The position numbers and the translations under genes are program-made. This document shows, in pieces, positions 1 through 64,000 of a stretch of 64,000 nucleotides of DNA (position 1 is the stretch's first letter; each line of letters begins with the position of its first letter). Source of the stretch: a virus (Duplodnaviria; Caudoviricetes); the IMG/VR virus record IMGVR_UViG_3300046490_000096, positions 17,161-81,160 of that record; one strand, written 5' to 3'. The notes under the pieces were generated by a model that worked only from the letters and a program-made list of their open reading frames with translations, searched no databases and was not told where the DNA came from.

Positions 1-1
1 C

Positions 2-526
2 GCTCTCGAAAATGTCTAGCCCGCTCGCCGCAAGTAGCAGGGTCTTGGTCACGGGGTCAACCGCGATGCTGTCCCACAGGTACGCCCCCACGCTCCAAGC
101 CTCCCACGAGCCGGGAAGTGTTTGGTGCAGCTTCGAGGGTGTTAGCTTCGATTCCGACGCCCAGCGCGCTAAATAATTCGTAGTTCCTGTGCCGGTCTGA
201 ACGCTCGTTGGCAGCACCGAAACGTCCACCTTCGTGTCGCTGTCCAGGCACGGAATCCCGTTGGCCGTGTTGCTGCAAATGTCAGAGGGAACGATGGTCG
301 ATGTCGAGCAGGCGGCAATTGTGGCGCCGCTTGTGTTGGGAAGGTTGAGCGTGAATCCGGGCGTCTGCGAGCAAAGCAGCTTCTTCGTCGTCGCTCCTAC
401 GAACGCGCGCGCGCCGCCGGCCGCATCGTCGGTTTCCGGAGTAGTCGAGAATCCCCATGCGCCTGGGCCCAAGATCGCGAGTCCAAGGGCGAGGCCGAGG
501 AGAAGGCTAAGAACGCGACTGTGCAT
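2..526 (-). CDS. Hypothetical secreted or virion protein, runs off the left edge (partial)
   Basis: Translated by hand because it is absent from the ORF track: MHSRVLSLLLGLALGLAILGPGAWG (signal-peptide-like) then a Thr/Ser/Cys-rich region, open to the window start. Directly follows 534..1250. Confidence 0.6.
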   Translation of the reverse strand, partial: MHSRVLSLLLGLALGLAILGPGAWGFSTTPETDDAAGGARAFVGATTKKLLCSQTPGFTLNLPNTSGATIAACSTSTIVPSDICSNTANGIPCLDSDTKVDVSVLPTSVQTGTGTTNYLARWASESKLTPSKLHQTLPGSWEAWSVGAYLWDSIAVDPVTKTLLLAASGLDIFES

Positions 527-533
527 GGTTGTC

Positions 534-1250
534 CTATTGGGTAATGGTGAGAATTTGGAAGGCGAGCTTGGCCAGATCGTAGAAGCCGTCTATCGTCGCC
601 GGCTCCGTGAGCGTCACGCTCTGGTCGGAGCCAGGGCGCGCCGGGGTGATGAAGGGGCGGGCCGTTCCCGGCAAAACCGCCATGCTCTCTATCGTGACGA
701 GGTTGGTGGGCGAGCTGTCCACCAGAATGCGGAAGGGTGCGCCGTCCCCAAAGTTGGTCGAGTCGATGCCGGCCAATACTCCGCCGGTCACTACCACGCG
801 GACAACATCGAACCCCGGAGGGAACACGACCACACCTGCGCCGGTGACCGCGCCGACGCCGATGTGCGCCGGGATGATGGGAGGCGGCGAAGGTGGAGTG
901 GGGGCGGGCCCGACGTGAATCCTCGGCGACACCCTGGCCACTCCGTTCTCAAGGCGGTAGACGCGAGTGGCGTCCGCAGGATCGTAGAGCTCGACGAGGT
1001 ATTCGTAGCTTTCCAGCTCCGCGGCAGTTCTGCCACAAGCCGGGATGGCCAAGGTCTGGGCCGGGGTGAGGGTCAGGGCGATCTTCTCGCCAAGGCGGGC
1101 CGGGACCGTCACCGTGGGGGCCGCGAACACGTAGTCGCACTTGCTGATGAAGGCTCGCCCGAGCAGGCTCGTGTAGTCCAGGTCGGTGGCAATGCTGCGC
1201 GACCAGGCGGCGCCTTGCTCGATGTAGGGATTGTAGGACGTGGCTGCCAT
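534..1250 (-). CDS. Putative tail/baseplate-associated structural protein
   Basis: Beta-rich N-terminal domain (IEQGAAWSRS...YEYLVEL...RLENGVARVSPRI), a Pro linker and a second beta domain. Located in the baseplate module. Confidence 0.5.
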   Translation of the reverse strand: MAATSYNPYIEQGAAWSRSIATDLDYTSLLGRAFISKCDYVFAAPTVTVPARLGEKIALTLTPAQTLAIPACGRTAAELESYEYLVELYDPADATRVYRLENGVARVSPRIHVGPAPTPPSPPPIIPAHIGVGAVTGAGVVVFPPGFDVVRVVVTGGVLAGIDSTNFGDGAPFRILVDSSPTNLVTIESMAVLPGTARPFITPARPGSDQSVTLTEPATIDGFYDLAKLAFQILTITQ

Positions 1251-1262
1251 GGGTCGATCCTA

Positions 1263-2021
1263 TCATTTCTTCAGGTAGAGCGTATTGGACAGGAACCTGT
1301 TGGCAGCGGCGGACGACAGTTGAAACGCCGCCAGAGCCTTTCCGAAATCCGCGAATCCCGGAGCCAGGGGTGCCAAGGGGCCAGTGCACGCGGCCACGAG
1401 GGCAGCAACGGCGGTCGTCATGTCTTGCAGCATCGTGTCTTCGGCTTGCCGATAGCCCGTGCCCAGAACCCCCTGTTCGGAAGCGCTGCCGTCTCCCTGG
1501 AGAATCTTCGAGGCCACCGTGGTCACGGTCCCGGCCTGCTCGATCAGGACTTGAGCACCTCCGGCCGTCCGAATGTCAATGTCCCCCTTGCGCGCGTAGA
1601 TGAGCCGACGCTTGTTGTCGAAAATCGGGACTCCCGAGGTCATCGGCTGCTTGTTCGAACGGCTGTGCACAATCGCGATGATGACCGGGGTCATGAGGTC
1701 GCCGTCCGGACACTCCACCACCACCTGATCGCCGGGGTGAATCGGCGAGATGTCTGCCACCTCCCCACCTTGCCCCCAAACAGCGGTTACTTTCTGGCCG
1801 AGAGGTTCAAGGATGACGTCGCATTCTACTCCCTCCGGACCTATCCAAACCGCGTGCGGGTCGGTGTAGTCGATCTCCCCGGAGTCGTCGACAGTGGCCA
1901 CAGTGCCGCGACTAATCCAGTAGCGGGTGTCGAGACCTGGCGAGGCGAGGCCTTCCCGCATGGAAGCCGGGTCGAGCCCCCCGGTGGTGCGCGTGCCGAA
2001 CCTGTGCGAAGAAGACTTCAC
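1263..2021 (-). CDS. Baseplate central spike (gpV/gp45-like)
   Basis: OB-fold-like N-terminus (PIHPGDQVVVECPDGDL..PVIIAIV) followed by short beta repeats. Immediately downstream of the hub gene. Confidence 0.7.
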   Translation of the reverse strand: MKSSSHRFGTRTTGGLDPASMREGLASPGLDTRYWISRGTVATVDDSGEIDYTDPHAVWIGPEGVECDVILEPLGQKVTAVWGQGGEVADISPIHPGDQVVVECPDGDLMTPVIIAIVHSRSNKQPMTSGVPIFDNKRRLIYARKGDIDIRTAGGAQVLIEQAGTVTTVASKILQGDGSASEQGVLGTGYRQAEDTMLQDMTTAVAALVAACTGPLAPLAPGFADFGKALAAFQLSSAAANRFLSNTLYLKK

Positions 2022-4240
2022 GGTTGGCCCTTCTGCGCCGCTGCGCCTGCGTCCTCTTTGAGCTGGGCACTCTTCTTGGCGTCCGCCGAGGTCTTTGCCG
2101 CCTTCTTCCCTGGCTTCTTGAGCTTACGCCGGTCGTTCATGTCCCGGCTTTCCTGGTTCATTCCGGACGGGTCGTTGTCGCTCATGAAGTTGACCAGCTC
2201 CATGGTAGCCGAGAATCCGCCGCTGGAGCCGTCTTCGGCCGAGCACTTCACCTTGATACTGCGAACGTAGAAGATGTCCGGAATCTTGGCCGCATTGTAG
2301 GCTCGCTGGATTCGCTGTACCACCAAGTCGATGGGAGCCGATGACGTGGCGGACATCGTGGACAGCCAGTTGCCCCAGCGTGATTGCTGCTGGCGAATCA
2401 GTGCCCCGATGTTGTTTCCCTTGGAACCGTAGAAGTCCGACAGCGTCGAGATGATGAGGTTGCCATCCTTCTGGCTGGCTACGGTCACGCGCACGGGAGT
2501 GCCCGCGCACAGGCGCATGATGTCGGGGTCGGCGTTCTCGTTCACCACTAGGTTCTGTCGCTCCAAGCTCGCCACCGGATCCATGTAGCTGGACAGGTCG
2601 TCGGTTTCGAGCTCGATGGAAAGCTCGGCCCGTGTGAGCTGGTGGTAGATGGCAACCGCCGCGTCCTCGAGCTGCTTGATCGTCCTCACCCCCTGAAGCA
2701 CGAACGTCCGGACGATGTCGACCTTGCCCCCACCCTTGCCGGTTTGCTTTCGCGCTTTTCCCGTGGGCTTCTTGGCGCCCTTGGCTGCGGAGTGGATGTC
2801 CTTGCCCGTCACCGGGAACCGCGCCTTCATCACACGCAACGCTGCGGAGGCGTCTGGGTTGTAGGCCCGCACCTCGACGGCGGTCGGCCGCGTGCGCCCC
2901 ATCTTGCGGGAGAGCTTCATCGACTTGATGTTGTGCCCCCACACCATGAAGCGGACATCGGATGTCCAGGCAGGGGCGTCGCCATCCTTGAACGAGCGAT
3001 TGAAGCGATCTCGCGAGCCGCCCTTCACGCGAATGTGGTCGTCCGTGATGTCGTCCAGAAACCCCTGTGGCGGAGTCAGCAAGTAGTAATTGCCAATGTC
3101 GTTCTTCGGGCCGAACGTGACCACGGTCTTCCCGCCGTCCATGGAGCCGGTGAGCGGTGGATCTTTGTCGGTGGTTACCGCCGACAGGGCCGGCTGGTAG
3201 AGCGGCATGCACCCGCACAGTTCGCACGCCTGCACGATGAGATCCAAGATGCTCATTCCGTCGGGCGTAACAGACTTCGGAGGCATTGAAGACTGGCCGT
3301 TCTGGGCGCTGTCTCCGATCCCCTCGGCGTCGACCTGAGTGCCTGGCTCCTCGGTTTGCGGAGGGGGCTCTTGCCCCGGCTGCGCGCCGTTGGACTGGTT
3401 GCGGCTCTTGGCGCTCTGGAGCGAGCGGAGCAGGTCTTTCCGTCCGAGCTTAGGCTCTGTCGCTGGGTCGGCGGCGAACCACACAGCCTTGAACGGATCC
3501 CCTCCAGCATCCCCCGAGGTGGGAGGGTACTGCGACAGGATGCGGTTGACGTAGGTCGTGAGGAACTCCTCGCTGCCCTTGGGCGAGTAGGCCGGCGCAT
3601 GCGGATTGATCTTCCCGTCGATGAGCGTCGCCTCATAGCTCCTGGCCTTGATATGGATCGAGGCTTCGTTGTCCGAGTGGCTCATCTCGGGCATGTCGAC
3701 GTAGCCGTTGAACCGGCGAATGCAGGTCTTCGATGGGTTGGGCTTCAGGTGCCAGTTGTCCGGCGTGCCGAACTCCTCTGCGCTCACCGTTCCAAGCCAA
3801 CCCTCAACCCGGCACTCTCGAATGATACGCGGGTCCAGAGGCATGTCGACGAAGGGGAAGGTTGCCGTGAGCACGTCCGCCTCTCGAAATCCGCGGTCTT
3901 CGATTTCGATCTCGCTGGGCACGGTGATGAACTGGATCGAAAACTCGTCGCCCTTCTTGCCGTCCACCGCTGCGCCTCTTGGCAGCCTGGCCTTCTGGGC
4001 CACGAGGTTGCGATTCGTCGCTCGGAGCTTCGCCGCGTACCCCATGGACGAAGTGAAGGCCGCTTCTTCCTCGGTGATCTGGTGTTCGTTCTTGGCGATC
4101 TGGGCGTCGATTTCTTTCGCCTTGGTGGCGTAGGGTTTGTCCCCGGTGTTTTCCGTGGAATCGTCGGCTGCACCGAAGTCCTCAAGTCGAACGTACAACT
4201 GCAAGAACCACGCGGGTCGGTAGTGTCTAGCCTCCGGCAT
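2018..4240 (-). CDS. Baseplate hub (gpD/gp44/gp27-like)
   Basis: 740 aa between tube initiator and spike. Features typical of hubs (IHIKARSYEATLID, SIKSMKLSRK, VRSIKVKCS...FSATMEL). Confidence 0.65.
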   Translation of the reverse strand: MPEARHYRPAWFLQLYVRLEDFGAADDSTENTGDKPYATKAKEIDAQIAKNEHQITEEEAAFTSSMGYAAKLRATNRNLVAQKARLPRGAAVDGKKGDEFSIQFITVPSEIEIEDRGFREADVLTATFPFVDMPLDPRIIRECRVEGWLGTVSAEEFGTPDNWHLKPNPSKTCIRRFNGYVDMPEMSHSDNEASIHIKARSYEATLIDGKINPHAPAYSPKGSEEFLTTYVNRILSQYPPTSGDAGGDPFKAVWFAADPATEPKLGRKDLLRSLQSAKSRNQSNGAQPGQEPPPQTEEPGTQVDAEGIGDSAQNGQSSMPPKSVTPDGMSILDLIVQACELCGCMPLYQPALSAVTTDKDPPLTGSMDGGKTVVTFGPKNDIGNYYLLTPPQGFLDDITDDHIRVKGGSRDRFNRSFKDGDAPAWTSDVRFMVWGHNIKSMKLSRKMGRTRPTAVEVRAYNPDASAALRVMKARFPVTGKDIHSAAKGAKKPTGKARKQTGKGGGKVDIVRTFVLQGVRTIKQLEDAAVAIYHQLTRAELSIELETDDLSSYMDPVASLERQNLVVNENADPDIMRLCAGTPVRVTVASQKDGNLIISTLSDFYGSKGNNIGALIRQQQSRWGNWLSTMSATSSAPIDLVVQRIQRAYNAAKIPDIFYVRSIKVKCSAEDGSSGGFSATMELVNFMSDNDPSGMNQESRDMNDRRKLKKPGKKAAKTSADAKKSAQLKEDAGAAAQKGQP

Positions 4241-5507
4241 TGACCTGCTCCGCGCCCCATAAACTTGCCATCATGGCAGCGTAGGCCGTTGGGTCCGGGA
4301 TCAGGATGGGCGGGGCTCCTGTGTCGCTCGGACCCGTGGGCGCGGCTTGGACCTCGCTTGTATCCATGTCGTTCATGTCAGCGATAAGCACCCACATGTC
4401 AGGATCGCCCCATCGCCGGAACGCTTCGTCGCGCAGGTCGCTCCCCGCCGGCGGCCGAATTTCCGCAACCACAAGCGGGTGAATCTGGGCCGCCAGCGCC
4501 GCGGCCTGTCTGACGCAAGCCTCGGCCTGGGCGTCGGTGGTCTGCATGATGCCGAACTGCTGGTTCATGCCGTCCATCTGCGCCAGCGGGTCGTCGGTAG
4601 GGAATAGGGCTAGCTTCGCTTCCTTGGCTTGCTGGCCGGCGAACATGGAGGCTTTGATCCATTCCTGGCCCGTGAGTCCCTCGGCAACCGGCCAAAGCCC
4701 TGCGACAGCATCGTATGCGGCCCGGACGTTCATGCAAGTCCCCACCACCCGAGCGCACGCCCCGCGCACGCGCTCCATGACACTGGCAGGAAGCTCGGCG
4801 CCGTCTTGGATGACTCCGGCCGCATAGTCCAGCTCGGTCATGGCATTGGCAAAGGCGCTCTGAGCATCGTCGAGGGTGCCGTTGACGAACGCCATGGCTC
4901 CGGTGCCGGTCGAGATGAAGCGCTCAATCGACTCCTGCCAGCTCGCAATCTCGCCGGACGTTTCCTCGAGCGAGCTTGCCAGAAACCCGAATTCGTCGAT
5001 CTTGGTGGCCATGGCCGACGGTCCGGCCGCAAAGGTTGGCGTCTGGGTCTGGAGTGCCTCGCCCTTCCATTCGAACGTGATGGACCACTCGACGATCTGG
5101 GCGATCTCCCACTTGGGATCGATGCTCTTGATGATCCCCCGGCGAGTGATCCCGACGTCGTTGAAGTCACCCGTGGCGCCTCCGCCCCAGCGAACCTCGA
5201 CGGGGAACCCATGCTCGACCACGTACTCGATTTGCCGCACGAGAGCCCGCGCGTTTCCGGGCCCAAGGGCGGCGTCGTACCAGACACCGTTGATCGTGGT
5301 GTCGTCCTTCGTCGAACCAAAGACCTGCTGCGTTCCCACGGGGTTTCCAGGGTAATAGGTGGTCTTTGAGCGCATCTTGGTGGGGAATCTCGCCCCCTTG
5401 AACGGAAGCATGGTCCCCACGAGCTCAAGCGTGGTGGTCTTGTCCGCGTCCCCGAGGTTGCCTTCGAGAATCTGAATCGCAAAGCTCGTGGCCTGGGAGT
5501 CAGCCAT
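4227..5507 (-). CDS. Tail tube initiator / DNA-circularisation-like baseplate protein with degenerate C-terminal LysM-like segment
   Basis: Directly after the tape measure. Tube-like beta N-terminus, helical middle, and C-terminal AFRRWGDPDMWVLIADMN resembling LysM/gpX. Confidence 0.6.
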   Translation of the reverse strand: MADSQATSFAIQILEGNLGDADKTTTLELVGTMLPFKGARFPTKMRSKTTYYPGNPVGTQQVFGSTKDDTTINGVWYDAALGPGNARALVRQIEYVVEHGFPVEVRWGGGATGDFNDVGITRRGIIKSIDPKWEIAQIVEWSITFEWKGEALQTQTPTFAAGPSAMATKIDEFGFLASSLEETSGEIASWQESIERFISTGTGAMAFVNGTLDDAQSAFANAMTELDYAAGVIQDGAELPASVMERVRGACARVVGTCMNVRAAYDAVAGLWPVAEGLTGQEWIKASMFAGQQAKEAKLALFPTDDPLAQMDGMNQQFGIMQTTDAQAEACVRQAAALAAQIHPLVVAEIRPPAGSDLRDEAFRRWGDPDMWVLIADMNDMDTSEVQAAPTGPSDTGAPPILIPDPTAYAAMMASLWGAEQVNAGG

Positions 5508-7342
5508 CAGACGCCTCCCCTCACGTGCAGTCGGCTCGTCCCGGGACTGTTCGCCAGCCCGGAGATCTCATTCGTGACCTTGTGGAAGACGCGGTCGGGG
5601 TCGGCCTCTTTGAAGTCCTGGGTGATGGTCAGGTTCTGGATGTTGACGTTTCCAGAGCCGGGATGCTTTCGCTTATTAGGATCGAATTCCTTCTCCCCGG
5701 CGAAGAGGGCCGCCGAATATTCGTTCATAGCTGCCGCGATTTCGCGCCCGATTTCCGTGGGCGCGGCAGCCAGTCCTCCAGCCGTGGTCTTGTGGACCAT
5801 CTGCGGCATGAGATAGTTCATCTGGCGCACCATGGCCATGGCCGTTTCGGAGGGAAGAGCCGCTAGCATCCCGCCCACTCCCTCGGCAGTGAACTTCTGT
5901 CCCTGCTTCATGCCCATGGCAGCAAAGGCAGACTTCATGCTCGCCGTCGCGACCTCACGCGACTCCGCCCCGCGCCCGCCCTGAAGGGCCTTTACCGAGC
6001 GTTCGAAGTTATGGGTTGCCGTCAGAAACGCTCCGGCGTTTCGCCCCTTCTGCAGTCCCTCGGTTTGCTTCGAGTCGATCCACTTGGCCAGCCCATCGGC
6101 TGCCACGTAGAGTCCTCCGAGCGCCTCGGTCACCATGAGCGCCTTCCCAGCGAGGCCAGCCAGCTTGCCGATAGTGTCGCTCATGCCGGGGCGAAGTGTC
6201 GCAGCCATCTCGGCGCCGACCTTGCCGGCAATCCCCGATCCGTTCACGTTCACCACGGAGGCCGTAACATTCATCGCCCCCACCGCGCCGAGTGCTCCGG
6301 CCACCCCGCCCGCCGATCCACCTTTGGACGCCATTCCGGCGAGGGCGCCGGACAGCTTTGAGGCGGCGAACATTCCCAGCAGGATCTTCCAATGGCTGGC
6401 GATGAACACTGTCGCGGACTTGATCGTATTGAAGGCCGACGCCACCTTCTCTCCGTAGATGGTCACGAGGCTCTTTCCGTCCTCTTTGACCGTGCGAATT
6501 TTCTGCACCCATTCGCTCAAGCTCTTGGACTGCTCCCGAAAAATAGGGCCTCCCAAGTCTTCGAGCATCTTGTTGACCAAGGCGTGGGCTTCGAACATGG
6601 AGCCTGCCATATTGTCGCCGACCTTCTGCGCGACAGGGACCATGCCCTTGAGCCCCTTCTCAAGCTTTTTGAACATCTCCTCTGTGTTGACCGCACCCTT
6701 CATCTTCTTGCCCGCCGAGCTGATGTCGAGAGCTTCCTTCATGGCCATTTGGAACGGCCCGAATCCGCGAATCCTCCCGGTCATCATGGCGCGGGTTACA
6801 GTCGAAACCGCTTCGCTTCCAGAGATGCCGTAGACCTTGGCCGCAGCGGTCATCTCCTCGGTCAGCTCGACGACCTGCTTTTGGTTCATTCCTAGCTTGC
6901 TGTAGCCGAGAGCTGCAACCTGGCTGAACGTCTGGCCCAGTTCTTCCAACGGCGTGCGGAGTTTGACCTCCATTCCCTCAAGCTCTTCCGTAATGTCGGA
7001 GGCTTGCTTCATGGAGTGGGTCATCTTGTCGATTTGCGAGATGCCAGGCCTCCACCCCTGGAAACCGAACTGAGCACCCGCCACGCTCTTGCGGACTCGG
7101 TCCATTTCGAGGTTGGCTTCCTTGGCCTTCTCATAGACAGAGTGCAGACCAAAACCCAGCCCCATGGCGGCGAGAGAGCCCATCGCGAACTCTCGCACCG
7201 TCTCCCCGACCTTCTCCCTGGCGCCCTCCGCCGCGTGCTTGACCCGCTCGAAAGCGTGTCCGATCTTCTCGCCGACAGACGACGCGTTGACATCGGTGGC
7301 CCGGAATTCGAGGCCTTCTACGTGGGTGGAATTCTCGCTCAT
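5507..7342 (-). CDS. Tape measure protein
   Basis: 611 aa, Ala/Gly/Met-rich and helical with hydrophobic stretches. Follows the tail assembly chaperone. Confidence 0.85.
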   Translation of the reverse strand: MSENSTHVEGLEFRATDVNASSVGEKIGHAFERVKHAAEGAREKVGETVREFAMGSLAAMGLGFGLHSVYEKAKEANLEMDRVRKSVAGAQFGFQGWRPGISQIDKMTHSMKQASDITEELEGMEVKLRTPLEELGQTFSQVAALGYSKLGMNQKQVVELTEEMTAAAKVYGISGSEAVSTVTRAMMTGRIRGFGPFQMAMKEALDISSAGKKMKGAVNTEEMFKKLEKGLKGMVPVAQKVGDNMAGSMFEAHALVNKMLEDLGGPIFREQSKSLSEWVQKIRTVKEDGKSLVTIYGEKVASAFNTIKSATVFIASHWKILLGMFAASKLSGALAGMASKGGSAGGVAGALGAVGAMNVTASVVNVNGSGIAGKVGAEMAATLRPGMSDTIGKLAGLAGKALMVTEALGGLYVAADGLAKWIDSKQTEGLQKGRNAGAFLTATHNFERSVKALQGGRGAESREVATASMKSAFAAMGMKQGQKFTAEGVGGMLAALPSETAMAMVRQMNYLMPQMVHKTTAGGLAAAPTEIGREIAAAMNEYSAALFAGEKEFDPNKRKHPGSGNVNIQNLTITQDFKEADPDRVFHKVTNEISGLANSPGTSRLHVRGGV

Positions 7343-7536
7343 CCGGATCTGCCTGCCTTGTTTTCCTGTTCAATGCACCATTCGAGTGCTTTTGCGAATT
7401 CCTCCGCCTGCGCCGATGTCAGCCTAGCTATCTCTGATAGTGGTTGGTGTCCGTTCCTTGCTACAAAAGCGATGTTGCGCCAGAGCGTCTGCCTGTGCTT
7501 CTCTAGTCGACGGTCACTTTCTCGCTGGCTAAAAAA
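7339..7536 (-). other. -1 frameshift extension of the tail assembly chaperone (gpGT-like)
   Basis: GCT TTT TTA heptamer at 7530-7536. The -1 frame is open: ...SQRESDRRLEKHRQTLWRNIAFVARNGHQPLSEIARLTSAQAEEFAKALEWCIEQENKAGRSG*. Its TGA overlaps the tape measure ATG. Confidence 0.8.
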
Positions 7537-7931
7537 GCGGTCGTTGCCCCAACGGTCGGCAGCGAAATGGCGGAGAACCCGCGAAGGATCAGCTCACGAC
7601 ATGCCTGGCTGAGCCCAGCAAAGAAGGTTTCCTTCTCGTTGTTCGTCCAGGTGATGTTCTTGCCATCCGCCGACACGAGGGCACGCAGAGCCCCTTCGTA
7701 TTGGTAGGGAGTCTTGCGAGTCTCGGACGCCTGCAGCGCCTGCAGCTCTTCCGCGTAGGTCAACTGGCGCATCGTCACAGTCACAGGATCGGTGGCCAGC
7801 TCGCGCACGCCCTTCTGAAGGAGGTTGCCCTTGTCATCCCGGATGTCGTCCGGAATCGTGAAGGTGTGCTTCGGAATCTTTCCCAGGAGCGTCTGCTCGA
7901 TGCTCCCCGGATTCGCAAGGTTCTCGGCCAT
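7503..7931 (-). CDS. Tail assembly chaperone (gpG-like)
   Basis: Lies between tube and tape measure. A slippery T TTT TTA heptamer occurs near its 3' end. Confidence 0.8.
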   Translation of the reverse strand: MAENLANPGSIEQTLLGKIPKHTFTIPDDIRDDKGNLLQKGVRELATDPVTVTMRQLTYAEELQALQASETRKTPYQYEGALRALVSADGKNITWTNNEKETFFAGLSQACRELILRGFSAISLPTVGATTAFLASEKVTVD

Positions 7932-7958
7932 GATGTTCTCTCCCTCTGTTGGCCCAGC

Positions 7959-8399
7959 TTAGAAGCTGGGAATGTAGCTGGTAGCCTTCCAAGAAAACGC
8001 CATGGTCGCGAAGCTGTCGCGGCCAGAGGCGTTGAAGTCGCCCACGGTTTCGTAGTGGGTGTCCGGGAATGTGATGCGGAACAGGTTCCCGCTGGGAAAC
8101 TGCAACCGAATCCCGAGATTGATCTGGACGTCCCGCGGCCCGGCCTGGCGCGCACGCTGGTAAATCTGATTCTGCAGCGTGAAGGGCGCGACGTTCTCCG
8201 GGACGATGTTGAACGAGCCCGAGCACTCCTCGAAGATTTCCCGCTGACGGTTCCCGGGCTCTCCCAGGTAGCCCTCGGAGATGAGCTTCACGCCCAGTTT
8301 CCAGGTCAAGTCCTTGATCGTGGTGATCTCACTGAGCAGAACACCGCTACTCGTCACCCGGAGGGTAATTTCGTTGCCAAGAATTCGGAAATCGGCCAT
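7959..8399 (-). CDS. Tail tube protein
   Basis: 146 aa beta-rich protein directly downstream of the sheath. Confidence 0.8.
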   Translation of the reverse strand: MADFRILGNEITLRVTSSGVLLSEITTIKDLTWKLGVKLISEGYLGEPGNRQREIFEECSGSFNIVPENVAPFTLQNQIYQRARQAGPRDVQINLGIRLQFPSGNLFRITFPDTHYETVGDFNASGRDSFATMAFSWKATSYIPSF

Positions 8400-8411
8400 G
8401 GGAGAGTCTCC

Positions 8412-10271
8412 TTATGCGATCTGGGTGATCACGACGTTAGGCCCGATGGCCGACTTGATGACGATAGCCTTCATCGATCCGAACATCACGATCGAGAGCT
8501 GGAAGAAGAAGATTCCCTGGGCGTTGATCTTCTGGGTGTTGCCCGCCGCCGCCCCGTCAAGGACCTGGTAGTCGGACGCGCGAGCGGCGATGCCAGGCGC
8601 CGGGTTCACGAGCTGGTCGCAGTATGCCTTCATGTCGCCCGTGAAGGCGTCCTGCCTCTCGGTGATGCCTGGGAGCTTGGAATAGGCCGCGGCTAGTCCG
8701 GCGATCACATCCTGAACCTCGTCCGCAAAAGAGCGGCGATTGTCGTCGATGCGGTTGGCGTAGATACTCGTCGGGTCTGCCCCGGTCAGACCAGAGTAGA
8801 ACCACCATCCCGCGGCCCGGTCCTTGACGAGCCACGAGATACGCGCCGCCTTCATAGTTACGTAGTCCGCCTCAAGAAGTGGCGTCGCGGCGAAGGCTGG
8901 CTCTTGGGCGTCGATGTTTTGGATAGTGGAGTTGTAGGGGGTTCCGACCGAGGTCAGGAATTCCGAACGCCCATCGTTGAAGAGGTTGACCTTCATGGCC
9001 GCGCGAGTGCCGCACGAGCTGATGGTGATGTCCCGGTTGAGTTCCGTCGAAAACACCTGCACGTAGGGGCCCGACGCCCAGTATCGATCAGCGTCCGCCC
9101 CGACAACGGAGTCGGACGACATGAGGCCAAGGTAGACCGCCTTCTCGGCGATCTGTTCGGTCGCAGTGGCGGACTTGGCGGCCAGTCCGGTCACGCAAGC
9201 TACTCGGCCGCGTCCGATGGCGCTGGAGTCCTTGGCGTTCGTCCACAGGCTCGTCCGCATGTGCGACGGGGTGACACTGGACATCTTGTAGTTTCTGGCC
9301 GACCAAATCGCGACGATGTCGTTCGTCGAGTCGATCCCGGGCTGCATCGACACGATGGCCGCTGCGTAGGTGGAAGCGTTGCAATCCGCGAGAGTGGAAG
9401 GCGTGGCGCCTCCACCCGATGCCGCGTAAACGTCCGCCGCCGCCGCCGATAGGTTGATCGTTGACACGGTACCAGAAAGCACCGTTCCGCCATTCACTCC
9501 GGGCAGAGGATTCGAGACCGCCACCCCGTCGATCAGCGTGTCGATGAGGTTGGACTGCGCCGATATCGCGCCGATGGTGGTAATGGTCACGCTCTTTACG
9601 ACCTTCACAAAAAATGCCGTCACGCCCATGGTGGCGCCCGTGGTGACGTAGGTCAGAATCCCGGTTGCAGGGTCTTGCGTGAAGTTGATTCCCAAGGCCA
9701 GTGTGCCAGTGCACGGAGTCCCAGCCGGAATGCGAACGGACTGAGATGTGGCAATGATGGTCGTCGCGGTAGAGAGGGCCTGGTCGGCGAACCGAGTGCC
9801 GGCAGGAATGATGATGTCCTTGTTGGTGGCTGTTGCTCCGGTATTCAAGTCCAGAGCGTTGACCGTAAGAGAGAACGAAACGAACGCCTTGGTCACGTGG
9901 TCGATCAGGACCATGTCGGTGTCGACTCGGCGAATGCAGAGGCCGGAGAAGGTCTTGCCCTTGAGTTCCGCCCAACCGTTGCCATCGAAGGCAACGCCCG
10001 AGCCGTTCTGGTCATCCACCGCAGGATCGAAGCTGCCCTGGCTGATGAGGGTGAACTTCGTGGGGTCGTTCATGTAAAGCGTCGAGATGTCCCCCGGCGT
10101 TTCCACTACGGTCGGGAGGAACGGCCCCTGGACGAACTCGGCCACGAGCCCGGCCTTGCCCGGCTTGGAACCGGCGGGGACTGCGTTGCCTGCGCTGTCC
10201 ACCGTGACGATGCGCTCTAGCTCCAGGAGCTTCTGAACGCTTGGCATGTCGGTTACGCGTAGCTGAAACAT
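8412..10271 (-). CDS. Contractile tail sheath protein
   Basis: 619 aa. Sheath-like N-terminus (AGLVAEFVQGPFLPTVVET) and C-terminus (RRSFADEVQD...DFKAYCDQL-like...GIFFFQLSIVMFGSMKAIVI). Confidence 0.85.
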   Translation of the reverse strand: MFQLRVTDMPSVQKLLELERIVTVDSAGNAVPAGSKPGKAGLVAEFVQGPFLPTVVETPGDISTLYMNDPTKFTLISQGSFDPAVDDQNGSGVAFDGNGWAELKGKTFSGLCIRRVDTDMVLIDHVTKAFVSFSLTVNALDLNTGATATNKDIIIPAGTRFADQALSTATTIIATSQSVRIPAGTPCTGTLALGINFTQDPATGILTYVTTGATMGVTAFFVKVVKSVTITTIGAISAQSNLIDTLIDGVAVSNPLPGVNGGTVLSGTVSTINLSAAAADVYAASGGGATPSTLADCNASTYAAAIVSMQPGIDSTNDIVAIWSARNYKMSSVTPSHMRTSLWTNAKDSSAIGRGRVACVTGLAAKSATATEQIAEKAVYLGLMSSDSVVGADADRYWASGPYVQVFSTELNRDITISSCGTRAAMKVNLFNDGRSEFLTSVGTPYNSTIQNIDAQEPAFAATPLLEADYVTMKAARISWLVKDRAAGWWFYSGLTGADPTSIYANRIDDNRRSFADEVQDVIAGLAAAYSKLPGITERQDAFTGDMKAYCDQLVNPAPGIAARASDYQVLDGAAAGNTQKINAQGIFFFQLSIVMFGSMKAIVIKSAIGPNVVITQIA

Positions 10272-10280
10272 GGATAGCTC

Positions 10281-10919
10281 CTATGTGATGGGCGTCTCGT
10301 CGACGGACAACTTGCGAATGGTGATGGACATTGGATGCACCGGCCCGACTTTCACCTTGGGGGCCTGGGCCGAAATCGTGAGTACCGCGTCTCGCTGTTC
10401 GCGCATCGCTTGCTCTTCAGAGTCTATCGTTCTTCCGCTCAATAGGGAATAGCGAGCCGAGAGTCCGTAGTAGGTTGGCAGGGGGAGGACGATTCGGTTC
10501 GCGGCGCCCCGCTGGCTCATGAGCACGTCCGGATCTTGGAAGGAATCCTCGAGGCCCTGGATAAGCTGGTCGCGCTCTTCCGACGTGGTGGCCCTGAGCG
10601 ACAGCTCCAGCTCCACCTCGGCCTCGGAAGTTTGGTAGAGTCCCCATCCGTCTCCACCCTTGGGCTCCCAGGTGTTCTCGAGCAGGGTTGGGGTCAGCAA
10701 GGCGTCGCCGTACTTCCACGAGCCCGGAAGAACGCAGGCCGACGGATCGACCGTCCGCTGTAGGTAGTGTGGCCAGCGGTCGAAGACCTGGGCGAACTTC
10801 ACCGTGGTGCCGTCGTCCAGATCCCAAGACAGCCCCGCCACGTAGGCAGCCAGCGCCGAGGCCATGGCGCCGCGGATGCTTTGGGTAGCCTTGAGGGAGA
10901 AGTCTTCCCTGGCGAGCAT
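10281..10919 (-). CDS. Tail terminator / neck protein
   Basis: Start reassigned to MLAREDF, whose ATG overlaps the upstream TGA. Directly before the sheath; gp17/gpU-like pattern. Confidence 0.6.
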   Translation of the reverse strand: MLAREDFSLKATQSIRGAMASALAAYVAGLSWDLDDGTTVKFAQVFDRWPHYLQRTVDPSACVLPGSWKYGDALLTPTLLENTWEPKGGDGWGLYQTSEAEVELELSLRATTSEERDQLIQGLEDSFQDPDVLMSQRGAANRIVLPLPTYYGLSARYSLLSGRTIDSEEQAMREQRDAVLTISAQAPKVKVGPVHPMSITIRKLSVDETPIT

Positions 10920-11395
10920 CAGCCACCCATCGCTCGGTTGACGTTCTTGAACACGAGAGGAACGAGGCGATTCTTGGTCCGCTTGAGCACAAACATGCCC
11001 GGCGTGCCCTCGAAGAGAATCTTCAAGGCAACCGCCCAGGCGATGCCCATTGCAGAGTGCTCGTCGGCTCCGAACTTGCGCCCGGCCCACCGAGCCAGCG
11101 CCGTGACGGGCGGCATGGTGCCAGGGCGACGGCCGCGCTCGATGACCGATGCCTTTGGGTCGGCGTTGTAGAGTCGAGCTCCATCGGGCAGTTCTGCGTA
11201 CTTCCATCCCCTCCGGTAGTCGCCGCGGTCGACGGGCTTGTGAGGCTGGGTGTTGTCGATTTCTTCCTGAACGATCTGCTGCCCGGCCACGTAGACCGTG
11301 CGCCGAATCGCCGAGATGACAGCGTCCTTGCGCCCGCCCACGAGCTTCCCGGCCCACTCGGGGAGGCTGGCAATGTTGACCTTGTAGGTGCCCAT
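10919..11395 (-). CDS. Neck/tail completion protein (HK97 gp10-like)
   Basis: PVDRGDYRRGW and YNADPKASVIERGRRPG..PP motifs, in the neck position. Confidence 0.7.
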   Translation of the reverse strand: MGTYKVNIASLPEWAGKLVGGRKDAVISAIRRTVYVAGQQIVQEEIDNTQPHKPVDRGDYRRGWKYAELPDGARLYNADPKASVIERGRRPGTMPPVTALARWAGRKFGADEHSAMGIAWAVALKILFEGTPGMFVLKRTKNRLVPLVFKNVNRAMGG

Positions 11396-12000
11396 CAAGA
11401 CACCGTCCGGTTGAACGTCTGTCCCCTCGACCTGTCTCCGGCTTGCTTGGTGAGGTTGACCGTCCAATGCACGGTCTTGCGCGTGGGTACGCCCTCGACC
11501 GTGTACCGGCGAGGGACGGGCGGCGGGTAGGCGTTGGTAACCTGGACCACTTCCCAGAAGAACTGCCCGTTCGCAATCCCCGTGCGGGTCATCGTCGGCT
11601 CCACGAGGTCAGGGGTCTTCCCGGTCAGGTCGTCCTCGGTGAAGCTGGTCGAAATCTCATCGACGGTGATCCCGCCCTCTTCCGTGAGGCCGAACGAGCG
11701 CAGCACGCCGAGGGTACTGGACATGTCTCGAATCTTCGGAGTGGGCAGAATCTCGCGCCGGCTAATTTCGCTGGGATGCCCCGAGCCGACCACGGGCCCG
11801 GACCAAACCACGTGCACCAGGAACACGCGATACCGGCGCACTCCAAGCTTGGTGTTGAGCTGGCGGATCCGGTCGGCCATGGGGGCCAGCCTATCCGCCA
11901 GGGTGTTCCCTACCTCGTGCGCACGAAGCGGACGCACCTGGCCCGTCTGCACCGGCCTATCGGCCGCAGGCGTTCCAGATCGCGTCCGGTCGTTGGGCAT
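11395..12000 (-). CDS. Head closure / head-tail joining protein
   Basis: Beta-rich protein in the neck module, coupled to the next gene. Confidence 0.5.
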   Translation of the reverse strand: MPNDRTRSGTPAADRPVQTGQVRPLRAHEVGNTLADRLAPMADRIRQLNTKLGVRRYRVFLVHVVWSGPVVGSGHPSEISRREILPTPKIRDMSSTLGVLRSFGLTEEGGITVDEISTSFTEDDLTGKTPDLVEPTMTRTGIANGQFFWEVVQVTNAYPPPVPRRYTVEGVPTRKTVHWTVNLTKQAGDRSRGQTFNRTVS

Positions 12001-12011
12001 TCCTCACCGGG

Positions 12012-12251
12012 TTAGGTGATTACGCCCAGCGCGTTGTACCACACACCAAGGTCCCCTCCGCTGTAGTTATACGCCGCATCATCGGTGTTCCAAATCCCGA
12101 AGCCAGCCGGGAAGGTTTTCTCGGTCGGAGTCGGGCGGGTGGCATCGGTGAAAACGTACCGCTGCCACACCACCATTTCGTTGCGCTCGCGGGTGCGGAA
12201 CTGCCCCTGGCCGAGGCTCTCGATGATGAAGGTCGTCGTTTTGATGGCCAT
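12012..12251 (-). CDS. Small virion-module hypothetical protein
   Basis: 79-aa ORF with an upstream GGAG RBS, collinear in the structural operon. Confidence 0.55.
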   Translation of the reverse strand: MAIKTTTFIIESLGQGQFRTRERNEMVVWQRYVFTDATRPTPTEKTFPAGFGIWNTDDAAYNYSGGDLGVWYNALGVIT

Positions 12252-12263
12252 GGTGGATCTCCG

Positions 12264-13103
12264 TTAGGCGAGGGTGTGAGTGTGGGCCGGGGATGTCGGC
12301 GTCACGGTGAAGTTGTACCAAAATGCGAAGGAGTGCGAGGCGTCCGGAGCCGTAGTCGGGATGATGGTCGTGGCTGTGGTGTCCTGGGTCCCAACAGCCT
12401 CGTTCAACCCGTTGACCTGCGCCTTGTAGACGTTGAACGCCGTGGCTGCCGGGGTCTTGTTCGTCGGAATCCCGAGAGCCGCGCCAAGGCCGATCCCGAC
12501 GGTCCCGGCGAATCCGCTGCCGCCCGAGATCGTCGCGCTGGTCACGGTGGCGTATGCCTTGTCCGTGATGACTGTTCCGGCCGTCGCAATGTTGAAGGTC
12601 TGCGTGGCCGCGTTGCCGTTCTGGTCGACGCCCACGAGCACCAACGATCCAGCCGTGCTGCCGGTGACGATGTTGACCTGCAGCTTGCGAGCCACGTCAG
12701 GTTGAAGCGCCAAGGTCAGCGCCACGTTGGAAGGCAGGACAGCGTTCACCACACTGACCAAGTCCGCCGCCTTGGTAGTCGAGGGAAATTCGACCTTGCT
12801 GGACTGCACGAGAGCCGACACCGTGGTGGTGGTCGACTGGGGGGTCAGGGTCACGCCAGGCGCGGCCACGGTCATGCCCACGCACGCGTACTCAGGATCG
12901 CCCGTCCACGCGAGCTGGATCGTGGTAGCCACGCGCAGAGCCTCGATGGCCTGGTACTGAGCCAGGGTGAGCCCCTTGAACTCGCTGGTGACGTCCACCG
13001 GGACGCCGCGGGTGCCTCCGGAGGCGCTGGCGGGGAGAGTGACCGTGCGATTGCCGATCACGTTCACGGCGCTGGTGGTCATGTTGAATGCGTATAATGC
13101 CAT
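12264..13103 (-). CDS. Putative virion structural/decoration protein (Thr/Ala/Val-rich)
   Basis: 279 aa with beta-sandwich-like composition, in the head-neck module. Confidence 0.55.
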   Translation of the reverse strand: MALYAFNMTTSAVNVIGNRTVTLPASASGGTRGVPVDVTSEFKGLTLAQYQAIEALRVATTIQLAWTGDPEYACVGMTVAAPGVTLTPQSTTTTVSALVQSSKVEFPSTTKAADLVSVVNAVLPSNVALTLALQPDVARKLQVNIVTGSTAGSLVLVGVDQNGNAATQTFNIATAGTVITDKAYATVTSATISGGSGFAGTVGIGLGAALGIPTNKTPAATAFNVYKAQVNGLNEAVGTQDTTATTIIPTTAPDASHSFAFWYNFTVTPTSPAHTHTLA

Positions 13104-13173
13104 GTGTCAGTTTCTCCATTCTTGGGGTGGGTTTGCGCGCTGCTACCGCCCAGTGCGCGCACCTATCTTGTCC

Positions 13174-13431
13174 TTATTTGCGCGCCTGTACGGGCTTTGC
13201 CGACCCACACCTCACGCACGCCCTCATCACTTCAACCCTGGCGGCCGGATGCTCAATTTTTCTGTTCTTCAATGCCCAAGCCCTCTGCCTTGCCCTCGTT
13301 CTGTCCTTGTTCGCAACGGCATACGCTCGGAAGCAAGCCTTACAGCGCGGCTGCAGCCCGTCCCTGCGAGTTCGATCCAGTCCAAACTCGGACTTTGGCT
13401 TAGCTGTCTTGCAATCCCAACACGTTTTCAT
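13174..13431 (-). pseudogene. Remnant of a homing-endonuclease-type Zn-binding N-terminal domain
   Basis: MKTCWDCK..KPKSEF...RDGLQPRCKAC..AYAVANKDR, with no catalytic domain. A second ANKDK repeat continues in another frame. Confidence 0.5.
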
Positions 13432-13433
13432 GG

Positions 13434-13853
13434 CTACACGGGCGCCACTGATAGGTTCATCGGGTGGACACTCCCGGAATTCATCCTGGTGCTGTAGGTG
13501 TTGACCGGGGCTCCCAAAAGCTCGGCGAGTTTGAGAATCCATTTTCTCGACTCTTCGTCCAATTTCTCCGCATGCCGGTCATTGACGCTGATGTTGTCCA
13601 CCCGCGTGGCCGCGAAGTACCCTTGCGCCTCCACGAGCTGAGCCTCGATGCCGTCGAGTACGGCCACGCAGTTGCGGACCAGCCCCACGGCGCCTTCGGG
13701 AATCTTGTTCATCTGCCCTTCGAGAATGAAGAGCGTCTGCGCTACCGCTGGAATGCCGAGAGTGAAGGTGGTCACGTCGACAGCGACCGGGTATCCGAGG
13801 TAGTAACGGATCCGTGACTTCTCCTCCTCGGAGAGTATTGCGTTTACAGTCAC
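13434..13853 (-). CDS. Head-tail adaptor (gp15/gp6-like)
   Basis: Helical 139-aa protein (LSEEEKSRIRYYLGY) downstream of the capsid gene. Confidence 0.65.
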   Translation of the reverse strand: MTVNAILSEEEKSRIRYYLGYPVAVDVTTFTLGIPAVAQTLFILEGQMNKIPEGAVGLVRNCVAVLDGIEAQLVEAQGYFAATRVDNISVNDRHAEKLDEESRKWILKLAELLGAPVNTYSTRMNSGSVHPMNLSVAPV

Positions 13854-13873
13854 GGCATCGCGCCCAGCTTAGG

Positions 13874-14161
13874 CTAGGCGACCTCCTCAAGCTGAACCTT
13901 GGAACGCTTTAGAGCCTCGATGTCGTACCCAAGCGACGAGACGATGTGCCCCTGCTTGAGCGTGTAGTGCGCGCCACCGCGAGACACCTTGGCATCGGCC
14001 AGGACTCGGAACTTCTTCTCGGATGGAAGAGGTGGCGGTAGAGGCGCCTCGGGCGAGGCCTCGATCACGGGAGCAGCTTGCTCCTCCACCTTCGCGGACT
14101 CCGGTACTGGATCCGCCTTCCCGACTGAGATTGGTTCGTCTGTGATCCTGAATTTTGCCAT
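13874..14161 (-). CDS. Small head-associated hypothetical protein
   Basis: Pro-rich linker plus small C-terminal domain. First gene after the capsid gene and the structured RNA. Confidence 0.55.
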   Translation of the reverse strand: MAKFRITDEPISVGKADPVPESAKVEEQAAPVIEASPEAPLPPPLPSEKKFRVLADAKVSRGGAHYTLKQGHIVSSLGYDIEALKRSKVQLEEVA

Positions 14162-14176
14162 CTGCGTTTCCCCCTC

Positions 14177-14500
14177 AAAAAAAAACTGAAAGGCTGAAGT
14201 CCAGAAATTGACTACACAGACGAATCTGATAGTCGGACCAGGCGATTATCGCACGCCGGAGCGAGTATCTGGACTTCAGTTTTCAGCCCCACGAACACGA
14301 CCGGAAAGGTCCGAAGTCCCCCGGTACAGTTTGCGGGTAAACGGTCAACACAAGGTCGACCGGCTTTCACACGCCACGAATGGGTGTGAACCAAACGGGA
14401 CGAATCCCGATGGAATCTTTGCGTCGCCACGGCGCTCCCAGCACTGTAAGTGCCGGGAATCTTTCGATTACGCGCCGTGGCGATCGTCACAACTTGTGTC
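14177..14500 (-). ncRNA. Candidate structured non-coding RNA / complex terminator downstream of the major capsid gene
   Basis: Perfect 12-bp stem (14424-14435 with 14472-14483), four UUCG-capped hairpins, a GAAA hairpin, and a ~19-bp closing stem (14186-14205 with 14268-14286) followed by U9. Confidence 0.65.
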
Positions 14501-14503
14501 TTT
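14483..14503. promoter_or_regulatory. Motif C copy just after the capsid stop codon
   Basis: ATCGTCACAA-C-TTGTGTCTTT. Confidence 0.6.
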
Positions 14504-14507
14504 CGAT

Positions 14508-15875
14508 TTACGCCGAGCCGTGGCAGATCACGACCGCGCGCTTGTAGGCCGCGGCGCTGGACGTGGTGACGGAGTCGGTCGGGATCGGCCAGTCACCGGA
14601 GAACGACCAGGCCGCGCCCGTGGTCTGCTGGAGGCGGTCCAGAGGCGCACGGAGCACCAGGCGGATCCGCTCGGTCATGACCTGCACGCCGCCGTTGACG
14701 ACTGCGAACTCGCCGATCTTGCCTTGGATGCCGGCTTCCGAGATGTACCGGGACTCGTCGAGGTACTTCTCTTCGATGGCTCCCTGGCCAGTGATGATCG
14801 AGCGGTGGATGTTCACGCTGAGAGGATTCGAGAGCTCGAAGCCCGTGGTGTAGCCGTTGGCCGGATTCTCCGAAACCGTGGCGCTGTTGGGGGCCTCGGT
14901 ATTGCGGTAGAAGGTGACGCCCAAAAGGTACGCCATCGCAAACCGGCGATAGTGGATGTAGTCCGGCATGGAGCGGTTGAGGTTCTGGAACTCGGTGTCC
15001 GAGAACATCTGCGACTCGCTGATGGGGTCGCCGTGCCAGTGGTACGACCCATCCTCGTGCGGGGGAATGTTGTCGAAGCGCATCTGGGCAACCGCGGTAC
15101 GGATGTCGGCCAGGGTCTGCTGGGTCGTGGCCGTCACGTCATCGACGCGAGTGCCACCGCCCGAGAAGACGATGCGAGAACGGTTGGCCGCAAGAACAGC
15201 GGTGCGAGCCACAACGGCACCGACAGCAGTCCCGAGGGTCAGCGTACCGCCGTGGATTTCGTCGCCGGGAATCGTCGAGGTGAACCCGACAACCGTATTG
15301 GCCACGCCGCCGATGGTGATGGCCAGCGGGTTGGACGCGCTCACGGGCTGAGGGCGACCGTTGAAGATTTGCTTGGTGAATCCGCAGAGATTCACGACCG
15401 GGAGGGCCGAGCCGCCGCCGTACACCGTCGCCACCGTGTTGCCAGCCACGTAGCTGTTGAACAGCTTGTCGCGGACAACGCGATTGAGGGACTGACCAGC
15501 GTGTAGGCCGAGCTGGTGCATGTTCCGCAGGTAGGCCGACGCCAGCGTGACGTAGCTGGTGGGCATGTGGGTATCGATGGCCTTGCCCCACTGTTGAGCC
15601 GTGGCTTCCCACTGCTCGACCGCGTAGCTGGCGGGAGTCGGATCCACGCCGGGCTGCAGGGGCCGCGTCGAGGGCTCGATGAGCCCTGCGCGGGTGAACG
15701 TCTGGTTGGCGCCGAGGTTGACCGGCCACAACTCGCCGATCGCTTCCATGCGATACAGGAGGCGCGGGAAGGCCGCATCACGGAACACGCGCTGCAAAGT
15801 GCGGTCTTGCGCAATCGCAACGACCGAGGGATTGAACCCCGTCACGGTCAGGGAAGAATTAGGGAAGTTTGGCAT
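14508..15875 (-). CDS. Major capsid protein
   Basis: 455 aa, start MPNFPN with a GGAG RBS. HK97-fold-like features (LGANQTFTRAG, QWGKAID, HAGQSLNRVVRDKLF, LRAPLDRLQQ.....WSFSGDW). Follows the scaffold gene. Confidence 0.85.
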   Translation of the reverse strand: MPNFPNSSLTVTGFNPSVVAIAQDRTLQRVFRDAAFPRLLYRMEAIGELWPVNLGANQTFTRAGLIEPSTRPLQPGVDPTPASYAVEQWEATAQQWGKAIDTHMPTSYVTLASAYLRNMHQLGLHAGQSLNRVVRDKLFNSYVAGNTVATVYGGGSALPVVNLCGFTKQIFNGRPQPVSASNPLAITIGGVANTVVGFTSTIPGDEIHGGTLTLGTAVGAVVARTAVLAANRSRIVFSGGGTRVDDVTATTQQTLADIRTAVAQMRFDNIPPHEDGSYHWHGDPISESQMFSDTEFQNLNRSMPDYIHYRRFAMAYLLGVTFYRNTEAPNSATVSENPANGYTTGFELSNPLSVNIHRSIITGQGAIEEKYLDESRYISEAGIQGKIGEFAVVNGGVQVMTERIRLVLRAPLDRLQQTTGAAWSFSGDWPIPTDSVTTSSAAAYKRAVVICHGSA

Positions 15876-15968
15876 GGGTCGTTTCTCCAATTGTGGATGA
15901 GGGGCGATGGATCAAATCTATCAAGGTTTCTCGTCGGTGAGTTTGGTTTTGAATCGCCCCGTCATTCT

Positions 15969-16739
15969 CTAGCTTCCGGGCTGCCATCCGGAGCGGCGGA
16001 GTCGGGCATTGAACTCCTCCGGCGTATCGTCATCGGCAGTCTTCTGTGGCGGAGTCGCACCCGGAACACTGGGCTTCGGGGTTTCCTCGCCGGGGGCTGC
16101 GGATTCTTTCGGAGCCGTTGTAGGGGGGACGACTACAGGAGGAACGACCGTGGTCGTCGCGGCGACGGTTGTCGTAGCGCCGAACAGGTGTGGTTTCGTC
16201 TCCTTGAGTCCGGCGAAGAATACGTCGGGATCCACTTCACCCGTGCCCTTGGCAACCTCGCGTGCAAAAAGCGTCACGGCGTAGTCGGTGTCGACGATGC
16301 CGGCTTTGGAGGCTGCGGCCGAGAGCTGGGCTTCGAACTGCTTGTTCTTGAGCCGCTTGACTTCCTTCTCGTGCTTCTTCTTCAGCGACTCGTTCTGGCC
16401 CTTGAGCTGGACGGCTTCCTCGCGAGCTTCCCTCACTTCCCTCTTGGCCTCTTCGAGCGCCTTGTCGACGGTCTTCTGTTCCGCCGACTTGTCTCCGCTC
16501 GCCGGTTGCGCTCCGCTCTTCTGGACGAGCGCCTTGGCTTCCTCGATGGTGCAGCCGAGCTGACGCTTGACCTCCATCGCGGCTTCTCGCTTCACCCTGT
16601 TCACGAACGCTTGGTGAGGCGGCTCGCGGAATTCCCCCTTGACCTTTGCGGGCTGCTGGGCCTGCACAGGCGGCACCACCGGGGGCGCGACTACTGGGGG
16701 TGTGACTTGGGTTTGCACTGTCGTGTTCTCGTCGGCCAT
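15969..16739 (-). CDS. Capsid scaffolding protein
   Basis: Pro/Val-rich ends, central coiled coil and DTDYAVTLF...FFAGLKETKPHLF motif, upstream of the capsid gene. Confidence 0.75.
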   Translation of the reverse strand: MADENTTVQTQVTPPVVAPPVVPPVQAQQPAKVKGEFREPPHQAFVNRVKREAAMEVKRQLGCTIEEAKALVQKSGAQPASGDKSAEQKTVDKALEEAKREVREAREEAVQLKGQNESLKKKHEKEVKRLKNKQFEAQLSAAASKAGIVDTDYAVTLFAREVAKGTGEVDPDVFFAGLKETKPHLFGATTTVAATTTVVPPVVVPPTTAPKESAAPGEETPKPSVPGATPPQKTADDDTPEEFNARLRRSGWQPGS

Positions 16740-16826
16740 TTTCTGTCTCCCTACTCTTCCGATTTACCGCTCGGTGGTGGCGTGTGGGCGCCCGGATAAG
16801 CCTCCGGGCCAGGCTTGAAACTGCTG

Positions 16827-17249
16827 TTACTGTCCGAGTGCCTTCTTCGTGATCGACGCCTCATCGGTCGACACGGCGTAGGTGAAGGACGCCGTGAGGG
16901 CCAGGTCGGTCGCGCAAAAGAGAACGTGGAGACCGCCGTCCCACACGCACTCACCGGACGCGGGTACGATGGCTCCGACTCCCGAGACGGGGCCCTTCAG
17001 GAGCTTCTTCACGCCAGTTGCCGAACCGCCAGAGACGGACGCGACCACGCACTGAAAGAGGCCCTGAGAGGTGGGCTGATTGGCCAAGGTCGACACGTTC
17101 GTCGTGACGGCGATTCCGGTCTCGGTGTAGCCCATCTTCGAAATGGCGTAGGAGAGGATTTCTCCCAGGCCCATCGAGGCGCACAGGTCGGGCAGGTTGT
17201 TGGCGGTTTCGACGCCGTTCAGTTGGTCGCGGACGGATGCAGTGGACAT
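16827..17249 (-). CDS. Putative head decoration protein
   Basis: 140 aa beta-rich ORF in the head module. Confidence 0.45.
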   Translation of the reverse strand: MSTASVRDQLNGVETANNLPDLCASMGLGEILSYAISKMGYTETGIAVTTNVSTLANQPTSQGLFQCVVASVSGGSATGVKKLLKGPVSGVGAIVPASGECVWDGGLHVLFCATDLALTASFTYAVSTDEASITKKALGQ

Positions 17250-17258
17250 GGTGATCTC

Positions 17259-17651
17259 CTAGGACAAGTCGCCAGCGATCAGGATCTCAAGGTCGGCCGT
17301 GCCGACAAACTTGATCGCCGTGAACTCGCTGCCTGAGTTGGGGGAATGAAGAAGGAATGCGGTTGCGCTGAATGCCTGGTCTGTACCGGCCGCTGACGTG
17401 AGGACGATCTTGATTGTGGCGCCGGCCTGCGCCTTCACCGAGATGGCCCGCACCTTGACGATGCCATCCAGCGAGAGAACGAAGGGGAGCAAGTCGGTCG
17501 CGCCCACCACACCGATGCGCGCCGTCTTCGAGGCCTGGTAGGTCCCCTGGAAAGACGTGTCGGCAACGTCGAGCAGGGAGCCATTCGAGCTTCCGCAGAA
17601 CGGACGCTCGGTCAAGGCCCCTTGGTGACTGATCGTGGTAGGCTGCGCCAT
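17259..17651 (-). CDS. Putative head-module structural protein
   Basis: 130 aa beta-rich ORF collinear with the head genes. Confidence 0.45.
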   Translation of the reverse strand: MAQPTTISHQGALTERPFCGSSNGSLLDVADTSFQGTYQASKTARIGVVGATDLLPFVLSLDGIVKVRAISVKAQAGATIKIVLTSAAGTDQAFSATAFLLHSPNSGSEFTAIKFVGTADLEILIAGDLS

Positions 17652-17813
17652 CTAGACTTTGTTGAGACCCTTGGCCGCACTCGGTGTCTCTCTAACCGGG
17701 TTTAACGCGGAGCCCCATTGCTCTTCCTCGGGAACGCTCGGAGTCCCACCGTTGGGCGCGCCGTGCTTGGAGTCGTATGCTTCTTGCGGGTCTTTCGGCT
17801 CTTCGGTTGCCAT
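17652..17813 (-). CDS. Small disordered peptide (53 aa), paralogue of 17822..17974
   Basis: Translated by hand: MATEEPKDPQEAYDSKHGAPNGG...NPVRETPSAAKGLNKV. GGAG RBS present. Confidence 0.6.
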   Translation of the reverse strand: MATEEPKDPQEAYDSKHGAPNGGTPSVPEEEQWGSALNPVRETPSAAKGLNKV

Positions 17814-17821
17814 GGTGGCTC

Positions 17822-17974
17822 CTACTTTGTCGACAGGTTCTTGAACGCGACTTCCTGCACCGGAGGCTTGTTACTCGCCTCGGTCAAGCCGCTCGGGCGC
17901 TGCTCTTCGGCATCCGACCGGGTGCCGTGCTTCGAGTCGTACTGCTCGGAAGGATCCTTGGGTTCGTCACTCAT
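17822..17974 (-). CDS. Small disordered peptide (50 aa)
   Basis: MSDEPKDPSEQYDSKHG...PPVQEVAFKNLSTK. Shares EPKDP-E-YDSKHG with its neighbour. Confidence 0.6.
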   Translation of the reverse strand: MSDEPKDPSEQYDSKHGTRSDAEEQRPSGLTEASNKPPVQEVAFKNLSTK

Positions 17975-18284
17975 TGGTGTCGATCTCCTCGCTGCTCGTT
18001 TCGTCGTCCTGCTCTTCTTCGGGCTGCGCGCCAAGCTCTTTGGCCTTCGCGTCGAGGCGGTCCCGAATGGACTGGCAGTCGTTCCGAATCTCGATGATCG
18101 ACTCATCCGGGTCCGGCAGCTCGTCGAGCGCCTCGACCACGTCCCCGACGGCGTGCGATTGCTCCGTCAGAATCACGTGTACGTCGCTCGAATCGCCTTC
18201 CATCGGCGCATCGGGAACGACCTCGGCCCCTCCGCCGTGGGTGCGGCGAGCGGCCCAATCCTTCAAGCCAGCCTGGTCAGCCAT
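17967..18284 (-). CDS. Small acidic hypothetical protein
   Basis: 105 aa, Asp/Glu-rich, coupled to its neighbours. Confidence 0.6.
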   Translation of the reverse strand: MADQAGLKDWAARRTHGGGAEVVPDAPMEGDSSDVHVILTEQSHAVGDVVEALDELPDPDESIIEIRNDCQSIRDRLDAKAKELGAQPEEEQDDETSSEEIDTNE

Positions 18285-18479
18285 CTACTTCCCGCCCTTC
18301 ATCGGCGCCGGCTTCTCGACCGGGTTCGTCGGATTGGCAGCGTAGTCCCGCTCGGTGCCCTGGGGACACACGCCAGCCGGGCAACCCGCGACGGCATCGA
18401 AGCTCTCGGAGCTTTCGAAGCCACCCTTGCGGTTCCTCTCCTCGGCGATCATGCGACTGTTGCGATGAGTCTCGGGCAT
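18285..18479 (-). CDS. Small disordered peptide (64 aa)
   Basis: Abuts both neighbours and ends NPVEKPAPMKGGK. Confidence 0.55.
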   Translation of the reverse strand: MPETHRNSRMIAEERNRKGGFESSESFDAVAGCPAGVCPQGTERDYAANPTNPVEKPAPMKGGK

Positions 18480-18707
18480 CTAGCGACCTCCGGTGAGATT
18501 CCTGAACGACTTGCGATTCTTCACGGGCGAGCCGCTCTCGGTCGGGTCATCGGACAGGCCACCAGACGCTGCCCGCTGCTGGGCAAGGGACGCGTCGTCG
18601 GCCCCGAGTCCCGTTCGGTCATCGTCGATGACGTTGGGATGCGGGGCGTTGACAGCCGGATGGTTTACCCACTTCGGTTCCGGGCCTGGGTAGAGCGGTT
18701 TCGCCAT
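18480..18707 (-). CDS. Small disordered peptide (75 aa)
   Basis: Start MAKPLYP; ends SPVKNRKSFRNLTGGR. Confidence 0.55.
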   Translation of the reverse strand: MAKPLYPGPEPKWVNHPAVNAPHPNVIDDDRTGLGADDASLAQQRAASGGLSDDPTESGSPVKNRKSFRNLTGGR

Positions 18708-18752
18708 GCCACCTAAGCGTTTCAAGGTTTCCCCGTGTCGTCAACGAATTTG

Positions 18753-18786
18753 TGACGCCGTTTCGGGAGAGGAGCATATACAGGGG
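18753..18786 (+). promoter_or_regulatory. Motif A promoter-like element
   Basis: TGACGCCGTTTCGGGAGAGGAGCATATACAGGGG. Confidence 0.75.
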
Positions 18787-18801
18787 CATGGAGACAAGCA
18801 C

Positions 18802-19344
18802 ATGAGCACCGTCCGATTGAACCAAGGCATGCGCGACACCATCATGGGTCGGCTGATGAAACACGCCTTCGAGAAGCGGGAACTGGACTTGCGAAAGGAA
18901 GATACAAAGCTCGCGGACGACGTCTATGACGACATCTACCCCAAGGACATCAAGAAGAAGATGGCCGATCTGCCGGCGGAATTCTTCCTATCCGTCCAGC
19001 ACCTGAAGGTTTCCTTCGCCGGGCAATTCGAGCAAGTCGTGATGAGCGCAGCGAGGCCGGCGTCGAAACGCCACGACTACAACGCAGCCAAAGTGTACGA
19101 CGCCAAGGATCCGCTGAGCGTCCGCTACTTCGAGATCGGAAAGACGCGCACAAAGCTCCGAGAAGATCGGGCGCGGGCAAAGAGCGCCGCACGCGCCGCC
19201 CTCGACAGTTGCTCGACGATCAAGCAACTCCTAGAAGTGTGGCCCGAGGCCGGCGCCTTCGTTGCAGACTTCACGGCTCCGCCAAAAACTCGCGCGCTCA
19301 CGCTGTCTATCAAGGATCTGAACAAGACGCTGGGGCTCCCGTAG
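18802..19344 (+). CDS. Nmad5-like (nucleotide-modification-associated domain 5) protein
   Basis: MSTVRLNQGMRDTI start and C-terminal TIKQLLEVWPEA resemble the Nmad5 family. Preceded by a motif-A promoter. Confidence 0.6.
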   Translation: MSTVRLNQGMRDTIMGRLMKHAFEKRELDLRKEDTKLADDVYDDIYPKDIKKKMADLPAEFFLSVQHLKVSFAGQFEQVVMSAARPASKRHDYNAAKVYDAKDPLSVRYFEIGKTRTKLREDRARAKSAARAALDSCSTIKQLLEVWPEAGAFVADFTAPPKTRALTLSIKDLNKTLGLP

Positions 19345-19346
19345 CC

Positions 19347-19619
19347 ATGGTATGCGCGCACTGTGATGTAACCATGGACGACTCGTGGAGGTTCTGCCCC
19401 ACGTGCGGAAAGCCCAACGAGATCAACGATGCTATCGCTGGCACCGTTGAGAGGTGGAGGCGCAGGGTGGGTAAAAGCAAGAACGAGCACACAATGGCCG
19501 AGCTGGTTACCGAATTGCAGACCGAAGTATCCGCGCGCATTCATCAGCTACGAGAGGATCTGGCAGAGGCAAAGAGGAAGCTGGCTACTCCTCTTCCGAC
19601 TCCTCCACCTGAATCCTAG
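19347..19619 (+). CDS. Zn-ribbon plus coiled-coil small protein
   Basis: CAHC...FCPTCG then a heptad-rich tail, 2 nt after the Nmad5-like stop. Confidence 0.6.
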   Translation: MVCAHCDVTMDDSWRFCPTCGKPNEINDAIAGTVERWRRRVGKSKNEHTMAELVTELQTEVSARIHQLREDLAEAKRKLATPLPTPPPES

Positions 19620-20511
19620 CCGGCTCCACCTCTCCCTGCTCTCCGATCTTCCCCGCCCCCCAAGCCTCTGACCATGGGATGACGACCTCACGATCATTCG
19701 GTCGATTCGGGGGCGCCATGTACTCGACTACCTCGGTCCCGTGCTTCGTCTCGCGCTCCCAAACAAAGGGTTCGTCGACCGGCACAGTCTGTCCGTCCAG
19801 CTCCTCGGAATCCTCGCCCGTGCGCGAGTCGAACGTGGCCACGAGGCGTTTCATCAGCTCCGGCATGTCCCTGTCTCGCATGGTTTCCATCGTGGCCTGC
19901 GAGGTCACTCCGTAGCTGTAGGCAAGCTCCGTACGCGCAATCCGATCTGCCCGCCACCGCTGCCCATCGAACACGCCGCCGCTCGCCGCGATTCGAGTCA
20001 CCACGCCGTCCACGGTCTCGCCCTGAATGAGCGACTCGGCCATGGCGTCCTTGACCTGCGTGATGGTCTGCGCGCCGTAGAACCCTTTGCTCGCCTCGTA
20101 TCGGTCCAGCAGCGAAGGCAGGACATCGTCCCGCACTCCACGCAGAATCGCCGCCCGGTCGGTCTCGAGGACTGGCATGTGCCCCGTGAACTGCCGCTCT
20201 GCCACCTCGACCGTCTTGATCAGGTGCCGCTGGGCCAGCACGCTCGCGAGTTTCCCCTCTTTCGTCAGGTGCTCCCCCATCGCCTCTTGGAACGCGTGGA
20301 TGCCTTCGTTCACCTGCACCAGCACCATGCGCATGTGCTGGGCTGAGAAGGTGTCTCCCTTGCCCTGCCTTCGCAGCTTCGCCAGCTTGGCTTCGAGCTC
20401 GGCCCGTGACCGCTCATAGATTCCGCGCAGCTTCCCCACGCCGCGGAGTTCGATCACTCCCTGAATCTGGGCGCGGTGAAGGCGGATGACTTCGGCGATG
20501 GCGCTTGCCAT
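19585..20511 (-). CDS. Head morphogenesis / minor head protein (Mu gpF/SPP1 gp7-like)
   Basis: RADRIARTELAYSY, KRLVATFDSRT and PPNRPNDR motifs. Confidence 0.8.
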   Translation of the reverse strand: MASAIAEVIRLHRAQIQGVIELRGVGKLRGIYERSRAELEAKLAKLRRQGKGDTFSAQHMRMVLVQVNEGIHAFQEAMGEHLTKEGKLASVLAQRHLIKTVEVAERQFTGHMPVLETDRAAILRGVRDDVLPSLLDRYEASKGFYGAQTITQVKDAMAESLIQGETVDGVVTRIAASGGVFDGQRWRADRIARTELAYSYGVTSQATMETMRDRDMPELMKRLVATFDSRTGEDSEELDGQTVPVDEPFVWERETKHGTEVVEYMAPPNRPNDREVVIPWSEAWGAGKIGEQGEVEPARIQVEESEEE

Positions 20512-20515
20512 CGGT

Positions 20516-20959
20516 TCACTTCTTCATCGGAGCCGGCTTCTTGCCATCCTCGATTGCCCGCTCTCGCTGGTGCACCAGATCGTGGTGCCGAGCGCAGATC
20601 GCGTGGAGACCGTCTTCGTTGTTCTGCTTCCCCTTCTCGGCCTGCTCTTTGAGCCACGCCGACGCCTTAGGATCGTCCGCGATTTCCTCTGCATGCCCGC
20701 CGAGGTGATCGAGATCAAGGTCCACCTGGGCCGTCTTACAGCCAGGCACCGCGCACTTCCAGCCATCCCGGCGGAACACCTTGAGCGCAAGCCTCGGATC
20801 AAGCCCGCCCTTGCCGTCGCTCTTCAGAGTGGTCCCATGCGCCTTGGCCTCGGCTTGAATTCGCTTCACGACGGACGCAGCAGCGCCGGCCCCTCCGCGC
20901 TTCTTGAGGTCGGACTTCTGGCGACTCTTCGCCCACTGTTCTGTTTTTCCGCAGGGCAT
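20516..20959 (-). CDS. HNH endonuclease
   Basis: VFRRDGWKCAVPGC...LDLDH...NNEDGLHAICARHHDLVH. Confidence 0.75.
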   Translation of the reverse strand: MPCGKTEQWAKSRQKSDLKKRGGAGAAASVVKRIQAEAKAHGTTLKSDGKGGLDPRLALKVFRRDGWKCAVPGCKTAQVDLDLDHLGGHAEEIADDPKASAWLKEQAEKGKQNNEDGLHAICARHHDLVHQRERAIEDGKKPAPMKK

Positions 20960-20961
20960 GG

Positions 20962-21330
20962 CTATTTCTTCCTTTTCTTTGCAGTCAGTGGCGCCCGCTG
21001 GAGCACCTTGATTCTTTGAATCCACTTCAGCGGGATAGCTTCCTGGGCATTCGACGAGTGTTCGTTGGATAGCCCAGTGGCGAGAGTGAGATGGTCTCTC
21101 TTTCGGTGAAGCAGGAATCCGACCGATGTGCACTTGACCAGCCCACAATCATCACTGATGTCTTTCCATCCGTGCGAGCCGGCCGCGTCGGTCCAGTCCA
21201 CCTGCACAATCGAACTACGACGGATGTCTTTCTCGTGCGCGCCTGCCCGCGGCCACAGGAATCTCACCTCCTGGCGCTTCTGTCTCGCCGTCCGCAGCTT
21301 TCGTTCCACCCTGAGCCCTTGTCGTTTCAT
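20962..21330 (-). CDS. Hypothetical phage protein
   Basis: VQVDWTDA..SHGW...CTSVGFL...IP..WI pattern familiar from small phage proteins. Confidence 0.55.
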   Translation of the reverse strand: MKRQGLRVERKLRTARQKRQEVRFLWPRAGAHEKDIRRSSIVQVDWTDAAGSHGWKDISDDCGLVKCTSVGFLLHRKRDHLTLATGLSNEHSSNAQEAIPLKWIQRIKVLQRAPLTAKKRKK

Positions 21331-21347
21331 GAAACGTGGCTTTCGTC

Positions 21348-21860
21348 TCACTTGAGTGGGATGGCAGTCTTGAGCGGCACACCTTGCCCGCTCGTTGGAT
21401 AGGGATTCGTCGCGTCCGGGTCCACCACTGGGCCTCGGTCGTGGAACTCGGGCAGGTTGCGCACCTCTGCCCCGTTGGGATTCGGCCGGCCTTTCGTGGC
21501 GTCGTAGCCTTGCTCGGGCACCAGCGAGGGCACCTGGGCCAAGAGGTCGCCGTAGGGGTCGCGTCCGTCCGGCTTCATGAGCACGCACGTCTCAACTTCG
21601 GGGCCCGGATTCGGCGGGCGCATGTGGTTCGTCGGCAAGAACGATACGCTCGGATGCGGCTGTATCGGCGGAGGCAATGCCTGCTGTGGAATCGGGATGC
21701 ACGCCAGGCCCACGCCGGGAATCTGCGCCCACATGAACCCGGGCGGGGGCGGGGCGAGCTGCGGCTGCACGAAGGCGGGAGGCGCAACGGCGGCCGGCGG
21801 GTTTGAAGACACGTGTCCGGCGCGACCGCGGGCCCAGTTTGCAACGTCGTTTGGGTTCAT
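21348..21860 (-). CDS. Pro/Gln-rich hypothetical protein
   Basis: 170 aa low-complexity ORF, coupled by an ATGA overlap. Confidence 0.55.
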   Translation of the reverse strand: MNPNDVANWARGRAGHVSSNPPAAVAPPAFVQPQLAPPPPGFMWAQIPGVGLACIPIPQQALPPPIQPHPSVSFLPTNHMRPPNPGPEVETCVLMKPDGRDPYGDLLAQVPSLVPEQGYDATKGRPNPNGAEVRNLPEFHDRGPVVDPDATNPYPTSGQGVPLKTAIPLK

Positions 21861-22252
21861 TGAATCCCTCCGAATTCAGCGGCCACTCTCGGCCAGTTTG
21901 GTTCCTCGTTCTTGTCGTCCACAAATGCGTCCGCTTCCGGTTTCCCCGGATGCTGCCAGACCTCGTCGAACATCTCCCACAGCCCGAGCGCCCGCAGAAA
22001 ATACCGCATCTCGGCGAAGCGCTCCCACTGGTCTGTAATGCGCGGTGACACTTCCCCGGTCTGATACCAACGCGCCGCTTCCTCTTCCAGTTGCGGCGCT
22101 GGGTCTAAAGGCGTGCACCTGCAGGAGTGAAGCACGAGGTGATGCCCGGCCCTTTTGAGCGCTGCAAGGGCCTCAGCAGCGCCAAGGCGAAGCGCAAGGG
22201 GCCTACCGTGGGCCAGTGACCCATCGAAATCGAAGGCCAGTCGTAGGCTCAA
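21857..22252 (-). CDS. HAD-superfamily phosphatase-like protein
   Basis: Motif I AFDFDGSL, motif II LVLHSCR, motifs III/IV GKPEADAFVDDKN. Confidence 0.75.
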   Translation of the reverse strand: MSLRLAFDFDGSLAHGRPLALRLGAAEALAALKRAGHHLVLHSCRCTPLDPAPQLEEEAARWYQTGEVSPRITDQWERFAEMRYFLRALGLWEMFDEVWQHPGKPEADAFVDDKNEEPNWPRVAAEFGGIQ

Positions 22253-23958
22253 GGCTTGCCCCCATTGCCAGCTTGCGGCGTGGCAGGCTCTTTAGGCTTT
22301 GGCGCAACGGGTTGACCGGGTAGCTTTGGCTTGCCGGGTAGCTCGCCGTAACCCATCATGTCAAGCTCGTCTTTCTTCTGGGCGCGGATGGTTTCCAGAA
22401 GCTTCTTGGTGTCCTTGATTCCGAACAGTTGAGCGCCCCGGTTGACGGCGGTCTCCTCGTCGATGATGCCGCCTTCCTTCGCGGTGACGATGTTCGTGAT
22501 TTCGATCTGGCGGTCGGTCTCGGTCGGGGCGAAGTACGGGCCCCATGTGATCTTGATGTGCCCGCCCGGTCCCAGCTTGCGAGGCGTGCCGTCGGGACGA
22601 GGCGGAAGGTTGAGCTGGAAGACCGCGTCCACCTCTTTGCCCTTCTCGTTCAGGGCCTTGGTGGGCTTGCCGTCGAAGGCGCGAGCCATGAAGTCGATCA
22701 GCTCCAGAAGTCCGACCACGAGAATGTCCCCGTACTGCGCTCGCAAGTCGTCGGCAGCTTCGAGCATCGGAGCGTACAGGAACTCCATCGCCTTCGCCGA
22801 CTGCGCGGCGCCTGACATCTGCTCCGGGTCCAGCATCACGCAGCGAACGACCTTGAGAGCTTGTGCGATCTTCTTGTCCGCGTACACGCTGGCCGCCTGG
22901 ATTCCGGCCGCGCTGATTTCCATGTAGTGCGCGTCGCCCGTGGCCCCGACGTAGAGCGCATTCTCGGAGCCCTTGCGCACGCTTCCGCCCATCTGCGCGA
23001 CCTCTTTCGGGTCGGTGCGAATGACGGTGGTGGGGTCGCTGTTGCAGAGCAGGCCCTTGTTCGCCTGGGAATCCAGCCGGTCCACGGTATCGAAGATTTG
23101 CCAGACCCCGTGGCAGTCAGGGTCGCCGTCTTCGCTGTCGAGCACCTCGGAATTCTGGCACCAGATGCCAGGGAACCGCCCGAGCCCATGCACCCCCTGG
23201 GATTCAACTTCCCACTTCATGTCCACGTTGGGGCTGATTTTCACCGGCTTGAACACGGTATCGTCGTCTTCGGTGATGATCCGCCGGTAGAGGTACTCGA
23301 CCACACGCGTGCCCCGCTGGTTGCCCTTGTCGTCGATCTCGACCTCTTCCACCGGGTAGCGGTACAGCTTCAGAACCGCGAGCGGAGTCTGGGTCCGCTT
23401 GTCCTTCCAGAGCACCTGGCAGTGCTTGGTGTTGTGCACCTCAAGCGAAAACTTGCCATCCCGCAGGTGACACGTCACCAGCACGGTCCCCGTCCCGCCG
23501 CCCATGTTCCGGGCCGCGGTCATCTTAGAAAAGAAGCGCATCTGCTGCATGCATGCCTGCAGGTAGTCCTGCGTGTCCTCGTCGCCCTCGACCTCGACCA
23601 CCGGCCGGCGAGCCTGGGAGAACAGCAGTCCCGTGAAGCGCTTGTTGATGGCCATGCCGAGATTGAAGGGCGCCGTCGGCCGCTTCATGCGCACGGACAT
23701 GTTGATCGCCGGCTGCTCGAATCCCGCAGGAACCTGGACCGATGGGCTGATGGTCTCCATCTGGTCGGCGGTCATCCCCCACCAATCTTGCTTCAAATGA
23801 AGATAATGGGTGGTTCGCCAGACGGCCTCGTACCTGTCGAGCCGGCGGAAGCGCTCAGTCTCTCCGGTGATCGCGTTGGTGTAGAACCACTGCTTGACTT
23901 CCTCGCTGCGAGGAATCTGCATCTGCGGAGCGGGTCCGCCCGTGAGGGTGTCAGCCAT
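22249..23958 (-). CDS. Portal protein
   Basis: 569 aa. INKRFTGLLFS, wing-like beta region, HGLGRFPGIWCQN, SAAQSAKAMEFLY clip/crown region. Upstream of the gpF-like gene. Confidence 0.85.
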   Translation of the reverse strand: MADTLTGGPAPQMQIPRSEEVKQWFYTNAITGETERFRRLDRYEAVWRTTHYLHLKQDWWGMTADQMETISPSVQVPAGFEQPAINMSVRMKRPTAPFNLGMAINKRFTGLLFSQARRPVVEVEGDEDTQDYLQACMQQMRFFSKMTAARNMGGGTGTVLVTCHLRDGKFSLEVHNTKHCQVLWKDKRTQTPLAVLKLYRYPVEEVEIDDKGNQRGTRVVEYLYRRIITEDDDTVFKPVKISPNVDMKWEVESQGVHGLGRFPGIWCQNSEVLDSEDGDPDCHGVWQIFDTVDRLDSQANKGLLCNSDPTTVIRTDPKEVAQMGGSVRKGSENALYVGATGDAHYMEISAAGIQAASVYADKKIAQALKVVRCVMLDPEQMSGAAQSAKAMEFLYAPMLEAADDLRAQYGDILVVGLLELIDFMARAFDGKPTKALNEKGKEVDAVFQLNLPPRPDGTPRKLGPGGHIKITWGPYFAPTETDRQIEITNIVTAKEGGIIDEETAVNRGAQLFGIKDTKKLLETIRAQKKDELDMMGYGELPGKPKLPGQPVAPKPKEPATPQAGNGGKP

Positions 23959-24120
23959 CCCGCGATCCTATCACTGCCTTGCCGAGCGCCCTAGCCCAGA
24001 GGCGATCCCACCAGGTCATCGGCTGCAGCTCGGTGACCGGGGGAGAATAGGCGCCGCCGTCTGTGGTGGTGATCGGTTCGCTGGGGACGGTGGTGGGAAA
24101 GACCACCTGGGGGCGAAGCT

Positions 24121-24534
24121 TCACCGGGGGACTTGGGAAGCCGCCCTTGTCCTCGCCTCCCGCTCCGCCACGATCTTCTCCGCGTTGATCTGTTTTTCCA
24201 TCCATCGCCAAAGCTCCTCTGGTCCCGAGAACCACGAACAAATGTCGTCTTCCGTCATCGCCAGCCGCAGGTCTCCCCGCCGGTAGCGCCACTCCCCCTG
24301 CGACTTGGGCAGGCCGTCCGCCCAGGGGGGCAAGTGCTCTTTCGGCAGGAACACAAATCCCAGCTTCTCCAGGCACTGCTTGTAGTCCTCGATTTTCCGC
24401 CCGTGCCGGCAGTCGTCCACGTGCTCTAGGTGCAGGCGCGGGTCGAAGGCCGGGGTTTCGTTCGGGGCCGGCTCCCCGTCTGCGATGCGCTGGAGGGTGG
24501 AGTCGAATTCCTTGTCTTCGGCCTCGGTGCTCAT
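24121..24534 (-). CDS. Hypothetical protein
   Basis: 137 aa with plausible codon usage and overlapping neighbours. Confidence 0.5.
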   Translation of the reverse strand: MSTEAEDKEFDSTLQRIADGEPAPNETPAFDPRLHLEHVDDCRHGRKIEDYKQCLEKLGFVFLPKEHLPPWADGLPKSQGEWRYRRGDLRLAMTEDDICSWFSGPEELWRWMEKQINAEKIVAEREARTRAASQVPR

Positions 24535-24670
24535 GGCTTCGGACCGATGGGCTCCTTGCGCTCCGCTACCTCGTGGGCCGGCTGCGCCTCGTCGCCTTCA
24601 TCTTCCTTGCCCCTCTTGGGCGGGTTGACCTTCTCGGCTTCGTCGCTCCACTGCTGTTCGTTGGTTGGCA

Positions 24671-24955
24671 TCAGATTTTGCTCCTGTCGATGGGCGTGCC
24701 TTCGAGGCTACGCTGTCGCGCCAGCACCTCGGGCCCGGTGAGAACGCCCGGCTGCGCGGAGTACAACACGCTGTAGCCCTCGGCCGCAACCTTGGCCACC
24801 TCGTCGCACATGATGGCTTGCAACGGCCCGGTCGATACCACGGGGACGCGGCGGAAGTCCTCGGGGGCTGCGCTCAGTTCGGTCTTGCCGTTCTTCAGCA
24901 GCACGACTTCGAGGTTTTCGGTCTGGGGCTTGTCGTTGGTGATCAGGTCTCTCAT
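24671..24955 (-). CDS. Hypothetical protein
   Basis: 94 aa, ATGA-coupled to the HTH gene. Confidence 0.5.
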   Translation of the reverse strand: MRDLITNDKPQTENLEVVLLKNGKTELSAAPEDFRRVPVVSTGPLQAIMCDEVAKVAAEGYSVLYSAQPGVLTGPEVLARQRSLEGTPIDRSKI

Positions 24956-25155
24956 GGCTTCTCCTCAGTGGATTGTATCAGGCGCTGGCGAATGATGCCG
25001 TCGAGCGCGTCGTCAAGGGCCTCGGCCGTCGCCGGGTGCGGGTGAACCTTCCCCTCTTCGATTCGGTACAGCTCTCGCCGGGAAAGTCCGCACGCATCGG
25101 CCAGCTCGCTCGGCTTGATGCCGAGAACCCGCCGAAGCCTGCCGAGCGCTCTCAT
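24952..25155 (-). CDS. XRE/Cro-family helix-turn-helix regulator
   Basis: LRRVLGIKPSELADACGLSRRELYRIEEGKVHP. Confidence 0.8.
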   Translation of the reverse strand: MRALGRLRRVLGIKPSELADACGLSRRELYRIEEGKVHPHPATAEALDDALDGIIRQRLIQSTEEKP

Positions 25156-25192
25156 TTGTCCCATAATGGACATGTAGACTTCTTGGTGTCAA
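25156..25192 (-). promoter_or_regulatory. sigma70-type promoter for the HTH gene (possibly leaderless)
   Basis: TTGACA-N18-CATTAT, ending 7 nt before the ATG at 25155. Confidence 0.5.
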
Positions 25193-25256
25193 TGCCTGAT
25201 AGAGTGGAACAGCAAAGACGGTCCCGGTCTTCAGGGACAGACACAAGGAGATTTCG

Positions 25257-25487
25257 ATGGCAAAGAAAATGAGTAAGGCAGCGGCCAAGGCGCGGACCGA
25301 AACGCGCAAGGTCTACGACAAGAACCTCGCGACCAAGGTCGGCGTTCGCGGCGGCGCCGCTGGTGCGACCAATGCCTCGGGCAAGACCGAGCGCGCGGTG
25401 GCCCGTGACTACCGCAAGGCGACCGGCGCTGGCCTGACTGGCGCCGAGCGTTCCTCCGCCGCGATGTCCTCGGGCAAGAGCGGCTAA
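25257..25487 (+). CDS. Small basic Ala/Lys/Gly-rich protein
   Basis: AAGGAG RBS. First gene of a plus-strand triad. Confidence 0.7.
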   Translation: MAKKMSKAAAKARTETRKVYDKNLATKVGVRGGAAGATNASGKTERAVARDYRKATGAGLTGAERSSAAMSSGKSG

Positions 25488-25489
25488 CC

Positions 25490-26239
25490 ATGTCCGTCCT
25501 TGCCACGGCACTGGCCCGCGTAAAACGCGCCCGCGAAATCTGCGGCGATGCGGTTCTCGTGTCTCTGTCGGGCAAGGACTCCATGGTTTCTCTCGACCTT
25601 TGCTGCCAGGTCTTCTCTCGGGTCGAGGCTTATCACATGTACTTCGTTCGGGGGCTCCGTTGCGTCGAGGACCATGTCGATGCGGCAGCAAGACGCCACG
25701 GTGTCCCCGTCCACTACGTTCCCCACTGGGACCTGGCCCGTCACATGAAGTACGGAATCCTCCGCAATCCCGTCAACGGTGCCGAGAAAATCCGCATCAT
25801 GGCCCAGCGGGATGTCGACCGAGCGATGACCAAGAAGACGGGCATCTACCTGTTCGCTACCGGCGAGCGAGCCTCCGACTCCTTCATTCGCCGCTTCTAC
25901 ACGCGCGAGAATGACGGCCTCCGAATCCGGGAGCACCGAAGCAAGGTCTACCCGATTTGGGACTGGCGCGATGCCGATGTCTACGCCTACATGAAGGCCA
26001 AAAAGATTCCCAGCCCGCCCAAGTTCGGCGTCGAGGGCAGGAAGACGAGCGGCATCTGTCTCGCCCCGTACACCTGCCGATGGCTCCACGACAAGCACCC
26101 CAAGGATTGGGCAAAGGTGCTCGAAGTTTTTCCGTTTGCGATTGTCCAACTCACAGCCCCGGAGGGCGTCGATGCCAGTTACCAAGCACCAGAAGTTCCA
26201 GATGAAGAAGGTCAACCGCTCGGACATCTCGGGGAGTAA
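25490..26239 (+). CDS. PAPS-reductase-family (PP-loop adenine nucleotide alpha-hydrolase) protein
   Basis: VSLSGKDS PP-loop, ATGERASDS..RR, and VYPIWDWRDADVYAYM. Confidence 0.85.
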   Translation: MSVLATALARVKRAREICGDAVLVSLSGKDSMVSLDLCCQVFSRVEAYHMYFVRGLRCVEDHVDAAARRHGVPVHYVPHWDLARHMKYGILRNPVNGAEKIRIMAQRDVDRAMTKKTGIYLFATGERASDSFIRRFYTRENDGLRIREHRSKVYPIWDWRDADVYAYMKAKKIPSPPKFGVEGRKTSGICLAPYTCRWLHDKHPKDWAKVLEVFPFAIVQLTAPEGVDASYQAPEVPDEEGQPLGHLGE

Positions 26240-26939
26240 GTGGAATCCCAGGACGATCAGCGACGGCGCAAAGAAGAAGCTCCAAGCCAACCTCAAGCGC
26301 ATTGGCCTCCTCGCTCCGATCACGGTGAACGAGAAGACGATGGAGCTGGTCGGCGGACACCAGCGTCTGGCCTGCATTGACGCTCTCGAAGGCTCCCCCG
26401 ATTATCAGTTGGACGTGGCCATGGTGAAGCTCACCGACAAGCAGGCGAAGGAAGCCGCCATCTTCCTGAACAACCTCGATGCTACCGGCGAGTGGGACCT
26501 TCCAATGCTCGCGGCCATTCTCCCAGAACTCGACCTCGAACACACCGGCTTTGAGCCCATCTCGCTCGACATCATCTTCGCCGATACAGAATTCTCCTCG
26601 ATGTTCAGCGAGAAGGCCCAAGCCCCTGCAGCACAGGAGACCTTCGGAGAGCTCGCGGCCATGTCCGCCATGCGCGACCAGCCCGAAGACGTTCCGGGGG
26701 CGGGTCCGACCTCGGGCGGCGACGAGGAGCAGGTCAAGCGCACGGCGTCCGCTCAAGCGGTGGCCGAGATGCGCAAGACCAGCAAGGGCATGACCGTGGC
26801 CGAAGACACAGAGCGCTACTCGATCATCATCTTCAATTCCAGAAAAGAGCGCGAGCTGTTCAACGAGCGCATAGGCGTGGATAAACCCACGCGCTACGTG
26901 CCGTTTGCGCTGCTGGAGCCGAGCCTCAAGACGGGCTAG
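26172..26939 (+). CDS. ParB N-terminal (ParB/Srx) domain protein
   Basis: KWNPRTI...IGLLAPITVN...LVGGHQRL...AAIFLNN. A GGAGG RBS precedes MPVTKH. Confidence 0.85.
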   Translation: MPVTKHQKFQMKKVNRSDISGSKWNPRTISDGAKKKLQANLKRIGLLAPITVNEKTMELVGGHQRLACIDALEGSPDYQLDVAMVKLTDKQAKEAAIFLNNLDATGEWDLPMLAAILPELDLEHTGFEPISLDIIFADTEFSSMFSEKAQAPAAQETFGELAAMSAMRDQPEDVPGAGPTSGGDEEQVKRTASAQAVAEMRKTSKGMTVAEDTERYSIIIFNSRKERELFNERIGVDKPTRYVPFALLEPSLKTG

Positions 26940-27277
26940 CCCGTCCTGAAGGCGGGGCACCCCTGAAGGCAGTGACATTTATTGGGGTGTTCTTCGTGGC
27001 GAGCAGTCAGGTCTAGGCCGCAAGCGAAGCATAGATAGTGACTAATCTTCTTGTCCTCGAAGAAGGCATCGTACTCGTCATCGCCCTGTGCTTCGTTGCA
27101 GTTGTTAAGCTCGCTGTCGACGTGGCATGGAGCCACATACCACACATAGCCGTGCTCTGTGATGCCGCCGGGGCCAGTGAAATCGGCGCCGCATGCCGGG
27201 TTCGGACATTGGTCGGGAATTTCAAACGTGGATTCCTCGGTGGCGACGACTCGCGAAACTTGAATCTTAATGGGCAT
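26936..27277 (-). CDS. Cys-rich (Zn-binding) hypothetical protein
   Basis: CPNPAC, CFAC and CHC motifs; GGAGG RBS. Confidence 0.55.
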   Translation of the reverse strand: MPIKIQVSRVVATEESTFEIPDQCPNPACGADFTGPGGITEHGYVWYVAPCHVDSELNNCNEAQGDDEYDAFFEDKKISHYLCFACGLDLTARHEEHPNKCHCLQGCPAFRTG

Positions 27278-27299
27278 GGTGTCCTCCGTGGTGGTTGAG

Positions 27300-27698
27300 C
27301 TACGTCTCCTCAAAAGCGACCTTGAAAAGGCACCCCGGCCAGCCCCGGACCTTCACGGGCTTCTTGGCTGGCCGCGGGTCCTTCAGGTGCCAGTGGAAGC
27401 CGCCCGGGTTCAGCCCACCCCACCCCTTGCCATTGTCGGCCGGCGTGCAGTCTGTGATCTCGACGGTGCCGATGATCTCCCCGCGCGCAAGCTCCTCGGG
27501 CGGCGGTGGGTCCTTGCCGGTCAGCTTGCGAATGAGGTAGGCCGCGTCCTCGTACTCCTCGTCCGTGCACGCCTTGCCCGCATGAATCGCGATACGCCCG
27601 CGATACTTTGTTGACCAGTTGCGATTCTCGATGTCCTTGGTTGCGTGGATGATGGCCCAGGCCCATGGCTGGCGCACACTCAGGCATTTTTCGATCAT
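27300..27698 (-). CDS. ASCH domain protein
   Basis: LSVRQPWAWAI...KDIENRNW...YRGRIAIHAG signature. Confidence 0.9.
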   Translation of the reverse strand: MIEKCLSVRQPWAWAIIHATKDIENRNWSTKYRGRIAIHAGKACTDEEYEDAAYLIRKLTGKDPPPPEELARGEIIGTVEITDCTPADNGKGWGGLNPGGFHWHLKDPRPAKKPVKVRGWPGCLFKVAFEET

Positions 27699-28052
27699 GA
27701 TCTAGTTCCCCGTCGGCTGATAGTCCAAACGCTATCCGTCGCATGACCGTACTCTGCCAGGGTATCGAAGGAAACCCAGTCTCCCGCGAGTTTTGAGCGG
27801 ACCGTGACGATCATGACCGCACCTTGCCTTGTGCCGCGTCCGAGACGTAAAGCATGCGCTCCGCGTAGGTTGCCTTGCCGCCCGTGCTGGTTTCCGCTTC
27901 CCGCATCGCCGCGCCAGCGGTGGCCACCATGGTGCTGTAATACGTGTGATCGTGCTGGCCCAAGCGGACAGTCACCTGATAGGAGTGTCGCGCGGGCGCA
28001 TCCTTGCTGCAATCGCGAGACGGGGCGGACAGTGGGTATGAGAGAGACATAG

Positions 28053-28406
28053 CTAGCGAGCCTCCATGCTGTTGAGTACGCCCGTCGCAACCACGCGATC
28101 CTTCATGGCGACCATGACTGAATTGTCTTTCAAGTCAGGGTAGCCAGTGCACACCTTGGCCTTTTCGCGGCAGTCACGCACGAATTGCCAGGCCAGCGTG
28201 TGAGACGTGAAAGCAAACTTCACGTTGTCAGGCTGGCATTCGCGCAAGGTGTCGGCTCGCAACCTAGATCCTGCATTCTTGGCTTGCTTCTTACAAAGCC
28301 GGAAAGCCTCGTCCAAGTCTTGGGCCTGGCACCATACCGTGGAGCCGTCGGCCAGCTTGCAGGAGTAGCCTTGATAACCTGGAGAGAAGCACTGTGTGTT
28401 TGACAT
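28053..28406 (-). CDS. Hypothetical early protein (apparently leaderless)
   Basis: The ATG of MSNTQCF lies 6 nt after a TATCTT -10 box. Confidence 0.6.
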   Translation of the reverse strand: MSNTQCFSPGYQGYSCKLADGSTVWCQAQDLDEAFRLCKKQAKNAGSRLRADTLRECQPDNVKFAFTSHTLAWQFVRDCREKAKVCTGYPDLKDNSVMVAMKDRVVATGVLNSMEAR

Positions 28407-28484
28407 GATTTCAAGATACTGCCGGACCACTCCCCGGTCAACAGTATTTTTGAAGTACCACAAAAGAAAAATGCAGCGGGTCAA
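28407..28484 (-). promoter_or_regulatory. Motif B: sigma70 promoter plus 17-bp operator-like site (copy 1)
   Basis: TTGACC-N17-TATCTT, with GGTACTTCAAAAATACT 1 nt upstream of the -35 and a CTGCATTTT block. Confidence 0.75.
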
Positions 28485-28588
28485 CTAACGGGATCCCTAG
28501 ACTTGACTCGTCGCTCAACCTGTTTTGAGCGTTTTGATGCGCCGCTCTCGCCTATGTGCCTGGATTCGTTGCGTTTTGCAGTGCGGCG

Positions 28589-28609
28589 ATAGTCACAACT
28601 TGTGACGAT
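28589..28609. promoter_or_regulatory. 21-bp palindrome (motif C copy)
   Basis: ATAGTCACAA-C-TTGTGACGAT. Confidence 0.65.
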
Positions 28610-29160
28610 CGATTTTCCAGGAACAGGCCCAGCACATCGAGCCGGAAGTCCAGGTCGGAACGGGCGATGCGCGCCAGCTCTTCGCGCGTGAAGTCCGGCG
28701 CTCGAGGGCGGTGAACCTCGCGGCGCCTGGCCTGGCGGAGCTCGCGCAGGAAGCGGCGTTCTGTGCGGCGCTCGCCTCGGGTGGTCATGCGCGCACCGGA
28801 GGCAGTGATTTTCGGAGCCGTCGCATCAGTTCGTCCGCCAGTTCGTTCTCCTCTTCGGGTGTCCCTGCCAGAATTTTCAGCGAAGTCATCTTGCCCTGCG
28901 CCTCGTTCACCCGCACCTGATCGGCCAACGCGCGCAACATGGCCTCGGTCTTGCCGGACCTCACGGCTCATCTCCCACGTAGCACCGGCACTCGGTGAAT
29001 TGTAGGCGACATCCGGTGCAGAGCGGGCCCTGGCGTTCGGCGAAGGCGTCAGCAATCGCCCTCCGCTCGCGTTCGTCCTGCGCCAGCTCTTCCTTGCGCC
29101 TCTCGGCCCGCATGTAGTCGGCTACCCTGTCGGCTAGGTCGCGGTCGCCTTCGTCGCGCT

Positions 29161-29517
29161 TCACCGTTCACCTCCCGCCATGTCTACGCACCCCACGCGT
29201 TTCCCCTGGTCGTAGACCATCATGGCCGCCTCCCATAGGCACCGGAAGCACAGGCACAGGGACTGTTCATCGTAGTCGTCGGCGCCGTCCGAAATTCTCA
29301 CCACAGCTTCCGGGGTCTCGCCGCACTGAGAGCATGCCTCGACACGCGTCCCTGAGCGGTTGCCGATGACCCTGTCCACGTCGTCAGGGCTCGGGGTGGG
29401 CCCAAGCTCGGCCAGGGCTGCCCCTATGATCGCTTGCGGAAGCGGTCCTTCCGGATATTTCTTGCGCCAAGCTCCCGCCGCCCCATTGGCCAGCGACTGC
29501 CTGGTGATGCGTACCAT
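29161..29517 (-). CDS. Hypothetical phage protein with CxxC pairs
   Basis: PDDVDRVIGNRSGTR..CSQC...CFRC. Confidence 0.5.
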   Translation of the reverse strand: MVRITRQSLANGAAGAWRKKYPEGPLPQAIIGAALAELGPTPSPDDVDRVIGNRSGTRVEACSQCGETPEAVVRISDGADDYDEQSLCLCFRCLWEAAMMVYDQGKRVGCVDMAGGER

Positions 29518-30230
29518 CGACGGCGCGCTCACTGTTCCACCTTGGCCGGACGGTCCACGGGCCACAGGTCGGGCATCCGCTCGAATGCTCGTCCGCCGTC
29601 GCTCCAGTTCGTGAGTTGGTCGTACATGGTCAGCTCCTAGGGTTGCAGGGTCCAGGTGTCGAGTAGTTCGTTGATCCGATAGCTCGCCTCTGCCTCGCGC
29701 TGTTCGGTGGCAGCGTTGGCGATTCGAGTCGCCGCCAGGTGCGCGTCTTCCAAGGCTTCCGCCTCGTCGAAGCCGCGGAATTCCCCCGGCATGGGCTTCG
29801 CCGGCAAGGGAGGGCACAGGTACAGCAGGACGCAAAGCAAATGGGCGGTCATGACTTTGTTCCTTTCAGCTTCTCGCACCTCTCGGCTATCGCGTTGGTG
29901 CAGTCGACTCGGCAGGATTCGCACGCATCCTCGGCCGGCGTGGCATCGCGGCTCACTTGCCTCCGCCACCACGCCCGGGCCGCGTCGGTCAGGTCCAGCC
30001 AGGCCACCGCGAGCCGACCGATCACCGCGTCCTCTCGGACAGCAGGCCCATGACGTTGTCCCAAAGGTCCCGCAATCCGCCCCGCTTCTCGGCCTTGGCT
30101 ACGATGGCCTCGGCGATGGCTTTCGAATCGACGCGTCCGAGCGTCTTGTGGTAGCAGCGGCTAGGGTCGCGAGCTACCAGATCCGCCATTGTCTTGACGG
30201 CGGGCAGGGGCTGCGTTTGGGTGAGCTTGC

Positions 30231-31289
30231 TCACAGCGCACCTCTCGCCGCCAGCAGATCGCGAGCCGCGGCCTCTATCGCCCGTTGCGCCCGCGCGTCC
30301 CGAGTCGCACGCAGCACACCGGACGGCGCCCCCTCCTCGACGGACAGACCATGGGCCGCGCAATACTGGCGAATTCCTTGATCGCAGAGTCCAGCGGCGC
30401 GGGCGTGCTGATAAGTCACGCGGATGTTTGGGCACATGACCGTCACCAGGTGTAGCCGGCGTGCCTGGCGATGGGTCTGGCGCTTCTCCGCGTTCTCCCG
30501 CTCCACCACGGCGCGCTTGGCCGCAATCTCGGCTTTGCACGCTGCCACGGTGGCTCCGTGCTCCCATTTCCCAAATCGCCCCTGGAGATCTGTCGGCATC
30601 GCGATGGCCACGCCAGTGCGACGGAAGCTTGAATTGTAGCGGTCCACCCGAGTGCCCCGGTCGACTGCCAGGATCTCCCCGTCGAGCAGCGCACCTTGCT
30701 TGCGCTTGCGCCAGCCGTTCGGCAGGCCCTTGAGCGAGATGGTGGCTGCCACCTTATCCAGGTGAGTGCGTAGCTCGACCGACAGAGCGGCGACGCCTCC
30801 CGCGGGCAGAGCTGGCGTCACGGTCGCGTGGACGCATCGGCGAGCAAGCCCGACGATCTGCGCGCCTGCGTTTCTCCACTTTTTCGGCCCGTAGGAGTTG
30901 TGCCACGACTTGCTGTAGTAGTCCCGACTCGAATCCTCTTGCCCACCGCGGCCGTAACTCACCACCGCCTCGGACGATGCCGCCAGAGGCTTGACGTGCT
31001 TGTGCCACGCATACCCAAGTGCCAAGGCCAGCGCCTTGAGCCCCATCCGCTCGGTGACGTCGACCGCCCGCGTGGCCCATGCCCGATATTCGCGCGACGT
31101 TTTGACCTTGCCTGCCGCCAAAGCACCGCGGTCGTCGTAGATTCGCTCCGGTGGCATTGCGCGACGGCGCGCGAGAATAGCGCCCGCTCGCTCGCGACGG
31201 ATGCGCGGACTACGGCGGGCGGCGATGCGCTCGGCCTCGACCAGGTTTTGCTCGACGGTGCGGGTAGCGCAAAGTGGTAATCGCTTCAT
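30231..31289 (-). CDS. Hypothetical early protein (Arg/Ala-rich)
   Basis: 352 aa. Its leader AACGGAGCAAGACCATG is shared with the 60523 gene. Confidence 0.6.
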   Translation of the reverse strand: MKRLPLCATRTVEQNLVEAERIAARRSPRIRRERAGAILARRRAMPPERIYDDRGALAAGKVKTSREYRAWATRAVDVTERMGLKALALALGYAWHKHVKPLAASSEAVVSYGRGGQEDSSRDYYSKSWHNSYGPKKWRNAGAQIVGLARRCVHATVTPALPAGGVAALSVELRTHLDKVAATISLKGLPNGWRKRKQGALLDGEILAVDRGTRVDRYNSSFRRTGVAIAMPTDLQGRFGKWEHGATVAACKAEIAAKRAVVERENAEKRQTHRQARRLHLVTVMCPNIRVTYQHARAAGLCDQGIRQYCAAHGLSVEEGAPSGVLRATRDARAQRAIEAAARDLLAARGAL

Positions 31290-31316
31290 GGTCTTGCTCC
31301 GTTCTTGGGTTGGCTG

Positions 31317-31604
31317 CTAGAGGCTGGTGGTGGTGAAGTTGGTGTTGAGGCGCTTGGTGGTGTCCATGTGCATGAGCACCGCCGCTGCAATGTCGTACTC
31401 GGTCACCCGATGCGCCTTGGTCATGGCCAAGACAATGGCTTCCCGCTTGCCCTGGACCGCATAGCGCTCTTCCTGCGTCGCGATCTCGGTGTCGTACTCG
31501 TGGGTCAGATTGAGCGCTTCTTCTAGAAGCTTGCCGACGGTGGCCAGCTTGCGGTTGATTGCGCGCTCCATCTTGGCCATCTCGGTCTGTGTTTTCGTTG
31601 ACAT
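31317..31604 (-). CDS. Coiled-coil hypothetical early protein (apparently leaderless)
   Basis: The ATG of MSTKTQ lies 6 nt after TATCTT. Confidence 0.6.
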   Translation of the reverse strand: MSTKTQTEMAKMERAINRKLATVGKLLEEALNLTHEYDTEIATQEERYAVQGKREAIVLAMTKAHRVTEYDIAAAVLMHMDTTKRLNTNFTTTSL

Positions 31605-31681
31605 ACCCTCAAGATACAGCCGGACCGATTCCCGGTCAATGGTATTTTTCAAGTACCGTGAAATAAAATGCAGCGAGTCAA
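31605..31681 (-). promoter_or_regulatory. Motif B promoter plus operator (copy 2)
   Basis: TTGACC-N17-TATCTT; GGTACTTGAAAAATACC at 31641-31657. Confidence 0.75.
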
Positions 31682-31703
31682 GCGGCCGCGCAATTCCCTA
31701 GGA

Positions 31704-32477
31704 TTATCGGCTAGTTACGTCGCCAGCTGTGCCAGCGCCGCGCCCGAGAATCGCCGCCCCCCACCTGCTTATTGCTTCGCGACAGAAGAATTGACTCATT
31801 ACGGTGTCTGTCCCCTTCCCCATCGGGTAGTCCCGCATTTCCTCGTCCCATACGCACCACGAACAGCGGCACTGAGGCGGATGCCCCTCGTACTCGTCTC
31901 GCGGGATGACCCACGCCTGGTTCTTGAACTCGACCTCGAGGGAAGGGAGCCCGTAGGTCGGGTCGACCTTCGATGCGAACCCGGTCGTGTAGCTTTCGAT
32001 CTTGTACCAGATGGAGCTCGAACTCGGGTCGCTCTGAATCCAGTCCACGAGGCTCTGCTGGTAGCCGTTGTTCTCGACCATGATGATCGACAGCGTGGGG
32101 TGCCGCTCGTTTACCCCGGCGATGTGGGCCGCGGTCTCGGGCGACTTCCAGCCTCCCCGGAGTATCTCGAGCGGATACCGGCGAAGGGTGGCCGGGTCGA
32201 TTGCCGCCACGAAGATGACGTTGCCCGGCCTGGCCTTGCCCGCCAGGTCGACTCCGGCGAACACGGGCCATCCCCTGCGCGCGACCTCGCCCAGGACGAC
32301 GCCGTGGGAGTAGCACGTGGTGAAGCTCGGGAACATCCGCTCCTCGTCCGAGAAAGCGCGCATCTGGAAGCCGCGGGAGAAGGCGCGAGGGTTGTCGGCC
32401 TGCTCCTGGCGTAGGCGCTCGGTGTTCCAGTGGGCCTGCCAGACGGGGACGGAGCGGATGCGGCGCTCGCTGTTCAC
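31704..32477 (-). CDS. terL: Terminase large subunit, C-terminal RNase H-like nuclease half (stand-alone gene)
   Basis: PVWQAHW..ERL linker, AGVDLAG, IMVENNGYQ and DTVMS acidic motifs; no ATPase. The GTG start overlaps the upstream TGA. Confidence 0.8.
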   Translation of the reverse strand: MNSERRIRSVPVWQAHWNTERLRQEQADNPRAFSRGFQMRAFSDEERMFPSFTTCYSHGVVLGEVARRGWPVFAGVDLAGKARPGNVIFVAAIDPATLRRYPLEILRGGWKSPETAAHIAGVNERHPTLSIIMVENNGYQQSLVDWIQSDPSSSSIWYKIESYTTGFASKVDPTYGLPSLEVEFKNQAWVIPRDEYEGHPPQCRCSWCVWDEEMRDYPMGKGTDTVMSQFFCREAISRWGAAILGRGAGTAGDVTSR

Positions 32478-33315
32478 GTCGCAGACCCCTCGTCGTCGAC
32501 TTCCACCAGGAGGACGACTTCAAGCTCTCCGAGGTAGCGCGGTATCCACTCCATCTTGAGCCGGTGGGCCTCGGGCATCGCGGCCTCCTCGCTTGGGAAC
32601 AGCATCTTGCTCTGGATGAAGGGTTCGGTGTCCCCAATCTTGCGCACGGCTGGCCTGTAGAGCGCGCGAGCCATCACGCCCGGCCCCGATCGCGCACCGA
32701 TGCCACCACGTCCATCAACTCGACCAGCCTAGCCCTTCTCTCGCGGTCCTCTTTGGCAGACGCGTAGAAGTAGCGGACCACGCACCACTGCTTCCTGTCA
32801 CAGTCCGCTGCTGGGTAGACCGTGCGCACCTGCTCGTTCAGGAAGTGCGTCCGCTTCAAGTGCTGGCGGCGGGCTCCGAAGCGGTAGTAGGAGATCATGC
32901 CGGACTCGCTCCCTCGCCTGCCTTCACGGTCACGCGTCCGCAGCGGTAGCAGAATAGGTCATGCGTCTTTAGGTCATCCAACGTGAGATTGCGATCCATC
33001 GGCGTCAGATCGCCTAGTTCATCATCGCCGCACACCGGGCAAATCGGCCAGCCGTCTTCGCGCCAGGATTCTGGCTTCACGCCCGGCCTCGATTCACATG
33101 CCCGTGCATGATCCCCATGTCGGTCATCGTCTCGGCGGACACCTCACCTTGAACCCGCGGGGAGTCCTCCGGGTCGTCGAAGATTTCCGCCTCGTCCTCG
33201 GCCTTGCCGTCGAGGTAGCCTTCGACGAAGTCCTGCATGTCGGCGATGGCTTCCTTGCGCTCCTCGGGCAGGAGCTTCTCAAACTCCCGGTAGAACGCCT
33301 TGGTCAGGGGGTGCA

Positions 33316-34677
33316 TCACCCCGCCGCCTCCACCTCTACTGGATCTTCTTCCCTCACCCACACAGCTAGCCTCGCCCGCACCACATTCCAGTCCAGGTTC
33401 CTGAACGCCGCCGCCATGCCCACGTCCTTCCGCGCGCCGTAGTCCATCATGTACGCGTCCGGGCTTGCGTCGATGGCCAGCAGGACCGGGCAGCCAGCCG
33501 GCACGCCTTCGTAGCCTCCGCCCACCAGCGCGTTTCGCACGGCGTTTCGGCGCGGGTCCCAGACCGTGAGCGCCCAGCCTTGCTCGACGCTTCCCAGAAT
33601 TGCCCGCAGGTCCAGCAGGTAGCTTGTCATCGAGCCCCAGGTCTTCGTCACCTCGCGGAGCAGAACGCCCGTGGGCATCTTCGCGAAGTCCGGCACCTCG
33701 CCGATGTAGTCCTTGTTCCGCGTGAGGGCCTCGAAGTACAGCTCATGCAACCGGACCGCGTTGTAGGCGGCCGGCTCCTGGCGTAGCAGCTCCGAATGCT
33801 CGGACCAGCCTTCGAAGCTCTTGAACGGCCTCGCCCCTTGCCCCGTGCCAAGAGCTTCTCCCACGGTGCCCTTGAGCTTGCGATACGAGACGGGCCGGCC
33901 TGGGTAGAGGTTCGTCGGCGCCGCGTTCAGGATACCAGCCTTGGCCAGGCCTTCCATGTAGCGGAGCTTGTCCAGCGCCTTGGGCCAGTCCGCGTATTCC
34001 TGCTCCCACTGTGATGTCGGGTCCAGCCAGCAGGCGAACGTCTCGGCCCAGTCCTCGTCCGGATGCTTCTGGCCGTAGTGGTCGCTCACGTCCGTGAGGT
34101 ACTCCACGAAATCCTCGCTCCGCGCGTCCGAAGGGAACTCGTCGCGATACGGAATCCGGAAGTCACCGAAGAGCGCTTCCCAGTCCGGTCGGCGCCACAG
34201 CTCGTGCGTGTAGTTGACCGCGTGGCCTATCTCGTGGCGTAGGCACTTGAGCACCTCGTCTTGCGAGTAAGCCGTCCCTTCCTGCCTGTTCGCCAGTCGC
34301 CAAAGCGTAGGGTTGGCCAGGTACCACGGGATGTTGATGCTCAGCCCGCGGTCAGTCGTCCACCAGTCGTCATCGCCCAGGTAAAAGTTGGGCGACACGT
34401 TCACGCCGGCCGCGACCAGCTCCTTCTTCACCTGGTAGATGGCCGCCGCCAGCGCACCCTGAATCTTGAGCTCCAGGGAAGCCACAGGAGCCGCCAGTAT
34501 CGCCGCGACCTTGGGCGGAGGAGACTCGCCCCAGTCCGTGAGCGGGTAGGCCGCCTCGATCGCGTTCAGGCGCTTCACCGCCTCCGCGTATCCGCCCAGG
34601 TGCGCGGCCAGCATGCGGTCGCTGATCCCGACCAAGTGGCCGCGAAGGTAGGAGAAGTCTCGGGCGATGATGGGCAT
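33316..34677 (-). CDS. Fe/Mn-SOD-fold protein with an inserted HExxH zinc metallopeptidase domain
   Basis: SOD-like RDFSYL...AAHLGGY, NAVRLHELYF and AIDASPDAYMMDYG...FRNLDWNVV flank LRHEIGHAVNY...HYGQKHPDEDWAETFA. Confidence 0.75.
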   Translation of the reverse strand: MPIIARDFSYLRGHLVGISDRMLAAHLGGYAEAVKRLNAIEAAYPLTDWGESPPPKVAAILAAPVASLELKIQGALAAAIYQVKKELVAAGVNVSPNFYLGDDDWWTTDRGLSINIPWYLANPTLWRLANRQEGTAYSQDEVLKCLRHEIGHAVNYTHELWRRPDWEALFGDFRIPYRDEFPSDARSEDFVEYLTDVSDHYGQKHPDEDWAETFACWLDPTSQWEQEYADWPKALDKLRYMEGLAKAGILNAAPTNLYPGRPVSYRKLKGTVGEALGTGQGARPFKSFEGWSEHSELLRQEPAAYNAVRLHELYFEALTRNKDYIGEVPDFAKMPTGVLLREVTKTWGSMTSYLLDLRAILGSVEQGWALTVWDPRRNAVRNALVGGGYEGVPAGCPVLLAIDASPDAYMMDYGARKDVGMAAAFRNLDWNVVRARLAVWVREEDPVEVEAAG

Positions 34678-34682
34678 GGGTT

Positions 34683-35072
34683 CTATCCTACCACCGGCAC
34701 GACCGTGACCCATACGCCGGGCTTGGTCCCCTGCATGTGATTGTGAGTGCTTCCCAGGTAGTAATCCGGGCTGTCGTCCAGAATGAGCTTGGCCGTCTTG
34801 AGCCCATCGTTGACAAACTTCGTTCCAGCTTCGCGATTGTCCCGATCCATCTCGGACTTGTTGCCGTTGATGGGAGCCACCCACAGGAGTTCCAGCCGGT
34901 ATGCTCCGGCCACCTTGGTGACCTGCGCAGCCTTTGCCATCCAAGCGACGTTCTCGGTCCACAGCTTCTTCAGACGAGCGTACTTGAATCCACGCCCGCC
35001 GCATCCCTTGCACGCTTCGATGACCTCGTTTAGGCCGGGCATCTGGCCGTTGACCCAAAAGCGCGTTGCCAC
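34683..35072 (-). CDS. RusA-like Holliday junction resolvase
   Basis: MPGLNE...DRDNREAGTKFVNDGL..AKLILDD acidic motif pattern. Confidence 0.7.
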   Translation of the reverse strand: MATRFWVNGQMPGLNEVIEACKGCGGRGFKYARLKKLWTENVAWMAKAAQVTKVAGAYRLELLWVAPINGNKSEMDRDNREAGTKFVNDGLKTAKLILDDSPDYYLGSTHNHMQGTKPGVWVTVVPVVG

Positions 35073-35255
35073 CCTATCCTCCCATGAAGGATCGTCCCGT
35101 GGCCGTCTCGCACGCCTCCGACCAGCCGCCGCGCTCCGGACGTGCATTGCCGCACGCCTCGCAAAACACGCCGTCGTCGTCTTCCCGCTCGACGTGTCCA
35201 CGAGTAGTTCCATCCGGGTTGGGGACGAAACGCACGTCCGGGAACGGCTCCGGAC

Positions 35256-35510
35256 TCATTGACAGGTGCTCGCCGCGGTCAGTGCCTTCACGTCCCAGGG
35301 CACCGTTTGGGCCGCGTTGGTGCAGACCTCGGCGCAGGTGTGGCCCATGGGTGTTGGCTTCGCCCAGGTGCATCCCAGCTTCGTTCCTTGCGCGCACGCA
35401 GAGGTGCATGTCGCGGCCGGCGCGGGACAGGGCTTGGTGGCCTCGGTCGGGCAAGGCGTGGTAGCGCAGGCCGAAAACAACGCGATCACCATGATGAATA
35501 TGATTTTCAT
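35256..35510 (-). CDS. Cys-rich lipoprotein
   Basis: MKIIFIMVIALFSA-C lipobox-like signal; 9 Cys in 84 aa. Confidence 0.7.
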   Translation of the reverse strand: MKIIFIMVIALFSACATTPCPTEATKPCPAPAATCTSACAQGTKLGCTWAKPTPMGHTCAEVCTNAAQTVPWDVKALTAASTCQ

Positions 35511-36328
35511 TGTCGAACTCCAGCGGGGACGAGCAGGTTGATCCAGAGGTCAGAAGCCCCGTAGTTAGGGCTGGTCAAATAGTCATATCCGAACCTGCAG
35601 CAACCATCTGGAAGTCCAGGCTCATGCCCGCCTTCCTTGCCCCAGGAGCCCTTGATGAGGACCCACTCCTCGGCATGGTTGAACCCGGCAATCGTGAGAC
35701 AGTGGCCTCCCGCGATGGTGTCGCGCGATGTCGGCGCGTGAATGATTCCGGTCGGGGTTGAGCTGCAGAACTCTTCAGTGACGAGACAGCCGAAGGGGAT
35801 GCCGTGCTTTGCGGTTGAGGCCGTTTCGATGTCACCAATCAGTGTCGCACCTTGCGAGCTGATGGGATGATAGTTGATTCCAATGGTCCCCCGCGAATCA
35901 AAGGCCGCCCTGTCCACGTCAGGACCTGGAAGCTGTTTGAACTTCGAGATGTCGTACGGGTACACGCTCTCATTCGGCACACCCTTGGCAGCCAAGATGG
36001 TGTAGGCGTCCCCGATGTTTCCGCCTGCGTCCTGGTTTACTTTGCCCTCCAGATACCGGATACCGAAATAGAGCCAAAGGCGCGCCAGCACGAATGCGGG
36101 AACGCCAGCCTTCTTCATGGCCATGTACATGGCCTGCGCCGGTCCGTTGCTCTGGCAGCTTCCCAGCTGGCCCTGGTCGAGGTCGCAGGTAAGCGAGGAG
36201 TTGTCGGCCGACTTTGCCTTCGCAAGCCCAGCCAGCACACTATCGCCGGCCTCTGGGTGCGCCTTCAGCAGCGTCCTGATTCGTTGCTCTGGAGTTGGGG
36301 CTACCCAACCGAGTGCTCTTGTGTTCAT
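35507..36328 (-). CDS. Papain-like (C1) cysteine protease
   Basis: DQGQLGSC (oxyanion Gln and catalytic Cys), GGHCL (His), and KGSWG where NSWG is expected. Confidence 0.85.
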   Translation of the reverse strand: MNTRALGWVAPTPEQRIRTLLKAHPEAGDSVLAGLAKAKSADNSSLTCDLDQGQLGSCQSNGPAQAMYMAMKKAGVPAFVLARLWLYFGIRYLEGKVNQDAGGNIGDAYTILAAKGVPNESVYPYDISKFKQLPGPDVDRAAFDSRGTIGINYHPISSQGATLIGDIETASTAKHGIPFGCLVTEEFCSSTPTGIIHAPTSRDTIAGGHCLTIAGFNHAEEWVLIKGSWGKEGGHEPGLPDGCCRFGYDYLTSPNYGASDLWINLLVPAGVRQ

Positions 36329-36648
36329 TGATTTTCCTTTCGTTTGCATGCTGGCCAGTACGGTTCGCCACAGCTCCCCGCGGCCACTTTTGCTTGAGCT
36401 TCCCCGCGGCACGGCTCCTCGATGCCACAAGCGTTCCACGCGCAAGCCGACCACACCATTCCCTGGTCGTCCACGCAGGAGGCTGGGACAGCGTAGTGGG
36501 GCGTGCAGCGCGGCTTCGCGTGAGCCTGCTCGAGGCGGGCCGCGAGTTCGGTTCCTGGCGTCGGATCGTGCGGCGCTGTCGCGCAGCTAGCGAGCGTCCC
36601 GATGATGAGGCCAGCCAGCCAGAGCCAGAGCAGGTGGATTGGCTTCAC
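36325..36648 (-). CDS. Cys-rich lipoprotein
   Basis: GTG start, MKPIHLLWLWLAGLIIGTLAS-C lipobox, 8 Cys. Confidence 0.65.
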   Translation of the reverse strand: MKPIHLLWLWLAGLIIGTLASCATAPHDPTPGTELAARLEQAHAKPRCTPHYAVPASCVDDQGMVWSACAWNACGIEEPCRGEAQAKVAAGSCGEPYWPACKRKENQ

Positions 36649-37154
36649 TTCCCCATCCTCGCCGCCTGCATCCGTTCCCCCTCCTCGCGCCCCAACATCG
36701 CCGCCTTGTGGACGTACGCCGGGCTGCCACCGAACGACGTCCCGAGCCCGAAGAGTAGCCGCCACTGGACTTGCGCCGGGCCGCTGGGCTGCTCGATGAT
36801 CTCCGGCCCCGCGCCGATCTGGATGTAGTTGGCGATGGACAAGATGAGCGACGGCGCGAGCTGATTCGGCTGCCCCTGTCCCACGAGGAACGAAGCATAG
36901 AGAGCAGCGCCGAGGGCAACCGGACCAGAGTAGGTCACACCGTAACCAACACCGGGGACGATGCCGCCCGAGAACTTCGAGGTGTTCAGGTTGAATTCCC
37001 CGACTGTGATTGCGACCGCTGGGCCGACGCATGTCTTCTGGTCGACGCCGAAGCACGTCCCAAATTGCGGGGTCTGCGCGTGCGCCTGCGTAGCCCCTGG
37101 AATTGCGTAGGTGGCCACAAAGGCGAGCAAGAATGCAAAGAGAAGTCGTTTCAT
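36645..37154 (-). CDS. Exported, possibly outer-membrane beta-strand protein
   Basis: Signal peptide MKRLLFAFLLAFVATYA followed by amphipathic beta strands (GVGYGVTY, YIQIGAG, WRLLFGLGTSF). Confidence 0.6.
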   Translation of the reverse strand: MKRLLFAFLLAFVATYAIPGATQAHAQTPQFGTCFGVDQKTCVGPAVAITVGEFNLNTSKFSGGIVPGVGYGVTYSGPVALGAALYASFLVGQGQPNQLAPSLILSIANYIQIGAGPEIIEQPSGPAQVQWRLLFGLGTSFGGSPAYVHKAAMLGREEGERMQAARMGK

Positions 37155-37555
37155 GTGGTGGGTCCTTTCTTGAACGGAACGGTGATGGGTGTCTTGTCAT
37201 CCTGCAACGGCACGGCCTGTTGCTTGGCCGGAGTGTTGACCGAATCTGGGTCAGCAGAGCGCGGGGCTTGCACCATGGGCACCACGTTGTCCTTGGCCGG
37301 GTTCCACGGCGCAACCGCACCGGGGGGCGTGGCGAGTCCCGCCTTGGCCATAGTCTGCCTGAGCCACGGCAAGGCCAGCGCCAGACCTCCGCAGGCCAGC
37401 ACCAAGATCCCGAGGATATGCACGATGCCCGTCACGTGGGGAATTCCGCTGGCGGTAAGCCAGTTCGCAGCGGCTTGGATGTCCGGTCCTGATACCGCCA
37501 GAATGCCCAGAAAAATCAGGACGGTGTTTCGATTCAGAGCTACGGGTAGCTTCAT
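37151..37555 (-). CDS. Membrane protein, holin-like candidate
   Basis: Two hydrophobic segments and a charged C-terminal tail. Confidence 0.5.
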   Translation of the reverse strand: MKLPVALNRNTVLIFLGILAVSGPDIQAAANWLTASGIPHVTGIVHILGILVLACGGLALALPWLRQTMAKAGLATPPGAVAPWNPAKDNVVPMVQAPRSADPDSVNTPAKQQAVPLQDDKTPITVPFKKGPTT

Positions 37556-37950
37556 GGTGTCACGTTCCCTTCTCGGTCGATGGTATCACGGCGGCGGACC
37601 TCCAAATTCCACAAAGCCTGCCAGCGCGCGACCTGCCCGGTCTGCCACTCGCGAAGCCGCTCCTTCTTCCACCCCTTGAACACTCCCGCGTTGGCGTGGA
37701 AGTCCATGTGGCACTTGTGGGCCATTGGCACACCCTGATCGTGCCCAGACTTCTTGCCCATGGCTCGGTTCTGTGTGTTGTGGTGCACCTCGACGGGACC
37801 GCACCCTCCCACGCGTGGGCAGCAACAGCGCTGCTTGTGCAGCCACTCAAGACGGAGCTTGTCTTCCGGCGCGATTGGCTTGGCCTTGCGCACCCGTCGC
37901 ATCGGCTTACGCCGGATTGGAGTCTTGCGTTTGAGTGGTGTTCGCTTCAT
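37552..37950 (-). CDS. HNH-fold / DUF968-like putative nuclease
   Basis: Basic MKRTPLKRKTP N-terminus; CCC...VEVHH...VPMAHKCHMDFH. Confidence 0.6.
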   Translation of the reverse strand: MKRTPLKRKTPIRRKPMRRVRKAKPIAPEDKLRLEWLHKQRCCCPRVGGCGPVEVHHNTQNRAMGKKSGHDQGVPMAHKCHMDFHANAGVFKGWKKERLREWQTGQVARWQALWNLEVRRRDTIDREGNVTP

Positions 37951-37963
37951 GTGATCCCCATTG

Positions 37964-38263
37964 TTAGCCCTCGCCCCAGCCCGCGCCACCGCCCTCGCCA
38001 GCGCCCCAGCCCGCGCCCTCGCCCTCGCCAGCGCCCTCGCCCGCGCCCTCGCCCTCGCCCGCGCCCTCGCCCGCGCCCGCGCCACCGCCCTCGCCAGCGC
38101 CCCAGCCCGCGCCAGCGCCCTCGCCAGCGCCCCAGCCCGCGCCCGCGCCACCGCCCCAGCCCGCGCCCTCGCCAGCGCCCCAGCCCGCGCCCGCGCCACC
38201 GCCCCAGCCCGCGCCCGCGCCACCGCCCTCGCCAGCGCCCGCGCCCGCGCCCCAGCCCGTCAC
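37964..38263 (-). repeat. (Gly-X)n repeat ORF built from GGC-NNN hexamers
   Basis: VTGWGAGAGAGEGGG...GWGEG*. The GTG start overlaps the upstream TGA. Confidence 0.7.
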
Positions 38264-38583
38264 TGCGTCACGAAACGAGCGAACGATTCCACAGCCTCCG
38301 CCGAGCACTCATGGATCGCCGCCACGTCCAGTAGGAGAGTCGACGCGATGGTGGCGCCGATCCTGGACTCCGCCATCCTCGGGCCACAGAGTCCGAAGGC
38401 TGCCAAACTCGTCACGCCGCCGGTCTTCCCGTGCCAATAGCGAATGTTCCGCGCCTCGTACAGACGCACGCTCTTGTTCTTGACCACCTCCGCATCGGTA
38501 GACTTGATGTGACCAAACCACAGCCCATAGCTCCCGTTACCTACGATGACCCACCTCTTCGCGATCTTCTTTGCCTTACTCAT
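38260..38583 (-). CDS. DUF6948-like phage protein
   Basis: GLWFGHI...VRLYEARNIRYWHG...SLAAFG...IHECSAEA. First gene after a motif-A promoter. Confidence 0.6.
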   Translation of the reverse strand: MSKAKKIAKRWVIVGNGSYGLWFGHIKSTDAEVVKNKSVRLYEARNIRYWHGKTGGVTSLAAFGLCGPRMAESRIGATIASTLLLDVAAIHECSAEAVESFARFVTQ

Positions 38584-38615
38584 GTTGTCCCTCTCAGTTG
38601 GATTTCGTTCCTTCT

Positions 38616-38649
38616 CCCCTGTATATGCGTCTCGCTCGAAACGGCTTCG
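38616..38649 (-). promoter_or_regulatory. Motif A promoter-like element
   Basis: CGAAGCCGTTTCGAGCGAGACGCATATACAGGGG. Confidence 0.75.
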
Positions 38650-38650
38650 A

Positions 38651-39085
38651 TCAAAATGGAACGTTTTCGTCCCCTGCTGGCGGCGCCTGCGACGACGTGT
38701 CGAAGTCGTTCCGAGGCACCTGGCTGCCGGTGTCGCGGTCTTTGCCGTTGCCGTTGGGCTTCCCCAGGAATACGACGCGTTCTGCGACCACGTCTGTCAC
38801 GTAGCGCTTGATGCCTTCCTTGTCCTCGTAGTTCCGGGTCTGCAATCGGCCCTCGACGTAGACCTGCTGCCCCTTCGTGAGATACTTGCCGCAGTTCTCG
38901 GCCGACTGGCCCCACACAGTTACGCGGATCCACTCCGTGCGCTCCTGCTTGGCTCCAGCCTTGTCCTTCCACTGTTCGTTGCAGGCCAGGCTAAGGTTGC
39001 ACACGGGCTGATTGCTTGCTGTGAACTTCAGCTCGGGGTCGGCTCCCAAATTCCCAATGCCGAGCCATTTATTGACGCTGCCCAT
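38651..39085 (-). CDS. ssb: Single-stranded DNA-binding protein
   Basis: VNKWLGIGNLGADPE, TEWIRVTVWG, KGQQVYVEGRLQTR and the acidic DENVPF tail. Confidence 0.95.
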   Translation of the reverse strand: MGSVNKWLGIGNLGADPELKFTASNQPVCNLSLACNEQWKDKAGAKQERTEWIRVTVWGQSAENCGKYLTKGQQVYVEGRLQTRNYEDKEGIKRYVTDVVAERVVFLGKPNGNGKDRDTGSQVPRNDFDTSSQAPPAGDENVPF

Positions 39086-39086
39086 C

Positions 39087-39443
39087 CTACGCCAGTGCCT
39101 CGGCCATCGCCTTGACCGTGGCCAAGAACAGATGATCCTTCTGCTGCTGTGCAGGCGGTAGCTCGGCGTATGACACAAAGCGCGGGTGCTCCTTCTTCTC
39201 CGGATCCTTGACCGGGCCGTACTTCCATCCCGTTGCGTACTTTTCGGCAAGCCACGACTCGTGCGACTGCTCTGGCGTGTTCCCAGCGAGCGCACCAGCA
39301 ACGCCATTGATGGCTGACGAGCGCTGCCAGTCGGGAGCGTCCTTCCATGCTGGCTGCGACAGGTCGCCGTGGGCTTCGCAGTAGATGCGGTTCATTTCGT
39401 GGGCAGCTTCTGCACATTTTTCGATTTTCTGTTGTGTATCCAT
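39087..39443 (-). CDS. RyR-domain protein
   Basis: PEQSHESWLAEKYATGWKYGPVKDPEKKEHP..VSYAELP..QQQKD. Confidence 0.85.
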   Translation of the reverse strand: MDTQQKIEKCAEAAHEMNRIYCEAHGDLSQPAWKDAPDWQRSSAINGVAGALAGNTPEQSHESWLAEKYATGWKYGPVKDPEKKEHPRFVSYAELPPAQQQKDHLFLATVKAMAEALA

Positions 39444-39612
39444 CAGACCCTCTCCTTCTTTCGTTCCGGTTCCTTGGGCGACCTGCTCACCATGAAGGCA
39501 TCCTTCTGGACGATCTTCAGGGCCGCCCTCTTGATCTTCAATCGAGCTGGGAACTGCGCGCAGCACTCCGGGCAAAGACAGGGGAGAGCTCGGCGGGATT
39601 CCCGGCTGCTGC

Positions 39613-40143
39613 TCACGATGTCGGCCTCGCTGGTTGTGGCGCCCATAGGTACAGCTTCCCGCGCACAACCCGATCCTTCGTCCAGCCGGCTTTCTTGTAG
39701 CAGCACCCTGGATTGGTCGAACGCACGTTCTTAATTCCGATCTCGGTGCGCAGTCTCTCGACGGGAAGTTCACCGTAGCGTTTGAGCCACTCCGCATAGG
39801 TCATTTCGAGGGCCGCGCGCACTAGATCCGACGATCGCTCCTCGCCGAGGTTTCGGAAGACCATGTTGCGCCAGATGTACCGCGGCGCCGAGTCGGTTGC
39901 TCCTGTGCGCCCTCGGCTTGCCCCGGTCCCGCGTGCACTCGGTGTCCGCTGCCGAACCACCGCCCACACGGCGTCGCCGTCGTCGGTAACGAGTACAATC
40001 TCTTGGCCTACGCCGGTGAACGTCTTACTCCCTGGCGTGCGGCGAGAATAGTGCGGCCCCTTTCCTGCGTGCTTGCCGGTGCCATCGACAACGTCCAGGG
40101 CGCGCCGGTCACTGGACGATGACAATGTCCAGCGAGCGATCAC
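39613..40143 (-). CDS. Putative GNAT-fold, Mom-like DNA-modification protein
   Basis: HYSRRTPG...WRNMVFRN...SSDLVRAA...VRSTNPGCCYKKAGW resembles Mom/XF1762-like acyltransferases. Confidence 0.45.
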   Translation of the reverse strand: MIARWTLSSSSDRRALDVVDGTGKHAGKGPHYSRRTPGSKTFTGVGQEIVLVTDDGDAVWAVVRQRTPSARGTGASRGRTGATDSAPRYIWRNMVFRNLGEERSSDLVRAALEMTYAEWLKRYGELPVERLRTEIGIKNVRSTNPGCCYKKAGWTKDRVVRGKLYLWAPQPARPTS

Positions 40144-42032
40144 GACGGCCGATTCTCCGTCGCCTGAAACGCCTTCGAGAATGCCGACACGACCGCCGCC
40201 ACCTTGGCCATGGCTTCGTCGCCTGCGTTGTAGAGCTTCATCCGCTCCACGAACAGCACCACGGCTGCGGTCTTGGATACGCTCGGAGCCTCGGCCTCGA
40301 ATAGCTCGACTAGCTTTCCCAGGAAGGTCAGCGTCTCGATCACGACCGGGGCGATTTCGCGATCTGGGATGAGGCGAGTCGCCCGGATGTGATCGGCGGC
40401 TTCGAGGGCGAGGACTTCTTCGGCGGTCTTGTCGTTCACGTTTTCACCTTGTGTTGATCCAGTAGCTCGTCAGCGCCCGCTCGCCCAATTCCCGGCACTC
40501 GGGGCACGTCGCAAAGTCGTATTCCTGCGTCCACTTTTCCCGGATGCTCGCCCCGCAGATAGGATAGCCACCCACTCCAAAGTGCATGATCGCCGGCTCT
40601 GGGAAGAGCAATGAAGGCAGTGCGGAACGCTTCTGTAAAGGCTCCGGAAGAGACCCGACTCGCCACCATGCCCGCCACCAAATCCGCCTCCATCCCCCGA
40701 TAGCTTCGAAGCGACTCCGGGCCCACGCCAGTCTCCCGACCTGCACTAGCCAGATGTTCGGCGCTTCCTGCATCGCTTGTCACGACGTGAGCCTACTGCC
40801 ACCTTGGCCGCGGTAGCAAGGAATCCCGCCTCGACGGATCGGTGGTACTGCTCCAGCTTCCACTGATGCATGAACCCTAGAACAGTTCCCCTCCTCTTGT
40901 AGCGCCAGAGCTTCGGGTCCTCGTGGTTGTCCTTGAGCATCTCGAAGGCTTGCTGATAGCTCAGCCCGCACCGGAACGAGTCGTAGCCGGGAAGGCCGCG
41001 CTTCGCGCCCCACTTCGAGGCCATTCACCGGATTTCCCTCGCGTCCGGCAACGCGCCCATGTGCCGTTTCCTAGCCGCGTCTTCCTTCTGCACCCGCGTC
41101 TGCCAGGCCCTGTATTCCAAAGCGTTCATCCTTCGCCTGGTCGGGTACTGCGACGGCTCCGGCTCCAATCCCGTGCGCAGACCGGCCGCCTTCTTCGCCC
41201 TACATCCTGCGCAGCGCTCGGTGTAGGTCGGAGTCTCCCCTGCCTCCTTGCCCTTGCGGCACTGGGAACAGGTGTAGGGCTTCGCGGATTTGCTCACCAC
41301 ACACCTGCCTTGTGCGCTTCGTAGGCATCCTTGTAGAGCATGATTGCCTTTCCGACCCTTCTCAGCACAGTCGGATGCAGCGGCCTCCCGCGCTTTCCCT
41401 TGGGCGTTATCACGAGTCCGCCGTCCTTGTTCACGGACAGTGCAACCTGGCTCGCCCCGTTGACCTTGCACACCTCGCGTATCCCCTGCTCCGTGAAGGT
41501 CAGTCCCGTGGCGTGACAAATCTTCTCGATGTCCCGCAAGAACTGCCTCTGCGTGTGGACCGTCGAAGTCTTGTAGGTGCGGTCGCGCATGGTGATTCGC
41601 TCCTGCCGGCGGCGGCGTTCGGTCGTCGGGTTGGCGTGGCCGAGTCGGCAGCGGGTGCGCTTACTCACGACCTCGCCACCCTTCCCAAGTCTTCCATCAT
41701 GCCCTTCACCGGAAAGCCCTTCGGATTGCCACTGATGACCGTGAACCCCGTCCCCACTGAATGCACGACGGACCGGCGAGGAGACGTTGCCTTGTAGCCG
41801 GAAGGGGTCCGCTCGAAACTGCACACCTTCTCGGCGCCTTCGATGTCGAAGCCGAGAGCGCAGACTTCAGAGAGAGCAGCGGAGGCCCACTGGGTGAACC
41901 AACTCGTAATGTCTCCCATCTGCCCAACGCGGTCGACGATGTCCGCCTCGTCCCCAACTAGATCCATCTTCGATGTGCCGTTCTCCCAATTCACCTCCGC
42001 GCGAAGAAGAGCGTCCGCCCTTTGCGCCCGAG

Positions 42033-42764
42033 TCACTGCCCACCTCCCAGCACGTCCGCGTGCTTCTGCCGGTGCAGAGCAATCCGGTCCCGCAGGCGTT
42101 CGATGCGGTGGCGAGTCCCGGCGCTGGCGGCGAGGATGCGGGCGGAATCACCCTGCACCTTTGCGACCTCGTCAGCCGCCGACGCGCTCGCCTTCAGTGC
42201 CGCCTCGCGGACACCTACCGCCTGCATGACCTCGGCGCACTTCACGTCGGCCAGTGCCTTCAGTTCGTCGATTTGCCCAAGCAACTCGCTGTAGTCCATG
42301 CGCGCGGCATCCTCTGCGCGCCTCGCAACGTCCGCCTCAGTCGACGCCACCGCCGACTTCACTTGCGCATCCGCAATCCCCGCATCGTGGCCCTTGATTC
42401 GCTCCGCCAGCTCGGCCTCGGCCTTGTCCAGCTCGATCTGCAGCCGGTCCAGCTTCGCCTGCACCAGCTTGCGCTCGGCCTCCGGGTCTTTCACCACCCG
42501 GCCAATCAACTCCACCGGAGCGTCGCCTTTAAGCTTTCTGTTCATCGCCCGCACCGCGCAGCCACAGATGCGGCTCTCGGTCTTGCCCTCGCGCTGGTAG
42601 TCCTGGAATCCCTTCCCATTGCACCATCGGCACTGCGGGTTGGCCATCGAGAGAACCTCCGACAGGGGCGCTTGGCCCAAGTCGAGTTTCACCATCGGGT
42701 CGGCGGAGCGCGGCGGCTGACCCGGAGGTACGAGCGGAGCTTCTTGGGACTGTTCGGTGTTCAT
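42033..42764 (-). CDS. Zn-finger plus long coiled-coil protein
   Basis: CRWCNGKG...CGC followed by heptad repeats. Confidence 0.6.
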   Translation of the reverse strand: MNTEQSQEAPLVPPGQPPRSADPMVKLDLGQAPLSEVLSMANPQCRWCNGKGFQDYQREGKTESRICGCAVRAMNRKLKGDAPVELIGRVVKDPEAERKLVQAKLDRLQIELDKAEAELAERIKGHDAGIADAQVKSAVASTEADVARRAEDAARMDYSELLGQIDELKALADVKCAEVMQAVGVREAALKASASAADEVAKVQGDSARILAASAGTRHRIERLRDRIALHRQKHADVLGGGQ

Positions 42765-42937
42765 CGTGTTTCCTTCACCGCTGCCATGCATTCAGCGGGT
42801 CCGCCGCCCTTGCTCAGACAATCCGCAAAGGCTTCGTTGCTTTGCCTCTGACCCATGATTCTCATAACCGTCAGAGCCACGACAATGGCAACAAGTGCCA
42901 GCGCCACAATCCAAAGTTGCTTCGAGTCTTCGTTCAT
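42761..42937 (-). CDS. Small single-pass membrane protein (58 aa)
   Basis: Translated by hand: MNEDSKQLWIVALALVAIVVALTVMRIMGQ...ETR*. First gene after motif A at 42.95 kb; ATGA-coupled. Confidence 0.6.
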   Translation of the reverse strand: MNEDSKQLWIVALALVAIVVALTVMRIMGQRQSNEAFADCLSKGGGPAECMAAVKETR

Positions 42938-42953
42938 TGCCTCTTTCCCCTCT

Positions 42954-42987
42954 CCCCTGTATATGCGTCTAGGCCGAAACGGCTTCG
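42954..42987 (-). promoter_or_regulatory. Motif A promoter-like element overlapping the TerL-ATPase stop
   Basis: CGAAGCCGTTTCGGCCTAGACGCATATACAGGGG. Confidence 0.75.
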
Positions 42988-43769
42988 ATCAAATCTGGGT
43001 AATCGTCTCCACCCCCGACCACGGTCTGTTCCACCTCCGTGCAGTCGTCGGAAATGCTCTGCCGCAAAGTGCACCACCGGGGCCGCTGCATGAGATGGTG
43101 AAGGGCGTCGTCTTGGTGCCACGTTGTGCCAATAGCAAGCATGTTCCCGTCCGGCTCCAAGCGGGAAAACCACGTCTCTTCCAGCAGCGAGAGCACCCTG
43201 CGCCGCTGGATTGGGTCCATGCTGTTCTTTTGGTCCACCACGTCATCTAGCAACTCGATATCTGCGCGTCCACCAATGCCCGTCGTGAAGATTCCGCGGG
43301 CCTGCACCGTTGGGTCGACCGCATGCCCCACGCGCTTCACGTAGAGTTCGTGCCCCGTCCACGCTCCGCCGCTCACCACGCCTGGGAACACCTGCCGATA
43401 GACCACGGACTCGAGAATGCGCTTCACAGCCCCCACCCGCTTGCTCGCCGAGTCGTCGTCGTTGGTGATGATCTTGATGCGCAGGTTCGGGTCTTGACCG
43501 ATCATGTAGGCGCATAGAGGTACAAGTAGGGAACTTGACTTCCCATGGCCGAAGGGCGCCAGCGTCATACATCTTAACTCACGAGTCCAACAGTAGTTCA
43601 GGTGCCGAATCCAGGACATGTGAATCGGGGCCAGCTTGATGCCGACGCCGTGATCGTCCTTCACGGCGAGCGCGATGAAGTTGGCCAAACTCGTGCGGGC
43701 CCGCGCCACCTTCGCGTTCCACAGGGCAGCGAGAGCGCGCGCGGGCGATGGCTTATGCTGTGGGGGCAT
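42969..43769 (-). CDS. terL: Terminase large subunit, N-terminal ATPase half (stand-alone gene)
   Basis: Walker A APFGHGKS, Walker B ADIELLDD, coupling motif IGTTWHQDD. Ends at a TAG before any nuclease domain. Confidence 0.85.
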   Translation of the reverse strand: MPPQHKPSPARALAALWNAKVARARTSLANFIALAVKDDHGVGIKLAPIHMSWIRHLNYCWTRELRCMTLAPFGHGKSSSLLVPLCAYMIGQDPNLRIKIITNDDDSASKRVGAVKRILESVVYRQVFPGVVSGGAWTGHELYVKRVGHAVDPTVQARGIFTTGIGGRADIELLDDVVDQKNSMDPIQRRRVLSLLEETWFSRLEPDGNMLAIGTTWHQDDALHHLMQRPRWCTLRQSISDDCTEVEQTVVGGGDDYPDLIEAVSA

Positions 43770-44172
43770 CGTCCTTCCGTCCAAACTTCGCCAGCAGCCA
43801 CTTCGCGACGAAGTCCAAGGGACTCGATACGATGGGAAACGCCGGGTCCCCGGTCATGCCCATCGGCTCGAAACGCATGCCCATAAGCTTCCTGACGCTT
43901 GGTTCGAACGGGACGCCGTACTGCCAAGCCATACTCAAACTCATCGCTACCGCGTCGAGGGCGCCCCTGGCCATGGAGCCTTCCTGATCAGCCTTGATAA
44001 ACACCTCGCCGGGCCGTCCGTCTTCGTACAGCCCAACGTGGACGTACATTTTGAGCGGTCCGCGCTTGATTTCCTTTCCGCAGTGCTCGCACTTCTTCGG
44101 CTGGCGTGGGATGCGGAACGCCTTGCAGACGCTCTTGCGCTCGTCCGGCAGGCGCATTCGCTCTGGCGTCAC
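43753..44172 (-). CDS. Stand-alone TSCPD domain (class II ribonucleotide reductase C-terminal-like)
   Basis: RLPDERKS...YVHVGLYEDGRPGEVFI...SMAWQYGVP...MRFEPMG...SSPLDFVAKWL. Confidence 0.85.
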   Translation of the reverse strand: MTPERMRLPDERKSVCKAFRIPRQPKKCEHCGKEIKRGPLKMYVHVGLYEDGRPGEVFIKADQEGSMARGALDAVAMSLSMAWQYGVPFEPSVRKLMGMRFEPMGMTGDPAFPIVSSPLDFVAKWLLAKFGRKDDAPTA

Positions 44173-46683
44173 GGCGTCCCCGCCTTCTTCCGCCGCGCCT
44201 CTTCGAGCATGCGCATTAATTGCTGGATGAATGTCTCACCGCCCGGCGCTTGGGTCACACACCACTCTTTGTGGACCCTATTGAATTCGGCCTCGGTAAG
44301 CTCCGTGCGTGGGCGGACTTTCGCACGCTGGGCCTCGGCTGCCCTGATGACCAAATCCGCGTGACCACTCGCGGAGTTTCCAGCCTGCCCCCATGCGGTT
44401 TCCCACAGCGCGTACACATTTACAATCTCGACCTCCGTCAGCGGCTCGACCTCGACGCCGGTCTTGAGGCGGGAGACCTCGGCTTCGAGTTCGGAGCACT
44501 TGGCGACCAAGGCGGCCACGGCGTCAGGCAGCGTCGTCTGTTCCGCTTCCAGTACCGATTCTGGTAGCAGTTTCACCGTGGCCGCGGACGCCCTGCACGC
44601 TTCGACGCTCACGGCTAGTCCTGACCCGGTTCATTCGGGACAACGATGTCGGTCCAGTGGGTGACGTAGTCCGGGAAATCATCGTCACCAGGCGAACCAG
44701 AGTATGGAGGCTCGACGACTGGGAACTTCCACCACAGCTTCGGCCCCTTGTCTTCGTGCCACTCGCTCATCGGCCTAGCTGGGAACATCGCGCGGGATGG
44801 CTCTTCCCTCCCCTCGGTGGTAGCCTTCAGCCGTTCCCGCATTGATGGGTCGCTCATGGCTGTGCCTTTCGCAGTTCCGCCCGAATCTCCATCCACACCA
44901 AATCCGAGACGAACACGTAGCACTCAAAAACGGCGTTGGAGTAGCGGCAACAAGCGTCTCGGCCATTGCCGTTCTGCCAGTGCTTCGCCGCACACAACAG
45001 CGCATCAGCCTCGCGGAGTCGCTGGGCGCGGGTCATGGGATAAGCTCCACCGTGCGTCCGCCGTGTTCATAGATGCTCCCACCGTCACCGATGGACACAA
45101 TAGCGTCGCTGTTCAGATGCTTGGCTAAAGCCCGCTTGATTGCCGTCTCAGCGTTTTCCACGTAACGGTCGAAACTAGCCTGCAGCTTACTCAGCGCCTT
45201 GTCCGCATCTCTGCGGATGTCGGCTTCGCGGTCCCCAGCGGGCGGAGAGTAAAACGCCATGCCGTAGTTTTCGTGTGCACCTTCGACGGCCCCGGCCAGG
45301 TGCTCAGCGCTTTCCGGCGTTAGCTCTAGGCCACATTCATCGGCCGCCTGCGAGATGCACTCGCGCCAATATTCGGAGGGGGTCATCGTACCGCCCTCTC
45401 GGTGAGGAGCTTGCGCACGCATTCCAGCAGTATCGGATTGTTGCAGTTCTCTTTGTGCAACTCGATGCAATGGTCGATGTACTCCAGCGCAGGCGCCACG
45501 GCCTCGTCGATGCAGGCGCGGGCGTAGGCGTCGATGGCAGCCTTGGATTCTAGCGTCGCCAAGTTCACCGCGGCCACGTCGCGCCTCACGTAGTCCTCGC
45601 CGAACTCCATCATCTTCGACATGCCCAACAGCGTACGTGCGCGCCCTTCTTCGGTGAGGGCTTTGTCAAGTACCTCGCGCGCTTCCGCCTTCCGCTGGGC
45701 GGGGTTCATGGGGTCGCTCATGATTTTCCTTTCCTCACCGACTGTGCGGCGGCTCGCTGTTCACTCATCGGCTTTCACCCTGCGTCCATTGCAAACGAAT
45801 GCTCTGCACCGCGTGCACTGCGCTTCCCAGTAGTAGCAATGGCGATACCAGCGATTTGGCGTTCGGTGCAACCCAAGCCAGCACAGCAACCTCCCAATCA
45901 TTACCGTCTCCCTGGCCTGTTCGTGCGCCTGGGCTTGGCGGGCGAGGTTGGCGCGGATGTCCTTGGCCGCCGCGCGCTCCGCGAGTGCCCGCATGTCGGC
46001 GGCGACGGCGTCTCGCAATCCCTGCGACGTGATGAATGGCCACACCAGGTCGTGCCCGCGTAGCCACTTGTCCACCGCTGGCGTCTCGCTGCCCGCCTTG
46101 GGCGCAGGCTGCGCGCTCACCTCAACACCAGCATCATGTCCTGTGCCGTGGGCCCGAGCGCCCGCATTTTGCGCGCCATCTCGTCCGACGACTTCGCGCC
46201 CTTGGCCAGGATCTTGTTCAGCGCGCGTGGTGGAAGTTTCGAGAATGGCTTGCGGGGTAGCTTGGGCGTGCGTTGCATTGGTATCTCCTTGGGGCTCGGG
46301 CGCGGCGGGTGGCTGCGACGAAGCATTTCTCCATTCAGCAACACTGCCCACGGCAAACGTGACCCGGGGAAGGCTTGTAGGACCTTGTGATTGCCTCTGT
46401 GCCACGAGTCGAGAATGCGGCACCATCGTCCGGGGTCCGATGGGTCCACCTTCCATCTCACTATTTTGCCCATCAGCCTTGCTCCTTTGCTGGCGCCATC
46501 ACGGCGTCACCGATTCCGCCGGGATGATCCAGTTGTTCGGGCAATCGTGCAGGTACGTCGGCGGATACAGCCTCTCTCCACACGCAGCGCAATGATGTTT
46601 TTGATGGTCGCATTTTAGGCATCCTCCCGTCGTCATTTCGGCGCCACATCCGAGGCAGTGACCTAGACAGTCCGAGGTTGCCA

Positions 46684-46812
46684 TTACGCCACCACCGTCC
46701 AGACAATCGCGCCCTCTACGTGCCGGTACGCCCGACGCGCGCAGAGCCAGTACGTGACCAGCCCGGCGAGAAGCAGCGGCGGGAGGGCGATGAATTGGAG
46801 GTAGGCGCGCAT
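46684..46812 (-). CDS. Small membrane peptide (42 aa)
   Basis: MRAYLQFIALPPLLLAGLVTYWLC...; TAATG overlaps at both ends. Confidence 0.5.
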   Translation of the reverse strand: MRAYLQFIALPPLLLAGLVTYWLCARRAYRHVEGAIVWTVVA

Positions 46813-47342
46813 TAGCTCACCCTCCCGCTCTGTCTAGCCAGCCACCGCCAGAACGCGCGCTCCAACCGCAGCAGCTTTGCCACGTGCTTGTCCCAGCGCC
46901 AATTGCGACACTTGCCATCCTTGGAGTGGTACAGGTGCAGGCCGGCGGGAAAGGAACCGCATAGGGTTATCAGACCGGACAAGTGTCTGGCTCCGAGATG
47001 GGCGTTAATTGCCGGGTCCATCAGCTCCGCTGCCTCCAAGTGGTCCGGGTCCGCGCTTCTCCCTGGCATGATGCCGTACAATCCCGCGGCCCCCGTTGTG
47101 GCATTCACGCGGCCGGCGTGGCACCCGGACTCTGCGAACATCAGCAGAGCCAAGTGTGCTGCCGACGTGAGATGGTGACGGGACTCTGCGCGCACAAGGC
47201 CGGCCTCCGCTTCGTGGCCTGGACCGCAGAAGTATCGCACGGCTGCGTCGGACTGGTCAGCTCGGGCCGGAGCCACGAGGTAGAAGAGGGCGGCCCAGGC
47301 GAGTAGCACGATTCGCAGGATGGTCGAGCGCTTCGTTCCCAT
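46812..47342 (-). CDS. Lytic transglycosylase (SLT-like) with signal peptide
   Basis: FAESGC...GAAGLYGIMP...DPAINAHLGARHL. N-terminal hydrophobic segment ending APARA. The ATG directly follows motif A. Confidence 0.8.
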   Translation of the reverse strand: MGTKRSTILRIVLLAWAALFYLVAPARADQSDAAVRYFCGPGHEAEAGLVRAESRHHLTSAAHLALLMFAESGCHAGRVNATTGAAGLYGIMPGRSADPDHLEAAELMDPAINAHLGARHLSGLITLCGSFPAGLHLYHSKDGKCRNWRWDKHVAKLLRLERAFWRWLARQSGRVS

Positions 47343-47343
47343 A

Positions 47344-47377
47344 CCCCTGTATATGCTCCTACTCCCAAACGGCTTCA
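47344..47377 (-). promoter_or_regulatory. Motif A promoter-like element
   Basis: TGAAGCCGTTTGGGAGTAGGAGCATATACAGGGG. Confidence 0.75.
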
Positions 47378-48181
47378 GTTTTTCCCGAAGAGCTGCTCCA
47401 CATCGACGCTCGCCGGCAATTCCCCGGTCCTGGCAAACTCTTCCATCTGCTCCGGCGTGAGCTTCTTCCACGGGTCCTCGACCTTCACTTCCTTGCGTTC
47501 GGTCGGCTTGTCGTAGAGCAGGGATTCGATCTTCACGAGCAGGTCGGCCGCCTGCGCTGCCGTCCGGGCGTTGGCCAGGGCCTCGGTTCCGCTCATCGGG
47601 ATCCGGATGGCCGAGCCGTCCTTGGTGTACTCGATGCGGGCGAAGTCGACGCCCTCCCTCATCGTGTCGACCAGCTTCTTCACCGAGGCGAAGAGGGACG
47701 ACTTGATCCCGTTCACCACGATCAGGTTGTCCTTGCGGGCCTTCTCCCACTCGGTCAGCACTGTCCCGGCGATCTTTTCGGCCGCTATGCTCTCCGCGGT
47801 CTTTAGTGTCTCGTGCTCGAGCGCGAGCTGCGCTTCGAAGCTTGGCCAGTTCCGCAAAGGGTTCCCCTGCATCAGCTTCTTCGCCGTCTGGAAAGTCATC
47901 CCGTGCTTTCGCGCCAGCGTCATCACGTGCCTGGTCCCAGCCTTCCAGTCTAAGTACACGATCCAGCGCAGATCGTCGCTCACCCGTCGACCGTTCGCCT
48001 TGTGTGGTGAGTTCGCACGGGCCAGCCTTTCCGCTTCCGTGCGCTCGTACCTGGCGGCGCTTCGCCCCGGCAAACGGACGCCCTCGTCGGTGGAGGGATC
48101 CGTCGAGGGCGCCGCTTCTTCTACCCGGTCCGAGGAACCGGCCGAGTCACAAGTGGCTTCATCTGCTTTTTCGTCAATCAT
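47375..48181 (-). CDS. Putative terminase small subunit
   Basis: HTH-like region (LARKHGMTFQTAKK), helical oligomerisation segment, and C-terminal KPTERKEV...LTPEQMEE as in many TerS proteins. Confidence 0.55.
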   Translation of the reverse strand: MIDEKADEATCDSAGSSDRVEEAAPSTDPSTDEGVRLPGRSAARYERTEAERLARANSPHKANGRRVSDDLRWIVYLDWKAGTRHVMTLARKHGMTFQTAKKLMQGNPLRNWPSFEAQLALEHETLKTAESIAAEKIAGTVLTEWEKARKDNLIVVNGIKSSLFASVKKLVDTMREGVDFARIEYTKDGSAIRIPMSGTEALANARTAAQAADLLVKIESLLYDKPTERKEVKVEDPWKKLTPEQMEEFARTGELPASVDVEQLFGKN

Positions 48182-48413
48182 TTCAAACCTCCAAGACTGC
48201 TTGGCTTCGCGCAGGGCGGAGCGGAGTCGAGAGCGGACTACAACTATCAGCCTCCAGAGTATCCGGTTCCGACGACTCTTGGCAACATCTCACCGAATTC
48301 CGGCATGTCCGCGTGATGGAGTTACCATTGACGCGGTTTCGTGCTCTTTTCGTCGTTTTTATGCGCCGCGATTCTTACAAGTGTTCAGAATCATTCAAAA
48401 CAACGCGTTGCTC

Positions 48414-48434
48414 ATCGTCACAAGTTGTGACGAT
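48414..48434. promoter_or_regulatory. 21-bp perfect palindrome (motif C copy)
   Basis: ATCGTCACAA-G-TTGTGACGAT. Confidence 0.7.
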
Positions 48435-48639
48435 CAATTTCGTCCGGCGTTTCTGCTCCGCGTTTCTGCTCCGCGTTCCATGCCTTCGTCGCCTTCTCGA
48501 CTGGGTTGCCGGCCGTCACGACGTTGCCCATGGGGCATCCGGCGGTCTTGCACTCCCAGTAGTAGGTGTGGCTGTTCCAGTCGAGTTCGGGGTCGTGGTG
48601 GCAGAGAGCGCAAGGCTGGGGCTTCACTTCTTTGGGCAT
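48418..48639 (-). CDS. Lar-like small Zn-binding protein
   Basis: PCALCHHDP...YWECKTAGC...AWNA. Confidence 0.5.
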   Translation of the reverse strand: MPKEVKPQPCALCHHDPELDWNSHTYYWECKTAGCPMGNVVTAGNPVEKATKAWNAEQKRGAETPDEIDRHNL

Positions 48640-49574
48640 GATTCCAGGTACTCCCTTCGGGCTTCCTCAAGTCTCGACTCGGCCGCTACGATGGCGTCTA
48701 GGTGACGTTGCTCGACGTCGCCGGTCTTCTCGGCGTTGCGTCTTTCCGCCCTCGCGTCGGTCAGGTCGTGGAGCGCTCCTAGGAACGTGTCCCAGAGTCG
48801 GCTCGACCCTGTCAGCGGGCAGCCGTGCAGCTTGTGCGGGTTGTCCTTGTAGACCGCCCAGCTCACCTGTGCACCTCGATGTCGGGCAGCAGATGGGTGC
48901 AATGCCAGCCGTGGCACAGGATGCAGTGATAGGCCCGCTGCCGATGCTTCAGGGCGCAGGCCCGGGCTGCGTTCTCTCCCATCATCTTCTTGCCCACGCA
49001 AGACCGGGCGAGTTCGTCTAGAGTTGGCTCTGGCATGGCGGCGATTCCCTTGGGCGGGTTGGGCTTCTTCTCTGCTTTGGGCAGCTTGAACACCACCCCG
49101 GCTGCGTTCATCGACGCCACGAGCTTGGAAAGGTTTTCGATGTTTCTCGTCTGCCCCGGCTTGAGAGTCAAGATCGGTACCCCGTCGAAATCCAGAGTGT
49201 CGGCGAACTCCCCGCCTATTGTCCACTGCTTCGGCCTATTGGGAGGGTGGCTTCGCGACGTCACGACAGCCTCTTCGTCCTGCACCCGCCGCAGTACCCG
49301 ACGCTTGAGTACCATGCGATCCCGCACTTCGGGCAGTGGCCGATGGGCTCAGGGGCCTTTTCCTCGTGCTCGCAGTTTTCTGTGGCGCACGCCAAGCATA
49401 GCCCGCTGGCCGAGGCCATGGGAACACTCTCCTCGCATCCGCCGCACATGCATGGCTGCGTCTTGCCTCGATACCAAACCTTGCGCACCCACCACATGAG
49501 GCGCGCCCGCGCTGCCGTGTACCATGGGCCTCCGCCTTCGTAGTCAGGAATCCAGAGGTTCCACAGGAAGTACC

Positions 49575-50528
49575 TCACGTCGCCTTCTCCTCTTCCAGCC
49601 AGTCCGGCTGGTGTTCCTTGACCCATTCTAGGACGCTCACCTCTTCTTCGTAGATCTGCTCACAAGCCCAGGGCTTGTACTCGGCGATCACGGCGTCCAG
49701 AAAGGTTCTCTCGGCCGCCTCCATCGCAGGCGTGGGCTTGGTGTTACTACGGTCCGGGCTGCCATACTCCTCGTCCAGCTCGTCCAGCACCTGGGTCAGC
49801 GGTCCCGATGACCAGTTCTCTCCAACCTTTATCCGCACGAATCCGTGGAGCGTAAGCGTCTCCGGCCACTCCTCGCGCTTGAGGCTTTCGAGGTGGTCCC
49901 CTATGGCCTCGTCCGGGTCTTCGTTGCTCAGCTCTTCGGGGTTGTTCACTCCCCACGATATGCACACCTCCTCGGCCTCAGCGCGCGTCTTTGGGTTACC
50001 CTCTGCCATTGCCTTTTCCGCAACCTCTCCAAAATGGCGCATGGCCGCAGTGACGTCGGGCAACGCGGGGTCCGGCGTGACTTCCACGTGCATGCTCCCG
50101 AAATCCATGACCGATTTTGCCGCGTGCCCAGACTCGGCTACGATCCGCCTAAGTCCGTCAGGTGTCAGGGGGTCGCTTGCGATGAACCTGCACGGAGTCC
50201 CGTTGAACAGGGGCTCCTTTCTACACGTGATGCACGCCGGTGACTTCATGGCGTAGTAGCACCGCCTGCAAAACGGTAGGATTTCCTTCGGAGTGTTTGC
50301 GATGTCCGCGGCCATGGCTATTGTCGCCGCCGTCTGCTCGTTCATCGCCTGCCCGGCCTTCTCGCCCATCTCTCGCATGACCACCATCAGGTGAGGGGGG
50401 ACCTGGGCTCGTTCAAGCCGGTCCGTCCTCTCGCGGAGCAGCTTCACCCCATTCGATAGCCCTTCCACCACCCCAGTAAGCCTTCCAACAGAGTTTCCGA
50501 GTGCCTGCACTAGCTCTGCAATTTCCAT
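49575..50528 (-). CDS. Hypothetical protein with acidic C-terminal domain
   Basis: 317-aa ORF with plausible codon usage; function not recognised. Confidence 0.55.
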   Translation of the reverse strand: MEIAELVQALGNSVGRLTGVVEGLSNGVKLLRERTDRLERAQVPPHLMVVMREMGEKAGQAMNEQTAATIAMAADIANTPKEILPFCRRCYYAMKSPACITCRKEPLFNGTPCRFIASDPLTPDGLRRIVAESGHAAKSVMDFGSMHVEVTPDPALPDVTAAMRHFGEVAEKAMAEGNPKTRAEAEEVCISWGVNNPEELSNEDPDEAIGDHLESLKREEWPETLTLHGFVRIKVGENWSSGPLTQVLDELDEEYGSPDRSNTKPTPAMEAAERTFLDAVIAEYKPWACEQIYEEEVSVLEWVKEHQPDWLEEEKAT

Positions 50529-51287
50529 CAGTTCACTCTCCCTTTCCTTCTCTCGGCTGCGGTCTTCGCCTCGTCTTCGTCCAGCCTAGCTACCCAGCTT
50601 CTAAGCGGGGATGCCTTGGGCAGGGCGAGGTACTGTTCCCGACTCATCCTCTCCACGTGGCCGCCGTCCGAAATCAACCAGATGCTTCCGTGGAAGACGA
50701 AGTTAGCCAAGGCTGTGCGCAGGTGGGTCATCGAACGCTCTTCGCCAGTTCCTCGGCGTCAAGGCGCTGGATAAGTTCCTCGTGAGGTACTCGGCCGCCA
50801 CAGCCATCGCACAGCGGCTTGCCGTCGTGTTTCCGGTCATGGGCTCCGGGTGGCACCTGGTAGTGGACCTTCCCCGCAAACTTGCGCTTGCAGTAGCAGC
50901 ACGTCGTCGTCTTGCCCTTCTTCGTTCCCATGCCCATGAATACGCTCCTCTCTCAAATCGACGACGCCTTTTCTTGCGCGCATTTCCAACACACGACCAC
51001 GGTCCTCTTGCCCGCCTGCACAGAGTAGGCCCGCGCCCGGCACCCAGGGCACTCCACCGAGGTGCTCTCGGTCGCTGTCTCGCCGGGGCGCGGCTTCGAG
51101 GGCAGGAACAGCTTCATCTTGTCGTCGCACAGTCCCCCGCCTTCGCACGTACCCTTGCTATCCGCGCGAGGTCGCCCACCCTCTGCCTCTATCATGGCAA
51201 TGGCCTGTCGGGTTGCGCACCATGGGCAGGAACCCACCACCATGCGGAGCCAGCCACGAAGGGCCAAGAAGCGAAGGGTCTCGGCGT

Positions 51288-51545
51288 TCAAGTGATGGCC
51301 TCGCAGTGCCTGAAGATGGCCACGCAGCCAGCCTTGCCCTTGAGCCACACGACCGCCGTGTGCCCGGAGAGCATCTGTGCCGGTGTCCGAGTTTGCGTTA
51401 CCAGCGGTTTCTCACTTTCTCCGGCGATCTCGCAGTAGCGCACCCAAGTCCCGACCGGGTGAAGTTTATTCCACCGCGCAACCACCCTCTCCTGAAACTT
51501 CGGGCTTCGTTCCCGCCGCTCGTTCTTCTCTTGCATCGTTTCCAT
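51288..51545 (-). CDS. Hypothetical phage protein
   Basis: WNKLHPVGT...LSGHTAVVW...GCVA pattern. Confidence 0.55.
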   Translation of the reverse strand: METMQEKNERRERSPKFQERVVARWNKLHPVGTWVRYCEIAGESEKPLVTQTRTPAQMLSGHTAVVWLKGKAGCVAIFRHCEAIT

Positions 51546-51642
51546 CGCGCGCTCCTATACGGACCGCTGCATTTACGTCGCCCAGCGGTAGGCTGACCAG
51601 AGTAGTTTTTGTGAAGGCCGTCTACCTGGTATTTCGGCCTCG

Positions 51643-51723
51643 TGGAGAGGATGGGAGTCGAACCCACAATGCGCACCCGGAGCTAGACCATAGAATCAAG
51701 ATGAGCACCGCCAATGCCTCCCC
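51643..51723 (-). tRNA. Degenerate tRNA-like RNA (Ser-type scaffold, anticodon uncertain)
   Basis: Acceptor stem GGGGAGG/CCTCTCC+A and T-arm GTGGG-TTCGACT-CCCAT. D and anticodon arms are irregular; no encoded CCA. Confidence 0.55.
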
Positions 51724-51724
51724 A

Positions 51725-51758
51725 TACCTGTATATGCTCCTACCCCGAATCCGCTTCA
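51725..51758 (-). promoter_or_regulatory. Motif A promoter-like element
   Basis: TGAAGCGGATTCGGGGTAGGAGCATATACAGGTA, directly before the tRNA-like RNA. Confidence 0.7.
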
Positions 51759-52099
51759 CCTCTTCTGCAGTGGGAGCACTCCACGTCCCCGTCCGCCGCA
51801 ATGAGCACGATCATTCGTTCCCTTCCGCAGGTCCGGCACACCCTGTCGACCGGGAGCCCGCTTTGAATAGCCTCGACGTGGGCAGCCTCGAATGCCGCTA
51901 GCGCCTTGCCGGCGTTCGCATCCTTGTTCCCGGCCACGTAGGCCAGGGAATCCTTCTCAGCCTCTGCCGTGACCGCTTCGAGGGCAGGGGTTATCCTGCA
52001 CCCGTGGTGCCCGGCCAGCGAACAGAGGTGGTCAATGGCCTTCTTCCACGCGCGCGTCGTGTGGGCCTGGCGCTTGGCTTGGGCGGCGTCGGTCGTCAT
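51740..52099 (-). CDS. Hypothetical protein with C-terminal Zn ribbon
   Basis: CRTCG...CSHC; ATGA-coupled to the helicase. Confidence 0.55.
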   Translation of the reverse strand: MTTDAAQAKRQAHTTRAWKKAIDHLCSLAGHHGCRITPALEAVTAEAEKDSLAYVAGNKDANAGKALAAFEAAHVEAIQSGLPVDRVCRTCGRERMIVLIAADGDVECSHCRRGEADSG

Positions 52100-53811
52100 C
52101 CTTCTTCCCCGGCTTCGCGTGTGCGGCCCGTGATGCGCTCGATAGCCTCCGGAGCCAGTCTCTTGCCCTTGTTCTGGCGCAACTCCCACACCAGGTCGCA
52201 CGCGTGCTTGTATGAGAGGTTGACCGCCGGAATGCCAGCCGCTCCGAGCTCGCGGACCTGTCGGTAGTTGGCCAGCCCGATCTCCTCGCGCTTCCTCACC
52301 GTCCCGATCAGCCTGGACGCCTGTGCGCTAGTGCAGTCTTTCGGGATGTCCACCCGCAACGCCTTCAGGTAGTTGATCTGCTTCTCGCTGGCGATCTTTC
52401 CACCGAAGCGGCGTTCCCACTGCTCGTCTTTGCTGGCCTTCATGTGCAACACGGCGAATGGGTCGAATTCGTGGACCGAGTAGGAGACCTTGGCCGTAAG
52501 GCTTGCACGTCGAGCGATCTCGGCCTGCTTCTCTTTCTCAATGGCTTCCGCATGCGCCTGGGCCAACGCCTCGTCCGCGCGCATGCCTGGGTTCGCCTCG
52601 ATGATCTTGTCCGCAGCCTCAACCTCCGCCTCTTCGTACTTGCCGCCCAGCACGTCGGCCGTGGACGACTGGCGAATCTTCCCCATGTTGCCGGTGAATT
52701 CGATCACGAGAGCGTTCTCACTGCCGACCGCACGGGCCCGCCCGATCATCTGCTCGATAAGCAAGCGGCTCGACGAAGGTCTGCCCATGGACACGCACGA
52801 GATCCGCTCGTCGTTGTACCCTTCGGTGGTGATTCCTACGTTCACGAGGTACTGAAACTCGCCCCGCTGGTGGGCTGCGATGATTCGGCGCCGCTCGTCG
52901 GTATCCGTCTCGCCGTCCACCGCCCGCGCGCACGCTGGCCGGTAGCGGTTGAAGATTTCCGCCAAGCGGTGGGCGTTCTCGACGCTGGTCGTGAAGACGA
53001 TAGTGCGCCGGTCGCCGGACTCCTTGAGGGTAGCATCCACGACCCCGTGCAATGCCTCCTCCACGGCCATGGCCGCGTCGAGATCATCCTTGTTGAAGTC
53101 CCCATCCTTGCTCTTGCGGCACGCGGACAGGTCGATCTCTTTGATGTTGATCTTCCGCACCACGAAGGGAGGGCGCTTCTTGTCCGCGATGGCGTCGGCC
53201 AGTTCGTAGATGCCGGCCACGCTATCGAAAACCAGCCCAAGCGCTTTCTCATCCCCGCGCCGGGGCGTGGCCGTGTAGCCAAGAAGTTTCGCGCCCGCGA
53301 AGTAGTCGGTGATCGCGCGCCATGATTGGCTTACTGCGTGATGGCATTCATCCACGATGACGAGGCCGAACGTGTCCGGCCGCCAGCGCTCAAGCCGCGC
53401 CCCCTTGAGCGTTTGCACCGACGCCGAGATAATTCTCTCGTCTCCAGCCCACGCCTCGGCCTTCTCAAGCCCCACCTGCTCCCCGGTGATAGCTGCGAGC
53501 TCGGCCCGGTTCTGCCGGACAATCTCGTCTCGATGGGCCATTACGAGGATGCGCTTCGAGAGCTTGAAGTGGCGCGGCCACTCGCGCGCGATGAGGGAAA
53601 AGCAGAACGTCTTGCCTCCTCCGGTGTAGACCACGGTCAGCGGAGAGCGGTTGTCCTCAAGCTTCTCCCAGGCCCCATTGATGACACGGTCCTGAAAGTC
53701 GTGCGGAACCTTCCCGTTCGCGGACACGTGTGCCGGCGCGATGATTCCGCTGTCCGGGATGAGAAGCCCGGAGTCTTCGGAACGGGTGAAGTCGAAGCCA
53801 GCTTGGATCAT
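52096..53811 (-). CDS. Superfamily 2 DEAD/DEAH-type helicase
   Basis: YTGGGKT, VDECHH, GYTATP, VGITTEGYN, and RP..SR.LIEQMIGR. Confidence 0.92.
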   Translation of the reverse strand: MIQAGFDFTRSEDSGLLIPDSGIIAPAHVSANGKVPHDFQDRVINGAWEKLEDNRSPLTVVYTGGGKTFCFSLIAREWPRHFKLSKRILVMAHRDEIVRQNRAELAAITGEQVGLEKAEAWAGDERIISASVQTLKGARLERWRPDTFGLVIVDECHHAVSQSWRAITDYFAGAKLLGYTATPRRGDEKALGLVFDSVAGIYELADAIADKKRPPFVVRKINIKEIDLSACRKSKDGDFNKDDLDAAMAVEEALHGVVDATLKESGDRRTIVFTTSVENAHRLAEIFNRYRPACARAVDGETDTDERRRIIAAHQRGEFQYLVNVGITTEGYNDERISCVSMGRPSSSRLLIEQMIGRARAVGSENALVIEFTGNMGKIRQSSTADVLGGKYEEAEVEAADKIIEANPGMRADEALAQAHAEAIEKEKQAEIARRASLTAKVSYSVHEFDPFAVLHMKASKDEQWERRFGGKIASEKQINYLKALRVDIPKDCTSAQASRLIGTVRKREEIGLANYRQVRELGAAGIPAVNLSYKHACDLVWELRQNKGKRLAPEAIERITGRTREAGEEG

Positions 53812-53881
53812 GCGTGCATCCCGGCTTTCCTGGCCGCATGTCTCTTGAAAGGCTTGAGCTTAACGCTGCAACGCACGGGAG

Positions 53882-54886
53882 TCATTCCACCTTGTCCAGC
53901 TTCACAAATTTGGAGTCTACCCAAATCCCAGCATCCTTGCCCGTGGCGAGCAAGCGTTCGTCGGTCACGGCCTTCATCTCGCCGACCGTGAGCCAGCCCT
54001 TGCCCTTGCAGCCTGGGCAGCCCTTGCGCCGGCTCGTGAGTTTGCACCACAGACACACCGATTCGGGCATCGCGTTCTTGGCCGCCACCGCGGCGTCGTG
54101 CAGGGAGGATTTGAGGGCCTGGTACTGGTGTCCGACTTCGCCTTCAAATCGGGTCAGCTTCCCCTGCAGGCTCACCAGCTCCCGGTGCAGAGCCGAGAGT
54201 CCGGCGTGTTCCAAGGCGGTTTGCTTTCGGATGTCGTCCGGAATGTCCAGCCCCATTGACTCGATGACCAGCGTGATTTCTTCGGGCTTCTCCGCTGGCG
54301 CGGGCTCCTCCGCTTTCTTGGCGCGGTGGACAGCTTGCTTCACGGCTGCGTGGGTCTTGCCCGTTGCCTTAGCTACCTTCTCGATGGCCCTAGCCTTCAC
54401 CTTGTTCGGGTGGTCCTGCTTGGCATTCCTTTCGGCTTCCATCCGATCCACTTCTTCGTTAGAAAAGCGATGTTCGACATCCTCCAGCTCCTCCTCCTCG
54501 ACCTCCGGGAAGTCCTCTTCCTGATCCCGGGCCTGGTGAATCTTGACCAGCCTCGCGATGGCCGTGTCCTGCTCGGCCGAGGAGTGGCGCCTCATCGCGT
54601 TCTCGATCAGCGTGACCTCTTCGAGCTCGCTCGCCGTCCCGCTCACCACCAGGCACTCGATGCGCGGGATGTTCTCGTTCAGGCAGGCCGAGATGCGGTC
54701 CGCTCCGGCCAGTAACCTCCAGGTCCCCTTCTCGACCACCGGGGGATTCATCGGGGCCCCGCCCGTAGCCGCGAAACTCTTCCCCAGCCGGATGACCTTC
54801 TCGTTCCGCCTCCGCGTTGCGATGTCTCCTGGGAGTATCAGCTTCGCGATATTCAGAGCTTGCAAACCGTATCTCTTTAACGCCAT
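53882..54886 (-). CDS. ParB-N-like domain protein with C-terminal Cys finger (replication-associated)
   Basis: MNPPVV...LLAGADRI...TLIENAMR; C-terminal CLWC...CPGCKGKG. Confidence 0.7.
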   Translation of the reverse strand: MALKRYGLQALNIAKLILPGDIATRRRNEKVIRLGKSFAATGGAPMNPPVVEKGTWRLLAGADRISACLNENIPRIECLVVSGTASELEEVTLIENAMRRHSSAEQDTAIARLVKIHQARDQEEDFPEVEEEELEDVEHRFSNEEVDRMEAERNAKQDHPNKVKARAIEKVAKATGKTHAAVKQAVHRAKKAEEPAPAEKPEEITLVIESMGLDIPDDIRKQTALEHAGLSALHRELVSLQGKLTRFEGEVGHQYQALKSSLHDAAVAAKNAMPESVCLWCKLTSRRKGCPGCKGKGWLTVGEMKAVTDERLLATGKDAGIWVDSKFVKLDKVE

Positions 54887-55045
54887 GTTTCCCTCTTTTG
54901 TCATCGCGTCAATTGACGCCTAAAGTCGCTCGCGTTTAAGGCGCGCTGGCCTTGGGTGGGGTCAGTGTCCACGAAACCGCCGCCCGCCTAGCAGCGCGCA
55001 AGGGCGCCCCCTTTCCTGCCCAGATTCGCCCCTACCGAAAGTCTC

Positions 55046-55726
55046 CTATCGGCCCAGGTAGTGATGCACCGTGTAAGCCAAGTCCTCGTCATTGCCCTGC
55101 TGATTTTTCGCCAGCCAGTCAAGATAGCCCCGCGGCACTTCCGACCACAAGATCCCCTTGTGCTTCCCGAATCCGACCGTGTGCAAGAGCACGGGCAGAG
55201 ACTGCTGGGCCACGAACGATTCGAGAGACTGGCTTTCGAAGTCCGCCTTGGCTGGCCCGTTCAGCAGGTAGCGCAGCAGGGCCGCCGTCACGATGCAGTC
55301 GCCTTCCGCCCGGTGTGCGACCGTGTCCCGTGGCACGTCCAGCTTGAGGGCGTAGCGCATGTACTGGTTCGAGAATTCCGGCAGCGTGGGCATGTACCGC
55401 CGAGCGATGCGCTTGGTGTCCAGCCACGGGCCTGGAATCATCGGCAGGAAAGAGGCGTCGAAGGGCGCGTTCTGCGCGACGTATGCCGCGGGGGAAAGGG
55501 GCAGCATCTTGACCGCCGTCTCGAGGTTGACCGCTCCCGCCACGTCCGAGTCGATCAGGTGGTGGATTGCGCTCGCCTCGGGCGGGATTGGAATGCCAGG
55601 GTTCACCAGGCAAGATCCGCTCTGCAATGTCTCGTGCAGGTCCGTCACCGCGTACCCGAGCTCGACCACGCGATCCTTGGCGGGGTCCAGGCCGGTAGTT
55701 TCCACATCGATAACCAAGATCTCCAT
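55046..55726 (-). CDS. DEDDh 3'-5' exonuclease (ExoX/DnaQ-like)
   Basis: VIDVETTG, AQNAPFD, AHRAEGDC; C-terminal FGKHKG..W.EVP.GYL.WL. Confidence 0.92.
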   Translation of the reverse strand: MEILVIDVETTGLDPAKDRVVELGYAVTDLHETLQSGSCLVNPGIPIPPEASAIHHLIDSDVAGAVNLETAVKMLPLSPAAYVAQNAPFDASFLPMIPGPWLDTKRIARRYMPTLPEFSNQYMRYALKLDVPRDTVAHRAEGDCIVTAALLRYLLNGPAKADFESQSLESFVAQQSLPVLLHTVGFGKHKGILWSEVPRGYLDWLAKNQQGNDEDLAYTVHHYLGR

Positions 55727-55728
55727 GT

Positions 55729-56961
55729 TCAAACCTCCGTGTTGTAGGCGACTTCGCCGTCCTCGATGATGACCGCCCCCTCGTCCCCGTCCGAAACCCT
55801 CTCGATCCACATTTGGAAGTTCTCGGCCACCGCCGTGTCGCGAATGATCTGCATGCTCTTCTTGTCCAGCAGCGAAGCGTCCGTCACGCGCAGCACCCGC
55901 AGGCGGGGATTCAAGGCGATGCCGATAGCCAGCGATACCTTGAGACGTTCCGCGCTCGATGCCTGTTCGAAGGGCAGGCCCTTGAAGGTGATGCCGTCCT
56001 CGCCGAATCCCAGTCCTGGAATCGGCCAGTTTACGGCGTCCAGACGTTTCTGCTTCGCTTCGTCGATTTCCTGGATGATCTCGGTGAGCTTGGTGTACTC
56101 GCGATCCTTGGCCTTGTAGTCATCGACAGCCTTGGCGCGATCCTTCTTGGCTCGGACGGTTCGGTTCACGTCCTCGGCGCCCGTGATTTTCGCGACCAAG
56201 TCTGTCGTGTCCACGGCGTCAATGGATTCATGCGCGGTCAGCGCCGCGTCGAGCTTTGCCTCGGCCGCATCAAGCTCGCGTTTGAGACGGTCGAATTCTG
56301 CTTGTGCCGAATCTGCAACAGCCTTGGCCTTGCTCTTCCTTGCGTTCTGCTCGTCGGCCTTGCCCTTCTCGGCCATAAGCGCAGCCACTGAGACTTCCTC
56401 GTCCGGCGCAGTCGCGCACGACGTGGGGAAGGTCAGGATTCGCGCCTCCGCGTCCGCCCGCACCCGGCCCACGCCCGTGCGCTTCTCATAGGCGGTGTTC
56501 CGCTCGGCGTCCAGGTCGGTCAGGTCCAGGCCCACGAGGCGCTTGAGGATGGCCGTCTGCTTGGCCTTGTCCTGGCTCGCGAATTCCATGGGGCTGAAGG
56601 CAACGGTGTTGTAGAGCTTGTCCAGGATGCTCTGCGGGCTCGCCATCTTCTTGCCATCGGCATTGCGCACGACGATCTGGCGCCCGTTCTTCTGGTCGAA
56701 AGTCACCTCGACCGATAGCTCCCCCAGGTCCAGGAAGATTTCGCCAAACTTCTCTCCCCTTCGGATTGGTTCAGCAGGCGCAGCCTTCGCCCCGCCCATC
56801 GCTATCTCCAGCAGATCGAGCACGGTCGTTTTCCCTTGCGCGTTTTCGCCTCCGATGATGACCACCGGGCCTTGGGGACGGATTAGCACTGCCTTCAGAA
56901 TTTTGATGTTGTTCCCGCGCAGCTCCACAACGTGAAGCGGATTCTTCGATTCATCGCTCAT
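55729..56961 (-). CDS. SMC/SbcC/gp46-like AAA ATPase
   Basis: Walker A GENAQGKT, coiled coil, signature ASSAE, Walker B-like RVTDASLLD. Confidence 0.85.
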   Translation of the reverse strand: MSDESKNPLHVVELRGNNIKILKAVLIRPQGPVVIIGGENAQGKTTVLDLLEIAMGGAKAAPAEPIRRGEKFGEIFLDLGELSVEVTFDQKNGRQIVVRNADGKKMASPQSILDKLYNTVAFSPMEFASQDKAKQTAILKRLVGLDLTDLDAERNTAYEKRTGVGRVRADAEARILTFPTSCATAPDEEVSVAALMAEKGKADEQNARKSKAKAVADSAQAEFDRLKRELDAAEAKLDAALTAHESIDAVDTTDLVAKITGAEDVNRTVRAKKDRAKAVDDYKAKDREYTKLTEIIQEIDEAKQKRLDAVNWPIPGLGFGEDGITFKGLPFEQASSAERLKVSLAIGIALNPRLRVLRVTDASLLDKKSMQIIRDTAVAENFQMWIERVSDGDEGAVIIEDGEVAYNTEV

Positions 56962-57273
56962 AGCTTCTGTCCCTTCTTTTCCATTGCGCCATCAATGGCA
57001 TGCCTCTGGTGGCCCGCCACGATTCTCCCAGCCTTATCCTTGATTACCGGGCCAACTTTCTGCCCCACCCACTTCGCGGACTTCCGCTTCTTCTCGGGAA
57101 ACGGGAAGTTCTCACGGTATTCCTTCGTTGCTGGTCTCGTGCGGATGTCGTTCATTCCATCGCATCGAAGTCACCGGCCACCGGTGCCAAGTCTGGCAGC
57201 TTGGCGAGCATTTCGGCCCATGGGTCGCGCTTGCCCGGCTTCACGAGCATGCAGGTCTCGACTTTCGGCACGG

Positions 57274-58146
57274 CTACACCTCCCCCGCCAGCGCCCGCTT
57301 CGTCAGCGCAAGCACCTGTTCTTGCGTCAGCTCGGCGGATGCCTCAATGGGCTTCGCCGGCCGTGGCTCCAGCATCTTGTTGATCCACGCTCGCTTCGCG
57401 GCCTTCTTCAGAGCGGCCAATTCCTCGCCTGCCTTGTCCGTCGTACCCCAGGGAGCGAGAGCATCGATGGCCTTGTTAAGGTCGGCCAGTTGCTCCTTGG
57501 TAGACATCACGCGAGCAGGAGGGAGTGGTCGTTTTCCGTCCAAGGTATCTCGCAATGCGGGAAAATCCGCCGCGGTCAAATCGTTCATGCTTTGGACGGA
57601 TCGCTGCAAAACCTGTTCAACCCATGCGCGCGCCAACGCTGCATTATCCTTCCCTGCGGCTGCCAAGTCGTCCCACAGCTTCACCCATGGGTCAACCTGC
57701 GTTTCCATGCCCTTCACGTCGTCACCATCGGCCGCGTTGCCGTCGTCGTCGTTCTCGCTCGCCACGCCGAGCAGTGGACTGACTAGGTAACGAGTCCCGT
57801 ACGTCGTGGCAGACCCGAATTCCTTCCAGCCGCTCTTCGTTGGGTCAGGAACCGACAACGCTGACGACCGCCATTCCCCCGAAGAGTGGGTCAACGTCAC
57901 CGTGAGCACTCCGGCGTTGATAGTCGTGCTCAGGGACAGTTCGTTCTCAGCCAGGGCCGACCGGGTAGCGTCCAGCACGGCGTCGAGCGTTGCGTACCGA
58001 AAAGTATACGAGCCGTTGGGCTTCCCGGTCGACTTGTCCTTCGTCACCACCTCGACGGTGCGGTTCTTCCTGATAGGTGCAAATGCGCCCTGTGCCCGCG
58101 CAAGCGCCGCCGCTAGTTGCCCTTGTCCTTCGCTCTGTGTTGCCAT
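57274..58146 (-). CDS. ERF-family single-strand annealing recombinase
   Basis: LAAALARAQ...YTFRYATLDAV...GSATTYGTRY...GVASENDDDGN. Confidence 0.88.
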   Translation of the reverse strand: MATQSEGQGQLAAALARAQGAFAPIRKNRTVEVVTKDKSTGKPNGSYTFRYATLDAVLDATRSALAENELSLSTTINAGVLTVTLTHSSGEWRSSALSVPDPTKSGWKEFGSATTYGTRYLVSPLLGVASENDDDGNAADGDDVKGMETQVDPWVKLWDDLAAAGKDNAALARAWVEQVLQRSVQSMNDLTAADFPALRDTLDGKRPLPPARVMSTKEQLADLNKAIDALAPWGTTDKAGEELAALKKAAKRAWINKMLEPRPAKPIEASAELTQEQVLALTKRALAGEV

Positions 58147-58164
58147 GTCTCGCTCCTTGTTCTA

Positions 58165-58198
58165 TCCCTGAATATGCTCTCGCCCTCAATTGGCTTCA
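58165..58198 (-). promoter_or_regulatory. Motif A promoter-like element overlapping the sigma-factor stop
   Basis: TGAAGCCAATTGAGGGCGAGAGCATATTCAGGGA. Confidence 0.65.
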
Positions 58199-58686
58199 GA
58201 ATTTCTCGCCATCTCGTGCAATTCCCGGATGGCCTTGCTCTTCCGTAGCCGCTGCATCGTGCGCCGGGCTTTCTGTCCCAAGATCCGCTCCTGCAGCCCG
58301 AGTTCCGCCGCCAACTCGGCCGTGCCCACCTCGTCGCCGTCGAGCCCCCATAGCCGCGACAGAAGCTTGCCCCCCTTGGAGCCCTCCACCTCCGCCCGCA
58401 CTCGCGCTGCCCACCACTCGCCCAGAGCTTCTAGGCGCTCCGGCATGCTCGCCCCGTGCTCTGACAGCTCCACGATCACGGGCGGATTGCGGCGAAGCTG
58501 ATACTGCATGCGGCGCATGGCAGTCCTGTACAGGTAGCCGTCCGGGTTGCCCTCGCGCAGTTTCGGAATGGCCATGAGCACCGCAACCGCCGCGTCTTGT
58601 TCCAGGTCCGCACGGTCCGGGTGGTTGCGTAGGTGGCAAGACCGCGAGGCGGCCTCGACTATCGAAACGATCTTCTCGGCGTCCAT
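58186..58686 (-). CDS. Phage-encoded sigma70-family (alternative) sigma factor
   Basis: Region-2-like ADLEQDAAVAVL...YLYRTA..RMQYQLR and region-4-like LWGLDGDEVGTAELAAELGL...Q..RRTMQRLR. Confidence 0.7.
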   Translation of the reverse strand: MDAEKIVSIVEAASRSCHLRNHPDRADLEQDAAVAVLMAIPKLREGNPDGYLYRTAMRRMQYQLRRNPPVIVELSEHGASMPERLEALGEWWAARVRAEVEGSKGGKLLSRLWGLDGDEVGTAELAAELGLQERILGQKARRTMQRLRKSKAIRELHEMARNSEAN

Positions 58687-58689
58687 GGT

Positions 58690-59433
58690 CTACTCCTTGT
58701 CAATGGTCAGCAGTACCGCCCTCACGTTCGTGTCCGGGAAGGTTCCGCCTGGTAGTTCTTCCCAGGTCGTAGCGAGCGGCTTGAGTTCGGCCTCTTGCTT
58801 CGGGCCGTTTGCACAGATGGCCACGAGGCGCCCGCCACGTTTCAAGAAATGCAAAGCCCGCAAAATATGGGCGATGTCCTGCCCTCCGTGGAATGGCGGG
58901 TTTGCAATCACGCGGTTGTAGAGTTCGGGAGCCAGGAATTGCATGAAGTCATCGCGGTAGACGACGGCCGCCCGATGGTCGCGCAGTACTTCTGCCATTC
59001 TGTCGTCAATTTCAACCACGTCGATGTGTGGCGGCTCGCCGGGCATCCCGTACACCCTTCGAATGATGGCCTTGAGGATGTTCCCCTCGCCAGCGCTGGG
59101 CTCCAGGATGCGATTCCCTGGGCAAATCTCGGCAAGCTTCACCATGCGATCCGCCAGCTCGTGAGGCGTGGCGAAGAATTGCAACGTCTTCTTCTTGTCG
59201 ACGATCTCCCCACTCTCCACCGCCAGCCCCAGAATTTCGCGCGGGTCCCCTGCGAAGAGGTGGCACTTCTTCCCGCGGTTCCACTTCCCGCCCGCGGTCT
59301 TTAGGACCTTGTCCACCTGCTCGTACAGCTTGCGATCTAGCTGCTCGGGTAGGGCCAGGGAATCGGCAGTGATGCGCGACCGGGCCAGGACTCCCCGCAC
59401 TTCGTCGGACAGCTTGATCGTGCACGTCCTCAC
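58690..59433 (-). CDS. SAM-dependent N6-adenine-type DNA methyltransferase
   Basis: QFFATP, ILEPSAGEG and VIANPPF. The GTG start overlaps the upstream TGA. Confidence 0.88.
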   Translation of the reverse strand: MRTCTIKLSDEVRGVLARSRITADSLALPEQLDRKLYEQVDKVLKTAGGKWNRGKKCHLFAGDPREILGLAVESGEIVDKKKTLQFFATPHELADRMVKLAEICPGNRILEPSAGEGNILKAIIRRVYGMPGEPPHIDVVEIDDRMAEVLRDHRAAVVYRDDFMQFLAPELYNRVIANPPFHGGQDIAHILRALHFLKRGGRLVAICANGPKQEAELKPLATTWEELPGGTFPDTNVRAVLLTIDKE

Positions 59434-60230
59434 GATTGCACCGCCGCTGCGATCTCGCGTGCCACGTGCCAGGACCAAGCGCTGGGCATCCGTTGCCATG
59501 CGCCCGCAGTGGGTGACCATCGAAAACCGTTGCTCTTGAGGCGCGAGCGGATTTCGTCTGAGGGCTTGCCAGGGAATACCAGTTGCACGCGGTTGTCCTG
59601 CTCTTGGATTGTGACCTCGCCGATCTGCTCATCGGGCATCGGCTCGCGAGCGGCCTTGGCTTCGAGTGCTTCGATCCGCTTCTTGACGTTGCCGGCGTTG
59701 CCGGAAAGGTTGCTCAGGCGGTAGGCAGGCACGCCGATCCGACCTGCAAAGTCCGGGGTCAAGTAGTCCGCCGCATGCAGCGCGGTCAGTCCCAGCGCTT
59801 GTAGGCTAGCAGCGGCCTTGACCTTGTCGCCCTTGGCGGCGCGAATCGCCTTGTTGATGGCCACGCACTTCGCCCGCTCCGCTTCGATGCCCGCCAGCTT
59901 CACGCGGAGTAGGTCCAGCGCTTCGGGGTTGTCCGAGGAGATGGCGCGGTTCTCTTCCGCCGCGTCCGCCCGCCTTGCCAGGTCTTGCGCCGCCTGGCTG
60001 GCTTCGATGGCCTTGCCGGTGAGACTGTTGATCCGCCCGATGTCGCGACGGTGCCGGCCTTCGGAGTGGTGGCCGCAAAGTATGGGCTGGCCAAGGGGGA
60101 TCATGTCCGCGATCTTGTGGGAGCGGTCGAATCCGGCGCGTGCCTCTTGCGCCTTGCTCGCGGCGCGGTCCCGCAGTCTTTCGATCTTGGCTTCCCTGCG
60201 ATCCTGGTAGTCTGCTCGTCCGATTTCCAT
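59430..60230 (-). CDS. DUF3560-domain protein
   Basis: IPLGQPILCGHHSEGRHRR, ISSDNPEA, and C-terminal LKSNGFRWSPTAGAWQR. Confidence 0.85.
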   Translation of the reverse strand: MEIGRADYQDRREAKIERLRDRAASKAQEARAGFDRSHKIADMIPLGQPILCGHHSEGRHRRDIGRINSLTGKAIEASQAAQDLARRADAAEENRAISSDNPEALDLLRVKLAGIEAERAKCVAINKAIRAAKGDKVKAAASLQALGLTALHAADYLTPDFAGRIGVPAYRLSNLSGNAGNVKKRIEALEAKAAREPMPDEQIGEVTIQEQDNRVQLVFPGKPSDEIRSRLKSNGFRWSPTAGAWQRMPSAWSWHVAREIAAAVQS

Positions 60231-60262
60231 GGTGGTCTAGCTCCGTGGTTGGTGGTTGCGAT

Positions 60263-60523
60263 CTAGTGGGTGTCCTGTGTCGCGGTCTCGCCCCAGTCCG
60301 TTGTCAGGGTCTTGGTGTCGTTGGCGCCGATGATCTGGGCCATGCTGTAGTGACCGTCCGGGAATACTTGCTCTTCGTCGCGGTAGACACTCACGCGGTA
60401 CACCTTGCCCTTGGCAGTGGTGATCGTCTTGGCCGTGCGCTTGGCGACGGTCAGGGATGAGATGCAGTTGTGATCGCCGATGCTGCGCGCTTGGTATTGC
60501 TGGCCTGGTTGAAAAGTCGTCAT
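60263..60523 (-). CDS. Small early hypothetical protein
   Basis: First gene after motif B copy 3; GGAG RBS. Confidence 0.7.
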   Translation of the reverse strand: MTTFQPGQQYQARSIGDHNCISSLTVAKRTAKTITTAKGKVYRVSVYRDEEQVFPDGHYSMAQIIGANDTKTLTTDWGETATQDTH

Positions 60524-60559
60524 GGTCTTGCTCCGTTGTGGGTTTCAATCAGTGTCAAG

Positions 60560-60625
60560 ACCTACTCTACGCTCCCCAGCGCAATCGTCAACGGTATTTA
60601 TTAAGTACCATAAAAATAAAATGCA
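60560..60625 (-). promoter_or_regulatory. Motif B promoter plus operator (copy 3)
   Basis: TTGACG-N16-TAGAGT; GGTACTTAATAAATACC at 60593-60609; CTGCATTTT block. Confidence 0.7.
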
Positions 60626-60806
60626 GTGTGTTATCCACGGTCGCGCATGGCGTCTATGGCTCGAATGATGCGAGAGTCGGCGAACCCCATTGCAAGCGCC
60701 GCTTTCCTCCGCTTGCGCGATTGACCCATTCTCTCCGCTTCTTGGTGCCTGAACTTGGCCGCCCTATATCGAGCCACCCAATAGTCCAGGGTGACGGCAA
60801 GGTCGG

Positions 60807-61001
60807 TCATGAACCTTCCGCGAGGCGCTCCAGCTCTCGAACGATGACGTCCTCCATCCACGTGGTGCGAAACCTGGCGCCCGCCTTCTTCGCCGCTTCC
60901 GTGATCGCCTTGTGCTGGGCTTGGGTCATGTAGATTTGGCACCCTATGCGCCGGTCCTTCTTCTTCATGGGTGGCCGCCCGCGCTCGCGCTTGACTGTCA
61001 C
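60807..61001 (-). CDS. Small DNA-binding protein (AT-hook plus ribbon-helix-helix-like)
   Basis: RGRPP followed by IGCQIYMTQAQHKAITEAAKKAG. Confidence 0.55.
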   Translation of the reverse strand: MTVKRERGRPPMKKKDRRIGCQIYMTQAQHKAITEAAKKAGARFRTTWMEDVIVRELERLAEGS

Positions 61002-61675
61002 GAGCGCACCTCAACCTTGCTCACGTCGACCAGGCCGACTTCGCGGGTGCCCGTTCTCAGAAACACCTTCGAGCCGACCGTGCGCACGACCTCGAGGGCG
61101 TCGAGCTCTTCGGGCGAGTAGACCGCGGCGAAGTCCGGAGCCAGCGATGCGTCGAGCACCACACGCGTTCCCGGCTTCATCTTGGCGAGCTTGCGGGTCT
61201 TGTCCGTGGTCTTGGCCACGAAGCCCTTGTTGCGCAGTAGCTCCAGCGCGGTTGCCAGCGTGGCGGCATTGGCTTCGAACCTTGCCACCGAATCCTCGAA
61301 GGCCGCCCGCAGCTCCGGGTTCATCTCGCGCTTGTCCCAGCCGAGCATCCGCAGGCACAGAGCCTCGATGCGCGGGCGAAGGTGCCCGAGCGTCTCGATT
61401 GCCACGTCCAGGGATGGGCGGACCTTGTCCTCGTTCGCGGGCTGCACGTCCGCAACGTCCGTACCCGCGAGCGTCGTCATCGGCAAATCCGGGGCAATCT
61501 CCGCCATCAGCGTTGCCATGCTACAGTCAACCCCGACCGGCGGCTTCAGTTCCTCGACTTTCAAAGGCTGTCCCTTCTCCACCACGGTCACGTGCGGACC
61601 GACCCCCGAGTCATCTTCCAGGTGGGTCAGGTCGTCCACGGTATTTCCATCTGCATCGGTTACAAGAATCTGCAT
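60998..61675 (-). CDS. Hypothetical protein
   Basis: GGAGG RBS before MQILV; helical middle and small C-terminal beta domain. Confidence 0.6.
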   Translation of the reverse strand: MQILVTDADGNTVDDLTHLEDDSGVGPHVTVVEKGQPLKVEELKPPVGVDCSMATLMAEIAPDLPMTTLAGTDVADVQPANEDKVRPSLDVAIETLGHLRPRIEALCLRMLGWDKREMNPELRAAFEDSVARFEANAATLATALELLRNKGFVAKTTDKTRKLAKMKPGTRVVLDASLAPDFAAVYSPEELDALEVVRTVGSKVFLRTGTREVGLVDVSKVEVRS

Positions 61676-61732
61676 GTTCACTCCTCCGCTTTCCTTCGTA
61701 CCATCGCCGCAGTATTTCCGCAACACCAAACT

Positions 61733-62161
61733 TCATAGCGTGCAAGCGCCCGGTGCACAGGTCTGCAAACCCGGCTGCGGATTGTTCCGCACCGTGCACA
61801 GGTAGCCCGGTCCCGCAGTGTAGGTCGTGTAGACCTTCTGGGCAGGGCTCGCGCTGAAGTCGTAGCTCACGACAACCTTCACCCCGTTCTCGTAGCAGGA
61901 CACGCTCGTGAATTGGTTGGTATCTGTCTGAATCACGCACGGACCGGCCGGCACGCAGGTCAGCGTTCCCGCGTCCACACCAGGATGCAGCTCGGCGGGC
62001 CTCGTGTCGGGCGGCGCGACCTCAACCCCGACCAGGTCCACCGCCGGTAGCTCGGCACCGCCAGCCTCGCGCCCCGCGTCCGAAGCCTCAAGGCTCCGCA
62101 GGCCGTCTGTGTTTGTTTCGCAGCCGAGCACCAGTACCGTCAAAAGCAACATCGTTCGCAT
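61733..62161 (-). CDS. Lipoprotein
   Basis: MRTMLLLTVLVLG-C lipobox, DAG-containing linker, Cys-containing C-terminal domain. Confidence 0.65.
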   Translation of the reverse strand: MRTMLLLTVLVLGCETNTDGLRSLEASDAGREAGGAELPAVDLVGVEVAPPDTRPAELHPGVDAGTLTCVPAGPCVIQTDTNQFTSVSCYENGVKVVVSYDFSASPAQKVYTTYTAGPGYLCTVRNNPQPGLQTCAPGACTL

Positions 62162-62288
62162 GGTCCTAGCGTAGGCCACGAATGGTATTTCTGCAATACT
62201 GCACAAGCGAGCAGTCGCAAAGTTAGCTCAAATGAAACGCAGAGTCAGCGGCGCAAGTGTTTGATTTCGTTCACTTCACATTGAAACG

Positions 62289-62309
62289 AAAGACTCAAGT
62301 TGTGACGAT
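62289..62309. promoter_or_regulatory. Motif C copy
   Basis: AAAGACTCAA-G-TTGTGACGAT, nearly identical to the reverse complement of the 14483-14503 copy. Confidence 0.6.
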
Positions 62310-62844
62310 CACCATGCTGCGTCACTCTCGGAACATACAGGGCCCGGAGCCATCCATCTAGTAGATCCGTGAGCGGAGTCTAGAAGAGTGGAAGTGATCC
62401 CCATATCGGGCGGTCAGCTCGGACCACGACGCTCAGATGGACTTGTTGAGCACCGACGTTCTTGCCTTCCGTATCCGCCTGCACCGGGGCCACTTGTTTA
62501 GGCGACCCGACCGTGTCTTCGCCGGGGCCCTGTATCCCCTGGCGCCAATCATTGAGACCAACGGTTATGCAGTTCAGCCCGGTCTCGTGCCGGATAGCTG
62601 CGCGACCGTGCGCAAAGCCTCCCGCATCGTACCTCCGAGTCAGTGACCCATTTCGTCCGCCGACGTTGTGCGCAGACCTTGCGCACGGATGTGATCCAAC
62701 GGCGCCAGTCAGGGCGCTATGCATAGCCCGCTTGCGCGAGCTTGGGAGCCGTGTTACGGTTTCCATAAGGTCTCAGCAACCGAAAGTCTAGAACGGTCAG
62801 TCCTTTACGTCAAGGGGCTGGCCGTTCTGCTTTTAAGGGCGTGC

Positions 62845-63147
62845 CTACCTGATCTCGATCACGCCCTTGCCCATCCGGTCGGCGATGCCGCGTTCGCGCA
62901 TCAAGCCAGGGCTTGGTGACTCCCCGTCCAGGTCCCAGATTATGCCGCTGCTGGCATCAATGCAGGCCTCGATGGCTGGCCACACCTGGGCCTCGATCAC
63001 CATCGCCTCGGCGAGAGCTATCCAGGGAGCCCAGACCACGATCCCTTTGCGAGCAAACTCGTCGCGATGCACGGCAAAGTTGCGCTTCGCGCGTATGAGG
63101 TTCGCGGTGAAACCGCCGTAGCGGTGGCAGTAGTAGAGCAGCTGCAC
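62845..63147 (-). CDS. Nucleoside-deoxyribosyltransferase-like (DUF4406-type) protein
   Basis: YYCHRY...VVWAPW...SPGLMRER..A...GK.V. Confidence 0.55.
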   Translation of the reverse strand: MQLLYYCHRYGGFTANLIRAKRNFAVHRDEFARKGIVVWAPWIALAEAMVIEAQVWPAIEACIDASSGIIWDLDGESPSPGLMRERGIADRMGKGVIEIR

Positions 63148-63165
63148 GCCGGCAGGCTACCCCTA

Positions 63166-63363
63166 TCACCGGACCCGTGGCAAGCGCGCCCCGCTGATCG
63201 ATCCGAGAACCCCGAACGCCGAGAGTATCCAGAGCACCACGGCGATCACCACCACGGCGTTGACGATCGTCTTGAAAGGCGGCTGCATGGGCAGGTACTG
63301 GTTCACGAGCCACAACAGCACCCCGACGACGCAGAGGACAATCACCACGGATAGTATCGACAT
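63166..63363 (-). CDS. Small two-TM membrane protein (Thivi_2564-like)
   Basis: VIVLCVVGVLLWLVNQYLPM..PFKTIVNAVVVIAVVLWIL. Confidence 0.75.
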   Translation of the reverse strand: MSILSVVIVLCVVGVLLWLVNQYLPMQPPFKTIVNAVVVIAVVLWILSAFGVLGSISGARLPRVR

Positions 63364-63600
63364 TCGGCCACCTTGCTTTCTGCGTCGCATCCTACCACGC
63401 CGGTAACCATCGCGCCTTGGCCGGTGTCCAATGGGCATGCCAAAAGAAAAAGTCCCGAGAGACTACGGTGGATCGTGGCGCCCGCTTCGAAGGCGGGCCG
63501 ACTGGACGAACAAATGGGGGATCCTTTTCGAGCTACCTGATGAGGTCGAGATTGCCGCCGGTCTCGGCGAAGACGAGCCTAAAGACGAACGCCCGCCCAG

Positions 63601-64000
63601 CTAGATGGAGGGGCCAGGGGCGGGCGTCAGGATGTCGATGGCCGCTTCCACGAGCTCAATGTAGTGCTGCCACGGGAACGATGGACCCGGATCTTGGTGC
63701 GTCCCGCCCAGCTCGGGGAAGGCGTTCGTGAAATCGACATGCCCGGCGATTCCTCGCATGCCGAGCTTGATGTCGTCCACGGACAGCTTGACCGGCGGAA
63801 TGCCCCATTTCTGGCACATGGACGCGGCCAGAATGGCGCTCTGCTTAAGTTCGGCCTCGCTATCTTCGTCCGTCCACTGTTCGGGCGTCTGTTCGGACAG
63901 GCCGCAGTGCTCGATGCCCAGACCGCGGCGGTTCGCGCCTGGACAGTGCCAGGCCACGTCCGTCTCGCGCACACACTGGACAACCGTCGTGGGGTCGACG
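63601..64000 (-). CDS. N-acetylmuramoyl-L-alanine amidase (Amidase_2 endolysin), 5'-truncated by the window
   Basis: VDPTTVVQCVRETDVAWHC..AN..GLGIEH...GHVD...HQDPG. Confidence 0.9.
   Translation of the reverse strand, partial: VDPTTVVQCVRETDVAWHCPGANRRGLGIEHCGLSEQTPEQWTDEDSEAELKQSAILAASMCQKWGIPPVKLSVDDIKLGMRGIAGHVDFTNAFPELGGTHQDPGPSFPWQHYIELVEAAIDILTPAPGPSI

Follow-up and report, generated by a model that had tools for sequence, protein, structure and literature searches.

What lies in the 346-nt gap behind the major capsid protein gene of a phage from an uncultured lineage, and what could it do there? The original prediction, made from a stretch of 64,000 nucleotides (here called the window), placed in this gap a structured RNA of about 320 nt that was rich in tetraloops. 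The window came from an 81-kb IMG/VR virus record with a G+C content of 62% and with nearly all of its genes on the minus strand. The genes and signals around the gap were as follows.

22249-23958, minus strand: portal gene
Between the portal and scaffold genes in the minus-strand gene order: head-morphogenesis gene
15969-16739, minus strand: scaffold gene (PF06810), upstream of the capsid gene
14508-15875, minus strand: major capsid protein gene (ATG at 15875, stop codon at 14508-14510), given as context and outside the RNA
14162-14507, minus strand: gap encoding the RNA, 346 nt from the capsid stop codon to the next ATG (14161)
14176-14170, minus strand: Shine-Dalgarno-like GAGGGGG ahead of the small gene
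13874-14161, minus strand: small gene (ATG at 14161, 95 amino acids), which starts 15 nt past the U tract of the RNA

The capsid protein matched PHROG 1357 (major head protein) and was 36% identical to the major capsid protein of Streptomyces phage Kromp (tblastn). Megablast and blastn searches of INPHARED identified no close DNA relatives among deposited phages, and the capsid homologues were distant only. When a capsid profile was run against 185,579 species genomes, no relative emerged that would indicate a prophage or a host, and the window contained no tRNA genes. The genes located beyond the 95-codon small gene were unannotated structural genes. In the predicted structure of the small-gene protein itself, the N-terminal half was disordered, and a small beta domain had a pLDDT of about 90. 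The protein had no match in Pfam, PHROG, or the PDB, and the idea that it is an RNA-binding protein was dropped because none of these collections provided a fold match.

The RNA is about 330 nt long and reads on the same strand as the genes. All of the hairpins in the original prediction were present in the minus-strand sequence. The predicted extent, 14177-14503, was broadly right, but the RNA is slightly longer and runs from the capsid stop codon to the ATG at 14161. From its 5' edge to its 3' end, the RNA contains the following elements.

14481-14507, minus strand: P0, a 15-nt near-palindrome (14500-14486) with AT-rich flanks that forms a short hairpin at the 5' edge
14424-14483, minus strand: P1, a three-way junction with a perfect closing stem of 12 bp; the variable 5' module
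14483-14472 paired with 14435-14424, minus strand: closing stem of P1, which encloses a 3-bp GAAA hairpin and a 9-bp hairpin
14411-14423, minus strand: J, the conserved single-stranded motif CGCAAAGAUUCCA, which opens the conserved core
14409-14396, minus strand: P2, a hairpin with a UUCG cap
14390-14366, minus strand: P3, a hairpin with a UUCG cap
14362-14342, minus strand: P4, a hairpin
14287-14337, minus strand: P5, a bulged three-segment helix with an invariant UUCG cap (positions 1-57 of the covariance models R1 and R2 described below)
14186-14286, minus strand: P6, a 19-bp (7 + 12) closing stem around a conserved three-way junction
14259-14238, minus strand: P6a, a hairpin inside P6
14234-14210, minus strand: P6c, a hairpin inside P6 with an invariant UUCG loop
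14177-14185, minus strand: U9 tract, which abuts the P6 stem and forms a terminator-like 3' end

The conserved core therefore has the order J, P2 to P4, P5, and P6, followed by the U tract. The 9-bp hairpin in P1 contained one G-U pair, and the hairpin capped by GGAC-UUCG-GACC carried an internal A-A mismatch.

The gap folded more stably than expected from its composition. Specifically, the minimum free energy of 14162-14507 (minus strand) was -151.3 kcal/mol, compared to -114.7 +/- 6.0 kcal/mol for 100 dinucleotide shuffles (z = -6.14). The fold of the opposite strand was 15 kcal/mol worse, yet its z score was -5.5. The helices contained 56 G-U pairs versus 27 A-C pairs, which fits transcription of the gene strand, and the UUCG loops were invariant on one strand only. 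The original prediction also stated that no credible open reading frame (ORF) covered the region. A 92-codon ORF with a GTG start (14212-14490, minus strand) does span it, but this ORF was not credible as a gene: its GC3 value was 0.57 compared to 0.84 for the capsid gene, its product was of low complexity, and its start was not conserved. The overlapping ORFs as a set (92 codons in the window and about 100 codons in the relatives designated group B below) had GC3 values of 0.55 to 0.62 compared to the capsid value of 0.84, and the ORF starts differed among the window and two relatives, L004 and L005. The GC3 values and the nonconserved starts ruled out a protein-coding gene, and the gap region is noncoding.

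The RNA did not belong to a known family. None of the 4,227 models in Rfam 15 matched any part of the window at its gathering score. When the threshold was relaxed to an E value of 10 or less for positions 13900-14800, the sole hit was IRES_L-myc, a chance match on the opposite strand and outside the RNA (13.7 bits versus a gathering score of 60). Introns, ribozymes, riboswitches, pRNA, GOLLD, ROOL, tmRNA, and the other Rfam families were ruled out in this way, and a full-text literature search found no description of the RNA. A 2023 catalog that lists about 10,000 candidates for structured RNAs among IMG/VR phages could include it (PMC10690425). The RNA is thus previously uncatalogued in Rfam 15 and is of the structured, terminator-ended leader or intercistronic type; its function, which is taken up below, we infer. 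The claim that this was an undescribed noncoding RNA held up, as the element was real, conserved, covarying, strand specific, and without a match in the Rfam search that the original prediction had proposed as a check.

To find relatives, we used the capsid protein as an anchor and fetched 14 and then 41 + 24 related loci from IMG/VR and metagenomes; the family search covered these capsid-anchored loci. The closest relatives, L004 (93-94% capsid identity) and L005 (81%), carried the same RNA and together with the window formed group A. Seven loci (L008, L009, L012, L013, L019, L020, and L022) formed group B, which had the same layout as group A and no sequence similarity to it that was detectable by nhmmer. 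In a third set (L010, L011, and L007), the RNA differed again from those of groups A and B. The motif J was present in groups A, B, and C and in locus L018, and in relatives it reads CGCAAGUUC or CACAAGUUCC.

In plain MAFFT alignments, RNAalifold predicted 111 pairs in group A, 18 of which had compensatory double changes, and 109 pairs in group B, 40 of which had such changes. P1 showed double compensatory changes relative to L004. P2 to P4 showed compensatory changes inside group A, and the counterpart hairpins in group B covaried too. We then built a covariance model, R1, from six group B sequences. This model covered the 3' domain only (P5 and P6; 163 positions and 56 pairs). Even though its seed held no group A sequence, R1 matched positions 14178-14339 (minus strand) of the window over the full model length with 57.6 bits (E value of about 2e-12). 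R1 also found 10 loci outside the seed group, namely, L004, L005, L010, L011, L038, L029, L033, L034, L007, and L006.

The resulting 17-sequence alignment, A5, was aligned across groups by Infernal. Because A5 was fitted to the model, it favors the structure, and its values were read beside slid controls and independent MAFFT group alignments, both of which agreed with it: 89.8% of the cells were standard pairs, compared to 61.3% in column shuffles and 31-44% when partners were slid by 1 to 3 columns, and the covariation score was 0.725, compared to about 0.1 in the slid controls. Changes on both sides were found in 53 of the 56 pairs, including 17 of 18 in helices 1 to 3 (P5) and 36 of 38 in helices 4 to 8 (P6). 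A model rebuilt from A5, R2, added L036 and L024, scored the window copy at 113 bits, and found exactly one copy per genome in five genomes. In all, the family was carried by at least 20 distinct contigs from one clade of uncultured soil and peat phages. The original prediction had proposed covariation as its test and named a lack of conservation among relatives as the result that would speak against it; covariation was seen in group A, in group B, and in A5, and the RNA was conserved.

Searches for additional structure and additional members were negative. No tertiary helices or pseudoknots were found among the unpaired columns of A5, and no conserved alternative (antiterminator) fold of the nascent RNA was found. 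RNAalifold suggested that J sequesters the Shine-Dalgarno sequence in group B, and this pairing was rejected because, by eye, it was not conserved in groups A and C. A pattern scan with CTTCGGNCCTACC-N65-95-CTTCGG produced 22 viral matches and at least 120 genomic matches. Beyond the contigs of the capsid search, R2 recognized none of the 18 new viral loci and none of the 80 genomic loci that were screened, and the five viral matches that were viewed by eye were all in apparent coding sequence. Family members outside the capsid lineage were therefore not supported among the screened loci.

Conservation was distributed unevenly along the RNA. The core (14178-14419) was 97.1% identical to that of L004 and 85.1% identical to that of L005, compared to 79% and 68%, respectively, for third codon positions in the capsid gene. 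In contrast, the P0-P1 module (14420-14507) was 74% identical to L004 and 54% identical to L005, which was at or below the capsid third-codon-position identity. This module nevertheless stays a hairpin or junction through compensatory changes, and L004 and L005 keep a hairpin of different sequence at the P0 position. The UUCG loops of P5 and P6c were invariant in all 17 members of A5, and A38, G101, and A104 were invariant or nearly so. This pattern of substitutions points to strong purifying selection on the core.

Next to which gene does the RNA belong? In the window and 13 other loci, the small gene was on the same strand as the RNA and began 10 to 45 nt past its end; homology of the small gene was judged in a protein alignment, A6. 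The interval between the capsid gene and the RNA was less constant. ORFs were located there in L011, L012, L024, L029, and L036. In L006, L012, L024, and L036, a separate, simple terminator-like hairpin was located directly after the capsid gene and was followed by the RNA. In L006, a sigma-70-like promoter, TTGACA-17-TAGATT (10 of 12 positions), was located immediately before the RNA. L033 and L034 had, by eye, TTGACG and A2/T6 hexamers at a spacing of 17 to 18 nt, and their weak -10 hexamers were below the scan threshold. A consensus scan found no promoter before the RNA in the window, where a repeated palindrome (described below) is located instead. The interposed ORFs, the separate terminators, and the L006 promoter indicated that the RNA is not simply a terminator or 3' untranslated region (UTR) of the capsid gene. 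The RNA belongs to the downstream unit. Hence, the framing of the RNA as a capsid 3' element did not survive the comparison with relatives, and the statement that it is made at capsid-mRNA levels was unsupported as it stood, because the place that the RNA keeps in relatives is upstream of the small gene.

Two other promoter assignments were considered and rejected. J aligns by position with the TAGATT of L006 and was considered as a -10 box, but no -35 element was conserved with it, and J is inside the transcript in L033 and L034. A sigma-54 promoter in the P1b hairpin (GGCAC-N5-TGC) had a fitting spacing in the window only, not in L004 or the other palindrome copies, and was attributed to chance. 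As a separate observation, the ATG of the small gene in L010 (5620-5640) and L007 (5605-5630) was 3 to 10 nt past the U run, without a Shine-Dalgarno sequence; in these two loci, translation initiation may depend on the single-stranded RNA tail, which is rich in U and A.

The 3' end of the RNA resembled a terminator. The U9 tract was the longest T run on either strand of the 64-kb window, in which only three runs reached 6 or more. A U run of at least 4 followed P6 in all members, and a GC-rich basal stem followed by U6 to U7 was present in L010, L011, L024, L029, L034, and L038. In group B and L007, the U run was short and offset from the stem (CUACUUUU), which makes efficient termination in these loci doubtful. 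A GC-rich stem that leads directly into a U tract, as in an intrinsic terminator, was thus clear in the window and weak in group B and L007. The compact loop of an intrinsic terminator, which canonically has 3 to 8 nt, was missing; the P6 stem encloses a folded insert of about 60 to 100 nt, and a consensus terminator scan does not call P6 because this insert is far above the canonical loop size. P6 is an intrinsic-terminator-like hairpin in which the loop is replaced by a folded three-way junction.

Relatives that lack the RNA showed what else can occupy this slot. In a quick capsid tree, all of the RNA-bearing phages were in one clade of 30 rows, 20 of which had the RNA, and some of the rows scored as absent were truncated contigs (L017, L035, and L068) that may carry it. 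Of 26 relatives that lacked the RNA, about 11 had in the same slot a plain terminator-like hairpin with a perfect stem, and others looked similar by eye. More distant relatives (capsid identity below about 55%) had no structured RNA in the gap.

Taken with the position of the RNA, these features suggest a cis-acting leader or boundary element, ended by a terminator, that would step expression down from the capsid gene to the neck and tail genes. We favor this reading tentatively and give it somewhat less than an even chance. In the proposed mechanism, RNA polymerases would either enter from the capsid gene or start at the 5' edge of the RNA, and most of them would stop at P6 and the U tract. 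The fraction that reads through would reach the small gene and the tail genes, and it is this partial read-through past P6 by which the RNA would set the step-down. The array of stable UUCG-capped hairpins would shield the adjoining transcript end from exonucleases. Termination, read-through, and stabilization are what we infer from the P6 stem with its U run, the gene order, and the hairpin array. Among the three roles that were originally suggested, an attenuator fits best, a stabilizer is possible, and a virion or packaging RNA was unsupported.

Phage T7 provides the closest parallel for a step-down at this point. Its terminator T-phi immediately follows capsid gene 10, precedes tail genes 11 and 12, and is partially read through. 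The gene order is the same (portal, scaffold, major capsid, terminator, tail), and both elements combine a stem with a U run. In T7, partial read-through lowers the expression of downstream structural genes, and we propose the same here by analogy. However, T-phi is a single compact hairpin for the phage RNA polymerase, whereas the stem described here closes a conserved three-way-junction insert of about 100 nt and comes after P5 and 3 to 4 more hairpins.

The hairpins themselves have a precedent as well. A later paper, which cites Tuerk et al. (1988) and Gorski et al. (1985), states that CUUCGG hairpins often occur between phage genes, including those of T4, and that the mRNA of T4 gene 32 is stabilized by such a hairpin, located in its 5' leader (PMC8948821). 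Like the hairpins in the RNA, these C(UUCG)G hairpins are extra stable and are located on the transcribed strand between genes, and they have a documented role in mRNA stability. They are isolated, whereas those described here are part of a multidomain RNA of 250 to 330 nt in which two UUCG loops were invariant in 17 members.

The boundary element does not account for everything that was observed. The absence of a conserved antiterminator pairing was counted against it. The capsid genes of L006, L012, L024, and L036 are already followed by terminators of their own, and ending capsid transcripts would not require the RNA in these loci. Furthermore, a plain terminator does the job in relatives, which leaves the conserved P5, the P6 junction, the invariant UUCG loops, and J unexplained. 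Such a conserved core, about 250 nt long, keeps a gated attenuator or a released, trans-acting RNA conceivable. A broad version of this idea, in which the P6 junction and P5 are the sensor or binding platform of a new class of gated attenuators or a released RNA of about 250 to 300 nt acts in trans, strikes us as doubtful. If the element were gated, a phage protein, a host factor, or RNA polymerase would read the junction, and neck and tail expression would be timed.

The strongest single rival to the boundary element, although unlikely, is a factor-gated attenuator or antitermination checkpoint in which a phage or host factor binds to the P6 junction, to P5, or to both, or in which these elements act on RNA polymerase directly. 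Binding would decide whether the split-stem terminator forms, and neck and tail expression would be timed, not only scaled. The logic would be like that of the lambda late leader, which consists of the PR' promoter, the 194-nt 6S RNA, and terminator tR', which is read through by Q, or like that of HK022 putL and putR, which are cis-acting processive antitermination RNAs of about 70 nt with two stem-loops just downstream of the early promoters. With the lambda leader, the RNA would share a short, terminator-ended, noncoding transcript upstream of late structural genes and, in L006, a promoter-like element before it. On the other hand, the RNA is inside the structural module and not at its head, it is far more structured, it conserves structure rather than sequence, and it has no consensus promoter in the window. 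The put RNAs are a functional analogy only: they too are structured leader RNAs near terminators, and the RNA described here could act on polymerase as they do.

Several findings are consistent with such a gate. The promoter-like element of L006 and the TTGACG elements of L033 and L034 are located before the RNA, and the terminator-like end directly precedes essential structural genes. A passive hairpin would not need the degree of conservation that is seen in the junction and loop nucleotides, with the core more conserved than synonymous sites, and a repeated palindrome of the regulatory-site type is located at the 5' edge of the RNA in the window. However, no candidate factor was identified, and the alignments contained neither a conserved, mutually exclusive fold nor, in A5, a pseudoknot or tertiary helix. 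UUCG loops are usually structural elements rather than recognition elements, and a clear upstream promoter was present in one locus only and absent from the window in the consensus scan.

Less likely again is a discrete, stable RNA of about 250 to 300 nt that has its own start and terminator and acts in trans as a protein sponge or scaffold, in head assembly, or in the virion. The promoter-to-terminator layout in L006, and probably in L033 and L034, would suit this idea, as would the strong purifying selection on the core, the single copy per genome, and the very stable hairpins at both ends, which would lengthen the life of the RNA. The constant orientation and the distance of 10 to 45 nt from the same gene start suit a cis-acting element better, although synteny alone could explain them. 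In addition, about 10 members of the capsid clade lacked the RNA and had a hairpin or nothing instead, which makes an essential assembly RNA unlikely. The RNA is a phage-encoded, highly structured noncoding RNA, as are phi29 pRNA, GOLLD, and ROOL, but it differs from them in genomic position and size and in its absence from part of the clade, and it resembled neither phi29 pRNA nor any other Rfam family.

It is quite improbable that the RNA serves the capsid mRNA solely as a protective 3' UTR, in which a block of hairpins would stop 3' exonucleases and raise the capsid yield. Because the window and groups A and B had no terminator between the capsid gene and the RNA, capsid transcripts must enter the RNA there, and extraordinarily stable C(UUCG)G hairpins are known from phage intergenic regions. 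However, other ORFs separated the RNA from the capsid gene in five loci, a simple terminator already closed the capsid unit in four (both sets are listed above), and the capsid-near P0-P1 module was the least conserved part of the RNA, while P5 and P6 at the far end were the most conserved. Finally, the absence of any RNA element, with a small coding gene, a DNA site (origin or packaging), or a chance fold in GC-rich sequence in its place, would draw on the open frames of 92 and about 100 codons and on the well-folding opposite strand, but it is highly improbable in view of the low GC3, nonconserved starts, and low-complexity products of those frames, the compensatory substitutions, the one-strand invariance of the UUCG loops, the G-U excess in the helices, and the better fold of the sense strand.

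If the boundary reading holds, a large, well-supported family would join the few phage RNAs that are backed by strong comparative evidence. The family has an unusual design, with a conserved three-way junction as the terminator loop and an array of UUCG hairpins ahead of it, and it occupies the point at which a phage has to lower expression between the capsid and tail genes. It would provide an object of about 250 nt with 56 covarying pairs in P5 and P6, more in P2 to P4, and natural variants, with which the effect of structured inserts on intrinsic termination and mRNA stability could be tested in the phages of GC-rich soil bacteria and in the bacteria themselves. Its occurrence is limited to a single uncultured lineage, and the candidates for structured phage RNAs that have already been cataloged number in the thousands (PMC10690425).

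The slot downstream of the capsid gene appeared to be a hot spot in which other RNAs and homing-type ORFs adjoin. A sister clade of five phages carried UUCG-rich RNAs of 240 to 360 nt in the same gap that were unlike the RNA in the window (L025:1665-2028, L039:3851-4190, L040:3851-4116, L075:3863-4194, and L078:3863-4100). L025 had up to 11 TTCG motifs, and a GGGGUUA-type hairpin was common to L025, L075, and L078. With its filters off, R2 did not recognize L025 or L078 beyond single UUCG hairpins, and a default search gave L075 an E value of 1.9. These RNAs have either diverged very far from the family or arisen in this slot independently of it. In L018 (73% capsid identity), the 242-nt gap (3869-4110) held a simple terminator, a J-like motif (ACAAAGUUCC), and a long hairpin domain of another kind, and neither R1 nor R2 recognized it. 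ORFs with a CxxC...CxxC zinc-ribbon-like N terminus were located directly after the capsid gene or its terminator in relatives with or without the RNA (L011:2188-2367, L012:5454-6302, L024 at about 1670-2560, L035 from about 2220, and L051 from about 3950). They look like a mobile homing-type gene that uses the gap as an insertion hot spot.

The palindrome at the 5' edge of the RNA was one of four near-perfect copies of 15 to 23 bp in the window (repeat families D4 and D7), with the core GTCACAAGTTGTGAC, the extended arms GATCGTCACAA and TTGTGACGATC, and shared asymmetric flanks. The copies were as follows.

14486-14500, minus strand: first palindrome copy, in P0
28592-28606, minus strand: second palindrome copy
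48417-48431, minus strand: third palindrome copy
62292-62306, plus strand: fourth palindrome copy

All four copies were intergenic, each preceded the next gene of its own orientation by 100 to 325 nt, and copies 2 and 3 had about 60 further downstream bases in common. The palindrome resembles an operator or a site associated with the promoters of a single regulon. The motif was absent from the five related genomes that were searched, and the idea of a conserved operator was dropped for this reason. A second intergenic repeat, with the core CCTGTATATGC, recurred at a spacing of about 4.3 to 6.4 kb (38610-38656, 42948-42994, 47338-47384, 51727-51765, and 58167-58205), and none of its copies was near the capsid gene or the RNA. 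In addition, about 400 bp of imperfect 6-, 12-, and 18-nt tandem repeats (GCCCTCGCCAGCGCC-like) were located inside an ORF region at 37919-38325, which implied a low-complexity repeat protein.

Follow-up and report, generated by a model that had tools for sequence, protein, structure and literature searches.

Setting of the large terminase genes

The region studied belongs to the record of an uncultured phage, a linear sequence of about 81 kb (81,160 bp) with an estimated completeness of 86%. The whole stretch of DNA that was analysed, here called the window, covers 64,000 nucleotides of that record, and positions are counted from its first letter. The features listed below include head genes called in a PHROG scan, two genes of the intervening block called in PHROG and Pfam scans, and copies of a promoter-like motif from repeat families D2/D4.

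14508-15890: major head protein gene, after the head-morphogenesis gene
18754-18784, plus strand: copy of the promoter-like motif
19585-20511: head-morphogenesis gene, after the portal gene
22249-23958, minus strand: portal gene, 7.7 kb downstream of the nuclease gene
31704-32477, minus strand: chain 2 of the large terminase (TerL), with two linker helices and a RuvC/RNase H-like nuclease, 257 aa
32474-42968, minus strand: intervening accessory block, about 22 mostly small ORFs by a crude gene call
33316-35058: gene for a Sod_Fe_C/Peptidase_Mx protein of 580 aa, within the intervening block
38651-39307: SSB gene, within the intervening block
38618-38648, 47346-47376, 51727-51757 and 58167-58197, minus strand: copies of the promoter-like motif
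42956-42986, minus strand: copy of the promoter-like motif, overlapping the 3' end of the ATPase gene (last codons plus stop)
42969-43769, minus strand: TerL chain 1, limited to the ASCE ATPase core, 266 aa when started at the ATG at 43769
47375-48181, minus strand: candidate small terminase by weak homology, 268 aa, 3.6 kb upstream of the ATPase gene

The portal, head-morphogenesis and major head protein calls rest on phrog_64, phrog_2468 and phrog_1357. Alongside these portal and HK97-fold capsid genes, the pair of genes for the two TerL chains was the sole terminase found. No second terminase was detected when the 81,160-bp record (86% complete) was searched with phrog_38, PF03237, PF17289, PF03354 and PF04466, and the full-length terL that the initial annotation had considered might lie elsewhere in the genome did not appear in it. 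Among GenBank phages, there was no near-identity DNA match to the region; the nuclease half gave no match by tblastn, and the matches of the ATPase half were fused TerLs only, with less than 33% identity. Rfam and tRNA scans of the whole 64-kb window were both empty.

The ATPase gene encodes APFGHGKS (Walker A), ADIELLDD (Walker B) and IGTTW (the C or coupling motif) and then stops, so that the three motifs of an ASCE ATPase are all found in chain 1, a protein of about 30 kDa. The open frame extends upstream to a TTG at 43784; a start at the ATG at 43769 agrees with a 17-nt overlap between this gene and the TSCPD gene upstream, an overlap also present in the relative L036. In the numbering of the 271-aa translation (P0001), the motif residues are K82 of Walker A, D180/D181 of Walker B and T220-W222 of the C motif, and among 30 ATPase homologues K82, D180 and D181 were invariant and T220 and W222 almost so. 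The chain matched positions 266-470 of the PHROG family phrog_38 (TerL, 760 positions; E 4e-32), and a profile search returned T7 gp19 and the PhiV-1 TerL with E about 1e-14. Its AF2 model (pLDDT 94) was aligned to residues 2-245 of the PhiV-1 TerL 8dgc_E with Z 22.7 (VIA).

The nuclease gene begins at a GTG that overlaps by GTGA the stop of an upstream 67-aa ORF (32474-32677). Its product, of about 29 kDa, contains PVWQAHW, GVDLAG, VENNGYQ and DTVMS and is laid out as a conserved PxW..W segment with two helices at about residues 10-42 and, from about 43 to 245, the RuvC/RNase H-like nuclease. The acidic catalytic triad of this chain (D77, E135 and D224) was invariant in 22 homologues, and an H-C-C-C cluster is formed by H199, C203, C205 and C208. 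The nuclease half matched positions 485-627 of phrog_38 (E 1e-8), and its AF2 model (pLDDT 82.7) was aligned both to the G20c TerL nuclease (Z 16.5, rmsd 2.6, 164 residues aligned; VIA) and to residues 251-539 of 8dgc_E (Z 14.7; VIA).

The halves thus match consecutive stretches of a single TerL profile and likewise of a single solved chain, and their summed length is 523-528 aa, compared to about 500-540 aa in fused relatives. The two activities do not share one polypeptide, as they are encoded by two ORFs that lie 10,492 nt apart, and by two ORFs also in all close relatives. The dN/dS values were 0.086 for the ATPase (dS 0.57, compared with L036) and 0.010 for the nuclease (dS 0.49, compared with L005), which indicates strong purifying selection on each half. 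The initial annotation had described two genes for complementary halves of a normal-sized TerL, and its coordinates and all the motifs that it quoted were reproduced, as was the common strand, which had to be corrected to the minus strand for both genes. The consecutive profile matches and the summed length bear out the complementarity, the open frames, invariant catalytic residues and low dN/dS bear out its view that both halves are intact, and the GTGA overlap was found as described. The gap of about 10.5 kb also held, whereas the roughly 25 genes placed in it were reduced to about 22 minus-strand ORFs.

No Pfam family was assigned to either half at E <= 1. Terminase_6N/6C, to which a comparison had been proposed at the outset, stayed below the gathering threshold for both halves, with none in the genome. 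As PF03237 is present in the TerLs of related cultured phages and absent here, the TerL family of the window is a divergent relative.

The intervening block and its putative promoters

The Sod_Fe_C/Peptidase_Mx gene of the intervening block adjoins the nuclease gene in most relatives. Apart from this, blastp synteny revealed a block content that is nearly all different among related phages, with 1-3 genes in common with L019, L021 and L022, and homology to L036/L037 stops at 42961, just beyond the ATPase stop. Judged from such comparisons, the intervening DNA is a fast-changing accessory region.

The repeated promoter-like motif consists of GAAGCCGTTT-N11-CATATACAGG, followed by a G-rich RBS-like run and then by the next ATG. 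A pattern search for GAAGCCGTTT-N11-CATATACAGG gave 6 matches versus 0 expected, and we infer that the repeat acts as a promoter. Under exact matching, the motif was absent from the loci of the relatives, and a scan for sigma-70 promoters and terminators between 31 and 48.5 kb revealed nothing above the shuffled background. Because one copy lies over the ATPase stop and the ATPase and nuclease genes fall in different motif-delimited blocks, separate regulation of the two is plausible.

The ORF at 47375-48181 might encode the small terminase, an assignment of low confidence. It belongs to no Pfam or PHROG family, and by blastp it showed 26% identity (E 5e-15) to an HTH-bearing protein of L024 (6809-7606) and E 1e-14 with that of L019; in both relatives, the gene for this protein is located directly upstream of the ATPase gene. 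The comparison covered L024 and L019; L006, L018 and L025 also have a gene at that position.

Arrangement of the two halves in related phages

In every close relative examined, TerL was broken at the same place, so the split that the initial annotation had suggested looking for in related phages was found in all of them. In some relatives, the halves are adjacent and overlap in different frames by 4-38 nt: by GTGA in L006 and L007, by 38 nt in L018 and by 11 nt in L038/L039, which come from two samples. In others they are separated on the same strand, by 1.7 kb in L025 and by 13.5-18 kb in L019, L020, L021 and G001. The halves lie in reversed order around a TerS-like gene in G004/L024 (100% complete) and on opposite strands in L042. 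The relatives that are 96% and 100% complete carry the two halves only, without any other terminase. The ATPase stop of the window was reproduced in independent assemblies from other samples (L036 and L037), and the context on the nuclease side in L005. Across 10 genomes, the two halves co-diverge (r = 0.83, Mantel 2/5000).

As adjacent, overlapping halves exist in relatives, the split is older than the 10.5-kb separation seen here. Insertion of a cassette as the origin of the split was rejected, given the adjacent overlapping genes without an insert in L006, L007 and L018. A gene fused by site-specific excision was also rejected, since the adjacent forms still do not share a reading frame and the ten largest block ORFs matched no recombinase family. 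Finally, G009 was discarded as a 1119-aa read-through frame; it contains two ORFs with three genes between them.

In public data, 96 of the 150 nearest ATPase clusters were ATPase-only, although some of these entries may be artefacts of frameshifts or of gene calling, and 76 of the 96 end between -10 and +25 aa from the same position. Stand-alone nuclease clusters numbered 87, all of them unnamed or 'hypothetical'. Split and fused forms were interspersed in the ATPase tree, and fused relatives were found on MAG contigs labelled Planctomycetota, Xenobia, Dehalococcoidia, Omnitrophota and archaea, labels that fix no host; a look-up of the clusters with NCBI-sourced homologues yielded neither names nor hosts. 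Relatives also carry inteins, which are located at Walker A, near Walker B and the C motif, and in the nuclease at DTVMA, before C. The split extends over the whole clade and seems to have recurred within this TerL family; it is not peculiar to this phage.

A probable two-chain terminase and its implications

Both halves find their best match in sequence and structure in the T7-type one-chain TerLs (T7 gp19, PDB 4BIJ model; PhiV-1, PDB 8DGC chain E), which have the same Walker A/B/C motifs and D-E-D nuclease centre. Whereas those TerLs are one polypeptide, here there are two genes, with the break after the RecA core and about 45 residues before the nuclease fold. The folds of T4 gp17 (3CPE), P74-26/G20c, D6E, HK97, Sf6 gp2 and the SPP1 G2P nuclease are also common with the halves of the window, the Z values for these other solved TerLs being 13-18 for the ATPase and 14-16.5 for the nuclease; in contrast to the present case, all of them are single chains. 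Numbered as in T4, the ATPase chain stops close to residue 315 (the end of subdomain I) and the fold of the nuclease chain starts at 360, so from the aligned ranges the equivalents of about 315-360 would travel with the nuclease chain. The P2 'ATPase/endonuclease subunit' terms are historical labels for TerL and TerS. Full-text literature searches gave no account of a TerL in the form of two stand-alone genes, and yielded only intron- or intein-split genes (PMC12880540) and the Hau3 10-nt inserts (PMC10732093).

Quite probably, this is a natural two-chain terminase, a large terminase made as two separate polypeptides. Chain 1 supplies the RecA-like ATPase core, and chain 2 opens with the conserved PxW..W segment and two helices, which in one-chain terminases come immediately after the ATPase core, and then contains the entire RuvC-like nuclease. 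The N-terminal segment of chain 2 would dock non-covalently on chain 1, re-forming the normal TerL fold, and the packaging ring at the portal would be built from such heterodimers. Once formed, a stop/start overlap may have provided a permissive slot in which promoter-headed accessory cassettes accumulated, and this slot would have reached 10.5 kb in this phage and as much as 18 kb in relatives, leaving the ATPase and nuclease genes in different transcription blocks. The two-chain packaging motor had already been put forward in the initial annotation, and it is favoured by a break that is conserved at any distance, order or strand, by purifying selection, and by the lack of room for an intein and of any sign of an intron. 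A working motor of this kind is not trivially expected, as the N and C domains of T4 gp17 expressed separately reportedly did not restore packaging in the 2004 work of Kanamaru et al.

A rather unlikely alternative is that the chains form no stable complex, with the ATPase chain alone acting as a translocating ring of the phi29 type and the nuclease as a free or transiently recruited cutter, whose separate expression would time the cuts. The location of the genes in different motif-delimited blocks, the free variation of their position, order and strand among relatives, and the poor order of residues 1-20 of the nuclease chain in the monomer model would all agree with this. However, the nuclease chain always retains the PxW..W segment and the two helices, which are ATPase-side parts in one-chain TerLs, and this suggests a docking element; the tight co-divergence of the halves and their translational coupling in the ancestral-looking arrangement also argue for association. 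The phi29 gp16-type packaging ATPase resembles chain 1 in that it works without a covalently attached active nuclease. In phi29 gp16, the nuclease domain is vestigial, its activity lost as unit-length protein-primed DNA is packaged (PMC7672431), whereas every genome here retains an intact and conserved nuclease chain.

That the halves are rejoined into a one-chain TerL by a split intein, RNA trans-splicing or another ligation is very improbable, even if the family is rich in inteins, which shows protein splicing to be frequent in such genes. The inteins of the relatives are internal to one half and never at the break. IntN has about 100 aa and IntC about 35 aa; the ATPase chain ends 10-20 aa past its core and the nuclease chain starts about 10 aa before its conserved motif, short tails that leave no room for either piece and no spare length at either chain end. 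The initial annotation had seen no intein motifs at the junctions, and Pfam likewise revealed no intein domain in either half; there were no intein blocks and no group I/II intron at the break, nor any Rfam intron in the 64-kb window. Moreover, the summed halves already have the length of a fused relative. The coding sequence of intron- or intein-interrupted terL genes is also broken by other DNA, but their pieces are collinear and a single protein is restored by splicing. The pieces are collinear in the window, but reversed in L024 and on opposite strands in L042, so collinearity is not needed in the clade, and cis versions of the joining by an unknown mechanism that had been proposed as the other option become unlikely.

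That the halves, or one of them, are decaying remnants of an insertion-disrupted terL while another enzyme packages, or that the contig is misassembled, might be suggested by the linear, 86%-complete record and by a cassette-like block that begins exactly at the ATPase stop, but is practically dismissed by intact frames, invariant catalytic residues, dN/dS far below 1, the same state in 96-100%-complete relatives without another terminase, the agreement of independent assemblies and the split without any insertion in L006, L007 and L018.

For the two-chain terminase, one implication concerns packaging-motor models, which disagree on the role of the nuclease domain and the linker in translocation. 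The T4 inchworm model has a covalent hinge through which the C-domain shifts DNA with respect to the N-domain, and in the ring-ATPase models (P74-26, phi29) DNA is gripped by the ATPase ring. A natural terminase, maintained by selection and with its polypeptide divided after the RecA core, ahead of the lid helices, would be a test of which contacts must be covalent.

A broader proposal, which we consider unlikely, is that the splitting of TerL is adaptive and not neutral and has occurred, or has been undone, repeatedly in the family. With the nuclease and its lid helices detached from the ATPase core, cutting could be timed or dosed apart from translocation, host sensors of the intact large terminase (Avs-type STAND proteins) could be escaped, and the junction could be a preferred landing site for promoter-headed accessory cassettes. 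Avs-type STAND proteins bind the ATPase and nuclease domains of TerL together, and 8DGC is a complex of this kind.

Split terminases appear widespread from the ATPase-only share of the nearest clusters (96/150, artefacts possibly included), and annotation pipelines, TerL-based phylogenies and completeness estimates will mis-score such phages. The slot between the two genes is an accessory-gene hotspot worth mining.

The two terminase genes and their surroundings

Translation of the window located the two stand-alone TerL genes of the initial annotation, one with the ATPase motifs and one with the nuclease motifs, both on the minus strand. In the direction of transcription, which goes from high coordinates to low, the gene order is:

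64-47 kb, replication and recombination genes (primase-like, methyltransferase, Erf, exonuclease, helicase, ParB-like)
47375-48181, TerS-like candidate, then seven small genes
42969-43769, minus strand, ATPase gene, 266 aa from its ATG
Between the TerL genes, about 22 ORFs; SSB and a 580-aa Sod_Fe_C/Peptidase_Mx protein are among them
31704-32477, minus strand, nuclease gene, 257 aa (P0002)
22249-23958, portal, past the nuclease gene; genes for head morphogenesis and for the major head protein come next

The intervening block was present as claimed, with about 22 ORFs in place of about 25 genes. The frame of the ATPase gene was open upstream to a TTG at 43784, giving the 271-aa P0001 used for residue numbering, in which Walker A (APFGHGKS), Walker B (ADIELLDD) and the coupling motif (IGTTW) were found, with the stop codon about 45 residues further. 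P0002 carried PVWQAHW at its start, then GVDLAG, VENNGYQ and DTVMS, and its GTG start shared GTGA with the stop of a 67-aa ORF just upstream, in agreement with the coupling previously described. Pfam recognised no family in either half; both matched the PHROG TerL family phrog_38, in consecutive segments (266-470 for the ATPase half, E 4e-32; 485-627 for the nuclease half, E 1e-8). These were the only two phrog_38 matches in the whole source record (81,160 bp, linear, estimated completeness 86%), in which PF03237, PF17289, PF03354 and PF04466 had zero matches.

A 31-nt motif, GAAGCCGTTT-N11-CATATACAGG, was present in six copies in the window versus none expected:

18754-18784, plus strand
38618-38648, minus strand
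42956-42986, minus strand
47346-47376, minus strand
51727-51757, minus strand
58167-58197, minus strand

One copy directly follows the TerS-like gene, one covers the stop codon of the ATPase gene and one comes after ssb, the minus-strand copies being about 4.3 kb apart. In the copies with flanks inspected, the motif is followed by a G-rich RBS-like run and then a start codon; it was not sigma-70-like. The motif is a putative promoter or another kind of unit boundary, perhaps a phage-specific promoter heading gene cassettes.

Other features were observed around both genes. A 139-aa TSCPD-domain protein (43753-44172, minus strand; Pfam E 3e-10) overlaps the start of the ATPase gene, a position preserved in the related loci L036 and L037. 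A long tandem-repeat array at 37919-38325 (12- and 18-nt units, 20 registers) lies mostly within a 223-aa ORF (37552-38223), which implies that the predicted product is a low-complexity repeat protein. The 580-aa protein (33316-35058, minus strand) combines a Sod_Fe_C domain with a Peptidase_Mx-like zinc-peptidase segment. In most relatives its homologues (422-983 aa) are encoded upstream of the nuclease gene, adjacent or one small gene off (near it in L005, L019, L021, L024 and L042, more distant in L006 and G001), and are retained there even where the rest of the block differs; this persistent neighbourhood suggests a functional link to the nuclease chain or to head assembly.

Position of the break and its conservation in relatives

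A profile of ATPase-only homologues matched T7 gp19 and PhiV-1 TerL (E ~1e-14). The AlphaFold models, both confident (pLDDT 94 for the ATPase, 83 for the nuclease), aligned to consecutive segments of the one-chain PhiV-1 TerL (8dgc_E), residues 15-264 of the ATPase to 2-245 (Z 22.7, rmsd 2.5) and residues 5-253 of the nuclease to 251-539 (Z 14.7), so that profile and fold both supported the proposed complementarity of the halves. K82, D180 and D181 were invariant in the ATPase alignment, as were D77, E135 and D224 in the nuclease alignment. Because of these ranges, the models place the break directly after the RecA-like core. In one-chain TerLs, a PxW..W segment and two helices follow the core, whereas in the window phage both the segment and the helices are carried by the nuclease chain; the nuclease fold proper begins at model residue 43-46, corresponding to G20c 255 (Z 16.5) and T4 gp17 360.

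Every close relative recovered, whether from IMG/VR or from another assembly, had the break at the identical place, the N half ending in ..GG.DYP.. and the C half beginning with ..P.W..W..(E)RL, whereas the geometry of the halves varied and the intervening gene content was nearly all different between phages.

Arrangement of the TerL halves in related phages
L006, L007: 4-nt GTGA overlap, halves in different frames
L018 (distant, AT-richer): 38-nt overlap
L038/L039 (HK97-like phage, two samples): 11-nt overlap
L025: 1.7 kb apart, three genes between
L019, L020, L021, G001: gaps of 13.5, 14.1, 15.1 and ~18 kb, respectively
L040: gap >8 kb
G004/L024 (100% complete): reversed order, nuclease, TerS-like gene, ATPase
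L042: opposite strands, 5 kb apart, own intein in each half

The split is older than the separation of the halves. A close strain that comes from a different sample (L036, L037, L005; 84-91% nucleotide identity) argues against misassembly: its ATPase stop is identical, with homology ending at window position 42961, and so is its nuclease-side context.

Split and fused states, inteins and a candidate recoding site

Stand-alone nuclease-chain homologues of ~250-260 aa formed 87 clusters at 90% identity, all of them unnamed or 'hypothetical'; longer relatives were either intein-bearing nuclease-only proteins or fused TerLs at ≤42% identity. The ATPase chain, used as query in an exhaustive phmmer search, had 4350 matches, the best 150 representative clusters of which were ATPase-only in 96 cases (24 with intein-sized inserts) and fused in 54; 76 of those 96 end -10 to +25 residues from the window's break point. 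More distant homologues, from MAG contigs and cultured phages, were fused. In a quick maximum-likelihood tree built from 121 ATPase domains, split and fused states were interspersed, which suggests that TerL was split or re-fused repeatedly in the family; parsimony gave 31 changes, a count possibly inflated by gene-calling artefacts, with at least 12 forced by well-supported branches. One 586-aa 'fused' relative (P0092, locus L026, Planctomycetota MAG JAJDCN010000325.1) has an ~85-aa low-complexity stretch between its ATPase and nuclease parts that resembles a translated intergenic repeat and may reflect read-through of two genes instead of a true linker.

Inteins or intein-sized inserts are very common in this terminase family. 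Insert sites in the ATPase chain are the Walker A lysine (~residue 83), near residue 174 (where a 90%-identical strain has a 364-aa intein) and close to the C-motif (~residue 220), and in the nuclease chain DTVMA|C; bearing loci are L036:7684-9573, L037:3298-5187, the G001 ATPase, L042:10001-11635, L042:16635-18659 and P0090.

A conserved 5-nt frame break was seen in the nuclease gene of G004-like relatives (L024:8420-8480, minus strand), with identical sequence in L012:4150-4200, L013 and L014. The site consists of a perfect 8-bp hairpin, CCCCGCTC-ATTC-GAGCGGGG, then GGT TAG G(T/C) TTC, past which the reading of conserved residues resumes in the other frame, ahead of the first possible start codon. 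The exact ..SFERG|FRQSAF.. of unbroken relatives would be restored by a +5 hop (GGU over UAG to GGU/GGC); a -1 shift would give two extra residues. The break is a candidate programmed recoding site, and 215-220-aa database gene calls from several sources may reflect it.

A probable two-chain terminase

The evidence fits a two-chain terminase. dN/dS was 0.086 for the ATPase (window versus L036, dS 0.57) and 0.010 for the nuclease (window versus L005, dS 0.49), and pairwise identities of the two halves across ten genomes were correlated (r = 0.83, Mantel 2/5000). Joining in cis, by splicing of a single transcript, frameshifting or bypassing, is ruled out at a distance of 10.5 kb, and the permuted and opposite-strand arrangements found in the clade contradict it. 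The chain lengths and the lack of intein motifs, with no intein match in Pfam for either half, exclude a split intein; intron models gave no match.

In the likely assembly route, the conserved N-terminal segment of the nuclease chain (W13 and L22 ≥90% conserved; low confidence in the monomer model) would dock onto the ATPase core. After the split, the stop/start junction would have given accessory-gene cassettes a slot to occupy.

In published cases, a split terL is made whole again through introns or inteins (PMC12880540), whereas neither was found at the break in the window phage, and no paper describing separate, stand-alone genes for the two parts of TerL was found. The case stands out by how far apart the halves are, how freely they have been rearranged and how broad the clade is.
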